Assembly (NCBI GenBank): GCA_964187785.1
Contig: OZ076409.1
Coordinates: 68,636,001 to 68,700,000 of the forward strand
Length of the DNA stretch: 64,000 nt
Reading direction: 5' to 3'
From: Amphiscolops sp. MND2022
Lineage: Eukaryota
A program made the translations under genes and the position numbers. The notes beneath the pieces are model-generated. The model saw only the letters and a program-made list of their open reading frames with translations, did not search any database and was not told where the DNA came from. How positions within the stretch are numbered: the first letter of the stretch is position 1; each line of letters begins with the position of its first letter. Of this stretch, positions 1-64,000 are shown piece by piece.

Positions 1-1168
1 CAGACACCTCAGTTGTGCACGATTTCACTGGGACAGCAGGCGCTGGAACCGCTGCTGCAGCACCTTGCTGGGACTCACCATGTGGGTCAAGAATATGCTC
101 CGGGCGATGCACCACCAGCTTGCGTCTCGCGCAAGCACTCTGCAAGCAGCGCGCGGATTGCTCTAAGGTTGCGGTCTGTCTGTATTCAGGGGTTGTGTGT
201 ACTGACGCAGCCGGCATCGGCAATCGTGCCGACCGGCGTGCAAGGGGTGGCAGCAATTCATGCTGCGGAGCCACTGGTGACCCCGGCACTTGGTCGCTCT
301 GTAGGTACTGATAAGGTACAGTCTCGGTGCACCCTGGGTCACGAGGCTGTTGTTGGTGACGACTCCTTTGGAGTTCCTGTACAGTGAACCGAAGTGACTC
401 CACGGTAGGTGGGTCGACTAGATACGCCTCAGTCGCAAACACTACCGTCAGTTCTCGTTGCAACACGGGATCGCTGACCCCATCCATGAACCGATGCAAG
501 ATTTCATAGCGTCGGGTAGTGATAGGCTCATCAGGAAAACCCTGACTCCTCAGACCCTCTAATGCATCTAGATACTGCATCAGGCCCTCTTTCTCAAGCT
601 GATTCCGCAACCTGAAAGCCTGCCTCACTGGCCAGCGACTTTTCCCAGTCCCAAATCTGCTGGAGAGCAAGGTAGTCACCTTCTCGTGAGAATCCCGTTC
701 GGACTCCGGTTTGTTGATTATAAAACTCCGAGCTTCATCACCTAAGTGATCGATTATCGCCCAGGCCTTGTCGTCAGGTGAAGCATTGGAATAAACTCGC
801 TCCAAATACCGTTTCATCACGAACAACCACTCTTCAACAGTCCCGTCTTTCGAACCTCTGTATAAGGTTGGTCGAACAGCGGTTTGATCACGATTGGCAA
901 TCAAGGGAGCCAACGCTTTAGTTATAGTTTTGGATATCGCCTCCGTGATTTTCAACTGTTCGGGAGATATCAATTCATCTTTTGGGTCATCAGTACCATG
1001 ATTGCTCTCGAGCAACCCGCCTCGATCCCTAGGCGACGTGTGAGCCATGCCCATGGTTGCGTTGTTCAAAGATATCGAGGCCGGTTCATCGATTGGTTCT
1101 GCTGCGCTGGTCCCCTCTCCCCCCTTCAAAAAGAAGCAGAGGCGTTGGAATTGTTCCGAAGGTTTCAT
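1..1168 (-). CDS. gag: Gag-like polyprotein of a Ty3/Gypsy-type LTR retrotransposon; reading frame runs off the left edge of the window
   Basis: Manual translation of the minus strand is open from ATG 1168 to position 1. It is absent from the ORF track, probably because it has no stop. It contains ...RPTLYRGSKDGTVEEWLFVMKRYLERVYSNASPDDKAWAIIDHLGDEARSFI...LLSSRFG...LRNQLEKEGLMQYLDALEGLRSQGFP..., a retrotransposon capsid-like pattern, and lies downstream of a PBS and LTR. The true start is uncertain (in-frame TGA near 1240). Confidence 0.75.
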   Translation of the reverse strand, partial: MKPSEQFQRLCFFLKGGEGTSAAEPIDEPASISLNNATMGMAHTSPRDRGGLLESNHGTDDPKDELISPEQLKITEAISKTITKALAPLIANRDQTAVRPTLYRGSKDGTVEEWLFVMKRYLERVYSNASPDDKAWAIIDHLGDEARSFIINKPESERDSHEKVTTLLSSRFGTGKSRWPVRQAFRLRNQLEKEGLMQYLDALEGLRSQGFPDEPITTRRYEILHRFMDGVSDPVLQRELTVVFATEAYLVDPPTVESLRFTVQELQRSRHQQQPRDPGCTETVPYQYLQSDQVPGSPVAPQHELLPPLARRSARLPMPAASVHTTPEYRQTATLEQSARCLQSACARRKLVVHRPEHILDPHGESQQGAAAAVPAPAVPVKSCTTEVS

Positions 1169-3604
1169 TCCAGCGTTAGATGTAGCAGGATGTGGCTCAA
1201 AGGAGTCTTTCAGCAAACTCGGTAGCAACTTCGCCTCTCAACCTCGAGAGATTTGGGTATTTTGCAATTGCCCAAAAGAGTTCTCTGCAAATTTGGCGTA
1301 ATATTCGGCGTTGATGCTACTCGATACAGCGAAATAACACCAAAATGAGGCACCAGAGTGTTCAAAAAGGTGTCACACTCGGGCAATCCGCTCAAATTTG
1401 TCGTCACTAGGAAGTTGCTCCTCCCAAAATCTTGTGATTTTGGCTAAGTCGGAACACTCAGGGTCTCTTTTGGATATCGAAAACCCTGCTCCAGGTAACT
1501 CCTAGAGATTTTCGTTTGGAAAATGTAGTCCAGAGTGCGTCGCAGGCACTTTAAAACTGCTGCCTTGAACTGTTCAGGATCAAATTTCAAAGTTCCAGAG
1601 GAGTCCAAAATTTATGACCCCTGCCGGCAATTTTTTTTGCACCGTGGAATTTGCCTCGTTTGCACCCAGGAAGGTCTACTGGGTCCGTTCCGTTGGAAAA
1701 TGAAGGCTTTTTGGGTCTGTCTCCTGTACAGCGGATGTATTGAGGATTTACACTGATAGTTTTTCTGGCGTTTTCGGGATTTTCGTTCAAAACGTGTGTC
1801 TGAACAAAGTCAAATTCAGTTTTACCAATCGTACTGGGTACAAAATAACACAGCACGTTTCGTCAGCCACACAAGTCAGAAAAATAACCTTCTGTAGCTG
1901 ATAATTGCCTCCAGCTTCAAGCTAGAGCCTTTTTCAACGATTTTTGGATTTTTCAACTTTTTTCGAAAATTACTCGAATTGCTTTTACAAGTGCTGGAAA
2001 CGTGGTATCGGGCTCAAAATTGGTCACGCGATCACACGTACAGCCAGCTACACTACAAAAACAATCAATGAGAATTCAGACCACTGGGCAAGATTTAGAT
2101 CTGATACTGACGTTCCGTATCACCGTGTCTCAATATGCAGTGTTCTTCACGTGTCAACTCAGATTCCGGCAAACTGCAAAGAGCTCCCAAGCTCGTTTTT
2201 TCGGCAACAATACGATAAACTTGCACTGATTACGATAGTGGGCAGCAATTTGGCCCCACTCTTTGAATAAGGTGTTCAGGCAATCCCACCAGACTTCGTA
2301 GAATTCGCCTTCTTGCGCACCTTCTTGTGCAGTTTGTTTTAGTCAATTTCTCAACAGATACAATACCAATTGACACCAAACTTGGTAGACGCTGTCAGTA
2401 GGCACCAATCACGCTGTTAGAGTAGTGAAATAGACGGTGGTAGGCTTGCAGGGGGTCTCTAGGATTTGGCCCTCTGCTCGTCTCGGTGAGGACTTAAGAA
2501 AATTGATGTTTTTTCAACGTCCAAGATTTTTCAAAACACGTTCTAAGGCTCGTAGGCTGTTGAAATTTGCACAGCGCTTTCCCACAAGCACACTGGGCCA
2601 GAAAATTAACCTGGTTTAGGGCAAAAAGTCTCCAGTCACCCACAGGAAGAATTTCAAAGAATTTTTGGATTTTCCAAAAATCGCACAACAACTCTCCAGA
2701 GGCTCGTGTGTGCACTGGAATCGCCGTATCCAGCCCAAAATTGACCAGCAGATCTTAGGTACACGCAGGTTTACGAAAATAAACACAGAATTGAGCTGCA
2801 CCCCTTCTACACAGTTTCACCTAGGTACAGACGTGCGGTATCACTATGTACCAAAATACACTGTTTTTCACGTCTTTTTCAAGATTGCGGTCCACTGGAA
2901 GAAGCTAGTAAGCTCAAATTTTCTGCAGCAACGCAGGAACTAGCACAGGTTACGATGGTGGGCTGCAATATAGCCCCACCCGTCGGCTGAGGTGCCCGGG
3001 TTACTTGGAAAAATTAAGAAAAAACTGCCTTTTTGCGCACCTTTTTGGGTGCCACGTTTTTCCTATTTTCTCAACAGGTATCACACAGATCAGCACCAAA
3101 CTTAGTAGTCTATGCCACTGGGCACCTACAATGCCACTGATATGGTCGAATTGAAGCGCGAGCGCTTATTTGGGGTTTCGACCTACTATGTACGTTGTAC
3201 ACGAAAAAACACTGTTTTTGACGACTTTTTTCACAAATTGACCAAGAGGATCACCTCAGAAAGTGATACGGCGGGCAAAATGGGACCAACGTGTCGCCCC
3301 ACTATCCGTAGCACTGGGATAAACCCTCAATTGGTGGTGCCCGTTGGATATAAGGCACTGACAGTCCTGCAGTTTTGGATTTTTTCGGTCCTTTTACGCT
3401 TCTCTGAGGTCGAAATGTCAGAGAGCTTTTCTCGACTTTGGTGAGCGATACGCCCACCAAATTTTCGGCACTAACGTTAATTTTTGTGGTGGTTACGAAA
3501 ATGCAACCACTTTTTGGCTAGGTTTCAGGAATCGATGACCCGACCCTAGCTCAGAGACAGTCCGATTTTGTGGAAAATTGATCAAATTCAGTGCGTTTTT
3601 TCGC

Positions 3605-3973
3605 TTTTCTCAGCACTGAATGGGAGTTTTTACACGCGGTTTTCACCACCACGCGTTATTTTTGTGATAAAAACAGAAAAACAGAAAATAGAGCGCGGAA
3701 GCTCCTAGCTAACAAAAAGACAGAGTGCCCATGTGGTTTTAATTGTGTACTCAGACACTCCTGAAACTGACTAAATATCAAGGTTTTTCAACTTTTCTCA
3801 GCACTGAAAAGGAATTTTTGCACGCGGTTTTCACCACAATGCGTTATTTTTACTACAAAAACAGAAAATGAGAGCGCGCGGGCTCCCAGGTCTCGAAAAC
3901 ACTGAGTGCCCCAGAGGTTTTAATGATGCACTCTGGCACTCCTGAAACTGGCCAAAAATCAAGGTTTTTCGAC
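3605..3973. repeat. Diverged tandem duplication (2 x ~185 bp) in the retrotransposon leader
   Basis: TTTTCTCAGCACTGAA...CACGCGGTTTTCACCAC...CACTCCTGAAACTG...TCAAGGTTTTTC occurs at 3605-3792 and 3793-3973. Confidence 0.85.
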
Positions 3974-5050
3974 CTGTTCTCACCAAGAAAACGTTACAAA
4001 CTCACTTAAATCCTATTTTTGGTACTGTGGAGTGTGCCCCAAACTAATAGCAGCACGGAAGAGGCAATTACATCACAATCCAGCACTCTCCCAGTGGCAT
4101 TTCATAGTGGTTTTTTGCCAATTTCGCCAAAAACCGGGTTTTTTCATGCAAAATGTGTCTCAAAAAGGTCTCCAACGGCCTTTCTGGTTGTCGTTACATT
4201 ATGTAGCATAGCCCTCAAGGTTTTGGGCTGCTTTTTATTCATTTTTGCAACTGCTGTGGCTGATACTTCGAGCGCTCGCGCTCGTACCAAGAAAAGTACT
4301 CAAAAATGCCAAAAATCACGTTTTTGCGACTTTTGCACTAAAAATCGCACTTTTTTCACTGAAAACGGGTGCAAAAGCACACACTGAGTTGCAACAAGAA
4401 GAAACTAGGCTTACCAAACAATTCCCCGTCGAAAAAGGTTCATTTTCAAAATTTTCGCCCACCATGAGCCATTTGAGCGACACTTCTGGTCACAGGGGGT
4501 ACATCTTCACCACGTTTTTTCTCCACATCCAGACCAGATAGAGACACGCGGTTTGGACCATTAGCATCGTCTGCTATTGCACTTGCTGTCCACCAAAAAC
4601 CATGCCTCTAGGACGTCTCCACGAGAAATGGGAGTAGGAAGTAGGCAACACACGATTTGACCCCTCTGTCGCCTCGCTGGCTCGTGGCTAACCATCCACC
4701 AGTCACCTTCTTGCATGGCATAAAATGGCTGAAAATAGCTCAAAAAACCTGTTAAACACCCGTAGCCACGTGCTACGGTCCTCTACACCTGCAAAAAAGA
4801 TACCCGCTGATGGGAACCTTGCAATTTTAGACGATATCTGTCAACAAGTACCTGTTATCGAAATATACCAAAGGTACTCGGGAAAATCCCCCGAAAGACT
4901 GGAAGAATACCAAAATATAATGTCATATCATCTAAAAAATTTGGAAAAACTCTGGGTAAACGTCTCCTTCCAGAGTCCAATCGTTCTTGGCGTCCAATAC
5001 CAGGGGGTCGGAAATTTCAAAACCATATAATAGGGCAGTAATCGGAAGCG

Positions 5051-5068
5051 ATCCCTCTGTGGTCGCCA
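5051..5068 (-). other. Primer-binding site, tRNA-Arg-like
   Basis: Minus strand reads TGGCGACCACAGAGGGAT; plus strand ATCCCTCTGTGGTCG-CCA resembles the 18-nt 3' end of a eukaryotic tRNA-Arg. Confidence 0.65.
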
Positions 5069-5083
5069 AAAAATGAGGTCTCA

Positions 5084-5856
5084 TGTAACGGCAAGCAGTT
5101 ATCGGTCGCTTAACACGTTAACAGAGGTGGAGGAACCTGCAGGAATGGGTGATTCGCTCGGGACAGGCGCCCATCGCCACAGATCCATTTTGCCTCCAGG
5201 GGTGAAATACGTCCCGGGGCCGCGGGTGCTTCGACGAATACTGTCCAACCGGTCCTAGTCTTTGATTGCTAATAGTAACGGGCATCTTTCTGACTCTCTA
5301 AAGACCACCGCTTAACTAGCATATAAAAACAATGCCAAGAATAAGGTAAATTTCCAGTTCCAGGGTGACATGTGAATAAGATCTAAAATTGGGGAATAAG
5401 ATCTAAACTAGCGCTAACGCTACTGAATACAGCCAAAATCACTGAAAATACATGAAAACAGGCACGAATATGACAAACCACATAGCTAAAAAGCTGGGGC
5501 GCAGGGGCTCCAAGCACCAAACAAGGATCTTTAGGCGAAAAGACTCATTTTTACGGTTTCCGCTACATAGGGTAGCATTATGCTGAAAATCGATAAAACC
5601 GGTGTTAGCACCTCAAAAAGAGTCTATTTTCGGTCGTTCTTGCCGTCTCTGGCTTCTGTCATGGCGGCGCGCCCGTATTTTTGCTCGTTCTTGCTCTTTG
5701 TTGTCGAAGTACCTGCCAATTTCGTGGAAACAGCGAAAAGAGCAATCACATGCTCAGTGCCACGTCACACATCGGATTAGAATTTTTGACAAAATTTCTG
5801 AACATGTCAAAGTTGCAAAATCGGTTGATATTGCTGTACCAGAGCTTGCCGTTACA
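5084..5856 (-). repeat. 5' LTR (773 bp)
   Basis: Bounded by a perfect 13-bp inverted repeat TGTAACGGCAAGC (5084-5096) / GCTTGCCGTTACA (5844-5856), giving TG...CA termini; next to a PBS. The partner LTR is outside the window. Confidence 0.7.
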
Positions 5857-6011
5857 ACAAATTGTGTTTTGACACTGCAGAACTTTTCTGTTGAAGTCTG
5901 TAGATGCAAGTCAAAACATAATGCAAAAATCTATAAAATACGTCAACGAGAAAACTGGTTGCTCATATAATAACCCTGAATGGATCATGGTGCAAACTTT
6001 TGAAAGCACTA

Positions 6012-7096
6012 TAGCGTATGACAAAAAATGAGAAATGCTGTTTTGATGCATAACACGAGGAAAAGTAACAACAAGAAAAGAAAAACTACTCCGTTGTAAA
6101 GGTCTTCTGTCTGTTCATGGTCAATTTTTTCTACCAGCATCCATTTGTACACGCTGTCTAAACGTTTTGTAGGTCGTATCGATCAACTTCTTCCTCAACT
6201 CGAAAGTCACATTTTGATTTGTTTTTTGTTAATATTGGCGCAATTTGTCCATATTACTGTTTATCTCGATTTCATGTTCTTGGGATCCGCTAGAGGTTTT
6301 ATATTGTCCTTAAGTGGAATTTGGTGGGGACTGCAGAAACTGTACTCCATAGTGATTCAAAAACCGTTTTGTCGAAGCTGCCGTATGGTTGCCTCATTTT
6401 CTTTCAGAATTCAAGGTTGCGGATAGAGTCTCTTCACATTGGGAAAGACGTTTGCTTGGTCTTTTTTGCAATAACAGTCACGTTGTTCTCGTAAATGTGA
6501 ATATAAAACCTTTTCATTGATAAAGCCCCCCACGACATAACTTTTTGAAATGATGGGCACATTTGTGGCAAAAGTTTTTGGGTTCCAGACATGTTGACCT
6601 GTCAGTAAAATCTTCGCGTGCTGTCAATTTGTGGTGTGTTTCTCTTCAAATCGTTTTTGGATGCCGAAGCCAGAAAATAACGGGTTTTCGAGAGCAATCT
6701 GGGCAGTCTATTCTTTTCGTGATCCGAAAATTTAGCCTGTTAAACTTCCGTTCACTTCCAGGTGTCCACTTCAAGCCATCACCGTTTTCGCATTTTTAAT
6801 TTTTCGATAGACTGAACATAACGGTATTCCCAATTTTTCTGATAGTTTTTCAGGATCCTTCGTTCCATGTTCGTAAACATATTCAAGTAGAAAGGTTTGC
6901 TTGCTCCCTGTTAAAATTGTGATGGAAAATGGTCGATTTCTGGCAAACTCAACTTGTTATGAACAAACTAAAGAAGCTATCTTAAAGCTTGCATGATAAT
7001 GGACAATTTTTAATTTTGGAACATTTTCACAAAAACCATGGATTTTTAAAGTAGTTTTTCTGGATTAGGTTCATTCTCGTTTTTTGTCATACGCTA
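6012..7096 (-). mobile_element. Decayed Tc1/mariner DNA transposon
   Basis: TIR TAGCGTATGACAAAAAA at 6012 and TTTTTTGTCATACGCTA ending at 7096, with TA on both flanks. Broken transposase-like motifs on the minus strand (MSWGAL, ENEATIR, QSPPNS). Confidence 0.7.
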
Positions 7097-8929
7097 TAGC
7101 TAAACGTATGAAAAAAAAACTTGAAGAGGTTTTTTTAGACAATATCACAGAGCATTGCATGCATTTTCACGGAGTATCGACTTGATGTCTCTAAAATCAA
7201 GAACTCGGGGTCAAAAAAGTGAAAAAAAATCGAGTGGAGATTTTCGGTTTTTCACTTTCAGTTTGTGGAAACTATATCCCATTGATATCAAGGTTGGGTC
7301 GATGCAGTTCTAGCATGTTCCGAAACATACTGAATTGCAACCGAGAGAGACGGGTCATGCAAGGTTTTGGCGCAACGACCGGAACAAGTGTGGCCGCACT
7401 ATCAAGCTCCGGCCCTAAAGTTCAGAAATGAAATCGAAAGCCCTGATTGTCTTCTTTCGAACGCGCTATAAATCGTTTGTCGGACTTCAATAGTTAAAAA
7501 AATATTGCGGTTTAAAGGTGAAGTATCAGATTGTTTGGATGGCTGCGGAAATTAATTGATCCATTGACGGTTTAGCGGCTCATGAGTTGCACCTTATATA
7601 ATCAGGAACCGACTTGTCTTCACGAGGAAAAAGGAAATATATGACATTATTTGGATATTATACGTTCATGAAACATGATTTATCACACTGCGTTGACTAG
7701 CTGAACTTTCTGAATTAAATACGAAATTTTCAGGTGAGGCAAATTAAAAAAAAGTTTTATGGAGTGCAAGAATGATAAAACTGATTAAAAGTTGATATTT
7801 GATGTCCTAAAACAAAAAACCAACAACCTGCTTCTGATTGTTCGATTAAATTGAAAAACCGCTGTAACATTGAGTGCTTCTATGGACGGGTGGTCTGCAG
7901 ACCAAACCAGCACAGTCAAAAGCGTCAAGAGCGCCCCAGTCAAAAGTGTCCATTTTATGCAATCATAAGCGTCCCTGTTGGAAAAGCCCTACAGAAAACG
8001 TTTCGCTAATTTTCGAGCTGATTTCATGTCTTTACATAAATCTAATTGAAGGTGTTCAACGAAAACAATAATTCACTGGTAATGCCAGGTTTGAGATTTC
8101 ATCACCTGAAAATCTAAATTTAAAATGACTTAAACTGTTATTTTGGCGTTTCTGAACAAAATAAACCAATTTCTTAACGGATAAATTTGTCAAGGCATTC
8201 TTTTACAATGAAAAACTGATATTCATATAGTTGGATAGCAATCTTATAGCTGGTAAAAAGTCAGAAAGTCCGCTGTAGCTTTTGATTGGGCCTCTTACGA
8301 CAATCGGTGCGTTTGACTCTGGATTTTGGGTGGAGCGCTAATCTTCTACGGATTTCTTTTTTTTTAGTGCAATCAATCTTTTATACAATCTTGGATAAGT
8401 TTCGAGACATAAATATCAAAAATCCAATAACTTGAAGCGGAGTTTGATAATATTACGTGTAAAAGATGAAACCGCAAAAAAGTTTTATTTTATTTATTCT
8501 TGTTTTTTTCCATAATTGTCTTGGCCATCTTTGACCTTTTTAAGTTTTTTCTAAAACTACCCGAACAAAGCAATTAAAATGAATTCTCTGAAGTTGTATT
8601 ATCTTGCAAAACATAGAAGATGAGAAAAGTTCGGAGTATTGTTAGTTTTGGAACTTTTGTTTCAATAATTTCCACTATTTTTTCAGCTGATATCATGACA
8701 ATTGATCAATAATTCGCAATGGATTAAAATTAACTTGCATCTTTTGAAAGCTTTTTAAAGTAGAAACTTCCCAGAAATGCCGAAAAGAAGTTATTAAAAT
8801 TCATCTGATTGGCTTTTAATATAGATTTTATCACCTGTACAACTAGTAGCTTTAGAAATAGTTGTGTTCGTGCAAACGGGTTGATTAGTAGTTTTTGAGA
8901 TTTTCAAAATTGCAATGATTAAAACATTA

Positions 8930-9023
8930 AGTGGGAAAATAGTCAGATGATAAAATTAATTTAATTTGATAAAGTATACTTTATCAAATTAAATTAATTT
9001 TATCATCTGACTATTTTCCCACT
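8930..9023. repeat. Perfect 94-bp palindrome (47-bp arms, no spacer)
   Basis: AGTGGGAAAATAGTCAGATGATAAAATTAATTTAATTTGATAAAGTA|TACTTTATCAAATTAAATTAATTTTATCATCTGACTATTTTCCCACT; centre between 8976 and 8977. Confidence 0.95.
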
Positions 9024-9572
9024 ATAGTAGCATGATTCAAAGAAACATTTCTTTCGAAAGAAATGTAATTCAAAACTGTAAGTGCAAACTGTTTGGAAAA
9101 AGAAACATTGACTGTTTTTACCCCGGGTTTGTAATATAAAATCGCTATTAATTATTCAATTAATTTCCAGTCGGTTTAGTTGTTTCACTCATAATAAATT
9201 TTTATTTTTCACAGTTTCATGATTTCAAATTGCGAAGAATAGGTTTTGATTTTCCATAATGAATGGTGGAAATCAATATCATCAGTATGATATAGTAATA
9301 CAAGATCAGTAAAAATCATTCAAAAACGTTTTGATTTTGCAAGAATATTTACTCCCTAAGAACCAAAAGTTGAGAAGAACCATAAAATCTATTTTTCGAC
9401 TTAATAAGAGTTCTATAAAAAATCAAGGTTAATGTGAAGTTTTTCCAAAATTTTACTTCTGGTTTACATTAACCAATATCCTGTTTTTTAGATTCCACCC
9501 CAACGTTTATAAGATCATCGGATTAAAGATTATGATCTTTGCAATCAAAGATTCTCTCGAATTCTACTGATA

Positions 9573-11144
9573 ATGTTCAAACGCACGGCTTGGGTCGACA
9601 CTTTGGATAAAAACGAAACATCCAACGTTGAGCCGACAAAGAGCTGGACCGATTCCCTGGACAACTACTTAGTCGCAAATACCCTTGGATGGTTGAAGCA
9701 GTTCATAGCTTGGCGCTACCTCCTGTTTTTTATCCTGTGGTGTTTTTGCATAGTCCTTTCGTTCGTTTTCATCAGCAGTACTTTTCTGGAATATCAGCAA
9801 AGTGGACCTATAACGACTACAACCTTTGCAGACTACCCCGAAAAACCAGACCCCGTGATCGTCAAAATTTGCAACAGCGTCTTCCTGGACACTCAGAAAG
9901 TACTGGAATATAATGGAACTGAGTTTGCTTATAATACGTATGAGTTCTTATACGAAGCAGCTTCCGGTAATTTCATGTTTGATGATTCCAAATCGGTCAT
10001 GTCAACTTCGGTTAACGATATGTTTTTCCTCAGTAACAGGATTATAGAAGAATTCAAGCTGGATATTGACATGTTTGTGGGATCTTGCTATGTTGTGGGA
10101 ACCTATAGGGACTGCATTCAAGATTTCAAATGGCATCTGGATATAGAAACGTCATGTTACCAAGCACAGATAGATCTTGGAGGTTACGGCAGAAATCGGG
10201 CTCTCAAATTGGGTTTCTTTTTCAACCCTGAAATTCAACTGGGAAAATATATATCACAAATGGGAGCTTATGTGACGATCTTCCATCCTGATCATTATAT
10301 ACCTTACTCGAGTGGGTTTTTCATAGAAACCAAGGATTTCATAATTGTATCGGCAACAACCGAACATAAAGTTCAGAAACAGTCTTTTGAGAAAGCGAAA
10401 TGCAGAATGGTAGAAGGTCCTTTGTCTTATAACTACACAGGAGAACCATTCGAAGTCAAGTACAACAAAGAATACTGCTCAATACTATGCTCTGCAGAAG
10501 CATACTACACTGAATGCAATTGCTCACCCTTTTATGGTATGAACCAAACCAACACCGAGTGTCTTGAAGACGAGCAAACCCGGATGTGCTTGAAAGGCCT
10601 GGGAGTATCACCGGACAGAGTGGAGAAAGCGAGCCAGAAATGTATGACTGGATGTTTAAACAAGTGCAAGCAGACGTACCTGAGAACCACAGTTTACAGA
10701 GAAAGAAACAAGTACACTAAGTTCAAGTTTTTAACTCTACTTCATGACTTGACCACCCAGTACGAGTACCAGTCCAGAATCTCAGCCTACATATCCGGAA
10801 GACTTGCAGCAACTGACAACATTTTGGAAGAAGCCGACAAACTCAAGGATGGAATTGCTTACGTCACTTTCTACCTACAAAGCAACGAACAAGAAGTCGT
10901 GGTTGAAGTTGTACCTTTCATGACCTTTGCGACCTTCGTCAGTAACATTGGAGGACTTCTGGGTCTCTGGCTCGGTTTGAGCGCCATATCTATTATCGAA
11001 TTTTTACAGAAGGGTTCTAATTATATAATTCTCATGCGAAACACCCTTAGTCGTCCCTACAGCCGAAAACCGAAGCATTCTGGTAAAAATGGTCAATTTT
11101 CACAACACCACGACAACTCAAAACCGAAGGCAGTGTTCGGTTGA
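9573..11144 (+). CDS. DEG/ENaC (amiloride-sensitive sodium channel family) subunit, paralogue 1; coding region intronless, 523 aa
   Basis: Hydrophobic TM1 (YLLFFILWCFCIVLSFVFI), post-TM1 PDPVIVKICN, Cys-rich thumb (CSILC..ECNCSP..ECL..C..C..C..C), and TM2 with FVSNIGGLLGLWLGLS (GxS selectivity filter). Confidence 0.92.
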   Translation: MFKRTAWVDTLDKNETSNVEPTKSWTDSLDNYLVANTLGWLKQFIAWRYLLFFILWCFCIVLSFVFISSTFLEYQQSGPITTTTFADYPEKPDPVIVKICNSVFLDTQKVLEYNGTEFAYNTYEFLYEAASGNFMFDDSKSVMSTSVNDMFFLSNRIIEEFKLDIDMFVGSCYVVGTYRDCIQDFKWHLDIETSCYQAQIDLGGYGRNRALKLGFFFNPEIQLGKYISQMGAYVTIFHPDHYIPYSSGFFIETKDFIIVSATTEHKVQKQSFEKAKCRMVEGPLSYNYTGEPFEVKYNKEYCSILCSAEAYYTECNCSPFYGMNQTNTECLEDEQTRMCLKGLGVSPDRVEKASQKCMTGCLNKCKQTYLRTTVYRERNKYTKFKFLTLLHDLTTQYEYQSRISAYISGRLAATDNILEEADKLKDGIAYVTFYLQSNEQEVVVEVVPFMTFATFVSNIGGLLGLWLGLSAISIIEFLQKGSNYIILMRNTLSRPYSRKPKHSGKNGQFSQHHDNSKPKAVFG

Positions 11145-12399
11145 TGAGTCATTCAACAATAGAAAACTCTGTTTCATAGATTTCGTCATAATCATATTTG
11201 GTTTTTAATTTATTCATCTTCAATAGTCTGGTTGAAGTGCAGTCAGAAACAATCAATCAACCCAGGAAACTCAAATTAAATTCAAAAATGTAATCCCCTT
11301 CAATATTGGAGAAGAAACACTTCAAAAGCAAAATTTTTGTTCGGAAATATACTTTTCTCGAAGTTATCTATTTTGTTCAACTCTTTATGTATCGACAGAG
11401 TTGAGTAAAGTGTGAGAGAGACTTTTCTTTTTTTCCAAACTTAGTTATAAAACATTCAGCCATATTTTGAATAAGAATGGCCAAATAAACCATTGACAAT
11501 CATCTCCACGAAACCGCGGGAGCCAGTGTTCTGAGAATGAGCTATTCTACATCAGAAAACTGTTTCGTAGATGTCATCATGTTCCAGAAAGCGTTGCGCA
11601 ATTTTCAACAGAAGCTACGCGTGTTCGGCGGTTTGAGAGCAAAATCAAGAAACCTTTGTCTTTCGGAAACGAAATCATGTTGGTTTTGATTTTGAACAAA
11701 ACATTTCTCAATCAAGGAAATTAAATAAGGAAAAATTGAAAATGGGAATTCTTCATAATTTTATGGATTTGTTCTGATTACCTCTTTCAGTACGTTGTTC
11801 CAGAGGGGCACTACCTACCGGAAAAGATTATTATTTTCCGTTTTCCTCAGAAACCAAAACGAGTTTTACACGGAAAGTTTTTTTTTCTTTTCCTACTCAG
11901 TTTCTGCCAATAGCTACTAGAAGTGCTGATGGAAAGCTGAAACGTACGTTCCAATTTGCCAGGAAGAGAACGTGAGTTTCTAAGCAGTCAGTGAGTTTCT
12001 CTGCATGTGCGTGTGGTCAGAATCGTGCACGAAAGGACACTTGTATGTGATTGGAAAGGTGTAGGGAAGACCACATATCATATGATTTCTATTTTCCATC
12101 CTTTGTCTTGCATCTTCTTAGACAGCTATATAATTACACGAAGCTAAACAAACTTTATGGGCTAATTTTTGTCCAGTCTATCCGTCAACTCGTTTCGTCT
12201 ACTGCTGTGGATTTATCTCTAAACTGTCGAAATTGACAATGGAAAAGTAGTTTGAAACTTAAACCTCACCACACACAAAACTTGAACCTCCAAAAGTTTG
12301 ACTGCAAATACATCATCGAATCTCTGAACTTTGCGTTTCTCAGAACGTTTGTCAGCTTGCAATGGAGATAGGAACTTCGAAACCTTCTGAACCCTCAGA

Positions 12400-15300
12400 C
12401 ATTCGTTACATGAATATACGTTCGCTTAGGTGCCATCATGACCAATTAATTACTAATTTCGATGAATTTGAAGTGAAGCCTGTTTTGATTTAACCCTGTG
12501 AGACTTGGTTGACAGATAATGATCCTACTGACCTGTATTGGTTCGACTACAACTCTAACATTGAAGCATCTAATAGACAGATCAAATTTGGTGGCAGTTG
12601 AGCTTTCTACGGGATAGAAGATGTGAATTACGCTGCAACCAAACTCAAATCTAATATTGAAGATGTAATTGTCACAATCCACAGGGACGCTTGAGGTGTC
12701 TGCTTTTTATAAATGTATGCCTTATTCATGGACCACCAGATGCTAAAGTAGTTTTCTTTGATGAACTGGATTGTCTTTAACTGATTTGTTTGAAATGAAA
12801 AGAGATTCCATTCTGGTAGGCGAATTCAATATTGACGTGCTTGTTAATTTAGATTATAAACCCAATAAACTATAACTTCTTTTGAAAGCTTTTAGACTTT
12901 CTGTGCAGAATGAAGAGCCCACACGAGAGACACTGTCGACTTTGAAATGCATTGATATTGGCATATCACCTAGAAAAATCAAAGTTGGAATTCTCAAATA
13001 CAAAATCAGTGATCAATACGCTTTGAGATTTTCCATTTTTTAAGACACAAAGCTTTGCTTCGCTGATAATGTCAATCATTTCGCGACTTTTGCTGCTTTT
13101 CTAACGAAGATTATCATCTAAAATGTTTGATCTATATTGATCAAGCACTACATAAATGTCAGTGTGACACGATTGAAAGCAAGTTAAACTACCTCACCGA
13201 TGTCCTGAATTCAGCTGACGAAAAGTATGCTTCATACAAAAGACTTGATGCTACGAAGAAACGATCCAATTGGGTAACAAACCAAATCAAATCAATGATT
13301 AAAAGGCGTGACAAAGAACACGCCACTTACGTTGAAGCAAAAAGAACGGTTTAGTTTATTGGAAACTCCGTGACCCGGTCACCAGTGAAATTCGGAACAC
13401 AAAAGGATCCTATTATGACAAAAAAATCGAATACGTGCGCGATTCAAAAGAAATATTCAACTGTTTCAACCATTTTTGGGGGAACGAAACTAAGAAAAAT
13501 GAGAAGTAGAAGTTGAGAAATTCCGTGACTTTTTCGTAATTTTTGAAATAAACTGGCAATTGGGTGTGGTGACATTTTCCCCCATGATGGCACAAATGGC
13601 CCTGTTTGAACCTTTGCGCTTTTCGATACAGATGCAGCTGAAGTTTGTAGCATAATCAAACACTCAAAGAACAAAAATTCTCCTGGTCATGATTTTTGAG
13701 GCTTGCATAATCGACAATTTGTCAATTTTTATACGATGTTTTCATTAAGTGTATACAACTTTCACAGTTTCATAAGCTTATGAAAACAGCCAAAAGTCTT
13801 CCACTTTTAAAAAAAATGATTCTTCCCTACCGGATAACTATCGACGTATCAGCCGTTTGACTTCCATAGGCAAAATTTTTGAAAAACGTATAAACAAACG
13901 AATAGCAAAATTTTTGGCGAAAATTATTCTTGTACACATGCAATTGCTGAAATCACCGAATTTATGCGAACCACAATTGACAAATAACACTATGGCTTGG
14001 CAGCTGTCATTGGTTTGAAAAATGCTTTTGATACGGTAGATCATAATCTTCTCATCAAAAAACTAAATAGCTTTGGATAACGTGGTCAAACTGAAAACTT
14101 GCTCAGAGACTACATATGTGATAGAGAACAATTCGTATTTTCTGGTTATAAAAAATCATCACGGAAGAGCAATGAATATGGTGTACAAGAAGGTCCAATC
14201 TTGGGCACATTTTTTGAAAATTGATTTGCCTGATGAAAGTAAAAATTCAAAATTGGTTCTTTTTGCAGATGATACAGCAGTTGTATCTTCTAAAAGCTTT
14301 AAAAATGTAACAAAGGACGTTGTATTGGAGTTAGAATGCAAGATGCATAGTTTGCGGGTAAGAAAATGACTATCAACTTATCTAAAAAATACTATTTTAC
14401 CCTTTGGAGAATCATTAGCGCCAACGGAAATTGACGAAGTTGAAGGTTTAGCCGAGGAATTTGATGTTGTTGTCAAATTCAAGTACCTAGGCGTTAGTTT
14501 TGATAAAAGATTGAGTTTTCATAGAGCCCTATAGCGAGTATGCTGGAAGAATAAGCCAACTTTAATGGTTTGGTATACAAGGCAGGTTGTTGTTTTTCAC
14601 GGAAACTTTTTTTGAGGTTTTATCAAGCATATGCTATACCGAATATACAGTAGGGGCTGCTCAATTATGGAGTTACAAGACATTCAGTGCTGAATGATTT
14701 TCTTTTAATGCAAAAACGAATGATACGAACAATTTTCTTCGAAAAACGTAGCGATAGAGTTTCCAATAGATTATGAAGCATAATCTAGAAACAGTTTATG
14801 AACTTTACGTAGAAGAAATTGTCGAAGAAACTCTTATTCAAAATTATGGTTTTTCGTCATTGAAATCAAAAGATATTCTTAATCAAGCTTTCCAACGGAC
14901 GACTCGATCCCGAAATGCTGGAGTACTTCGACTCCATTCCACCCGAACAATTACAGCCAAGAACGCATTAGCTGGGAAAGGTTTAAAGTGCTACAATTTT
15001 TTTTAATGGAAAGCGACCTTTTGCCTTTCAGTTTCATAAAAACGTGGACAAAATAATGTTTAAAAATTCATAAAAAATTTCAAAAAACTGTACATCCTCG
15101 ACAGTGAAACAACTTTTAACCTCATTTTTCGCTAAAGTTGCCGATTTCCTAGCTAGTAACTTTCTTCATTGGAGCTGACTTCCTTCTTTTGTTTCTTGTC
15201 GGTATTTATTTTTTGTTGGGGCGTATACTCTAGAGCTGTAAAGAGTAAAGAGCTGTAAAGCTTTTTCCGTCCCGGTCAGATATGTATCTACTAATGAACA

Positions 15301-15401
15301 AATCACTTTTGTTATAATTGTGTTCAGTTTATACTAATTATATTTATCTGACCAAGTGAATTCAAATAAATGAATTCAAATATTCAAATATTCAAATATT
15401 C
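12400..15401 (+). mobile_element. Decayed non-LTR retrotransposon (CR1/L2-like LINE), ORF2 APE endonuclease + RT, with microsatellite tail
   Basis: Broken motifs in order: CETWL, ILVGEFNID (GDFN), SDQYAL (SDH), NYRRISRLTSIGKIFEK, KNAFDTVDH, YGVQEGPILG, LFADDTAV, FKYLGV. 3' tail (ATTCAAAT)x3.5 at 15374-15401. Many stops and frameshifts; 5' boundary approximate. Confidence 0.85.
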
Positions 15402-16317
15402 GAACTTTGCCAATAACGCAGCTTCAAAAAGGTCTAACCATCTATTTCAATCTTTGAGATTTTTCTTTCGAGGTATCCTGCCAGAAGGAGGATTTCCTCA
15501 AAACAGGCCCCGATTTTGTGCTTGCATCGCTTTGCTATCGCACGCAGCAGTGAAACAGCACTCTAGTTTTTGGAAAGAGCGCAGCTAATGAATTGTGAAT
15601 TGTTAAAGCTCAAACTTTCTAACGCAAAACTTATATTGGGAGGTATTGAGTTTTTCGGAACGAAAACAAATGTGTTGCCAAAATGTCACTCTTTCCTTTC
15701 GATAGGAGACTTCATGAGCGAACCAACAAATTGATTTAAAGCTGTTTTTCTAAGTTAGTGAAAAATTGTTTTTACCGGATTGATCCTTGAACATCATGCC
15801 TCAATACAAGCATTAGCCAGTGTGCTCTCCCGCTCTCCTTTAATTCTATTTTGTCCCATTCAGTTCCGAACCAAAACCGAAATTTCTCCTCGTGCTCCAG
15901 TCAATAAACGAACACAAGTTCAAGCGTCGGTAGAATCACTATGGTCACTGAAAAAACAAGAGCCACAAAAATGCTCAGCTGTATAAAATTCTATACAGTG
16001 CCGAATGAAACATTTTACTATTTCAAACATCGCCAGTTTTACACCGTGTGTTTCGTCTGAAAACTCAGGATTCAACGTATTTTGTGACTGCCAACCTTAA
16101 GCAGTTACTGCAAACTAGTTCAAGATTATAGTTAGGTTGTTTGGTTGCTAGTTATTTTTTCTTAAAGCTAAGAACTAAGAATGAAATGAGTCACGAAGTC
16201 TGAAACCATAGCAAGAAACCGGGCTTGGATCTGTTGGCACTGCTTAGGCTATTTTTGTTTTTGCAGTCATTTAAGTTTGCAAGCAACCCCCTTTATTGCA
16301 TCACACCAAAACGATGT

Positions 16318-16852
16318 AACAAGCCGAGAACGGCCAAAGTCGGCGCTATATCTAAGGCTCAAAATTGTAAAAGAGGTATCTTCGGGCTTTGTGAAACTCC
16401 AGCTGGTTGCAAAATATGAAAAAATTGAAGTGGAGCCCTCTGGGGACTTGAAAAAATTTCCAAAAAAAATTTTTAAACTGAGATTTTTGAACAGTGTCAC
16501 AGTGCCAAAAAATGTAAAAGGGGGGACCCTTTGGGATTTTTTGACATCCATTGTGTTGCAAAATGTCGAAACAAATGAAGGGGGGGCCTTTGATGCAATC
16601 CAAAAAGTTTCAAAAAAAGTCGCATAGTGCCGAAAAAAGTGGGGCTATGGGGGATCCTTAGTGTGATTTCGAGGTTCTGGACGTCTGTTTTGTTTCTTCT
16701 TTTCGTTTTGGACGCGCTTTTGAGGTTCGAGTTGTTGAGGTTCGAAGTTGTTGAGGTTTGACGTTGTTGAACAAATGAACAAAAAAGTGGACCTTACGCG
16801 TCTAAAAAAAACTACCCACTGTAAGAGTCTACTAAAATGCACCGGCTAAAAA
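16318..16852 (-). mobile_element. Helentron-associated (HINE/DINE-1-like) non-autonomous element, copy A
   Basis: Begins AACAAGCCGAGAACGGCCAAAGTCGGCGCTATATCTAAGGCTCAAAA (terminal hairpin + subTIR) and ends CACTGTAAGAGTC...CCGGCTAAAAA. Internal short tandem repeat GAGGTTCGA(A)GTTGTT at ~16722-16770. Confidence 0.7.
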
Positions 16853-18749
16853 CTGCATACTTACGCAGAGACTACCGATTGAAGTAGCAATAATGCAGTC
16901 AAGTGACAATTTCATTCACAATTCAGGTAAAGTTTGCTTTGGTCAACCAGCCGAACTCATCGTCTCTACTTTGCATGAACAAACGAAATGGCCAGATTGC
17001 AAACTTGTGCAAAAGCGATGCAAACTGGCCAAGCAAGCATCAGCTATTATGCGGGATGAGTTCTTTGTCAAACGGTTGGGGGAGACAACATGAAAGACCT
17101 GACGTTTTTTGAAAAGGAACTTTTTTTCAAAGCAGCAGGACAGATCTCTCACGTCCACCCATGAACTACCTTCTTTTCTCCGATCCATTGCAAGGTCACT
17201 CCATAGTGGAAAAAACTCCACAGCCATTATTCCTTGATCCCTTGAAGCTCTGTGAAAACGACAACACGAAGAGACAGGTGACCATTATTGAAGAAAGTTA
17301 TTGTTTCTCGGCATTGGAATTAGGTAAATATTGAGAAGTAAAACAGAATACCGCTAAATGTGCGATGGTGCTTTTGTTTTTGTTCATCTCTGCGAAATCT
17401 GCAGCGAATTCTACCAAGCGTTTGATAGAAAAGCGAACTAGAAGTTTTCTCTGCTTATTTCGACTAAAGCATTTTGCCGTTTTTCTATACTTTTACTCGA
17501 AATTACTCTTCTTTTTGATTATCGCTTTTGATTCTTGCATTCTTAGACCTGTTTAAGTAACTCTGCTTGCTTATCAAAGTTTTCTAGTTTGTCTAGTGGC
17601 CTCGAAGTGTCATGTTTTTCTATGATGTTTCATAAAAATAGGTTGTTTTATATGGAGAGCAGACGAAAGCGCCCAGTCAAAAGCGCCTTGCTAATATTCA
17701 CAATGAATTGTTCCGCCTCTGTTTGAGACTATTTGAAGATGCTATTGAATATAATGCAACGTTGGTGATACCCATCATAGCATTTACACACGGTTTGCAT
17801 TCATTTCATCCCACACATTCCAGTCCACATTCCTTCACATCCCACATTTTAATTATTAAAACGCGACCCAAACTTATTACTACTCTCACAGTTTCAATCA
17901 AAGTGACCAATTATCAAATTAGATAAATATATAATGCCTTTTTTATTCACGCTTCTAATACTTATCATGTATTAGTTGTTAACATCCGCATGATGATAAA
18001 TTCCACCATTCTCTGAGAATATTTGTCCCACTTAATTTTGGAAGAATATGTTTTCTTGAGACAGGGCTTTCGATTTGTAACGTCCACCAGCCTTGTGACC
18101 GAACAACACCAACAATTTGCAAAATTTCGTTCAAAATCGGCATGTGAGCAGGTACATAGAATCAGAAAAAAAAGAAATTGGCATGTTGCGCTTGGCTTCG
18201 AGAAGAAACGTTCAATGGTTGCAAAAGGTGCTACAATTTGTGTATATTCCAGGGCCCAAAACCATTTGAACTTATATAGTATCACATCAGGAATACTTGA
18301 TGACGGAAACTTAATTGGTTCAGAAACTAGCCTATATCCTTGCTGCACTTTGTGAGAAGAATGGTGTCCGTATCTACTTTAAATTTTGAGAAATATGAGA
18401 TACATATGGAAAAAAGTTCAGACAGTTTTTTCCATACTTCCAAGAAAACTAAAATGAAAGAAACTTTTGATCCATTGCAAGAGGTCACTCCATTGTCGAA
18501 AAAAGGAATTTGTCAGAAAGTCGTCATTTTGGGCATCTCTCAATGCTCGAAGCCTCAAAAACACAAACCCCTGACACCTCGACACCCCGAATACCCGGAA
18601 AGCTTATCACAACAACGTGTGGAATCTCGAAATTGCGATATCACCAGAAGAAACAATCGAAAATGCCAAAAGTGCCCAATTGTGCTGCGAGACTAAGATT
18701 GATTTTTTTGTGACAGTAGTAATTAACTTGAAATACTTATAAACAACTA

Positions 18750-19922
18750 CACTGTCTGAACACAAAGATTTGCTCACCGCAAAACAATATCTGCGATTTC
18801 TGTTCACGTCTCGTGTGAACGAGTTTCAGGTTTTTCAACATGGTTTTGAAAAACACAACGTTAGCAAAATTTATTGTCTACCGTGAGATTGGTTATTCAT
18901 GGTAAAAAATTGCAGTACAACTTGGCCTAAAAGGTCGATCTACCCCGAAGATGGCTAACAATCATTATATCAAAAAAGGAAGTTTGGACCCACGAAAACC
19001 GACTGGAAGGCCTCGCAAAATCAGCGAACGCGGAAAGAGATTTATTGTCCGATGACAGGAGGAGAAGGACACTTTTGTGAGCCCTGAGGGACTCCGCGTC
19101 CTATTCAATAGTTTTTCGGCAGATGAAACAGTCTGCGAAAAGACTATTCGCAGGATGTTGCGAAGACGTGGGTATTAAGGAAGTGCTGCCCAAAAAAAGT
19201 TACTCATGAAATCCAATATTCGCCAAAAGAGAATGGAGTGATGTCGGCGTCACAGGTACTAGACGGGCGAGCAGTGGGGGCGTGTTCTGTTCTCGGACGA
19301 AGTGAGGGTTCGGCTGAGGAGCGACAGAGGAGTTCATGTGTGGCGGAGACCAGGTAAAAGATACGACCCAAAGTACACAAAACATCTCTCAACTGACAAA
19401 CGCTCACTTATGTTCTGGGGTGGCATTTCTTTAACGGGCCAGAAGAAACTAATCAAATGTCCGCTGTCAATGAAGAGCGGTGATTACCTCTCATTTCTTC
19501 GAGATATTAGACCGGAAATTATTGGCCAAGATTTGATGTCTCAGCACAATAACTGCCAGGTGCATAAAGCACAAAAAATTCGAAGTTTTCTCAGGAAAGT
19601 GGCGTCAATGTGCTACAATGGCCTGCCTACACTCCGGACCTCAAAATCATAGAGAATTTATCGGCTATCGTCAAACGGCGTCTCCAGAGAGAAAGAATAA
19701 CATAGGAAAATTTAGAGGAAACTTCCATCAGAGTCTGGGAGAGCTTGAACGAGAAAACTGTTATAAAAATGTAGAATTCCATGAAAAATAGCGTAAATAG
19801 TTGTTCAAAAGCCAAAGGTGCTATGATTGGTTATTAGTTTGTTGTTTTCGTTTTTGTTCTGTCTTTGAGTTCTCGTTTTTTTAAAAGTTGGTAGGTGTGC
19901 AAATCTTTTTGTCCACACAGTG
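18750..19922 (+). mobile_element. Decayed Tc1-like DNA transposon
   Basis: TIRs CACTGTCTGAACACAAAGATTTGC / GCAAATCTTTTTGTCCACACAGTG with TA on both flanks. Transposase motifs FSDE, MFWGGIS, QHNNCQVHKA and WPAYTPDLKIIENL, broken by stops and frameshifts. Confidence 0.9.
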
Positions 19923-21378
19923 TAACATCTGAAGTGAAATGAATGTGGGGTGAAATAATATGGGGTAAAAAGAACATTGGGTGAAATGATGGTGAACCCT
20001 TCACACCTTGAAAATCTCAATTGAAAACAACTAAACGGCTGACTTTGACACTTGTGAAAAAAATCAATTGCCTAATTCAATTAAGCAATTCGTTAATGCA
20101 TCGAGAAAAACATGACGTTTTTTGTGAGAAAAAAGTTATCACACTGCAAGTCATTTGATTTGGGCGCTTATGACTGGAGCCTTTATGACTGGGGTTATTT
20201 TATCTGGTGACTGTATTTTATCTATCTTTTTACTTCAAAAAAAATTTGACGGCATCATAAACACATTAATTGACAAGTATTACAGATTCGATTGACATCT
20301 AAGAACTTTTGGTGAAAGTCTATAAAAAGTTTCGATAAAAATTCAAGACAGAATTCAAGATCTTCAAAAAATGGCAAAACATTATATACGGAACCCATGA
20401 GCTTGTCAAGATGAGCCCCGATTTGAAGATTTTTCCAAGATTCCAAGATCACAAGATTTAAAAACTTCGTCTCTAGTGTTCAACTTCGATTTAAAATAAA
20501 TTGCAATTGGTATTCACTCAATTCCTGTCAGCTATATCGATGCTAAAGGAACTATCGTTTATCAATTACTACAATATCATTCATGACCTTTAAAAGCAGC
20601 TTACAAGATTATTTTTCCGCACCAGAGTCAAGTAATTGTTTCTTGATCTCTGGAAGCACTTTTGATAGCTGATTTGCTGATATCATTTTTCAAGCAACAT
20701 TCGGCTTGAAAATAATTCATCGTTTTTTAAACATGCTTCCGTTTATCCGGCTTACCGTCTCACTGTTTTGTTTTCAAATTACTTCCTTTCATTCAATTCA
20801 ATCGGCTCAAAGTCTTTTGTGAGTAGTTGGACAGAAAGCGCGTGCATAGTCAATTTATGAATTCGCAAACATAATTTTTGCAAATTACAAATAAAACAGA
20901 ATCAATCAATTCATTGTTTTTGGGAGAACATCTGCTCTGAAAATCGTTTTCCAGCTTCGAGTTTTGGACTCCAAATTCTTCCAGCGGTTACCTCATTTTT
21001 ATCTCACTGACTCTTTTCTATTACCCAGGAGCTTTTATCACAAAAGATACATAATTGAGCTCAATTAATTCCCAATTACTTTGCCAAGTAATATACCAAA
21101 TACATTACCGCGGATTTTTTCCAACCCTTCAAGAAACACGTCAACTAAAGCCATTGTAAATAGAAGTGTACTAGGTAAATGATTGGATTCTTGTTTCAAA
21201 AATACCAGAGTATACACAAATAGCGTTCTTTGTCCTGCGCGGATTGTGATAGCAAGGGGGAAATTGGAGGTTCGAATCCCGTGCTGGGCCGAAAAATCTT
21301 TATGCTTGCAAACGTAGAAGAAATCAAAGGGTCCCTATTTCATCTTTTGGCACTTGGACCTTTTTAAGAGAAAAAATT

Positions 21379-22438
21379 GAGCAGTTTTTGGGTTTGTCTA
21401 AGATCTGAAGTACATCCAGGCATGCTGATGGACCACATTGATTCTTTCACATTTTTACGTAACTTAAACTGAACAGAGAATTTTTGTAGTTTAAAATATT
21501 ATTTTTGGTCAAACAGTTAAGGCTGGAAGGTGTCGTAGCTGAATGAACAAAAATTGCAGTGTAATTTTACTTTTTGTTTGTTTTCTTAGAGCAGTTTTTG
21601 GGTTTGTCTAAGATCTGAAGTACATCCAGGCATGCTGATGGACCACATTGATTCTTTCACATTTTTACGTAACTTAAACTGAACAGAGAATTTTTGTATG
21701 TTAAAGTATTATTTTTGGTCAAACAAATAAGGCTGGAAGGTGTCGTAGCTGAATGAACAAAAATTGCACTGTAATTTTACTTTTTGTTTGTTTTCTTAGA
21801 GCAGTTTTTGGGTTTGTCTAAGATCTGAAGTACATCCAGGCATGCTGATGGACCACATTGATTCTTTCACATTTTTACGTAACTTAAACTGAACAGAGAA
21901 TTTTTGTATGTTAAAGTATTATTTTTGGTCAAACAAATAAGGCTGGAAGGTGTCGTAGCTGAATGAACAAAAATTGCACTGTAATTTTACTTTTTGTTTG
22001 TTTTCTTAGAGCAGTTTTTGGGTTTGTCTAAGATCTGAAGTACATCCAGGCATGCTGATGGACCACATTGATTCTTTCACATTTTTACGTAACTTAAACT
22101 GAACAGAGAATTTTTGTATGTTAAAGTATTATTTTTGGTCAAACAAATAAGGCTGGAAGGTGTCGTAGCTGAATGAACAAAAATTGCACTGTAATTTTAC
22201 TTTTTGTTTGTTTTCTTAGAGCAGTTTTTGGGTTTGTCTAAGATCTGAAGTACATCCAGGCATGCTGATGGACCACATTGATTCTTTCACATTTTTACGT
22301 AACTTAAACTGAACAGAGAATTTTTGTATGTTAAAGTATTTATTTTTGGTCAAACAAATAAGGCTGGAAGGTGTCGTAGCTGAATGAACAAAAATTGCAG
22401 TGTAATTTTACTTTTTGTTTGTTTTCTTAGCAGTTTTT
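21379..22438. repeat. Tandem array of 5 x 210 bp
   Basis: Unit starts GAGCAGTTTTTGGGTTTGTCTAAGATCTGAAG at 21379, 21589, 21799, 22009 and 22219. Middle copies look identical; copies 1 and 5 have a few variants. Confidence 0.95.
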
Positions 22439-22860
22439 TTCTTCTCGAAAATTTATCAGTGACGACATCTCCCGTGTAAACAAACAACAAGTAGTAAGAA
22501 CTGTTATGTATTTGATTTTCTTTGACAGTCCATTTCGTAGTACACTACACAGTTGTTCGGAGTCTGTCCTGTTCTAATTGGCTAGCATTATATCTGGAAT
22601 TTTATTATACAACATGAAAGAAGGTGCTTAGAAGAGAGAAAAAGGGTATTTCGTGATATCAAAATACTAAAACACCTATTGCCATGTTAATAGAAATCAT
22701 AATTTGCACGTAAATGCGTTATCTAGAATCAGGATTCAGTACCTTGTTTGATAACAAAAATATCGACCATTTGCTAGGTACACTGGGCTTTCTTTTTTGT
22801 TTCAGTTCATTTTTTTCCAATTTTTAACTCCTCAGTCCTGATCCTGAAAAGCAGTTTGAA

Positions 22861-22896
22861 TGACTCCATAGCATGACTCCATAGCATGACTCCATA
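22861..22896. repeat. 13-bp minisatellite (TGACTCCATAGCA) x ~2.8
   Basis: Directly visible. Confidence 0.9.
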
Positions 22897-24849
22897 ATTG
22901 ATTATTTGTTAAAAAAAGACAAATTCTGTGAGCTATCGAAAGCTTACGCGTAGCAGTTTTTCCTGAATCAAAGCGGTAAACACGAAACGCCATCCATTGA
23001 AAAATTTTGACACGTAAGCCATAAAGAGCAAAATGATATATAGCATTCGCATGGTCTCAAACAATTTCCGCAGGTCTCGATGTTGTCTGTGAGGCCGGCA
23101 AATTGTAACGACAAATGCTAAGCGGTCGCTGAGTTCTCCATACAAGGGGTGGAACTACTACAATGACTCAAAGGCCCGGGACTGACAGTCATAAGGTATC
23201 AGTCCATCTTACCTCTGGTGGGCGCGCGTCCCGATGGAAGGGTCTTCGTCTCGAAAGGAGGCTCTCTAACATATTCCAGTCTGTTATTGCTCTCTGTAGT
23301 GGGAATCGTGCTTGATCTAGGGGCCACTCAGGAAGCCTTCAAAAACAGAGTCCATTTACTACCAAGTGACATCATCAAAAGAGAAAAGGTGAACATAGTC
23401 CAACAGCAGCTCCCGAGCATTCACAACAAAACAACTGAAGAAACAACAATAACTGGCACAAAATATAAAGGAAATTGGCATAAGTCTGCCCTAGTTGGAA
23501 CTAAGTAGCTAATTTTATGCTATCATCAGTTTCTGGGTACTCAGTACTTCTTGTTACAATAACCACAATTTTGCGTTGGCAGAATTATGCTCGCGAATTT
23601 CTAGGTTTGTGCCCACCGTAGCATGACTAATGCGCGGTGGACATGCGTTCTCAAAACTTGATGTCCACGTCGTATTCACACATCTCTTATTCACTCTTTC
23701 CTTCTGGTCCGGCACTTTGGTGACATGCTTCAGCAGTAATCGAAATTTGCGTCGAACGAAATTTTCACGCTTTTTCTGAAGTACTTTTTAGGAGGATTAA
23801 TTTTTTGCCCAGTACATTGTTTTCAAAATCCAAAAAATTCCAACAACTAACGGCTATTTTCTCCATAGCAGAAGCTTGTTTGGAGACAGGTCGCATGGAT
23901 ATTCCCAGCGGTTTTTGGCGCATTGCTTCTAATAACTCTGGAGACTGAATTAAAGGATTGTCTCATTGGAGCATTAATTTCGCTCAGAAAGGTTTTAGGC
24001 GAAATTTTGAGAAATCATTCAATAATTTCACACCAAAGTTCTCCGTAACGGAACTTTTTTCAAAACACAAGTTACGTGACAATTCGCAGGGCTTATTGTA
24101 CCTTCGATTCATATAACTTTCACGCTATTTGGCTAAATTAAAGGCCTTAGTTCGACTAAAAACTAATTTTTTTCTCAAAATTATCATTATTCAACTTTTA
24201 GTCGCATAAGAAACTATCGAAAAAGTTTATGAATACAATCAAAATTTAGACCATTATCAACTGTGATCTTCCGGATTTTTTCCAGGAAAGTAGAATGCTC
24301 CGATTATTGCGCGTCGAGCGACAAGGCTGCGAAGAAAAACAATGGAGTGGGATGTCGCGTTTCTGGGTGGCAAGATTTAAAAAATCAGTCAAATCGTTCA
24401 AACGTCCGTGCGAATCGTGGCAAAAGGCTTCGCTCCGCTTACGCTACATTTACCTAAAAACCACAAAAATTACATTTTCTGCTATACGCCCTCAGACAAA
24501 AATCAGACAACTTCCAGCGTCAGTTTTCAGACTAACTGAAGTCAGAGTCCCACCTAAAACTGAAATGGAATCTCAAACTGAAATCTCATACTACCAACGG
24601 AAAGGACAAACCATGCGAATCGAAAAAGTTTTGTTTAACTGGAAACATCAAAAAATCATTTCATGAAATTTTTTTTAAAAAACGCACAATGCTAAAACCC
24701 AACACAGTGTCCTGAAAGAGACCCTATAAATGCTCTGCTCTTGTTAAAATAAAATTAAGGAGTTTTCACGATTATTTAGAAGAAAAAAATCAAAGTGCCG
24801 AAAAAATCCCCAAAAAATAATGTATTGGCCACTTGGCATAGAGGTTAAT

Positions 24850-25180
24850 AGGGATTTTTTGAGGTCTGCAAAGGACGTGGGTTCGAGTCTCGTCCTTCAC
24901 CTTCACCAAGTTTTTTGTGCATGTTATATCGGCTTTGTGAGATTTTTTTCGCAATTTTTTTAATGTTTCCAAAGGGTCCCCCCTTCAATTGTTTTTTTTC
25001 TATTTTGCAACAGAATGGATGTTCAAAAAATCACAAAGGGTCCCCGGCGCGCCAATTCGGTTCAACTTTCATTTTTCCCCATTCGGGTACTGTAGAAGAG
25101 AATACTAGACACTTTGAAGTCCTTTTGCTATTATTGAGCCTTAGATATGGCGCCGACTTGGGCCGTTCCCGGCTTGTTTT
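24850..25180 (+). mobile_element. HINE-like element, copy B (5'-truncated), just upstream of DEG/ENaC paralogue 2
   Basis: Ends TTGAGCCTTAGATATGGCGCCGACTTGGGCCGTTCCCGGCTTGTTTT, the reverse complement of the terminus of copies A, C and E. Left boundary approximate. Confidence 0.7.
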
Positions 25181-25491
25181 TGTTTCTTGAGAAAACGATG
25201 ATTATTATACATGATTCATTTTGAAGCAGCACTCTTTTTTTATTACTTAACTTAAGATTTCGACACCCAGTCAAACGTCTTCGCATACAATTCCTTCCAT
25301 TCTTTGTGAAGTTCATCGCTCGTGTTAATACATAAGTACGAAAATTCTCATTTTCAGGTAGCAATTTACTACTAACTTCCATTTTCCAGGCACACTTTCG
25401 CTTCATTTCCCACTGGACTGCATTCATATTATTACTCTTTTCATTTTGATTTTACTTTTATTTAGTTTATCGAAAATTATTCAAAATCGAA

Positions 25492-27490
25492 ATGCTCGAC
25501 CGAAACGCATGGGAACGACCATCAATGACAGAAAGTATGATGGACGACAATTCGTCTGGAGAATCATCTCAAAGTTGGACCTTGGAATTTTTCTCTCTTG
25601 TGAGGAAGTTTTTATCAGTAAGGTCTCTTCTTTGGGTTTTTATGTGGAGCCTCTGTATCGTGATCACTGCATTTTTCATCTATAGCACTTACATTGAATA
25701 TCAAGACAGTGATCCCATAACAACAATAACGTTCATTGACCACCCGGTGAAACCAGACCCCGTTATGGTCAAAATTTGCAACAGCGTTTTTCTGGACACT
25801 CAAAAAGTGCTTAACTACAATGGAACTGGTTTCAGTTATGACTCATACGAGTTTCTATATGAAGCTGCTTCTGGCAACCATATGTTCGATGATTCGAATT
25901 GGGTTTTATCAACCACTATCAACGACATGTTTTTCCTCAGTAACCAAATTCTGGACGAATTTCGACTGGATGTCGACATGTTTCTGGGAACCTGTTATGT
26001 CGTTGGCAGTTACAGAAATTGCCTTCCAGACTTCAAATGGCATCTCGACATCGAAACTTCATGCTACCAGGCGCAAATTGACCTTGGGGGGTATGGAAGG
26101 AACCGGGCTCTCAAACTGGGTTTCTTGTTCAATCCAGATATTCAGCTGGGCAAATACATCGCCCAGCAAGGTGTTTATATCGCATTTTTCCACCCAGATG
26201 ATTATGTTCCCTATTCGAGTGGGTTTTTTGTAGAACCCAAAGATTTCATCGTAGTTTCAGCTATCACAGAACACAGAATTCAAAAAACTTCGTTCGCAAA
26301 GGCGAAATGTCGAAATATAGAAGGCCCCTTGTCGTATAATTTTACAGGGGAACCATTTGAAGTTGATTACCATAAAGACTATTGCTCAAACCTGTGTTTT
26401 GCGGAAGCATATTATGCTGAATGCAAGTGCTCACCCTTTTATGGTATGAATCAAACCAACACCGAGTGTCTCGAGGATCTTGCTGCTCGCGTATGTCTGA
26501 AACAGTTGGGTGCGTTTCCCGAAAAGGTTGTCATTCGTTTTTTTTTCGTAATTTTATCTTGGTATTGGCAGTTTTTGTCATATTATAAATTTTAGTCATA
26601 ATGTTTTTTAGTAATATCATATTAATAAGTACGTTTCAAAAATTTGCCTAGTTAAAACCGAATTATGGATTGTAATTAAAACCTCAATTGGAATTCATTT
26701 TCGAAGTTCAGTTACAACTTATTTCTGTTGCTTAAGGATTTAAAACTATCCGCGTTTCATTTCTAAATGACAATAAAAAAAAGACTGTGTTTTTATACTT
26801 AAACGTTTGGATTACTCATGTGCCTGAAATACCCCAGGAAAAACATTTTTATTAAAAATGAATTTTATAAAATTTGCAGTAATTATTCGACTAATAAAAG
26901 TTAAAAAGAGGTGAAACTTGAATTTCTTAAAGTTGAAGTTTTGTTATCTTTTCAAGGTCGAAAAAGTGAGTCAGAAATGTCTGCAAAATTGCCTGAACCC
27001 CTGCACTCAAACTTACTTGAAAACAAAAGTCTTCAAAGAGAGGAACAAATTCACGAAGTACAAATTCCTCACTCTACTGCAAGACCTTACCGGCAAGTAT
27101 GGCTACAAATCTCGAATCTCAACAATGACCACCGAAAGAATGCAATCCAGCAGTGATCTTTTAGCCGAAGCGGACCAGTTGAAAGAAATGATTGCCTATG
27201 TGACCTTTTACCTCGAGAACAATCAACAAGAAACGGTCGTCGAAGTTGTGCCCTTCATGACCTTTGCGACCTTTGTCAGCAATATAGGCGGTTTGATGGG
27301 TCTATGGTTAGGCTTGAGTGTGATTTCAGTAATGGAGATTTTGGAGAAATGTTTAGCCACATACATGTTTCTCAAACATGCCGTTCGAAGACCAGCCCCA
27401 AAGGCAAAGTCACCGAAGAAAATGCCCGCTCCACAGAGTAAGTCAACTTCTACGCCGATAGTTGTGAGGCCAGCTGAAACCGCTCCTTGA
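25492..27490 (+). CDS. DEG/ENaC subunit, paralogue 2; exons 25492-26526 and 26957-27490, 522 aa spliced
   Basis: Colinear with paralogue 1. A GT-AG phase-0 intron at 26527-26956 (GAAAAG|GTTGTC ... TTCAAG|GTCGAA) restores PEK|VEKVSQKC, matching PDRVEKASQKC. TM2 is FVSNIGGLMGLWLGLS. Confidence 0.9.
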
Positions 27491-29749
27491 ACTATTTCGT
27501 CCGAATCTGGAAACGTTTGGAAATAGAAAAATAATTTTGTGTGTACCTATTCGTAGTATGTGATATCATGTTCTCTATATAAGAGTTTTAGACATGATCG
27601 AATATTTCCTCAGTAATCATTTTATATGTCTCATCATTTAGATTGGGAATAAGATAATTGAAATAGAACAAGACGCCCGCTGAGCAGCGAGATATTTTCT
27701 GCCCCAAACTGTTCTACAACTACATGAATTTGAGTCTCTAGATTAGCCAATGCACTATAAAAACGTAAAAAAGTTCGAATAAAGAAAGCTTTGATTCTTT
27801 TTAGCCCATTTTTAAAGGAAACATCCAAATTATTATTTCTGAGATAGCTGTCCACTTTTCGTTGTTTCGGCACAATGCGACTTACCGAGTGAAGAAAATT
27901 TTTCCGATAATTGTTTTGAAAAAATTTTCATAGAACATTTTTCGAAATTTTTAGTTTTTGAGGTTTTTTGTAAAGGCATTAAGTTTCCCGAGTCTCGAGG
28001 GTGACCTCTTTGTTACTTTGGATCATGTGGAACTGATGAGTTTCCTTATTGATTGTGCAAAATACCTAATCTAAGTTTTTTTTCGGCTCTGTGCGTCTTT
28101 CCAAAACTTCATTTGGTCGAAGGGTACCCCATTGCTTTTTTAGCTGATTTCGGCTTGAGAAAAGGAGTTTTGCGAGCTGAAACGTGTTTCGCCATCATAG
28201 TATTTAAACCGAAAAAAATCAAAAAGTTGGATTTTGTGATTCCTGTTGGGGAAAAAGTGGTTACTGAGGCATAGGCGTATCTCTTGTTACAATTTTTGGC
28301 ACTGAGAAAATAGGAAAAGCTCGAACCTAGGTCCTTTGCTAGTTTAGGAAACTTGAACGGTCCCTCTTTGTTACATTACTGCACATAGTTTCACCAGAAG
28401 TGTCAAAAATTGGAAATATTTTCGACAACTTTGGATTCAATTTCCAACTTTTTCAAACAAGAATCTACAGATGTCTCTTCAAAAATAAGCTTACCAGATA
28501 CCGAGTTTAGTCGTTGTTGAATGTTCACACCATTCTAACCCACGAACCAGCTAAAAAATTCCTTTGAAAAGTTTACTCCGTATCTAGTGATTTTGCGTGG
28601 CGCTAAGTGATATTAAATATCGTACAAATAATGTCGAAACTTACGTTTTCAAGAAAAGTTGTTGAAAGTTGGGCAAAAAACTTTCCTGATATCTTTTCGA
28701 AACACTACCTTTAGCTACACAATTCAGTCCTGGGCATATGGTATTTCTGAATAAAGTAAATTTTCGGAAAGGGTCGAAAATTGGGACTATGTTGTCGAGA
28801 ATTAGAAAAACTCGGAAACTTTGGCACCTTTATTAAAACACGATCAATTTCGTTCCACTTTTTCCCAACTTGCGTTTTCAATACACTTATTTTTCAATGC
28901 TCAGGTCGATGGAAGTTCCATTCGTTCAAACTTTCGTAGTTTGAACAAAAAATGGGATAAACTTGTCAAACACTGTGCTTTTTTGTTTTTTCATGGAATT
29001 TGATGTGTTTTTGAGGACAATTCCAACAAAAAACTTCAGTTAAATCCCGGATTAGTCATTGTTGAGTACTTTAAACTACTTTGTGTTAGAAAGAAGCACG
29101 AAAAAAAATTGCCTGAAAATGTAAAGAAACGTTTGAAAATGTGAGTTTAAAAATGTCAGTTTTTCCAATATTCGGGACATTCTGAGGATTTTTTTTCTAA
29201 AACATGCCAATTTCTTTTTGAAACCCGTGCTGTTGACCTCGTTTTATCATCTGGAGCTTTCTGAAGTTTTTATTTTACCTACATTTTGCATTTTCCAATA
29301 AAAATTCACTTGGCAACCATTTCGACAATTTCGATTTTGAGCCATTTTCTACCCAAAATCTGCTAATATTTCTTTGAACACGCCTACTGGATTATGAGTT
29401 TGATCTTTCTTGAACGTTTGCCAATTTTCCGGTTAAAAACAGTTCAAAAAGTACACAAGTTGCACAGAAACGAAAATGTTGAATTATTTCGACTCCTTTG
29501 GATTCATTCGGATGTGTTTTTGAAGCAAAACGCTGCGACGTTCTTTTAAAAAATGCATTGTATAATACCTCGTTCTTTCGTATTTGAGTTGGTTGTGTTG
29601 GAACCTATTACGAAATCTCTCGGAGATTGTACAAAAATTGCATCAAAAACGACAAGAACTTCGAAGATTTTTTTGACAATTTCAGGGTCAATCGGAGGCA
29701 TTTTATTCACAAATTGAACTTAACATTTGAGGAAAGCTTACCAAAACAA

Positions 29750-30680
29750 ATTGTCCCCTTGGTTAGGGGTGTAAACATTGTAGTCCACGAAGTCTATCAA
29801 TAGTTGACATATTTAACAACAATTGTGAAAATCGGAAAATTCCGGACTTTTTCCATTTGAAAAACTGCGTTTATCTTTTCTCTAAGCATACTGGACAACA
29901 ATTCTTTCTTTGTTGATTTTTTTCAACATTCCTATCCACGAAGTGTGTTAAAATTTTGGGATAATTGCCAAAAAACATTAATTTCAAAACACTGCAAATC
30001 TCTCTTCATGGAAGATTATTGGACAACCAATTTTTTCCTTGTTGATCCTTTCAAACATTCCAATACACGAAGTCTGTAGAAATTTTTATTGAAAAATGCT
30101 CAAAAACTTAGAAAATTGGAAAATTTTTTGTTTTTGTCATTTTCAGTGCCAATTTGAGACCTTCCCATTTCGAAAACTGCAATAATTTCTTCATGAAATA
30201 CTACTGGACAGCCAACCTTTTCCTGTTGACCCTTTAATACAATCTAATCCACGAAGTCTGTGGAAATTTTACCAAAAAATGAAAACTTTGAAAATAGGAA
30301 AAAGTTGAGTTTTTGTCAATTTCGATGTCAATTTGAGACATTTTTATTTCATAAAAATGCAATTATCTCTTCATACGAGACTACTGGACAACAAATTCTT
30401 ACCTTGATGAACGTTTTCAACATTCTAATTGATGAAGTCTGTCGAAATTTTGGCAGATATTAAATAAAAACTTTGAAAAATGAAAACCTTCGTTTTTTTG
30501 TCATTTTCGTTGTCAGTTTTAGATATTTTTCCTTTGGACAACAGCTATTATCTATTCAAAGAAGACCATTAGACAACAATTTTATGCCTTTTTGGACGTT
30601 TTTAACATTCGAATCCACGATATCTATCGGATAATTGACAAAAATTGCGTTAAAACGTGAAAAATTGGAAATTTTTGCAA
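29750..30680. repeat. Degenerate tandem repeats (~120-185 bp units), probably the interior of an old non-autonomous DNA transposon
   Basis: Recurrent ACTGGACAAC...TTGTTGA...AACATTC..ATCCACGAAGTCTGT.GAAATTTT near 29890, 30015, 30200, 30380 and 30565. Confidence 0.6.
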
Positions 30681-31658
30681 AATTTCTTATTTTTGGGTTT
30701 GTTTTTGGGTCCTTGAGGTCAACCTGAAAAAATCCAGAAACCTCCACAAATACATATCGCACGAAACTAAGTTAATGTAAGTTGAATTCTATGGGGAACA
30801 CCTTCAAAGTTAAATAGAAATTTGGTGCTTGGTAAAAAAAACTTGTTTGATTTAAATTTTTACCTTTCCCATATAGAATATGGGCAGAAAATAATGAAAC
30901 TTAACGAATCGTTTCCAGGATGAAGGCCCAGGCACCACAGAAACATCGAAAAGATGAATACACGAAGATGAAACAAAACGGCGCCCCCTGAGGGTGAATA
31001 TATTGTCATCAGTCTGTTAAAATTTGAAAATATTCCTAAAAAGTGGCCCTCATTTTCAACAAATTGTGATCGGTACCGAAAGAAACTCTATTTTCATGAA
31101 GCTGTATGAACAAGGTTGTCGAATGCTTTCCGGATATCGTTGAAACAAGCTTCCGCTATTGTATATTTTGATGACACAACTTTCCATATTTTTTTCAAAC
31201 TTGTTTTCTCTCATGAAACTGGTCTGAAAACTAATTGCAGGACTGCAAATAAATTTTATTTTACGAAGTTAATCATTGGGTTCTACACATGCTAATTGGA
31301 ACTAATTGGCTAATTGAACTCACCTAAATTATCAACACATAGTTTTCTGGTTATTTTTCATCGCCTGTCATGTGAAACGAAAGAATCATCGCTAATTTCC
31401 GGAGTTCATATTTTGGGACGTTTGCTGCTGAAATTAGGTTTCGCGATAGATGTGAAGCACTCATTGAGTCTCTCAATAGCAGGGGTGCTTATTCGAGGTT
31501 CTTCTTTTGTCAATTGATACTTCAGTTTAATACATAAAGTGTTACTGTAATGGTTTGATCCAAACAACTTTTTTGATGTCAAATCTCGCTCAGCTTTTCT
31601 AATCAACAAAGAAACTACATTCCTTAACTTGGCTTTGTTCACTTCATTAGCGATGGCA

Positions 31659-32540
31659 CCCGTAGATGAAAACATCTTTCGTTTTTCGTAATAGCATTTG
31701 TATTTTCAATTGTGATCCAGCCATTTGAAATACTTCGGTTCTGTCAACTTGACAGAACCGAAGTATTTCAAATGGCTGGATCACAATTGAACAAGCCGGG
31801 AACGGCCCAAGTCGGCGCCATATCTAAGGCTCAAAAATAGCAAAAGGACTTCAATGTGTCAGGTATTCTCTTTTACAAAACACACGTGAGGAAAAAATAG
31901 AAAAAAAAATAAACTTTTTTTGGAAATTTTTTGAATTTTTTTTGGTCCTCGGTAAGTCGCATAGTGCCGACAAATGTAAAAGGGGGCATTTGGGAGTTTT
32001 TGAACATCCATTCTTTGGAAAAATAGGAAAAAATGAAGGGGGACCCTTTGGAGACATTTGAAAAATTTGCGAAAAAAAATCTCACTAAGCCGAAAACAAC
32101 TATTGGAAGCATTTGAAAAAAAAAATTTTTTAGAAAGTATTCGGTTAAAGTCGCACAGTGCCGAAAAAAACCCAAAAAGAGGTCATTTAGGCCCATTAAA
32201 CGTTTTTTACAAACCGAAAAACACCGGTACCCTTTGATGATATTCGAAAATTTTCGAAAAAAGTCGAAACCCTTTGGTCTCACCTGCTGTACTTTTGGAA
32301 GCATAAAAATATTATGGTTTAGTGCGAGAATCGAACCCCCGCTCTCCGGCTTCAGAAATTTAGTCGAAGATGAACAACAGAACAGATGAACAAATTGTAA
32401 AAAGTGGACCATTCAGAGTGAGATTGTAAGCTGAAAAAAAACTACTCACTGTAATAGTCGATCTTTTTTCCTTAAGGGAAAAGGCGCCGACTAAAAAACA
32501 AACGCTATTACGAAAAACGAAAGATGTTTTCATCTACGGG
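31659..32540. repeat. Long palindrome (~89-bp arms, 1-nt spacer at 31748) whose right arm is split by a HINE insertion
   Basis: Perfect 43-bp arms at 31705-31747 / 31749-31791. The outer left arm 31659-31704 pairs with ~32495-32540 on the far side of HINE copy C. Confidence 0.9.
31790..32498 (-). mobile_element. HINE-like element, copy C (best preserved)
   Basis: AACAAGCCGGGAACGGCCCAAGTCGGCGCCATATCTAAGGCTC ... CACTGTAATAGTCGATCTTTTTTCCTTAAGGGAAAAGGCGCCGACTAAAAAA. Sub-terminal IR AGTCGGCGCC/GGCGCCGACT, terminal GCCG-GGAA-CGGC hairpin, inserted in an A/T run with no TSD. Confidence 0.8.
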
Positions 32541-33893
32541 TTTTCATCTAACAGTTTGAAACTTAGATTTAGTTAGAAACCGTTTTAGATTTTGAAATGT
32601 TAACAATGATTTTGTCAGAGGAATGGTATACTTTTTAGCATTTGCTGTAAAAATCACAAGATTCAATGATGTTTTTAATTTGCAAGTTTCCGACTTTCTT
32701 GTTTCGTTCGAAATAGGTGTCGTTTTGTTTCCAGGAATTTTCACTCAATACATGGACAACATCACTTATCGAAGTTTTGACGGTTCTTTGTTCATCTTGA
32801 AGAATTGTCGTCGATAAATGTCCGAAAAAAATGCAATAGACTCTTGTATTCTGACAAAAACCGATACATTTTATTCCTTCGGTAGAACCTTATTTTTCAA
32901 TACCGGTTGAAGTCAAAGGAAATTCCTACTATCACATTCGATATCGCTCGGATAATCAATGCTCCTGTACAGAATGTCACTGATTCATAAAATTGGAAGC
33001 TCGAGGCATCATCTGTTTTTAGTCGGAGCTTTTCTTGAGAAAAGTACTCGACTATTACAGTGGCTAGTTTCTTTCTTTTTTTTCTGGTCAGACCACACAG
33101 TTAGCCATGTATGTACCACTTTTTCTGCACTGTGCACTTCTACCATAAGTACTTAGTACTTGACTTTGAACGCATCCAAAGTCTCTTCAAAGGGTCCCTT
33201 CAATTTTTTGGATAATTTGCAACAGAATGGATATCGAAAAAGCCCAAAGGGCCCCACTATTAAATTTTTGTGCTCAAAATTTTAACATGAGATTCTTTGG
33301 GAGGAAGTTTCTCGTTAATAAAGTCTTTTTTACCATTGAGAGGTTCATACATTTGGATCAAAGGAAGAAATTTTGTTATTGATCGAGTTTTCGACGAATA
33401 TCGATCTCGCTCCGGTAGTTTTTCATCCAATTCATTCCTGAAATCACTGAGTTCCATTAGTCATTTGACAATTGTCTGTTGATATGTCATCATCAACGGC
33501 ACTTTTCCATGTCGCTCGATTTCTCATTTGAAATGCTCTCCGGCAAAACGGTAACGTTTTGGATCACGGTGAGTTAATTTCAACATCTATCGTGTTCAGT
33601 GATGAAGCTTTTTTTGAACGAAATGTGACGAAGACGTGTCAGGATTTTCAGTGTAAACGTTTTCAATTCTCCATTTCGACCAAAGACAACATGTTTTACA
33701 AAAGTTAAATCCGATTTTTGACGTTACAATGGGAACAAATTACGTTTAAGAGAAAAAAAAGAGAAAAAAAATTGCAACAAAACCTTGCGCTAAAATTTTG
33801 GGCTAACAATTTCGGCCCAGCACGCTGTATTTGAACTATTGACGTTTTATTCGAATTAACTTTTCGTTTTCCCATCTGTTTCGATGTTACGTT

Positions 33894-34105
33894 TGTTAAG
33901 ATCGCTCAAGCTGAGGTTAAAACAATGGTGTGTAAGTATCTTTTATTCAACTATATCATACGTGGTTCTCAAAGTACAATGGTATATCAATGTAAACAAA
34001 AATAGGTCAGCATAGAATGGAGTTAAGTAGAGTTTGTTTGTAACTAGGTACTAGACAACCCTCAGACTATGTTTTTGATTGGCAGTCTGACCTCTGCATC
34101 TCATA
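33894..34105 (-). repeat. 3' LTR
   Basis: Matches 39271-39484, with roughly one difference per 9 bases by eye. Confidence 0.92.
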
Positions 34106-35093
34106 TTCGCTCCGCCCCTCAAGATAAAAACGGTTGTATGTGGCTATTTCAGGTATTAGTTCCGTATTCCGCGGTTTTTGTACTTCCCCAGTATTGCCCG
34201 TATATTACGGTTTGTTGATTCGTTATCGTTGCTCACTTCCCGTTGGTTGTTCTGGTTTTCCTGTCAAACACAATGGTTACTCATTTTTTTTGTTATTTTC
34301 GGTATAGTATGGTACACCGCTTAGTTTTTCGGTTTGTTATGCAAAAGGTAACTTTTGTGATCTTCTCAATGTTTGGGGTGGTTCAATTGGAATAATTTTT
34401 TTCGGTTTTCATACCTGTATCCGGTGTCAATGTTGTTTCTTTATGTAAGAGCTATAGTTCGTCGTAAATGTTGGAATGGACCGGTTTTCCTTCGGCGGTG
34501 TTGTAGCACTGAAAGTCGTCGTCTGAGACCATACTCAGGTCCAAGTCCATTGGTTTTCCTGCCGACTTGCCGGGACTGGTGAACTGTCTTCTTTCGTTTC
34601 GTGTTTGTTTTTTGCGTTTCAACCAGTCCGCGCTACTTCCGGTGTTTAGTGGCCTTGGGGCTTCCTTTCTACGGTAGTTACAAATATTTGTTCGCCGGTC
34701 TTCGAACAAGATGGTTTCTCCGCTGTTGTTTTCGTCCTTGTATTGATTCGTTTAGTGGCAGTAATTTCCCTCTGAATGGGTTAGAAATTAGTTTTCTATG
34801 TATAACAATATTTTTGTCGGTAGTTACCGTATGTTTGGTGCCTGAAACTGCAATTTGTTATTTATTATCGAATTTATTGCCAAGTGAACGTTTCTTTTGT
34901 GTTTTTTCAAAGGAGGTAAATGGATAAATTGTATTTTTCCCATACTCATCGTATCTGTCTGTTTTTTTGTTCTGGGTAAATTTTTATTGCCCTCCGGTAT
35001 TTAGGATCAGTATTCGTCTTTTTTGACATTACCAGGTGGTCAGTGATCTCCCCGGTTGAGTTGCGGGTGATGTATACTGACAGTTCTTTGGAG

Positions 35094-38000
35094 TCAAATG
35101 AAACAGTATTTTTCAATTTGACAACCTCTGTTCCAGGGTTCCGTCAGAAATGTAGTTCGAAAAGCGTTTTCTTTTTTTTCTGAATGAGTGGTGAAACGGA
35201 GGACATATAGTGCTCTATTTAGACTTTCGCGTATATTTTGGTTCTCTTCTAAGTTTGCTTTTATCAAGTTTGTCATAGATTGGATGGTTTTTTGGACCAA
35301 TCCCGTAAGCAATCGTGCAAGATTTCGCTGCCTGCCAACAGTTTTTTCATCTACGGGAATTAGGATAAAGGGGAATGAATTCAAGATTTCACTATTTAAG
35401 TTTCCAGTGAAATCGGTTTCGACATCTTTTCCGCGGTTTTTGGGCGGTTCAATTTTTGATTTTTTGGTACTTGGTATTTGTGGTTTCAAAATCTCGTATT
35501 TTCGGCAGGCGGAACAGGTTTTTGCCTTCTTCTTAATGTCTGCCCGCATATTCGGCTACAAGAAGATCGTCGCGTCTCTGCACATCTTGTGTTTTCCGGG
35601 TGGTCGAAATCTAGGGCCTTTAGTGCCGCGTAACGCAAGCTTTTCGGGATGATGATTCTGTCATCAACCATCGTGAGTCAGGCGTTTGGCTACCTGTTTG
35701 TAGTCTTCGGGTATTTGTTGTAGCTTATTGTCTTCTAGGCAACATTGAATTTGATTCAGATCTGGGTCTTTTATGAGCGTTTCGAGATCGAGCATGAAAT
35801 CCAGTTCTGCTGACCGCATATTTCCTTCTTGTTGCCGGAACGTACTGCATTGTTCACTATGATGCAGTTTATCTTCATTTTTACAATTCTTCTATTGGCC
35901 CGTCGCGGTATTCTTGTACAGGAATAGCTGGATTGGCGGTTCTTGTGTAGTGACCGGTGCTTTGGGTGACAATTAGGCAGTCGATTCGGTATCTGCGGCA
36001 GAGTTTGTCGTGATGATGTGCGGATTTGTTTCGGTAGTGGTAGGGGTGGGGTAGACCGTGGTGGGATTTCATCTCCGAAATGTATGAAATATCCGCCGCC
36101 GAGATGTCTGTCGCCGCATTCCTCCTTTCGTCGCAACTGCATATCGATTCTTTTAATTCCTTTTCATCTGCATCGCCCGGTCTTCTCAGGAGTAGGATTT
36201 CTCTATCCTGTTTTTTGTGCCATTGGTAGTGCATATGTCAGGGTCTTATGAGTTCAACTTTCCGTTCCACGAGCTCACTGGTTTCGAGAGTTTTCCACGA
36301 GCTCACGTCTGTTGATGATTCTCATGATTTCATCGTCGGCGCCCCAATGGTATCTTATTGAGGATTTCCGGACGTATTTATCGGGATTGCACCTAACTTT
36401 GTGCGGATTTTGTCAGTTATTGTTGTGATAGTTGTCCATGTTTGCTTGCAAATGAGTGTTACGGTGTGAATTAATGCCGATCTGATTAACAGTCAAGATT
36501 GAATGAGAATGACTTTTGTTTTGTTTTGCGGCAGCGCGTACCAGTTTGCGGGTGCATATCAAGCATGTCAGTCGTCTCTGTCTGATTGGTTGAATACCAG
36601 TCCAATGCGGCTATTTACCGTCACGAGATGGGCGATGGCGTTAATGACAAATTCTGCTTCGTTTTTTTCTTAAAGTTCCGCGTGTTTTGTCGGATTACAG
36701 CGAATGAAATCGGTGAAATGGATTTTCTTGCCGGCAGTGTGTTTTAGGGTTATGTCGAAATGATTTAGTCTATCTAGCCATCGTGTTACGCGGAAATTGT
36801 ACTGTTTTTTGTTTTATTTTATTTCAGTGTTGGTTCCAAAGCCTTGTGGTCAGAGATTAGCTGTACTTCTTTTCCGTATAGGTGGAATCTGAATCGTGCA
36901 GGGCCCCAGACTACGGACAATTTTTCGAACTTGCTGATTGAGTATTTTTTTCAGCGTTGTTTAAAAATCGGTTGACGAAAGCAATGGGTTTAAAATCGCC
37001 GTTGGTTTGTTTCTGCCATAAGGCTATTCCGAGGCCGGTCTTGCTACCATCCGTAGTGACTCTCTTTTCTTTGTTGCCGTTATTAGTGTGCTAGGCACGA
37101 TTGTGTGCTAAGTTCTTTTTTAGGTTGTTGAAGTCCATGTTACGTTCTTCCGTCCCTTCCCAATTTGTTCTTTTTTCAAAAATTGTCTCCTTTTGTCCCT
37201 CTTTTCGAGGAGGTTTGGAATAAATTTTGCGAAGTATTGTATTGCTCCGAGGAAGGATTTCAGTGTTTTGTGTTTGTTAATACTTTTAGATTGTTGATTT
37301 CTTCCGTTTTTCTTTATTTAGTCTGATACCATCTTGCAAGTTCGTGTGTCCCAGCCATATTGTTTCTTTTTGGTAGAATTTTGATTTGTTTTCACTGGCC
37401 CTGTAGCATTCATTCTATCGTTTTGTTAAGACTGGTTCTAATTTCTGGGTATGTTGTTCCTTTGTTCCTCGTGTTACGATTATTATGTCGTCAAGCCATA
37501 CTGGCGTTTGGTGGCCGAGTGTTCGGTCTGTTTCATCTTGGAAATTTGTCGGTATGTTGGCTGGTCCGTAAAATCCCTTTAAAACACTGTAATATTCAAT
37601 GATTTTCTCTCCCGTCATTGCGAAGTTGCAATGTTTACTGGTTTCTGGCAAATTTCATCTAACCGTAAGCATAGTCTAGGTTTATCACCGATATCAAGAT
37701 CGGGTCTACATCATATTTGTTAGTTCGGCGGAAAATTGGTTTAATATTGATTCGTCCATATTTGGCATATTGGGCCTCTTTTGTATGCAGCTCTCATTTA
37801 GTTTTCCGAAATCTATGGATATTTTGACTGATTTGTCTTTTTTAACGGTAAATGCTACGGGGGGATAAGAAACAGTCTTTTTCGATTGTCTCTATTCTTT
37901 CTAAATGTCCATATTTATTTAGTCGGTCTAGTTCAACTTTCACGTCGTTTCGTAGATGATAGCGTATTGGTCGTGTTTTTTGTTGTATTGGACAACATCC

Positions 38001-38400
38001 GGGTTTTAATTGTTATTTCTATTGGGAATTGTTTATTGTGTGCTTGGTCTCAAGTAGTCTTTTGTATTTTGTGTGGATTGTTTCCGAGTGGTCGGTTTCT
38101 TTATCCACTGAGACCTTGTTGATGATGATTGGTAGCTGTTTTACCCAATTTACTCCGAGAAGAGGTGTTATATTGTTCTGTTTGGTAATTGGTACGGGCA
38201 GTTTGACTTTTATGCCATTGTGTTCCTTGTACACCCATATTTCCCCGAAAACATAGTTTCGTTTTTGTTTACATCCTGGTATCTCTCTTTTTCATTGGCT
38301 TGATGCTCTCCGTTTTATATAGTTTTGGGTTATTCGGCATGATGTTGACCGGAGAGCCGGTGTTGATGGTGAATTTTTGTTTCGTTCCGTTCAATTCCAC
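35094..38400 (-). pseudogene. pol: Gypsy pol remnants (protease, RT, RNase H, integrase)
   Basis: NTGSPVNIMP (~38350); KGFYGPANIPTNFQ...PVWLDDIIIV (ORF 37415-37651); VTTDGSKTGLGIALWQ (~37040); VDDRIIIPKSLR and KTCSAC (35094-35671). Many stops and frameshifts. Confidence 0.85.
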
Positions 38401-39270
38401 TTTGGTACCGTAAGGGTAGTTGTTGTCCGGTAAAATTTTGTTTGATTTGTGTTATCCGGCAGATTTCTTCGGGCTTGCTTTCTTCTTCGATCTCCTCTTT
38501 GGTCATATTTTCCAGGTGAATTCTTTTGTTTCCTGTTGCTGTGTGGTTTTCCACGGCATACCCGTGCAAAGTGTCCTATTTTCTGGCAATAGTCGCATTC
38601 TACCGTTTTTGCCGGACAGTTGTGTTGGGGTGTCCAATTTGGTTGTCCGCAGAATCCGCAATCGTTTCTTTTTGATGTTTTCCGTTGTTCCTGGTATTGT
38701 CTTGCTTGTGGCTAATGCGTGTGATAACTTTAGATAAAAATAGGTCGTTTTCCTTTATGTCTTTAAAGTCACATTTTTTCTGGGGTTATTTATTCCTTCC
38801 ATTAATTTTCAGGTGTTTCATTGTCTTCTCGTTTTGCCCAGGAGATGTAACCACGGCCGTGGTAGGTGTTTCTTCTGGGCATCATGTAGTATTACCGGAA
38901 TAACTGTATCAGTTTTCCGTTTTGATGGTGTCTAAATCCGTGTTGAATTCTCCTTTGGTGATTATTTTTATTGCTGACGGTCCTGCACCCCAGATGAAAT
39001 CTTGTCTGATTTCTGGCTCTTTCGTGTCCGGTCACCGGTTGGTACCGTGTCAACCGTCAGTATTTGTTTGACATCAATTTATAGATTCTTTTTGTATAAT
39101 GCCGAAATCTCTCGGTCCACCCCTTGGGTGTGAACAGTTTCTTCCCGTCAAGACCGGTGTCTTCCAGATAGGCTAGTTTGATATTTGTGGTAGTCATTTG
39201 TGGTTGATTTTCATGGTAAAAAGGTTTTGTACACTCGTAAAGGAAAGTATAAAGCTTGCTTAGTGCGCAA

Positions 39271-39484
39271 TGTTAAGATCGCTAAAGCTAAAGTTAAAAC
39301 AATGGCGTGTAAGTATCTTTTAATCAACTATTTCATACGTGGTTCCCAAGATTCAATGGTATATCAATATGTAAAAATAAATAAGTCAGCACTGAATGGT
39401 TTTAATTAGTGTTTGTTTGTAACTAGGTACTAGACAACTCTCAGACTATGTTTGTGATTGGCAGTCTGGCCTCTGCATCTCACA
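39271..39484 (-). repeat. 5' LTR
   Basis: TG...CA termini; matches 33894-34105. Confidence 0.92.
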
Positions 39485-40199
39485 ACGTTTGCTTCAAAAA
39501 CGGTTGAAAAGCACCCTATTTGTGAATGTTTGACGTTATATCCAACGTATTTATTATTTTTGGGGAGAACAAAAGCAGAAAAATATATTTTCGCACCAAA
39601 ACGCCCCCTCAATTGGTTAACTGCTTGGTACTGTAGAAATGACAATTTTTGAAAAGAGAACCATTGATGCTATAAAGCCCCTTCGCCCTTTTTGAGCCCC
39701 AAAGGGCGCCAACTTATGCCGTTCCCTGCTTGTTAGCTTGAAAAGCATCAAAAATTTTTTTTCGAGTAACGTCCAATCCGAACCGGATAACGTTGCCTTT
39801 TTGATTTTTTTCCTTGAATTTCCATTCTTGTGTGAATACCACTTACAATCAAACCTCTCTTATTTTCAGATTTTTTTGAGGAACCGTCACGTTACTTTGA
39901 AAATTCTCAATATCCAAAAGTCTGAATATCAATCATTTGGAGCTACAGTCTTGAGTAGACAATTGGTTAAAAGTTTGCCTGAAATCAGAGACCACCTTGG
40001 AAGAGCAACAGTACTTGTGTTCAAAACTGTTGACAAATAATCTCCGTTGCTCTTTTTTAGTTTGTTAACTAACAGCTATCTAGCTTACGAAAGAAGCTTT
40101 TTATCATTTGTGAATAAACAGTGCGCTACAGTAAACATTGAAATCTTATCCGTTTCATTGAGCATCCTTTCCGAAGCATACTTCATACTATACAAAAGT

Positions 40200-41265
40200 T
40201 GCCCTTCCCGATCTTAAACAACGACCACACCAGTGAAAAACCATAGAGAGGAATAATCGTCTAATACATCAAATGAAAGATGTATTCATATGGGCAATTG
40301 GACAATCAACGATCACTGAAATGACAAAATCGGTGACGAACAGAAAACCAAACTCGTCACCTTTATACCGACTTTTTGTATTTTTTAGATTTCAGTTTTT
40401 TCCAGTGAGGAATAAGCACGACAGCAGAGCAAATGTTTCCAATTTTGAAAGGGAACCAGGAAAATCGACAGCAAAAGCCTGGAAAGTATTCTCGAAATTG
40501 AAAAGAACTGTGATTTTGTAGAAAATACAACGGCAGATTGCTCGCATCAAAAGTTCTATCCGGAATCAGAAAAACCACAGGAGTCAACGACCTGAAAAAG
40601 ACGATAAAGAAAGGGGACATGTCGGTCGAAGCAAGTACCAACACAATCCAGGAATAAATGTACGACAAAATGAATGAATACAAAGGTTCAGAAGAAGATA
40701 AAAAATATTAAACATTAAACAGAAGGAGAAAAAAACAACTAAAATCAAGATAAAGAAAAACAAAACATCTTCAAAAATCGATTTCTCCAGACGTCTTGCA
40801 GCAAATTGGAACATGCAAAATGGCTGTCCAGTCAAAACGAAAAAGTTCTCGAATTGTGGAAAATTGGGCACTACGCAAAGTTATGCCAATCGAAACAAAC
40901 AACGGACCGGAAAAAAAACATATTCACCAGACTCCGAACCAACAAGTGCCGAAGAGGACTAATGTTTCATTAGCAAGTTCACTCAATTACCAGAAAGGTC
41001 CACTTAACAAGACAAAGATCCGAAGACAGACAACGATTCCTTACCACGACGTTATTGGTTAATACTTGTCTAATCAATTTCGTAAGTGACGTGGGATCAC
41101 CGGTCACACTAAAACCTAACTACAAAGTCAACAGAATCACGCTGATACACCCCCACCGAGCGAAATACAGAGATGTAAACAACAACAAAACCAAAACTGA
41201 ACGCGAAACGATAGCAAATATCGAACCAGCCAGAGAAAAGAAGACACTGAACAATGTTCAACAGC
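40200..41265 (+). pseudogene. Old Gypsy relic, gag-protease part
   Basis: DVFIWAIGQSTITEMT...FRFQFFPVRNKHDSRAN (gag-like); a decayed Cys-containing knuckle-like segment near 40820-40890; FVSDVGSPVTL..KYRDVNNN (aspartic protease, D-T-G-S-P-V-like). Confidence 0.65.
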
Positions 41266-41559
41266 AACAAGACGGGAACATCTCAAGTCGGTGCTATATC
41301 TGAGGCTCAAAAAGCGCAAAACATTTTTTTGGAAAAAAAACTTGAAGTTTTCGAAAAATAAATCTTTCGGAAAATGTCGGACAGTGCCAAAAATGTGAAA
41401 AGGGGACCCTTTTTGATTGATAAACACGCATTCTGTAGCAAAATAACATAAAACCCAACCCTTTGAAGACATTAAAAAATTTCGAAAAAAAAGTCACACA
41501 GTGCCGAAACAATTATCGAAGGGGGGACCCTTCAGTCCCGTCCGGGCTTGTAGGTAACG

Positions 41560-41800
41560 AGTAGTAGGCTATTTCCCGATATATCCCGTAATAAAAAAAA
41601 TGTTAAAAAATAATATATTTTCAAGGCAAATCATCTAAAATTAACGTTTTTTTCACAACTAACTTTTAAAAAGTAACATATTTTCAAGGCAATTCACGCA
41701 AAACACCAGCGAAGCTGTATCAAAAATAACGTTTTTTCACAACTAAAAAATTGACAAAAGAAAAATCAAATAACAAATTGTTCCAGTGGAAATTTTTGTC
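41560..41800 (+). repeat. Polinton left TIR
   Basis: Reverse complement of ~55120-55408. Two copies of the TATTTTCAAGGCAA sub-repeat; ends in a TTCCAGTGGAA-centred palindrome. Confidence 0.9.
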
Positions 41801-41818
41801 ATTAAAAATAATTAATAA

Positions 41819-42215
41819 ATGAATTGTTTGTCATTCAATGAATTTGTTGATAAATATGGATTAAAATATGAAGCAACCTCCAATTTTAAAATAAAAGAAA
41901 TTCTTGATAAACTAACAATCCCAGTAAGAATTTACATGAGAGATGATAAATTTACCACAACAGCAGGTATAGTTAACTTACATCCAACTAAAGGAACACA
42001 CTGGGTTATGTTTTCTGGTAAGTTTTATTTCGATTCATATGGTTGTCCACCTCCAACTAGTATACTTAATCACATTAAAAAAAGGTATCTATTCAGAATA
42101 TCAATTTCAGAAAAATGATAGTTATTGTGCGGCGTATTGTTTGTATGTGTTGTATCTCACAAATATAATTGGCTTCAAAAATGCAGTACTAAATTTATAC
42201 TATCAAAATTTATAA
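41819..42215 (+). pseudogene. Polinton adenain-like cysteine protease (frameshifted)
   Basis: GIVNLHPTKGTHWV...YFDSYGCPPP, then a frameshift in the A-run near 42080 to YSEYQFQKNDSYCAAYCLYVL; the His/Asp/Gln/Cys catalytic set is present. Confidence 0.85.
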
Positions 42216-42440
42216 TTCTTAAATGAAGAAAATTAATAATTATTCAGCTCAATTTAAAATTATTCAAAAACCAATGAATACCAATGAGAATCAATTTGAT
42301 GAGAAAGAAAAAAATAATCAAAAAAAGAAATTATCAAAACAAAACCAAGAATTCATAAATGAACATCCGCAAGTGGATTTAAACAATTTAATCTATAATA
42401 AGCGAAGCTTCGAAAAAAGTGACTCATTTTTTTCTAGAAA

Positions 42441-42982
42441 ATGGATCTATCAAATTTTGTGACCTATGATAAAAAAGAATCTCTTTTATTGAGTATTGCA
42501 AAATCTAATTTGGATATTGTTGAAATTACCTTATCCAAACCACAAGAAACTTTAGAATTTAAAATGAATAAACAAAAAGAATCTTTTTCATTTGATGTTC
42601 CATTGGAATTGCCTGAAAAATGGATGATGGGAGTAAGAAGTTAGGAAGTATACAACACTGTATAAACATTACTGAAAAGAACAATAAACTTTTATAATTA
42701 TGATAACCAGTTATGATAACAACCACAGACAAAGTTTATCTGAAGTGTGACTGCGTAGAAGGTTCAATTGTTAATGGTGTACGAGAACAAATTTTTTTTT
42801 CATTTAATCTTAGTGCTCCTCCCGGATATAAAATTATAAAAGAACCCAATATTATTTTGTATAAAAAAATAAACAAAACAAGGTTAGATAGTATTCAATT
42901 TTTCCTTGAGGATAACAATCATAACCCAGTTAATTTCAACTCCGAAACATTAACATTTACAATTCAAATCATCAAGATTTAA
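42441..42982 (+). pseudogene. Polinton minor capsid (penton-like) protein, disrupted
   Basis: FSFDVPLELPEKWMMGV* ... DKVYLKCDCVEGSIVNG..FSFNLSAPPGYKIIKEP..YKKINK..IQFFLED..VNFNSETLTFTIQI, the pattern of Polinton minor capsid C-termini. Confidence 0.65.
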
Positions 42983-42994
42983 TCTTAATAAATA

Positions 42995-43395
42995 ATGAAC
43001 TTTAATAAATTTAAAAATTATTCATATTGTGTTGGTGGAAAACACTATTCCGCTACCACAAATATTCGTGGAGATATTACTCAAAATAAAAAACAGGAGC
43101 ACCTGTTAAATTATTAGGAGGTACTTGTTCAACTTGTAAAAGTAATAAATCACTTATAGTATCTGATCAAACAATTCAAGCAGAAGGATTGAGTAATTTT
43201 TTTAAACATTTGGGCTCGGCAGCCAAGAATGTCGGAAAGAAAGTACTCAAAATTCCAGGAAGAGCATTAGAGCTAGCAGCAAATATTGGAACTGCAGCAG
43301 CAAGTAAAAATCCTCGAATGATAGCTGCAACTGCTCCTGATATTATAAAATTTGTTCATCAAGGGAAAGGTCTGGTTGTAGGTAAAATTCATTAA
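42995..43395 (+). pseudogene. Small virion protein: Cys/His zinc-ribbon-like N-terminus plus amphipathic helix (adenovirus protein VI-like); one frameshift
   Basis: YCVGGKH...GTCSTCKSNKS...IQAEG-LSNFFKHLGSAAKNVGKKVL. Confidence 0.45.
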
Positions 43396-43444
43396 ATATT
43401 TCAGTAATTAATTTTAAATTCAAAATTATTATAATAAATAAATT

Positions 43445-44556
43445 ATGTATTCAATTCATAATCGAGATGATTTAGAAAAATTAAAAAAATTGCAAGAATC
43501 AAAATCTTTAATAAAAGCTGAAAGATTAAAACAACTCCTAGGGAAGCAAGACTTTCATTACGATATGGAAGAAGTCTTTGAACCTGTTACTGTAAAACAG
43601 GCTGAAGCTACTAAAAACCAGAAACAATTATCTGAAAAACAAAGAAAATCTATTAACCAGCAAACCCAAGCAGTACGTGATTCTTCTCAAACAACAGTAC
43701 AAGCAATAGAAAATCAAACACAGGCTATTCGAAAATCGAGTAAAGCTATGAATACAAATTTACAAAAATCGACTGAAAAAGGAATACAGGCCATTGGCCA
43801 GCAAACCCAAGGGTTTGTAAAGGAAATGATGCAATTACTAACCGTAATAATCAACTTGGTACAGATTTTGTTAATTCAAACCAAGTTGATTCAAGTATTG
43901 TAAAGACAGTTTCCAACTTCCTGAACACCCAAAGTCAATTCAGATTAGAACCTGTGGAAGGTAATCCAAATTTATTCATAATTAATCCTCTTACTAATCC
44001 TCAACAGGTATTAATCAAAGGTTCAACGATGACTTTCCAGAATGGTAACACATATAATTTAAATGATCCGTATCTTTCTTATTTTATAACTAATGTACAA
44101 ATAGATAAAGAAATACAAAACGAGAATCTAAATTATAATTTTTCAAAAGATGTGAAATATGATCTGAATTATGGAGATAAGAAATCAAAGAGGTACTGTT
44201 TCATTAAACATTTGATTAATCAATACACCTATCGAGAGATTTCTTATCAACAATCCCAATTGGGAAGTTGATTAAATCAGTATACTCGGGCTAGTAGCCC
44301 AAGCAAATCTTCGATTTGTACAGGTCAAAGACCTGCAAGTCCTGTGGTTTGTATCTTCCTCCCATCTGATCCAGATGAGCTTGTAGATCATTTTAAACTA
44401 ATCGTGTTAGAAAAAGTGGGAGGAAATGATAATCCTATGCTGAGCGAACAAATCATAGCAATTGTAGATAAACTATTACAATACCAATGTATTACAACAA
44501 ATCATCATCGAAACCTTATAAGCACTTTTACTAAAAAGGATAAGTTTGTGGATTAA
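43445..44556 (+). pseudogene. Polinton uncharacterised coiled-coil protein(s), disrupted
   Basis: ORFs 43445-43903, 43954-44271 and 44344-44556; EEVFEPVT, Q-rich coiled coil, and C-terminal FLPSDPDELVD...GGNDN motif. Confidence 0.5.
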
Positions 44557-45565
44557 ACACCTTGAACTCCGGATTAGATTCATTACATATCATGTATTTT
44601 TTGTCATTTTTATCTTCTAACCTGTTTAATAATAAATAGTTTTACTTCTCCAGCCATGCTTCTCTGAATAAACTTTTAAATTCATCATAAGACATATCAA
44701 AACCAGCAATATCTCTGTATATATGTTCAACATCTTTCAATGTTTGTTGAAATAAAATTATTATATTCGAATTGTTTCTATTTGTTCTTTTAGGCAAATC
44801 GAAATATGACTGTGATAAATAATAAACATCCAGATCCTTATGTCATTCCCTAGTAAAAAATGGATCTATTAATTTCTGAATACTATCCAACATACCAACA
44901 AACACAACACAACAATTTTGAAAATCTTGTACTGTTCTATCATCTAGATCTTCTTCCACTGAAACCTCTTCTAATTCAAAATTCGAGTACCGTAGGGCAG
45001 CTTCGCTGTATTGTTCAGGACTCCTCGTTAATATTTTTATTTGTTGTTCAGGATTATCCAAGCGAGTTAATTCTAACTTGTTTAATAACAAATGGGTCTT
45101 TCCACGAAATGATGGGCCAACTATCAATGTCCTATTTCAATTATTATGCAAAGCCAGCGTAGCTGTATCAATTTGATTATTATTATCATCAATTTGATTA
45201 TTATGATTTTCATTATCATCATCAATTTGATTATTATCAATTTGATTATTATCATCAATTTGATTAATATCATCAATTTGATTATTATCATCAATTTGAT
45301 TATTACTTAAATATATAATACATCTTTTTAATTGTTTTAATAAAAAAGTTTTATTGAATTCCTTATTACAGAATTCACATTTTACTTTTTTATTGAATTA
45401 TTCTGTACATGTACTATACAATTTATCATTTTTATATTTGAAAAAATCTGTTTTCAGTATATTACACACTTTACATCTTTTTTTATTACTACAATCATCG
45501 CACAGCTTTGCTGGCTTTGCATACACAGAAGTTTCCTTACTTTTTCCACAAATTAAACACTTCAT
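44531..45565 (-). pseudogene. A32/FtsK-like packaging ATPase 1 with N-terminal Cys-rich domain and NNQID repeats
   Basis: One frame from ATG 45565: MKCLICGK..CDDC..CKVC..CTE*..CEFC, then (D)DNNQI repeats, then LIVGPSFRGKT (Walker A), decayed Walker B CVVFVGML and FFTRE* (TRGRH-like), YYLSQSYFDLPKRT.RNNSN. Stop at 44531. Confidence 0.8.
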
Positions 45566-45733
45566 TTATTTAGTAAAAAAATCACTAAGAGCACTAAGAA
45601 AATAACTAAGAGCATGATGTTTCAAGTGTAGCCTTATATGCTTAGTGCTCAAATAATGCTCTTAGTAAATTTGCTTAGTGATTTTACTAAGAAAATTACT
45701 AAGAAATCAAACCCATTTTTTTGGGTACTTATT

Positions 45734-46729
45734 TCATTTTAAACTAGTCGTAATGCCTGCTTTACCGTAGGCGATTGCTTGTTCCATTATTATATTCTGA
45801 AATTCCTGTTTAAGTGAGTCTGAAATCAGTGGTTGTTGCCATCTATCGATGTATTTGTCTATTTTAGATTCATTTACTTCAATTTTATTCTGTTTACAAT
45901 AATATACATATTAATAACCTACATTAAAAGGTGTTATTTCAATTGTTTGATCTGACGTTTCTTCTGAAAACACCTTGAGTTTGTTGTATTCTTCACCTGT
46001 AATGAAATAACTTTCATATTTTACATAATCCACGGGACTCCATTTATGTTTAGTTGTATCATATTCTACTTGGTAGTTGTGGTTGAGTATTTTATACTTT
46101 TGTGATCTAGTATCAAATTCAATTACACCAAATTCTAACTGACTACGATATTGTTTCCAACTTAATTCTTTGATTGCATAAGTTTGTCTTATGGTTTCAA
46201 AGAAACTATCTGGATTGTTAATTGTTATGAAGATCTTAAAACAATTCTCTGTTACAACTTGAAGAACATCCTTTGCATAGTGTGCAAGATAAATAACTTG
46301 TATATTATGATAACTACCAAATTTAAACAAATCTTCTACTTTTATTCTAAGGATTTTATAAGCACCTGCATCGTCTAAAATTATCGTTCTATTTGCAAGT
46401 TTCTCTATTTCTATTTTTTCTAACTGCGACAAAGGTATATAATTATCTTCAAACTCATTTTCATCTCTACCGAATACTAAAAAATTTGTTTTAGTTTGAT
46501 CTAAATATTATTTCAAGAAACTAGTCTTACCTGATCCACTGGTACCATAAATTAACATATGACAATTTGTATGCGAAAGTGGTTTAGATTGAGATACTTC
46601 TTCAGGTTGATTAGCTAAATGAGATTTTTTAAATCCCTTGAATTGTTTTAGTTTTTGGTAAAATTTTTCGTAATGTCTAGGTCTAATATAATACCAATAA
46701 ATATATAAAACTATAAAAAAATTACACAT
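45734..46729 (-). pseudogene. Second A32-like P-loop ATPase
   Basis: HMLIYGTSGSGKTSFLK (Walker A), RTIILDDAG (Walker B), FKFGSYHNIQVIYLAH..KDV..ENC; internal stops at 46508 and 45911. Confidence 0.75.
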
Positions 46730-46769
46730 AATAAAGCTATATAAAATTTTTTATTCATTCAATAATAAA

Positions 46770-47629
46770 TAATTGAAAGAAAAGAAGAAAAAATTGCTAA
46801 AGAAACATTTTCTCCTGTAATTAAGAAGTTTTAAAGAATTCAAATACAAACTCACTATGAAGATGAGTGTTGGAGTATTGATCTGATAGACAGGTCTAGC
46901 TTAGCAAAATACAACAAAAACTACAAGTTTATTTTTACATTAATTGACAATCATACTAAATATGCATGGGCGATTCCTCTTAAAGATAAATCTGGAAACA
47001 GTACAACAACTGCATTTAAAAGTCTTATTGAAAAAGCAAAAAGAAAACCTGATAAAATTTGGTCAGATAGAGGTAAAGAGTTTTATAATAAAACATTTTT
47101 GGAATATCTTAATCAAAATGAAAATCAAATTTTTTCGACTCAATGAGATTCAAAAGTTGTTTTTGTTGAACGATTCAATAGAACACTTTTGGACTTAATA
47201 AAAGAACCCATGTACATTGAAGGAAAAGCTTGTTGGTTGAATTATCTAGGTACTGCTATGGAAAAATATAATACTCGTGTGCATACCACAACCCGCATGA
47301 CACCTTTTGAAGCTAATAAAAAACCAATAGATCACCCTACCTTCTTTGTTAATAAACCGAAACAACCCAAATTCAAAGTCGGCGACTATGTAACAGTTCC
47401 TGATAAACGCAATTTATATAGTAAATGTTATACAACAAATTGGAATAGAGAACTTTTTAAAATACATAAAATTAATCCAACTAACCCAGTTACGTATGGT
47501 TTAGTAGATGAAAACAACGAACAAATAGAAGGAAAATATTATGAACAAGAACTTTTAAGAAGTGTATTCAATTTTAAATCTAACAACAAAACGTTAGAAA
47601 GTATGATTATTTTCCATCGTTATGAGTAA
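46770..47629 (+). pseudogene. int: Polinton retroviral-like (DDE) integrase
   Basis: WSIDLID..FTLIDNHTKYAWAIPLKDK..IWSDRGKEF..VERFNRTL..YNTRVHTTTRMTPFEA..FKVGDYV..TTNWNRELFKI..GKYYEQEL; two in-frame stops. Confidence 0.92.
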
Positions 47630-47646
47630 TTATATTTAAATAAAAA

Positions 47647-48279
47647 ATGTCAATTCATAAATTTGGTTATAGTGCCGAAAGCTTACAAAAAGATAAGATT
47701 GAGAATCTAGAAAAAGAATTGGAATCACAAACCAAATTATTCAACTTAAAACTTAATGATATAACTGATAACCTACAAAAAGTACAAGAAATTATTTTTG
47801 ATAATGGTGAAACCAAGGTAGTAGTCAATGCAAAGTTATCCTTAGACATAGACAAAAATATCGAAGACTTGAAATTCAACCTGAAATATTTAGAACAAGA
47901 TATTAAAAACAAATTATTAGAAAAGAAGAAAGAAATTATTTCGGAAGCAGTCAAACAAGTCAATGAACAACAAGTCATTTTACGTAATCACTTCGAACGA
48001 AACATTTTTGTAGAATTTGAAAAATGTAAAAATCAAGCAGTCAAAGATACTACTCAATTATTATACAACAAAGGATTGTTTGACTCATTTGAAAATAAAG
48101 ACCAAATCTTTATTGAATACTTATATTTTAGTGATGAATACTTGTTGGAAAAATACGGAAAAGAAATACAGACATCAGATGGTGTGTACTATTTATCAGA
48201 CTTAAACTATTCAACGCGAGAAGATATCGTGAAGTGCTTGAAAAAAGATGAATACAAAGATATAGTTGACCTTAAATAG
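47647..48279 (+). CDS. Polinton accessory coiled-coil protein of unknown function (210 aa, intact)
   Basis: Uninterrupted ORF between integrase and MCP with K/E/L-rich heptads; no recognisable motif. Confidence 0.55.
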   Translation: MSIHKFGYSAESLQKDKIENLEKELESQTKLFNLKLNDITDNLQKVQEIIFDNGETKVVVNAKLSLDIDKNIEDLKFNLKYLEQDIKNKLLEKKKEIISEAVKQVNEQQVILRNHFERNIFVEFEKCKNQAVKDTTQLLYNKGLFDSFENKDQIFIEYLYFSDEYLLEKYGKEIQTSDGVYYLSDLNYSTREDIVKCLKKDEYKDIVDLK

Positions 48280-48384
48280 AGAATGAAACTAACCGATACT
48301 GAGATAAATTTTATACTTTTTGAAAACTAATTTGTAAAATTTGAACTAAATACTTTATAAAATTGAGTTTTTATTTAAAATGAA

Positions 48385-48916
48385 ATGAGTGAAAAATTGT
48401 ACTCATGTTTACAACAAAATCAGAATCCTGATAGTCTTGATTTGCGATTGAAAGAAAAAAATAGTTTTAATAATTCAATTCAAAAAATAAAAGATATTCA
48501 AATTTTTTTTAATCATGAAGCTAAAAAGTATAAAAGAAATTTAAAAAATATACAAGCTTATAAACGGTTTAATTCAATCTATTGATGGAGTTTTATTATT
48601 GGGTGTTTCTTCAACTGCTATCGCATTAAGTGTTACCGGAGTTGGACTTATTGTGGTACCCATCGCGAGTGGTATAGGTGCAGGAGTACCCATAATCAGT
48701 AAAATTCTTAACGAATACCTGAAAAGAAAAGAACAACACAATATTAAAAAATAAACTCTTGCTTGTAGAACACTACATGATTTCAGTAAACTACATTCAA
48801 AATGTTTAGAAGACAATAAAATTGATCTGAATGAATACAACAAATTAAAACAATCTTATGATACATACAAAACGAACAAAACTAAACTAAATTCTGAGTT
48901 TACTTTTTTAGGATAA
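48385..48916 (+). pseudogene. Polinton accessory membrane protein, frameshifted
   Basis: ORF 48385-48585 continues in another frame as GVLLLGVSSTAIALSVTGVGLIVVPIASGIGAGVPIISK...CLEDNKIDLNEY. Confidence 0.5.
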
Positions 48917-49056
48917 ATTTTTTAAGTAAAAATAATATAAATAAATTTTTAAATCATCATCATAAATATTTTTTCTTTACAAACCAAAGGTTTACAAACC
49001 AAAAGTTTGCAAACTAAAAGTTTGTGCAGATAAAATTGAATATTTTTTTTATATAA

Positions 49057-50286
49057 ATGGATTTATTTTCATTGAAAAACAAATATGCTATGGATAAACC
49101 TATTCATAAAATTGATTTTATTAAATCCTCACCTAGTAGTTTAGCTACAATTTTTTAAAGTAATTCAAATCTTTCCATCATCTTCCCAAGAGAAGATGCA
49201 TATATTTGTTTGCAGAATTCTTTAATTAGTCTAGAATTTGAAGTTCTTAAAAACGATAATACAAGATATGCTGATGGTGATCAAAAAAGCTTGGTCAACT
49301 TTGGATCCGTTGTTTTATTTAGTGAAGCTAAACTTGTAACATCATCAGGAAAGCATCTTGAGAAAGTTGATAGCCTACACCCGGTGTGTTTAATGTATAA
49401 ACTTTTAACAAGTACCCAACAAACAAGTCAATTGATGTACGGATTTGAAAAATCACAAGCAACTAGAAGACAAGAACTAACAACAAACAAAACAGAAAAA
49501 GGAACCTTTTTTCTTAGAATAAAACTAAAAGACTTGTTTGGATTTGCTGATCGAGAAAAAATAACTTATGGATTGGGTTACACTCTTACTTTAAAACGAA
49601 ATAATATTAACGACCCTATCATCAGGGACAACGGTGTTGATGCTGCAAAAAATGTTATAAAAGATATAGGTTGGTACATTCCACACTATATTCCTAGCTT
49701 AGAAAACCAGCAACTCGTGATGGATCAAATATTAGACAAAGATCCAACTGAATTATTTTTTACCGGAAGAGTTGTTTTTAGAAAAGATGTTAACACCAAT
49801 AACAATTGGACATTTGAATTAGGCAACAGTGGAGAATCAACACCAACTTTTGTAATTGTTGGATTTCAAGCTAGAAATCAAAATGATTCACAATCACACA
49901 ATAATGCAACATTTGATAAACTCCCAATCAGTAATGCTGTTTGTAAAATAGGATCAGAAAAATATCCCGATGATGGAATAGAATGTGATTACGACCGCGA
50001 CAAAGATGATCAAGCATACAGTGAAATCGAAAACTTTTATCACTTAAAAAGTGAAACTAACCTACTCAACCCATTTATTGATTTGCACAAATTCAGAACA
50101 AATTATAATTTTTATGTATTTGACCTAAGCAAACAAAAAGATCACATTGCTTCTCAACCAATTAGATTAGAATCTAAATTTAGTGCTGCCATTGATGTAG
50201 CATACTATATAGCTTATGCCCTAGTCCTAACACCCAAGCTGATAAGTATCAGTAGTGATGGACAAAGGTATTTTGATTTATTATAA
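49057..50286 (+). pseudogene. Polinton major capsid protein (double jelly-roll), one early in-frame stop
   Basis: ATG 49057 is in frame with ORF 49210-50286, with a TAA near 49156. Beta-rich ~410-aa protein with LFSEAKL, IKLKDLFGF, LTLKRN, WYIPH, PTFVIVGFQ, YPDD, FYVFDLSKQ. Confidence 0.8.
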
Positions 50287-50461
50287 GCAAAGCTCTTTCA
50301 GTAAATAAATACAATATATAAATTTATAAAATGATAAGGAATCTCTGATATCAGAGATTCCTTATTTAAAAAATATAATTTTACAGCTTATAATACAATA
50401 AGCTGATATATAATAAAGAAATTTATAAAATAGTTTTTTTATTTTTATAAAATGAACAAAC

Positions 50462-53400
50462 TTATAAAACATGTGCTCGATCATTTATCAACTTCACAAG
50501 TTGTTGATGGGTGAGTGCTTGTTTCCAATACCAAACATTGAAATAAATTTCTTCATCGGTTTTCTTGCTACCGTCATCATTTATAGTTAATTCTTTATAA
50601 TACAAACAAATTAATTTCAGACAATATATACAAGGGCAATCGCCTTTTTGAGTGTGTTTATCCCATGGTAAACATTGTATTGGATTCATACACAAACGTT
50701 TATCGTCAAAAGGATTCAAACACAACTTTGGTTGTTTTTCAACTGTAAGGTTGTGTAAATTAGATCTAATTGATAACCTTGTGGAACTTGATGTTTCTGG
50801 ATTAAACAATGAATTCTGATATCCTTCACATTTGGGAGCTTTTTGTATTCCTTTTTGTTTCGCTTTTTGATTACTATTATAACTGAAAGAATATGACTTT
50901 GATCGCAATGCTATAAAACTATCTAACACCAAAACTGGACTTGATTCAATTTTCATTTTTCCTATAACTTTCTTGTTAATAGGGTTATATAATTCATGAG
51001 ATTTATCTACTTCACTGAAATCAAATTAAATCTTTATTTTGTTTTAAAAAGTTTGTTGCTTCTTGGTGGTTTGTATCAAAACTAAGTATGAAAGAATCAG
51101 TATCCATGTAGTGTAGTTGTACTTTATTTTGCCAATATGGTTCTAAAGTATGATAATAAAATTCATACATTAATAGTTTACTTAATTCTAACACAGAGAA
51201 CCCCAAATAAATTGGTTTATCAAGGACTGTTTTTTCTTTATCAAATTTGTACACACTAAACTTAAAATAATGATCCATGATTCCTTTGAAACTTAACTTG
51301 GATTGTCTTTTTATTATTTGATCTATTTGAGAATGATAAATGAATTCTAGATTGGTTCTATCTCTTACATTTTCCATTGTCTTACCAAAGAACGCATTGT
51401 TCATTAATTTATACAGGTCTTTTTCAAAGTTTGTTTTTGCTACTGTGCGTTTTTGGTGTTATGATCGATATTTTTACCTAACCATGGACTTTGTTTGAAG
51501 CGGTAGATTGTATGTATCTTCGTTACTTTCATCCCCTGGTTAAGATAAAACTTAAACATCCTATAATGTATCATATAATTCGATTTATTGGTTACATCAC
51601 ACATAAGTTTTGGGGTTGGTTTGTAATTAGGTTGATTTACATTATTCATATAAGCTGAGAATAAGTCTAGATCTGCTTTTGATTGATACGGACAAAAAGG
51701 AAAGTTTTTTGTTTTTTCCTTTATTTCAACAGGATATTCTAAATCACATTCTATAAAGTAACCAAATTCATTTTTGTCTGGAATAACTCTCAAATCTTCT
51801 ACAATTTGTTCTAGTATATACTCTTCTGGTAGTTGTAGTTTTTCGAATTCACTTGTAGGAAGGTATTGACTCATTGCCCATCTATACAAATTATTTGCAT
51901 CAATGTATAAGATTTGTTTATTTTCGTTTGATTCAACAAATCGATCTCCCATTACACTTGAGATGCCTCCCCGTATATTGTTTTCTAGAAGTAGTAGTAG
52001 GTCTTTATCTTTATAAAATCTAACTTTAAATTAGTTAACTTTAATCCAGCTTTCCATGTATAACCAGGTAGAGAGTAACTATACAAAGGATTAATTTTAT
52101 ATTCTCGTGAAGAACTTTCCACAAAGTTTTCGAATACATCAGCTAATTGAAGAACATCCATTTTTAAATATAACATTGTTAATTCTTGTCCGTTCTTTAT
52201 ATTATTTTTATCAATTAATTCTTGGGTTCTTTTTATATCATCATCTGATGGATAAGATTGTGTTAATGTTGACCAATAATCTTCTTAGGTTAGATTAAGT
52301 GGTTTATCAAAATTATCCAAGTTAAAATATGCATATGAATAAGATAACTTCTTCTTAAATAATTTATCTATATATCCAATTTCATCCATTACAGGTAAGT
52401 TGTCTAAACTTTTAACTAATTTATCTAAACTACTACTTAGAAAACGGTATGAATCCAGGAAACAAAAGCAACCTACTTGAATTGATACATAATTTTCTAT
52501 TGACTTTGGGATTATTTTTGGTTCATACCCTTTTTCGAAAGCTTGTATTAAGAGTTTTTCAAATATAAGATGACAATCATACCCCGAAAAGTTATGGAAA
52601 AGTATAGGAACAAAACTTGATGACTTTTGTTTTACATTTATGTTACATATATTATGAGCTGCTCCTCTGTATTTTCCTGTAAGATGATCATGATCTCTTA
52701 CTTTATGCAAAGCTGTATCTTCAGTAAAAGGTTGTTCACAAAGCCAACACTCTTCTGCTTGTTCAAATTGTACTTCTTCTTCTTGACTCATTTCTAATTC
52801 TAAATTTGTTTTAAAATATTTTGATGCAATTTTTTCTAAAGTCAACATTTTATTTACAAACCATTTAGTACAGCTTTGCTGCCCTCCGGTACAATCTGTT
52901 CCGAAGTATGAATAATACTTGCTTTCATATGGTGAAATTAAATAAAATCCTACTGCAATTGGAATTTGTTTAAATAATACTTTGGGGTCTTTTTGAGGTT
53001 GATTAATGCATTCAAAATCTGCATATACTCTTATTGGTACAGGAACTTTCATATAAAAATTTTCAAACTTTAACTGATTCTTCCAACTGAATGTAATTTT
53101 AGTTGGTTGTTGATTAATACATCTTTCTATGAGGTTGTTTAGAACATCGTTTGAATAAAATGCAGTAAAACATCTTCTACAAACATGTTTCATGTGTGAA
53201 TCTTTATTTATTAAACAATGTAACTTTGTAATTAAACAAGAGTGATTTTTAAATAACATTAAATCAATTTGTGGTTGTTTGTAATTTTCGTTAATATAAA
53301 TTGGTGTTAAAACATTTCCAGTGAGTTCAAATACATTTATACCATGACCTCTGATATTCAATTTATTAAGTCTTTCAAATTTGGGAATGTCTTTAACTTT

Positions 53401-54250
53401 CATAGGGAATTCCAATCCTTTTAGGTTGAGTTTATTCTCATGCATTAAATATTTTGATATTCTTTCTTTATGATCCTCAACAGGATATAAATATGCTAGG
53501 ATACACCATAAAAAACAATATTGATCAATATTTTTTATATTTATAATTGATTTACTATCCTTATATTTTCCTGGTAACTCAATGTATGAAGATGCTTGAA
53601 TATCTCTAACTTTATATATTTCTAATAAAACTTCTTCTCTTTCTTGAAATTGGAAACCTGATCCTTCCAATTGGATATCGTCTAATTTCTCCATTAATGT
53701 GTTATGAGTATCTTGTTGTGTAGCGGACTGCAAGTGATTATATATTAGATCTGATTTTATCCATCTTTTAAATACTTCTTCTTCTCCATTGACTATTTTT
53801 GAAAATTTAGATAGATAACTCAATTGATATTTATATCGGGGAAAGTAATTTTTATCTAGTAATTCATTTATGTTATGTTCAAGATTTTCACTTGGATTTA
53901 TTTTTAGTTTCATGTATAATTTTTGATTCACAATTATTTCCACGCCTACCAAAGTTTCTACACTGAAAGGTGTATCGAAGGCGCTTTGTTGATGCCGGTT
54001 GTGAATTTCACTTTGGAAATGTCTTGTTTTATCTGTTTTATATTTACCACATTCTTCACAGCATACTTTTTTATTTTTATTTTTATGTTCATCTGAATTT
54101 AAATGAGAACTTTTATCTGAGATATGTATATATAAATTACATAGATTACAATAATATTGCCCTAATTTTTTTGATGTTTTACTGACTTATTATGAGGTAA
54201 TTTGAAAGCTTTTTTACAATATTTAAAACACAAATATTACAATATCCCAT
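50462..54250 (-). pseudogene. polB: Protein-primed family B DNA polymerase, frameshifted
   Basis: Exo motifs YADFEC, HNFSGYDCH, YLKMDV; polymerase motifs YIDANNLY, KLMNNAFFGKT, YMDTDS; embedded CWLC..VRDHDHLTGKYRGAAHNICN (endonuclease VII-like); N-terminal Cys/His fingers. Split over ORFs 52285-53952, 51985-52176, 51440-51952, 51021-51404 and 50462-50956. Confidence 0.95.
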
Positions 54251-54894
54251 TTCTATTTATTAAAGAAAAAAAGTTTATTTAAAAATTTTTCAATGAATGT
54301 TTTTCAAAAAATTGGTGAAAAAATATTTATATTTTGTGGGTTCAATGAAATTTGTCAGGGAGAAAAGTTGTTCATATTCTGAATATCTAAAATTTTATTC
54401 CCTGACTTTTCACGGTAGGACCAACCAGTCTAGAGTAAAATGAAGAAAACCCATTTTCTACACCTGTTTTCTCACCTGGTAATCAGTGGGTTCAAGATAC
54501 AGAAAAATTTTCTTCTTGTAAATTGTTTCTCTTGTTTTTGTCAACAACTTTGCTCTGGTATAGTAGGATGAGTCAGTGTCGAGAAAATTGAGAAAAACGT
54601 GTTTTTCACACCTGTTTTGATAGGTGGTAATTAGTGGGTTGATTTTAGAGAAAAACCGCAAATACAAAATTTGTGTAACTTTTAATCAGCTACAACTTTT
54701 GTTTCTGTGAATTTTGTCTAAAATTGTTTCCCGTTGAGATATTGAGTAAATTATGTTTTCCCATGTATTCAGATTAGATATAATTCATCAAAACCAAAAC
54801 CAAAACTGAAACAAAAACCAAAACTCAAATAATTTCAAAAATTATCAGAATTTCCGATTTGGTTTGAATGCTTTGATCTACTTTCATGTTTTTG

Positions 54895-55149
54895 TCAACT
54901 AAGTGACACTTCACTGCAATTCAATTTCATGCCACATGGTTCTCGAGTGTGAAATGTCAGTTTGTCCTCACTGCACACTTCACTGCAAAAATGAATTGAA
55001 TTGCACATGTTACAATTTTCATTTCTTCCCTTTTCTATGTGTTCGGTATGCAATTTTGCATGCGATGCCAGCTTTGCTGTATTACACTTATTACAGAGGT
55101 TAGTGAATTTTTCTTTTTGACAAAGTTTTCCAGTGGAAAATTTTGTCAT
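54895..55149 (-). CDS. Small Cys/His-rich Polinton ORF starting in the right TIR
   Basis: 84-aa ORF with CxxC/H pairs; may be spurious or decayed. Confidence 0.3.
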   Translation of the reverse strand: MTKFSTGKLCQKEKFTNLCNKCNTAKLASHAKLHTEHIEKGRNENCNMCNSIHFCSEVCSEDKLTFHTREPCGMKLNCSEVSLS

Positions 55150-55408
55150 TTGATTTTTATTTTGTTAATTTTTTTGTTGCGAAAAAAGGCTAATTTTTAA
55201 TGATTTGCCTTGAAAATATGTTATTTTTTAACAGTTAGGTGTGAAAAAAAACGTTAATTTTAGATGATTTGCCTTGAAAATATGTTATTTTTTAATAATT
55301 TTTTATTACGGTAAAAAAAACGTTAACTTTAGATGGTTTGCCTTGAAAATATGTTATTTTTTTACTATTTTTTTTATTACGGGATATATCGGGAAATAGC
55401 CTACTACT
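55120..55408 (-). repeat. Polinton right TIR
   Basis: Three copies of the TTGCCTTGAAAATATGTTATT sub-repeat; terminal CTACTACT. Confidence 0.9.
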
Positions 55409-55602
55409 GTAACGTTTAAAAAGTAAAAAACCAAAGGGGGATCCTTCGGAATAATATATACGCGTTTCCCGGGTATTTAGTTTCCTTTAGTTGAACGTTA
55501 ACGTTCGTCGCTTCGAGTCTGTCTTAAATTAAAAAAATAATATAAAAAACGAGTGACTGTAATAGTCGGGTTCTTTTATTTATAAAAGCGCCGACAAAAA
55601 AA

Positions 55603-56220
55603 CAATTCTATTGCTCAAGCTAGATTGAATGAAACATCTGCTGATCAAGTTGCACACGGAAACAATCTTCAAATTCAAGATGCCTAGGAAGATTCGGGTA
55701 TAGTAGATTTGAAGAGAAAGTGTACAAATGATTACAAAAAGAACAAAGCAAGAACACAAGCGTGAGTTAACAGATTTAATAACAAATTTAGAAACCACAG
55801 GCTACAGGTTGAGCGAAAACAAAACAGAAGTTTTTTAAAAGGTAAATAGAATGAGTAGGGCATAAAATTGGCCAAAACGGGGTCACCCCATTGCAAGACA
55901 AATTAAAGTCCATACCAGAACTAAAAGAGCCGAAAAACTAAATGTCCTTCTTAGAGGGCAATTCAGCATTTATTAAATTACATAGTGAGTTTGTCAACAC
56001 AAAGGATTCTGTTAGGACAATTGTAGAAAAAAATATTTGGAACTGGACAACGGAACATTTTAGCTCAAATCTCAACAAAATAACCGCAGACGCCAGTTTT
56101 AGCCTTGACCATGTTCTCCTACGAATACTTAAGCCTTATAATCAACTGTGGATGAACTGGCCGCAAAACTGACGAACAAAATTGGCACCTCAAAAGATAC
56201 CATGGAATAAGCTTTACAAA
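55603..56220 (+). pseudogene. Old Gypsy relic, continuation (post-protease and RT fragments)
   Basis: TILLLKLD*MKHLLIKL and ITKRTKQEHKRELTDLITNLETTGYRLSENK resemble TPLLGVNWVKQLPIII and VTRGTKEQHTQKLEPVL..YRASENK of the 33894-39484 element. Confidence 0.6.
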
Positions 56221-58243
56221 GAGGGCATTTCGTTTAAATCAGTCATTGAACTTGTCACTCTTTTCGCCTGATCAAAATTCTTATCACAATTTATCATACG
56301 AAGAGGCTCGGAACTGCAGCTGAAATGGGCAATGCATTGAGTTGAAATGTGTCATATAACGGTTTACAGTTATTTCAGAAAAATATTCCATTTTCTTGTT
56401 TCATTTGTAATGTGTTAAGCTATAGTTAATTCACGACCCTACACGATTTCTTGAAAATAATTTACAGTTCATTTTGAAACATTCAAATCATGGCCAAAAA
56501 GACAATATACATTTTTCCAATGTTACGAGAACTCGAAACTGCATTCAGTTCTTGAAAAATTCTAAGCTTGCGAAGGTTTCAAAAAAATGGTTCAATTTAC
56601 TTTTGCGTGAAGCACGTTTTCAGTTTCGAAACATGAAAGAAATTGGAAGAAAAGTGGACTTCAAATCTGGAAAACTAAATATTTGGTAATAAAGTGAAGT
56701 TCGGACATTTCTTTCTTATATCGAAAAGAACGCGCATCTATAACATAAAAACAATGCAGCGCTCTTTAAAATTTAATCTCTCAGAGACTGATTTCGAAAA
56801 TAGTTTGTATGCTTTAAGGCACAATTCACTTCTTCGGAAGTTCAGATTCCATTTTCTTCAAGTTTCATTCATTCCAAGCTTTTCTATAATTCAAAAAGTT
56901 TATTTGCACGGCATGCATAGTAAATATCTGTTTTGACAGCTTTTTGAAAGAAATGCTCCAAAATTGTTTGTTTTCGCCACAAATAGGCACCTTTTCATTT
57001 TTGTTCTTGGTAGATATTCTCAAAGAGCAATCCAGGTTTTTGTTCAGCAAAACAATTACTTCTCCAGTCCAGGTGTTTTCCCTATTTTTAATATACTTAA
57101 AAGAGCCAAAGTGAGGAAACTTACACTTTATAAAGACACTTTTTCCTCGATTTCTCTAATCAAAATACTCTGTTTCGTTTTTATTTGAGCGAAAGTGCGT
57201 TTCCAATAGGGAAACCTCCATTCAAAAGTTTCGACTGCTTACGCTTTCAAGTTACTTACCCCTGAATCTTGCCGAAAATCGAAGGCATTAAAAAGCAATT
57301 CAGGATGTTTTGGCCTCAGTTCGCTCCAATTCGTGTTATGATTCGAGTCAACTCAGAGTTACGTAACACCGTCTACTTCTGTAAATAAAGTCCGTGGCCA
57401 AGTAAAAAAAAACTTAATTTTCTCCAATATATATTACATTAAGTCCAATTCAACCACTTTTCTGACTCAAACAAAATGCAACATTAAAAATAATTATTGC
57501 GTCTTAATTCACTGGTAATAACTTCATTTTCGGGATGCAGCGCAGTACAGCTGAATTCAAACTAGATAGAACAATTTCAGGTTGATATAGAACAGCTGAT
57601 TTTTAAACAAGTCAAAATGACATTTTTGACGTTAAACAGTCAGTTCATTTTTACTATTATAGAAAATTAATACGTTTTGAATTACAAATTTTTAATTACA
57701 GTTGAGGCAAAAAAGATAAACGTAGCCTAGCATTTTATTTCATTGGATATGGTTATTAAAACCGATTATATAAAATAATTTAAAAAAACATATCCGAAAA
57801 GGACGCAAAACGAGTATTACTTCTCTTTTTGTTTGCGCCCTTGAGAACAAAATCTAGTATTACCGTTTAATTTTAAATAGAAGATAAATAATAAATCATT
57901 GTTAAGAACTAGGAACAATATTGTGATAATCTGAACATAGTTTTCAATTTTCCTAATGAAAACTCAAAGTAATTTTGTTGTAACAGTCATTTTTGGTTCA
58001 GTCAGTTGCATATTTCTCAAAATTGCAAATAACCTTTGTTTAACCAACGTTCGACGAAAGGGTTTTGGAAGCCATATTTGGGTGGGGGGCGGTTATAAGG
58101 TCCGAAACGTGTCCTCTCAAAACGATAACAAAAAGTAGTCAATGATAGTAATAATTGCACAATTATCGATAATTATTAGGACCCAATACTAAGACGATTC
58201 CTAATAGATTAAAGAAAATGCGAAGTTTTATAGAACGTAATCA

Positions 58244-58320
58244 CCGACGACGAAATTTCCGACGACGAAAGTTCTTGTGACGACATTTCTGACGACGAAA
58301 TTTCCGACGACGAAATTTCT
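58244..58320. repeat. 15-bp minisatellite (CGACGACGAAATTTC) x 5
   Basis: Directly visible, ~115 bp upstream of the paralogue 3 ATG. Confidence 0.85.
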
Positions 58321-58435
58321 GGTAATCAAAAAATGCGTCAACATGCACTGCATCCCGTCTGTTTCGGAACAAAACCAAAACGGTTTTAGAATTTTGAAAC
58401 ATTAAACGAGGTCACGTTGTTCTTTTGTCACAGTC

Positions 58436-60855
58436 ATGACTGTCAAGCCCATGGTGAATACAAACGCATGGGGCTCCCACGAGGAAACCGAAGATGTGCT
58501 GGCAATCAAAGCCTCTGCTGTGTCTTCTGACAACGACTGGGCAGCCGAAGGATACTTTGTGTTCAAGAAGTTCCTCACATTAAGGCATGCATCGCAGAAG
58601 CTCACATATCTTTTGCATGAAATTTTCCATGAGATGGATGTTTTTTTAGAACCATATCCAAGCCAAAGCACAGGAGCCCTAGCATTTTGGAATTCCACCA
58701 TGATTCCATTCATCCATTCATGCAACTATATGGTTTCAACATGGAATCACATGGAAAACAGGGGTGGTAGGTTTCAGTGAAAATTAATAAAACCTCATGA
58801 TTTTGGATCCCAAGGAAATTTTTTTCTAACTTTCTGTAAATAAATCTTCTAAACACTCATGGGTGTTTTACGAGCTCGTTTAACAATGTTAGCATCTGCG
58901 ATCTATGTCTCCAGGTTCTTAATATGGCTCTTAATGTGGACGTTTTGCATAACAGTTTCTATTCTGTTCATTCACAGCACTTTTGTTGAATACCAAGAAA
59001 GCGATCCCATAACCACAACTACATTTATTGATGGTAAGCCAAAACCAGACCCAGTAATTGTCAAAATCTGCAACAGTGTTTTCTTGGACGCCCAAAAGAT
59101 TCTCAAATACAACGGAACTGAATTCAATTATGACGCATATGAGTTTCTATACGAAGCGGTGTCTGGAAATTTCTTATTCGACGACTCAAAATGGGTCGTT
59201 TCGACATCAGTCAATGACATGTTTTTCCTCAGTAACAACGTTCTCGATGCGTTCAGATTGGATGTCGACATGTTTCTGGGAACCTGTTACGTGGTTGGGA
59301 GTTACAGAAATTGCATTCCAGACTTCGAATGGCATCTTGACGTCGAAACTTCATGCTACCAGGCACAAATAGACCTTGGTGGCTACGGGCGAAATAGGGC
59401 TCTAAAACTGGGTTTCTTTTTTAACCCAGACATCCAGCTGGGCAAATATATTTCCCTGCCCGGGGTTTATGTCACGTTTTTCCATCCTCGGGATTACATT
59501 CCATACTCGAGTGGTTTTTATGTGGTGCCAAAAGATTTTGTGGTCGTTTCAGCAACCACTGAACACAAAGTTCAGAAAGCTTCCTTTGAGAAGGCTAAAT
59601 GTTTCGAACCAGACGGTCCCCAGTTTTATAACTTCACAGGTGGGCCGTTTGAAGTTGAGTACAACACGGAGTATTGCTCTAACCTGTGTTTTGCCGAAGC
59701 CTATTATAATGAATGCGACTGTTCGCCATTCTATGGAATGAATCAAACTAATTCGGAGTGTCTGGAAGAGGAAGAAAAACGGTTGTGTCTGAAACATCTC
59801 GGAGCCTTTCCTGAGAAAATCGAGAACTCCAGTAAAGAATGCTTGACCAAGTCAGTATTGAACACATCACTTCAAAAGTTTTTTTTAAAAAAAGATAACA
59901 AAATTGAACGGCGATCAAATATAAAGATGAAAACAAACTAGAATTCACAACACGAATATGCAGAAATTTTTTTCATATGTTGTAACAATTAGCTTCAAGT
60001 TGTTGAATTGAGCGAGTGTTAAAAAATTAATTCGAAATCTTTGATAAAGTAAGTATGAGCCATCCATGTTTTGATATGTTTTGTTTGGCATATAATTGTC
60101 TTCAATTGTTTCGTTTTCATTTTCTCATCCGTGAGATCTGAGCTATATATTTTGCTTTATGTGGTAATTGAAACGAGGAAAATATATTCCGGCTCTTCAC
60201 AATATTTGAAAAATAACAATTTCACACGAGGTAAAATAAAAAGAGAACTACAAGTATTTCTGCAAAAAAATGCAAAACCTAAAACGTTTTCATTTTTTTA
60301 TGTGTACAACACTGCGTTAGGTGCTTGAACAAATGTTCCCAAACGTACTTGCGAATGACAGTTTTCAAAGAGCGAGACAAGTACACCAAGTACAAAATAT
60401 TGACGCTGTTACAAGATCTAACTGCGCGGTATGGGTACGAATCTAAAATCTCAAAATTGATTGCCCAAAGAATGATGCTCAGCGGTGACCTTCTAGCCGA
60501 AGCGGACAGACTGAGAGAAAGTATTGCTTACGTCACATTTTATCTTAAGAACAACCAGCAAGAGGTTGTCGTTCAGATCGTCCCCTTCATGACCTTTGCG
60601 ACCTTTGTGAGCAACGTTGGGGGGTTGATGGGACTCTGGCTGGGTCTCAGTGCCATTTCTATAATGCAATTCTTAGAAAAAACTGTGGCTTCGACGATCG
60701 TGTTTCGACATACAGTCCGAAGGCCTATCAAAAAACCAAAGGATCCCGAATCCCCCAAAAAACCAACTTCTAAAGCTTCTCTAAATTACCCACGAGATTC
60801 AGACAAAGAAGTTGCTTTGAAAAGCAAGAGAGGCTCGATGCCTACTGTTCAATAA
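58436..60855 (+). CDS. DEG/ENaC subunit, paralogue 3; exons 58436-58584, 58915-59850, 60321-60855; 539 aa spliced
   Basis: Splicing a GC-AG intron (58585-58914) gives KKFLTLR|FLIWLLMW, colinear with RKFLSVRSLLWVFMW of paralogue 2. A GT-AG intron (59851-60320) gives ECLTK|CLNKCSQTYL, colinear with KCMTGCLNKCKQTYL of paralogue 1. Total CDS 1620 nt; TM2 is FVSNVGGLMGLWLGLS. Confidence 0.88.
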
Positions 60856-61404
60856 GTGAACGAAAGAAAAGCCAATCAAAGGTAGCTTCAACAGAGCATG
60901 GTTTTAAAATGGTGTTGTAAGAATTAATTAATTTAATCAAATATTCTATTTTTTTTTTCAATTTCCAACTTATTTGTTATTCATTTTGAATGCTGAAATC
61001 TTCACTTTTTTGACACGTGGGCAGTTTGAGTTTGACCTGAAGAATATGATATTGTAAACACTTGATTTCACTTTAAAGTCTACACAGAAATAAATTCTTA
61101 ATTTTCTGATCCGTTGTTTGAAAGCAAGTTTGATATGTTTCCACAGATGACCACTGCATATACCGATTTTCAGTCAAATTTCGGGAAAAGCTTTTCAAAA
61201 TTTTCATAGCTCGCGTCAAGTTTGTCAATAGTTGAAACGGAAACTACACTCTACTCTGTAGGGAATTGATTTAATGTTGCACAATATTTCAACGAGATAA
61301 AGTAGTGTCTTCCGCGAATAGTCGCTTTTGCCACCCCAAACGCGACAATACAAAATTAAACACGGAACAGTCTGTTCAAATCACACAAACAAAATACACA
61401 TCAT

Positions 61405-61812
61405 GGGGACGGTTCAAATCGTAGAATATTCAAACCGTCCAAAGCAGTTTACACGCAGTAAATACTGCGCGTCATAGTCACGTGCCCAAACTTTCATTCA
61501 ATGAACCAATCAAATTCAGTAAAATGAATACAGCACAAGCGACGAACTAATTACGATAACGTAAGTCAGCTATGTCCACAAACTCCTAGTGCCCTAAATG
61601 CAGGAGCGAAGCGAAGCGGAGCGACGTGCCATTTGGCCATGCCTCAATGTTGCTACTTGGCGAAGGGAGCGAAGCGACCGAGCCATACAACAAGTATGCT
61701 AACCTCTTCAAATTATAACCTGAAAATAGTCGCTGCTATGGAATTCTTTCGACGCTTTGAATAGCTTTGATTTTTTCGACGTTTTGAATATTCTACGATT
61801 TGAATAGACACC
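61405..61812. mobile_element. Mutator-like MITE (408 bp)
   Basis: ~40-bp TIRs with core TTCAAATCGTAGAATATTCAAA, GG...CC ends, and a perfect 9-bp TSD ACACATCAT (61396-61404; 61813-61821). Confidence 0.88.
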
Positions 61813-62075
61813 ACACATCATACCCAATTTCTTAACTGTCTACAGTTTTTTCTTGAAATCTCGGCACTAGAACCTTGAATGTGTACTGAGTAGTTCACAG
61901 ATTAAAGATCATTTACATTCATTAAGTACTTTCACGAAACAATAGCGAAGCATTCAGAAGATCATCCCTGTGGTTACCTGTTTCCGAGGTGATTATACGA
62001 GACTAATAGAATACAGAAGCAAAAAGTATATTTTCTCACAATTAATTGAGAACACAGACTTCATATAATGCTTTT

Positions 62076-62416
62076 ACCTAAGTTACAAAAATCACAACTC
62101 TAGCAAAATTCATACAAGAATTCTTCTAAGATCTTGTAAGAAAATGCATTTTTAGAATCTTTCATTTTTTTTGCATTTTCTGCTTCAAAAAATTTTGGTC
62201 GAAATAACACATCACATTTTTTGCAAGAACTTCTTGCGAAAAAAAATGCATTTTTTGCAAAAATGTTATCAGAATCTTGTAAGAAATGATCGACATTGTA
62301 ACAAATTTGCAAAATTTGCGATTCTTGTACAAACTTGTCAGGTTCTTGTAAGAAATGCAAAGTTGACAAGAATTTCGGAAGAATTTTGCAAGATTTGTAA
62401 TTCTTGTAACCTAGGG
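62076..62416. mobile_element. piggyBac-like MITE
   Basis: CCTAAGTTACAAAAATCACAA / TTGTAATTCTTGTAACCTAGGG followed by TTAA; interior made of decayed TTCTTGCAAGAA palindromic units; left TSD degenerate. Confidence 0.6.
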
Positions 62417-64000
62417 TTAATAGGGAAAAAATCAAACATTGTTTGAAGAATATAGGACGCAATACATCAATTTGTCAAGATGATGCATCTGGGGAATTTT
62501 TTGAACAGTGGGCTGTCTTTCTAATAACAGAATGCTTTTGATAAAAAAACTCGGTGGCTGTGAATTTGGATCGGATTCTTTGTATAGAATATACTATTCA
62601 AACAAACAGATGTGATAATTACAGCAGAGACTCAGTGGCACTTTGATATTTTTCGTATGCTGTTAGAAGAGGGATTTAGGAACAAACTGAACGCATCAAT
62701 AGTTTGACAAAGAAAAGGTGACAGAATAATCTCAACTAAAACTACTTCAACAGATCTGAAAACAATTTCGTGCATAAAGCATTCTAAAAACAATATCGAA
62801 ACAAGTACTTCTACCACATTCTCCTTGGTGAAACCTGATTGAAACGAAACGTCAGTAATTTGATTTTTGAATGGTTCAAATTGAACAGCCTGGGAAAATC
62901 GACGCCCCGCTCAAAGCTCGAAAAGAATATATGTTTAAATGAATATGTTCGAAAACTATTATTGAGAAAACACTCATCAATCCCACACAATCAAACTATG
63001 CGGGCGCCCAGTTGTTTCAACTGCAAACATCGAAAAACTAAAACTTGTGGGAACGAAACATTTATTCAAAAACTTTTTTTCATCAAAAAGCTTTGGGAAA
63101 GTTGTCCAGGACTGAAAACATAAAAAAAATCAAAAGGTGACGCTTTGGTTAAATTTTCAAACGTCAAACAATACCACAGCATTCATAGGGGACCCTTTGG
63201 ACTCGTCAAATTGTTTTCGAACCCACTGACAACTGTTTCCCAGAAACATTGGCTAACCACTACGCTAAGTGAAAGTACAATCCAGAATGCATCCAATAGT
63301 TTCAGGTTCAAATTAATGGAAAAACTTTTTTGAGAAAAAAAAGGCCGGCAAAAACAACACAGTACTGTCTTATGCCATGAAGGGGACTCTTTGATCTCCT
63401 GGTTTGACGTAAAAAAAGACTGAATTGAATTTTAAGAATTGACTCTTCATTCAAAACTCGAAGCTTATTTGGGAAACAATTTTCAGGAATTTTACTACAA
63501 GACCTAGTAACTAGCGAAAATGTTGCAGCGATATTGTCTTTTCTTTCACAACCTACAGAGAAGTACTGAAACAATTAGCTCAGCAGAATAAAATTTTCGA
63601 AATAAAAAGGCAAAAATTGAGAATTGTTTCGGCCAGAAATTTGGATTTTCTATCCTAACAGCAAAATCCAACACATAACACACAACCCACAACACACCCT
63701 TTGATAGTTGGGTTGAGTGGTTGGCTTAATAGCTTATCTACATTTGGCATGTGTGGTCTTTTCTTTATATCACTCTCATTTAGTTTCCAAGCGTCTTACG
63801 CAATTTTCACCGATTTATCATATTTAACAGTAATGCCTACCGGGGATATGAAAACGTCTTCTTCGATTGTTTCTAGTCTCTTTTTCCAAACGGTATGGTG
63901 TCGGTCTGGCGTTTTGTTGTATTCGGTAACATCCCTGCTTTACTTATTTTTTCCTTTCAGTATTTGGATAGTGTGGTTCAATTCGAGAAGTTCTGGAATT

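Follow-up and report, generated by a model that had tools for sequence, protein, structure and literature searches.

An old single-copy DNA transposon as the probable origin of a predicted GC-AG intron in a DEG/ENaC channel gene

Introduction

How might a coding exon that reads without interruption in its closest relatives come to carry a 330-nt insert with a splice signal at either end? The question is raised by p3 (58436-60855), one of three DEG/ENaC channel paralogues, the others being p1 (9573-11144), which is intronless, and p2 (25492-27490), which has a single intron. All three are located in the window analysed here, a stretch of 64,000 nucleotides from contig OZ076409.1 of Amphiscolops sp. 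MND2022. The original prediction had taken the p3 insert for a cryptic intron of introner type, made by a transposon after the gene had been duplicated.

The source of new introns is a long-standing question, and the route from transposon to intron is already known, being reported rarely in animals by the published surveys. In the main text of one of these an introner family is defined as at least four similar introns reaching both splice boundaries, splice sites are described as recruited from the duplicated target, and introners are given for only two animal groups (Gozashti 2022, PMC9860276); the main text of a later one adds a few more, among them the sea urchin, names Styela and counts about 82% of the classified introner families as terminal inverted repeat (TIR) elements (Gozashti 2025, PMC12130899). 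Both surveys rely on copy similarity. Singular transposon-derived introns are described for many eukaryotes in the main text of Mikina 2024 (PMC11282704).

Results

The host gene

Spliced as in Table 1, p3 reads from ATG 58436 as one stop-free frame of 539 aa (KKFLTLRFLIWLLMW), colinear with p2 (RKFLSVRSLLWVFMW) and with p1. Its predicted exon 1 is homologous to the N-termini of p2, P0021 and P0004, with which it shares AW, N[DE]W and KKxxTL motifs (identities of 14/43 to p2 and 15/44 to P0021), and the PF00858 domain together with two hydrophobic segments places the gene among the DEG/ENaC channels. These channels are expected to bear an HG motif before TM1; none was found in frame in the aligned DEG/ENaC clade, and THG triplets close to the start of each of the three paralogues were rejected as this motif since they lie in different frames. 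Exons 2-3 gave pN values of 0.15-0.24 against pS values of 0.64-0.80, and a stop-free frame of 539 codons survived 6-12% neutral drift in 1.4% to 0.05% of simulations. Because pN is below pS and so long an intact frame is rare under neutral simulation, p3 is likely to have stayed functional while carrying the insert. No orthologue of p3 was present among the eight proteins returned by a search with its ORF. Reading the insert as an intron would also correct the model of the p3 gene, left truncated by plain ORF calling.

Table 1. Features of the p3 locus, in window positions
Feature	Position	Strand	Details
Predicted exon 1	58436..58584	+	49 codons + 2 nt
Candidate 8-bp target duplication, left copy CATTAAGG	58578..58585	+	last G would be intron base +1
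Predicted GC-AG intron, phase 2, 330 nt	58585..58914	+	gap-free restoration; best donor/acceptor pair
Left terminal inverted repeat	58586..58607	+	18/22 vs right arm; first C completes GC donor
Second MITE remnant, TA-flanked foldback, decayed, nested in intron	58674..58810	.	nhmmer E 2.7e-13
Rival in-frame GT donor TAG/GTTTCA at 58771 and stop 58778-80	58771..58780	+	donor score 2.2
Rival in-frame ATGs 58859 and 58886, with TTAAC 58880	58859..58888	+	mechanical ORF calling from 58859 yields P0007
Right terminal inverted repeat	58886..58907	-	18/22 vs left arm
Candidate target duplication, right copy TCTCCAGG	58908..58915	+	would supply AG acceptor
Exon 2 (TM1 and extracellular domain)	58915..59850	+	PF00858 E 1.7e-18
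Second predicted intron	59851..60320	+	arms 59853-59867 and 60300-60314, 13/15; CAGT… ends; 2+6 nt spacing
Exon 3 (TM2 and C-terminus)	60321..60855	+	PF00858 E 3.8e-12

Structure of the insert

The boundaries 58585-58914 and the junctions of the original prediction (AAG/GCATGC … TCTCCAG/GTTC) proved exact. Excision joins AAG to G, and the gap-free alignment to p2 claimed for it was recovered both in the frame and at the DNA level, where no gap opens at the exon 1/exon 2 junction against the paralogues. AGG does occur twice, once per junction, and the inverted repeat, 18/23 as first written, becomes 18/22 when the element ends are set at 58586 and 58907. This resemblance exceeds that of dinucleotide shuffles, which equalled the 18/23 match in 0/5000 cases and the local end-pair score of 24 in 2/5000, and only 33 of 24,946 genomic 330-mers reached the same level, two of these being the target itself. 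The element would begin with CA and end with TG, a weak criterion alone; a fold z-score of -2.5 only reflects the inverted repeat, arm pairing examined for RNA-level selection gave 10 G·U against 6 A·C (p = 0.23), and an Rfam search yielded no match.

The left arm starts 1 nt inside the intron start and the right arm stops 7 nt short of the intron end. A target duplication of 8 bp, a length that we infer for this site from the spacing and by analogy, would account for the 5-nt offset of the right arm. Its left copy is identical at 7/8 positions to the uninterrupted p2 site (CAGTAAGG), while the two copies match each other at 4/8, with only 1/5 outside AGG; the letters are accounted for equally well by AGG alone as a 3-bp duplication, given an asymmetric end. 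The interior holds the second MITE remnant, called with an nhmmer profile built from genomic copies (at least 55 genome matches), which points to a later insertion and would mark the old age of the p3 insert.

Splice signals

Donors and acceptors were scored against PRP8, whose 33 introns were called by homology to other species, 32 of them entering the matrix. The GC donor scored 6.2, against a PRP8 median of 8.7 (range -0.5 to 11.2); the acceptor, at 6.0, was the best among four nearby AGs. GC donors occur in 2/33 PRP8 introns, both of the form AG/GCA.G, and the target AAG/GCATG fits both. A branch-point-like TTAAC lies at 58880, 31 nt upstream of the acceptor. At the sequence level, donor context, AG acceptor and branch site all fit the insert as a predicted U2-type GC-AG intron. 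Among in-frame pairs 58585/58914 ranked first under the PRP8 matrix (12.2 vs 8.1) and, narrowly, under a looser matrix built on the channel introns (14.5, the GT at 58771 reaching 13.4); the margin of the junction call over the next candidate is only 2.0. TG-rich acceptor tracts set the introns of PRP8 itself (C4:84.10-84.19 Mb, L175-L191), at least 33 in number, apart from those of the channel family. A FastTree tree of the spliced PRP8, with limited sampling, groups the genome with animals (support 98).

Gain of the insert and search for sister copies

The site is uninterrupted in all eight of the closest relatives (p1, p2, L038, L067, P0002, P0004, P0005 and P0021), which are paralogues or unassigned relatives, so the claim that the other paralogues lack an intron here was borne out and extended. 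In the tree p3 nests among these uninterrupted genes, and the intron position is private among 38 positions of the family. A gain in p3 after gene duplication, as opposed to losses elsewhere, is supported because the relatives around p3 read through the site in one frame.

The related introns that a whole-intron genome search was expected to find did not appear: it returned three matches, the intron itself and two short interior ones, and each intron end used as a query retrieved nothing but itself (E <= 10). That the insert belongs to an introner family, in the multi-copy sense of the published surveys, is therefore not supported, neither end having turned up a second time. Arm patterns of 17 and 22 nt had 30 and 75 matches against 12 and 38 in controls, with no paired relative among all 30 matches of the first pattern and the 30 of 75 inspected for the second; the copy search scores the best candidates and skips common words, so that distant copies may escape it and rarity is not proven. 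Several candidates were discarded, namely the common ATCGCAGAAGCTCACTT matches, which fall inside a repeat unrelated to the target, a C2 pair of inverted sequences whose surrounding context is unrelated, and the CATACATCGCATATGCCCACAT family, the end of a repeat of ~190 bp that faces variable flanks and is therefore read as an outer end, of the wrong polarity for a parent. With no sister copy detected in these searches and another, decayed MITE nested in it, the target would be an old single-copy relic rather than part of a multi-copy introner family.

Introns across the channel family

About 100 divergent DEG/ENaC genes, mostly single-exon, are present genome-wide (103 matches to a 200-aa query), and the intron-bearing ones nest among intronless ones. 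From 40 stretches around split members, 72 exon pairs were taken and 70 junctions called by a family HMM and splice matrices; calls with a margin < 5 and three artefact columns were dropped, both p3 introns being kept regardless. This left 49 introns, or 45 at 38 positions after merging near-identical duplicates, all of them homology-based predictions. An end-pair score >=20 was reached by 12/45 predicted introns (11/44 without the target) compared with 11/1980 mismatched pairs and 0/33 PRP8 introns (family vs PRP8, Fisher p = 0.0009); none of 100,000 permutations reached this count. The threshold was picked after the data had been seen, but the observed mean was likewise reached in 0/100,000 permutations. 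The 33 PRP8 introns showed no excess of paired ends. The arms differ from intron to intron, and those of p3 intron 2 are unrelated to the arms of the target. GC donors were not significantly in excess in the family (10/45 vs 2/33 in PRP8, p = 0.06).

Exact splicing combined with an 8-bp duplication requires the intronic bases outside the arms to sum to 8. Such spacing, with arm identity >=11/15, was observed in 7/45 introns against 12/1980 mismatched pairs and 0/33 PRP8 introns; offsets 7 and 9 were found in two introns each and offsets 6 and 10 in seven and eight, which means that the test fixes parity (even vs odd) only, not 8 versus 6 or 10. Duplications are kept at 7/8 in L081 and L162 and at 6/8 in L165, and the acceptor-side remnants of nine such introns matched at 12/35, near chance, even with 15/15 arms.

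The L081 intron (C12 near 13.04 Mb) matches a MITE of ~410 bp at both ends, at 73-77%. This MITE, with GGCTCTTTTCTG ends, is abundant (L081; L174, L185, L219-L248) and showed perfect 8-bp duplications in 10 of the 30 loci examined out of 42 pattern matches; one copy would span the whole of the predicted channel-gene intron. Dispersed copies were thus found for this sister intron, whereas none carrying the target's ends, as a MITE would have, was found in the 1.07 Gb genome searched, nor did the arm patterns of L080, L163 and p3 intron 2 give paired copies with duplications there. Within the 1.12 Mb examined lie other free elements, whose ends read CAG or TAG and whose 8-bp duplications are perfect. 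A further MITE copy (L219:1503-1888), with a perfect AGGTTGTC duplication and GT…AG ends, lies inside a frame of 179 codons; it was not counted as an intron, the frame being without a Pfam match.

Among the other family introns, that of L163 (C12:12814783-12817430) resembles the target in its 1+7 spacing and GC donor and has a perfect 15/15 inverted repeat beginning CATG; its duplication is decayed despite the perfect arms, and no sister copy was found. Introns with unrelated ends share a position in different paralogues at profile column 285 (L081, L163; phase 1) and again at column 243 (L156, L162, L165; phase 1), which suggests parallel gains at one site.

Discussion

Our preferred reading, to which we give a probability of roughly 70%, is that an old DNA transposon, non-autonomous and sitting in a p3 coding exon, accounts for the 330-nt insert, whose exact removal as a GC-AG intron is predicted. 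A transposon origin and a gain after duplication, the core of the original prediction, find backing in the inverted repeat, the repeated AGG, the eight uninterrupted relatives, the enrichment of paired ends across the family and the link between L081 and its MITE. The element, spanning 58586-58907, would have landed in p3 after the duplication of the gene and duplicated 8 bp (NNNNNAGG); we infer both the ends of the element and the length of the duplication. The last G of the left copy and the element's first C would then have formed the GC donor, and the AG acceptor would have come from the right copy, so that excision would take out the element together with the length of a single duplication copy, and the protein would be restored. 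The five bases of the right copy that had become intronic would later have drifted, as would the interior, and the second MITE would have inserted inside.

The splicing part of this reading has to be weighed against two others. It is unlikely, but worth considering, that a transposon-derived insert is spliced from a later GT donor (58771-58914, or 58767 to 58874/58892), perhaps as an alternative form, which would place about 60 extra codons ahead of TM1. The insert does contain the in-frame stop (58778-80) first noticed, but the argument that it must be spliced at the GC donor is too strong, since the GT donor at 58771 precedes that stop. The frame runs open for 64 codons past the GC donor, to 58777, an open run equalled in 0/49 other family introns, even if it arises in 815/10,000 shuffles (8%); the pair 58771/58914 comes close under the looser family matrix, and weak GT donors occur among the predicted introns of this channel family. 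Against it, +3T with +5C occurs in 0/33 PRP8 donors, the donor scores well below that at 58585, and it sits within the nested MITE remnant, which makes it likely to be younger than an insertion that needed a donor from the start. Distinctly improbable is also an insert left unspliced, with translation from ATG 58859 or 58886 giving a short new N-terminus, or with p3 as a young pseudogene. Short N-termini do exist in some paralogues, 20 open codons precede exon 2, and exon 1 alone stays stop-free under drift 57-73% of the time and is hence uninformative; yet 20 such codons before the acceptor are also found in 9/49 other introns, apart from the p1/L038 pair no N-terminus is closer to its relatives than exon 1, and exact splice signals at both insert ends would have to be coincidental. 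The intact 539-codon frame makes it less likely that p3 is a pseudogene of the same age as the arms.

We regard as very unlikely that no transposon was involved, the intron being either an old one that the relatives have lost or the product of a repair-type insertion carrying a 3-nt repeat. A single copy, a decayed duplication and the failure to find a parent family in the genome would agree with such an origin, but an old intron needs loss in several independent lineages around p3, the position is private, PRP8 introns lack such ends, and the probability of an incidental inverted repeat, judged from shuffles, is about 4e-4.

Taken as a transposon-derived intron, the insert most likely works like a TIR introner, while failing the multi-copy test of membership. 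TIR/TSD introners such as Micromonas pusilla IE1 are, in the main texts of the surveys (PMC9860276, PMC12130899), likewise short, non-coding and TIR-ended, with a GC donor, splice sites partly or wholly from the duplicated target and unchanged mRNA length, and in Florenciella (PMC9860276 Fig. 2E) both splice sites are co-opted from the insertion site, as proposed here. They are described there as multi-copy and recently active, whereas the p3 insert is single-copy, decayed and host to a nested MITE, and, unlike in introner families, several unrelated terminal repeats appear to have given one intron each. The introners of Aureococcus sp. (PMC9860276 Fig. 2F) share the 8-bp TSD length proposed for p3 but bring both splice sites with them and lengthen the mRNA by 12 nt, in contrast to the exact excision predicted for p3. 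The MITE-derived introns of Fritillaria borealis are likewise from an animal and have lineage-specific positions, TIR and TSD; as summarised in a review (PMC11282704), conserved introns are ordinary in this species and the MITE-derived ones mostly non-canonical (AG-AC, AG-AT), whereas the predicted channel introns examined here are GT-AG or GC-AG. No published match to the present case was found in main texts searched without the species name, a weak negative.

Transposons of the hAT and P superfamilies generate 8-bp TSDs and have CA…TG termini. The target resembles them in its ends and in its 1+7 (8-nt) spacing, with duplication letters at 4/8, and differs in being linked to no transposase or autonomous partner.

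Taken alone, a single p3 intron is of modest significance, and the more valuable result is the family-wide pattern. A mostly intronless family of ~100 channel genes offers a natural before/after series for intron gain, and about a quarter of the predicted introns examined keep transposon-like ends, one of them traced to an abundant MITE family. It is tempting to speculate, as a possibility that we hold at somewhat less than even odds, that introns are gained genome-wide in this animal from many ordinary, unspecialised DNA transposon families; on the same tentative reading, any element with an 8-bp duplication that lands on AG/G would become an exact intron. If true, the products would persist as fossils in single copy, with nothing but their own inverted ends to identify them, and surveys relying on copy similarity would miss them and under-count transposon-born introns in animals. 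A test that compares end pairing within introns with that of mismatched ends needs no sister copies and could gauge this older layer in any annotated genome.

The window also contains other repeated or mobile DNA. A degraded Polinton/Maverick-like element occupies about 43400-54200, with a double jelly-roll capsid domain at 49159-50286 (PF21738), an endonuclease VII match within 52285-54186 and pieces that, on inspection by eye alone, resemble a polymerase, an ATPase and an integrase. A tandem array at 21379-22438 consists of about five copies of a 210-bp unit with 96-99% identity.

What the first reader, a model, noticed from the sequence alone, without database searches (positions are those of the whole stretch)
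59851..60320. Second TIR-bounded intron in the same gene, from an unrelated repeat family
Seen: the intron starts GT+CAGTATTGAACACAT (59853-59867) and ends ATGTGTACAACACTG (60300-60314)+CGTTAG; these are 13/15 inverted matches. The TIR is unrelated to that of intron 1, yet both 3' TIRs lie 6 nt before the end of the intron. CAGTG-type ends recall Tc1/mariner TIRs (known). Inference: at least two independent intron-generating transposon families acted on this one gene.
Basis: partly seen in the sequence, partly recalled or inferred. Interest (0 to 1): 0.72.

Follow-up and report, generated by a model that had tools for sequence, protein, structure and literature searches.

The report
Transposon fossil turned into an intron
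A 470-letter stretch with mirror-image ends interrupts one copy of a sodium-channel gene at a spot that is unbroken in its relatives, and it is likely the fossil of a small jumping DNA element whose insertion created a new, presumably spliced intron, a known route of intron birth with few examples in animals.

Summary
A GT-AG interval (59851-60320) interrupts an amiloride-sensitive sodium channel (DEG/ENaC) gene. Removing it restores the conserved C-x3-C-x3-C motif that 62 of 65 spanning homologues read without a break, so it is a gain on this paralogue's branch. Its 13/15 inverted repeat is beyond chance (2 of 11,921 pseudo-introns) and unrelated to that of intron 1. The Tc1/mariner reading fails: the flanks are GT and CG, not TA. 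In both introns exactly 8 intron bases lie outside the inverted repeats (2+6 and 1+7) with no codon lost. That is the geometry of an 8-bp target duplication supplying both splice sites, as in known hAT introners. Against this, the two duplication copies now match at only 3 of 8 bases, faster decay than the repeats. No second copy was found and no genome or RNA was available, so an introner family and splicing remain unproven. Verdict: likely a transposon-born intron, hAT-like; new member of a known kind, in a probably acoel genome that introner surveys seem not to have covered. The scan noted similar cases on other DNA (e1-7392325, e1-7335448).

The parts
58451..58584 (+). Coding exon 1 of channel paralogue C (an in-frame ATG also lies at 58436)
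   Evidence: joined frame open for 534 codons, aligns with paralogues A and B
58585..58914 (+). Intron 1, GC-AG, 330 nt, two in-frame stops regions if retained; inverted repeats start 1 nt and end 7 nt from the intron ends
   Evidence: junction chosen by alignment to paralogues, two other open junction pairs exist
58586..58607 (+). Intron 1 left arm (22 nt, 18/22 to right arm)
58886..58907 (-). Intron 1 right arm
58915..59850 (+). Coding exon 2 (TM1 and most of the extracellular domain)
   Evidence: PF00858 E 8e-19 for the ORF that holds it
59845..59852 (+). Inferred left copy of an 8-bp target duplication: 6 exon bases plus the GT donor
   Evidence: geometry; matches the right copy at 3 of 8
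59851..60320 (+). Intron 2, GT-AG, 470 nt, phase 2, 29% GC; in-frame stop at 59939-41 if retained
   Evidence: only this junction restores the paralogue spacing without an indel
59853..59867 (+). Left arm of the inverted repeat; its first bases supply positions +3 to +8 of the donor site
   Evidence: 9 of 11 matches to a recalled donor consensus
59868..60299 (+). AT-rich non-coding interior; longest stop-free stretch 87 codons, no homologue
60289..60299 (+). Candidate branch site (A at -29) followed by a T run; no AG between -68 and the acceptor
   Evidence: sequence; branch motif recalled
60300..60314 (-). Right arm of the inverted repeat
60315..60322 (+). Inferred right copy of the 8-bp duplication: last 6 intron bases with the AG acceptor plus 2 exon bases
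   Evidence: geometry
60321..60855 (+). Coding exon 3 (rest of the extracellular domain, TM2, tail, stop)
   Evidence: PF00858 E 4e-12; dN 0.20-0.26 against saturated dS

Best explanation
Intron 2 is likely the remnant of a 462-bp non-autonomous DNA transposon, probably of the hAT type, that landed in the coding sequence of this channel gene and likely made an 8-base target duplication whose left copy now holds the GT donor and whose right copy holds the AG acceptor, so that splicing would remove the element plus one copy and restore the frame exactly. Shown: the interval, its inverted ends, the 2+6 geometry, the unbroken site in homologues, the absence of a coding indel, and purifying selection on the downstream exon. 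Inferred: splicing, the transposon origin, the 8-bp duplication, the superfamily. The element's own first bases (CAGT at +3 to +6) complete a good donor site, which would explain why an element with such ends is tolerated at this offset. After insertion the splice signals were probably refined: in both introns an arm mismatch makes the left arm a better donor, and the acceptor-side copies are richer in pyrimidines than the exon copies. Intron 1 likely arose the same way from an unrelated 8-bp-duplicating element (1+7).
For: Gain: 62 of 65 homologues that span the site read it as unbroken C-x3-C-x3-C (116 of 175 proteins passed E 1e-15; the three exceptions are gene C's own read-through ORF and two with another spacing). 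Paralogues A and B in the window lack an intron here. In the tree C sits with A, B and P0015 (99/98), and the four next rows also read through. Repeat beyond chance. Control: paralogue B's intron has no terminal repeat (6/15; 4,988 of 5,000 shuffles as good). Length bookkeeping: 8 nt outside the arms in both introns; chance about 0.6% for both being 8, 1.8% for both equalling the same common duplication length, 6% for any equal sum (uniform offsets assumed). Without the element only 8 nt of intron remain, so it did not simply land in an existing intron. hAT elements have short repeats and 8-bp duplications, and the Mar MITE begins CAG (PMC3942097, PMC3517528, passages). hAT introners that co-opt both splice sites from an 8-bp duplication are listed for Styela clava and Panicum virgatum (PMC12130899 supplement 8). 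Donor match rises by one base with the left arm in both introns (9 vs 8, 7 vs 6 of 11). The gene is open and conserved after the joint, so the interval must be removed for a product.
Against: The two duplication copies match at only 3 of 8 (intron 1: 4 of 8), and the matching bases are the splice-site letters, which prove nothing. Mismatch is 9 of 16 in the duplications against 6 of 37 in the arms (Fisher p 0.006), so plain neutral decay of a perfect duplication is rejected; selection at the acceptor, changes in the exon copy or selection on the arms must be added. A Mutator-type element in the window keeps a perfect 9-bp duplication with arms of similar quality (18/22). No intact 8-bp-duplicating element was found in the window. 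No second copy of the element in the window. The left arm has no hAT-diagnostic proof: termini alone do not fix the superfamily, and P and Merlin elements also make about 8 bp (recalled). The window's Tc1 end resembles the arm at 12 of 14 with one gap (0.8% of CA-starting 16-mers), although another unrelated element scored the same. The donor-refinement argument rests on two bases and cannot tell which arm changed.
Confidence: 0.55

Rival explanations
1. Transposon-born intron, but the element carries its own acceptor outside a subterminal repeat and the duplication is short (GT or AGGT), as in Symbiodinium introners.
For: Explains why the last 6 intron bases do not match the exon. GT stands on both sides. 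This arrangement is described in PMC9860276 Fig. 2B legend (passage).
Against: Needs an asymmetric element in two unrelated families, and leaves the equal 8-nt total in both introns to chance (0.6-6%).
Confidence: 0.17
2. The insertion is old, the 8-bp duplication decayed normally, and the arms are kept by selection as an RNA stem that brings the splice sites together.
For: Arms decay slower than the duplication. Paralogues are saturated at silent sites, so there was time. The stem is predicted with pair probabilities 0.68-0.79 for 11 of 13 pairs in intron 2 and 0.92-1.0 in intron 1. Euglena's nonconventional introns need CDG/CHG pairing at a similar geometry (PMC12501133, passages).
Against: The two mismatches in intron 2 are A-C and A-A, not G-U. 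Whole-intron folding is no better than shuffles (z -0.26). A stem over +3 to +17 would cover the U1 site (established splicing knowledge). The ends are ordinary GT-AG.
Confidence: 0.1
3. Tc1/mariner MITE.
For: Right arm begins CAGTG; 12 of 14 plus one gap to the end of the Tc1-like element at 18750.
Against: No TA on either side (0 of 2). A 2-bp duplication leaves 6 nt unexplained unless two codons were lost, and the cysteine spacing is unchanged. No similarity to the Tc1 element beyond the end (16-87 of 150 random segments as good).
Confidence: 0.07
4. Intron gained by another route (repair filler DNA, or capture of other sequence) and the inverted repeat is a chance match, or a MITE landed in an older intron whose remainder was deleted.
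For: Unanchored, the match is reached by 2.5% of segments; the genome is rich in repeat-ended elements (at least five in the window); no copy found.
Against: Anchored chance 0.02-0.12%; the second intron of the same gene also has terminal arms (0 of 11,921 at 10 nt slack); both arms sit within 7 nt of the junctions.
Confidence: 0.11

Closest known systems
hAT introners that co-opt both splice sites from an 8-bp duplication: Styela clava fam1 (Charlie-type) and Panicum virgatum fam14 (PMC12130899, supplement 8 rows)
   Same: Terminal inverted repeats; both splice sites outside the element; 8 nt in total outside it; an animal example exists.
   Different: Those are recognised as multi-copy families with a detectable duplication. 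Here one copy is seen, the duplication has decayed to 3 of 8, and no acoel name appears in the 12 of 14 supplement files searched.
Introners derived from non-autonomous DNA transposons in Micromonas, Aureococcus, Symbiodinium, Florenciella (PMC9860276, passages)
   Same: Length-neutral intron creation in coding sequence; several unrelated families acting in one genome is common there (74% of aquatic introner genomes).
   Different: Family membership not shown; this intron looks older than those, which were found by intron-to-intron similarity.
MITE-derived introns of the tunicate Fritillaria borealis (seen only as summarised in PMC11282704, passages)
   Same: Animal introns at new positions with inverted repeats and target duplications.
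   Different: Those have mostly non-canonical ends and a changed spliceosome; these are GT-AG and GC-AG.
Euglena nonconventional introns, signature N3CDG / CHGN5-6|R (PMC12501133, passages)
   Same: CAG near the 5' end pairing with CTG 6 nt before the 3' end, purine after the junction, 8 nt outside the stem.
   Different: CAG is at +3, not +4; canonical GT-AG ends with branch and pyrimidine signals; animal host.
Tc1/mariner MITEs
   Same: CAGTG-type end on the right arm.
   Different: No TA duplication (TA as the mariner duplication: PMC5753468, passage; window example at 18750-19922).

Membership tests
U2 spliceosomal intron | GT...AG ends with donor consensus | tested here: met
   (9 of 11 to a recalled consensus)
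U2 spliceosomal intron | Removal restores a conserved reading frame | tested here: met
U2 spliceosomal intron | Junction seen in RNA | not testable with these tools
   no run was listed
Introner family | Intron at a newly gained position | tested here: met
   62 of 65 spanning homologues unbroken; tree
Introner family | Several similar introns in unrelated genes of one genome | not testable with these tools
   no genome held; none in the 64-kb window
hAT MITE | Short terminal inverted repeats (5-27 bp), no coding capacity | tested here: met
   15 bp, 13 matched; no homologue of the longest frame
hAT MITE | Duplication length of 8 bp, by length bookkeeping | tested here: met
   2+6 nt outside the arms with no coding indel
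hAT MITE | Matching 8-bp direct repeats at the flanks | tested here: not met
   3 of 8; so it is filed as hAT-like, not as a member
hAT MITE | Ends shared with an autonomous hAT transposase element; multiple copies | not testable with these tools
   no genome
Tc1/mariner MITE | TA target duplication | tested here: not met
   GT and CG
Tc1/mariner MITE | Ends shared with a Tc1 element | tested here: inconclusive
   12 of 14 plus a gap to the element at 18750, equalled by an unrelated element
Euglena-type nonconventional intron | N3CDG at the 5' end and non-GT-AG borders | tested here: not met
   CAG follows 2 nt; borders are GT-AG (against PMC12501133)

The most novel reading that the evidence does not exclude
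This animal lineage (probably acoel worms) is re-populating intron-poor genes with introns made by many unrelated 8-bp-duplicating transposon families, and after birth these introns keep their terminal repeats under selection as an RNA stem that bridges the splice sites while the duplication is rewritten into better splice signals: a Euglena-like geometry handled by an ordinary animal spliceosome, and a way to recognise old transposon-born introns after all family similarity is gone.
Probability: 0.12. Interest if true: 0.72.

Novelty: new member of a known kind. Interest (0 to 1): 0.38.

Why it matters
Where new animal introns come from is an open question, and documented transposon-born introns in animals are few. 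Here a largely intronless, expanded channel family gives a clean before-and-after comparison, and one paralogue seems to have gained two introns from two unrelated elements with the same 8-nt geometry. Introner surveys find families by intron-to-intron similarity and miss aged copies; a test on end geometry (arms plus offsets summing to a duplication length) could find them. If common genome-wide, it would add a new animal lineage to the introner list. On present evidence it is one well-supported example of a known mechanism.

Tried and rejected
No whole genome is held, so the genome-wide test could not be run. No sequencing run was listed for 58400-60900; this is no evidence on expression. 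Metagenome scans: no relative of the channel protein (173 pattern matches, 0 confirmed) and 0 matches to the paired-arm pattern; the organism is probably absent from that collection. The 87-codon open stretch inside the intron found 1 candidate, 0 hits. Rfam: 0 matches at E up to 1 over 58300-61000. blastn and local alignment of the intron against the window gave only AT-rich chance matches (best 116 against 110 for a shuffled query). A first scan for repeat-ended elements with duplications printed none; a relaxed one printed 15 rows for about nine places, several probably chance. The arms do not extend inward beyond 15 nt. Duplication lengths 2-10 flush with the arms: best is 8 with 3 matches. 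Exon tandem duplication (the two CLxK units) as the intron's source was rejected because both units are in the paralogues. The resemblance to the element at 31659-32540 is not significant. No source name was attached to any of the 20 homologue clusters looked up, so the host lineage was not established here. Look-ups of earlier findings by sequence and relatives showed nothing. Paper searches: introner + acoel gave 1 paper, on Copia elements (listing only); searches gave no report of transposon-born introns in acoels (listings only); one search gave 0.

Full report
The locus. The window holds three paralogous genes for amiloride-sensitive sodium channels (PF00858): A at about 9573-11144 without an intron, B at about 25492-27490 with one intron (26527-26956), and C at 58451-60855 with two (58585-58914 and 59851-60320). 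They are 63-66% identical as proteins and near saturation at silent sites. The finding is the second intron of C. The host is an animal rich in mobile elements; an earlier AI note on this genome (e1-8647183) calls it an acoel worm. I could not test that: none of the 20 homologue clusters looked up carries a name.

Is it an intron? Of 14 GT/GC..AG pairs that give an open frame near this place, 59851-60320 is the one that aligns with A and B without an indel. Retention gives a frameshift (470 nt) and a stop at 59939. The exon after it is open and conserved (dN 0.20-0.26 to B and A, dS saturated), so a product needs the interval removed. The donor matches a recalled consensus at 9 of 11 bases; a candidate branch A at -29 is followed by a T run and no AG lies between -68 and the acceptor. 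Splicing itself is inferred; no RNA was available.

Is it a gain? Of 175 proteins fetched, 116 matched A at E up to 1e-15, 65 of these span the site, and 62 show an unbroken C-x3-C-x3-C there; the exceptions are C's own read-through frame and two with another spacing. These rows include near-identical pairs and at least two from short, possibly transcript-derived contigs, which say nothing on introns; most of those looked up lie on contigs of 10-1,045 kb, and the gene calls for this assembly ignore introns, since P0007 and P0008 run into the introns of C and B. In a tree of 14 rows, C groups with A, B and P0015 (99/98), and the next four rows also read through the site. One gain on C's own branch is the simplest reading. 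B, P0005 and P0006 lose homology at three other places, which suggests scattered gains in a mostly intronless family.

Is the inverted repeat real? Yes when its place at the ends is counted: 2 of 5,000 shuffles and 1 of 9,071 window segments; 0, 2 and 14 of 11,921 GT..AG pseudo-introns with 5, 10 and 20 nt of slack. Unanchored within 60 nt it is weak (126 of 5,000). Intron 1 has arms of 18/22 (0, 0 and 7 of 11,921). B's intron has none. The arms of the two C introns are unrelated.

Which kind of element? If an insertion becomes an intron without changing the protein length, the intron bases outside the element equal one target duplication. Here that is 2+6 = 8, and in intron 1 it is 1+7 = 8. 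Under uniform offsets both being 8 has a chance of 0.6%, any equal sum 6%. Eight bases with short repeats define hAT elements (PMC3942097 and PMC3517528, passages; the Mar MITE begins with CAG). P and Merlin elements make similar lengths (recalled). Tc1/mariner needs TA on both sides (PMC5753468, passage); the flanks here are GT and CG, while a Tc1-like element at 18750-19922 has TA..TA and a broken DDE_3 frame (E 0.0013, below the Pfam cut-off). A TA duplication would need two codons lost from an invariant spacing. The end of that Tc1 element does resemble the arm (12 of 14 with a gap; 0.8% of CA-starting 16-mers), but another, unrelated element scored the same and nothing extends inward.

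How it would work. The element inserts into a target ending in AGGT or one change away from it. The left copy gives the GT, the element's first bases complete the donor at +3 to +8, and the right copy gives the AG. The spliceosome removes 2 + 462 + 6 bases and leaves one target copy. With only 8 bases left when the element is taken out, there was no intron here before. In intron 1 the donor is half target (G), half element (C), giving a GC-AG intron. This matches the class 'co-opt both' with an 8-bp duplication, listed for hAT introners of Styela clava and Panicum virgatum (PMC12130899, supplement 8; I saw places 1-32 of 63 for hAT) and described in general in PMC9860276 (passages).

The weak point. 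The two duplication copies match at 3 of 8 (intron 1: 4 of 8), and the matches are the splice-site letters. Mismatches are 9 of 16 in the duplications and 6 of 37 in the arms (Fisher p 0.006). A Mutator-type element at 61405-61812 keeps a perfect 9-bp duplication with arms of 18/22. So neutral ageing alone does not fit. Three things could: selection for a better acceptor (the intron-side copies are 8 of 9 pyrimidine outside the splice letters, the exon copies 5 of 9; read), change in the exon copy (these codons vary freely among paralogues), or selection that keeps the arms paired. In both introns one arm mismatch improves the donor by one base, which fits refinement but is thin. The stem is predicted to form, yet the intron as a whole folds no better than shuffles (z -0.26), its two mismatches are not wobble pairs, and it would cover the U1 site. 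The rival that the element brought its own acceptor stays open.

Comparison and novelty. It works like a hAT-type introner insertion. Membership is not shown: matching duplications were tested and not met, and copies could not be searched beyond the window. The mechanism is known, also in an animal. What may be new is the host: no acoel genus name of four tried occurs in the 12 of 14 supplement files of PMC12130899 searched; in PMC9860276 Hofstenia appears only in the table of genomes, in a file cut when stored; a search for introner with acoel gave one unrelated paper. Unseen supplement parts and subscription papers could hold a report. PMC10565955 (passages) gives 3-6 exons per gene for acoelomorph genomes and says nothing on intron origin in the passages seen. 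The likeness to the Euglena code (PMC12501133, passages; lead from note e1-7335448) is geometric only.

Verdict. Observation confirmed; interpretation partly supported. Real intron about 0.95, gain on this branch about 0.93, transposon origin about 0.85, 8-bp hAT-like route with later refinement 0.55 (my estimates). New member of a known kind; interest 0.38.

Noticed in passing
window 9573-11144, 25492-27490, 58451-60855: Three dispersed paralogues of a greatly expanded, mostly intronless DEG/ENaC family (92 representatives at E up to 1e-10); another paralogue (P0015) lies on a contig of the same length. Each intron seen is at a different position.
   Followed up: partly
window 26527-26956: Intron of paralogue B, also at a position its paralogues lack; no terminal repeat, but AAGGT stands at both junctions (5 of 8 flanking bases match), possibly an older or different gain.
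   Followed up: partly
window 61405-61812: 408-bp non-coding element with about 40-bp inverted ends and a perfect 9-bp duplication: Mutator-like MITE just downstream of gene C.
   Followed up: partly
window 62077-62416: 340-bp element with 35-bp inverted ends, CCC and TTAA intact on the right and degraded on the left: piggyBac-like MITE.
   Followed up: no
window 18750-19922: Tc1-like transposon with TA..TA flanks and a broken transposase frame (DDE_3, E 0.0013).
   Followed up: partly
window 6012-7096 and 31659-32540: Two further elements with near-perfect inverted ends (21-22 of 22); the first is flanked by TA, the second has no intact duplication.
   Followed up: no
window about 42500-54200: AT-rich, decayed Polinton/Maverick-like region: integrase core (PF00665), double jelly-roll capsid-like frame (PF21738), endonuclease VII domain, pieces that look like a protein-primed polymerase (that label is recalled).
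   Followed up: no
window 1-1237 (-) and about 34000-39000 (-): Gag-like and gypsy-like retroelement remains (labels from recall; no Pfam hit); strong AT skew at 34000-39000.
   Followed up: no
window 58417-58433: Pyrimidine tract and CAG just before gene C's first ATG: an acceptor for a 5' untranslated intron or for trans-splicing.
   Followed up: no
window 58244-58319, 21379-22438, 29981-30614: Tandem arrays of 15, 210 and about 180 bp.
   Followed up: no
   Followed up: partly
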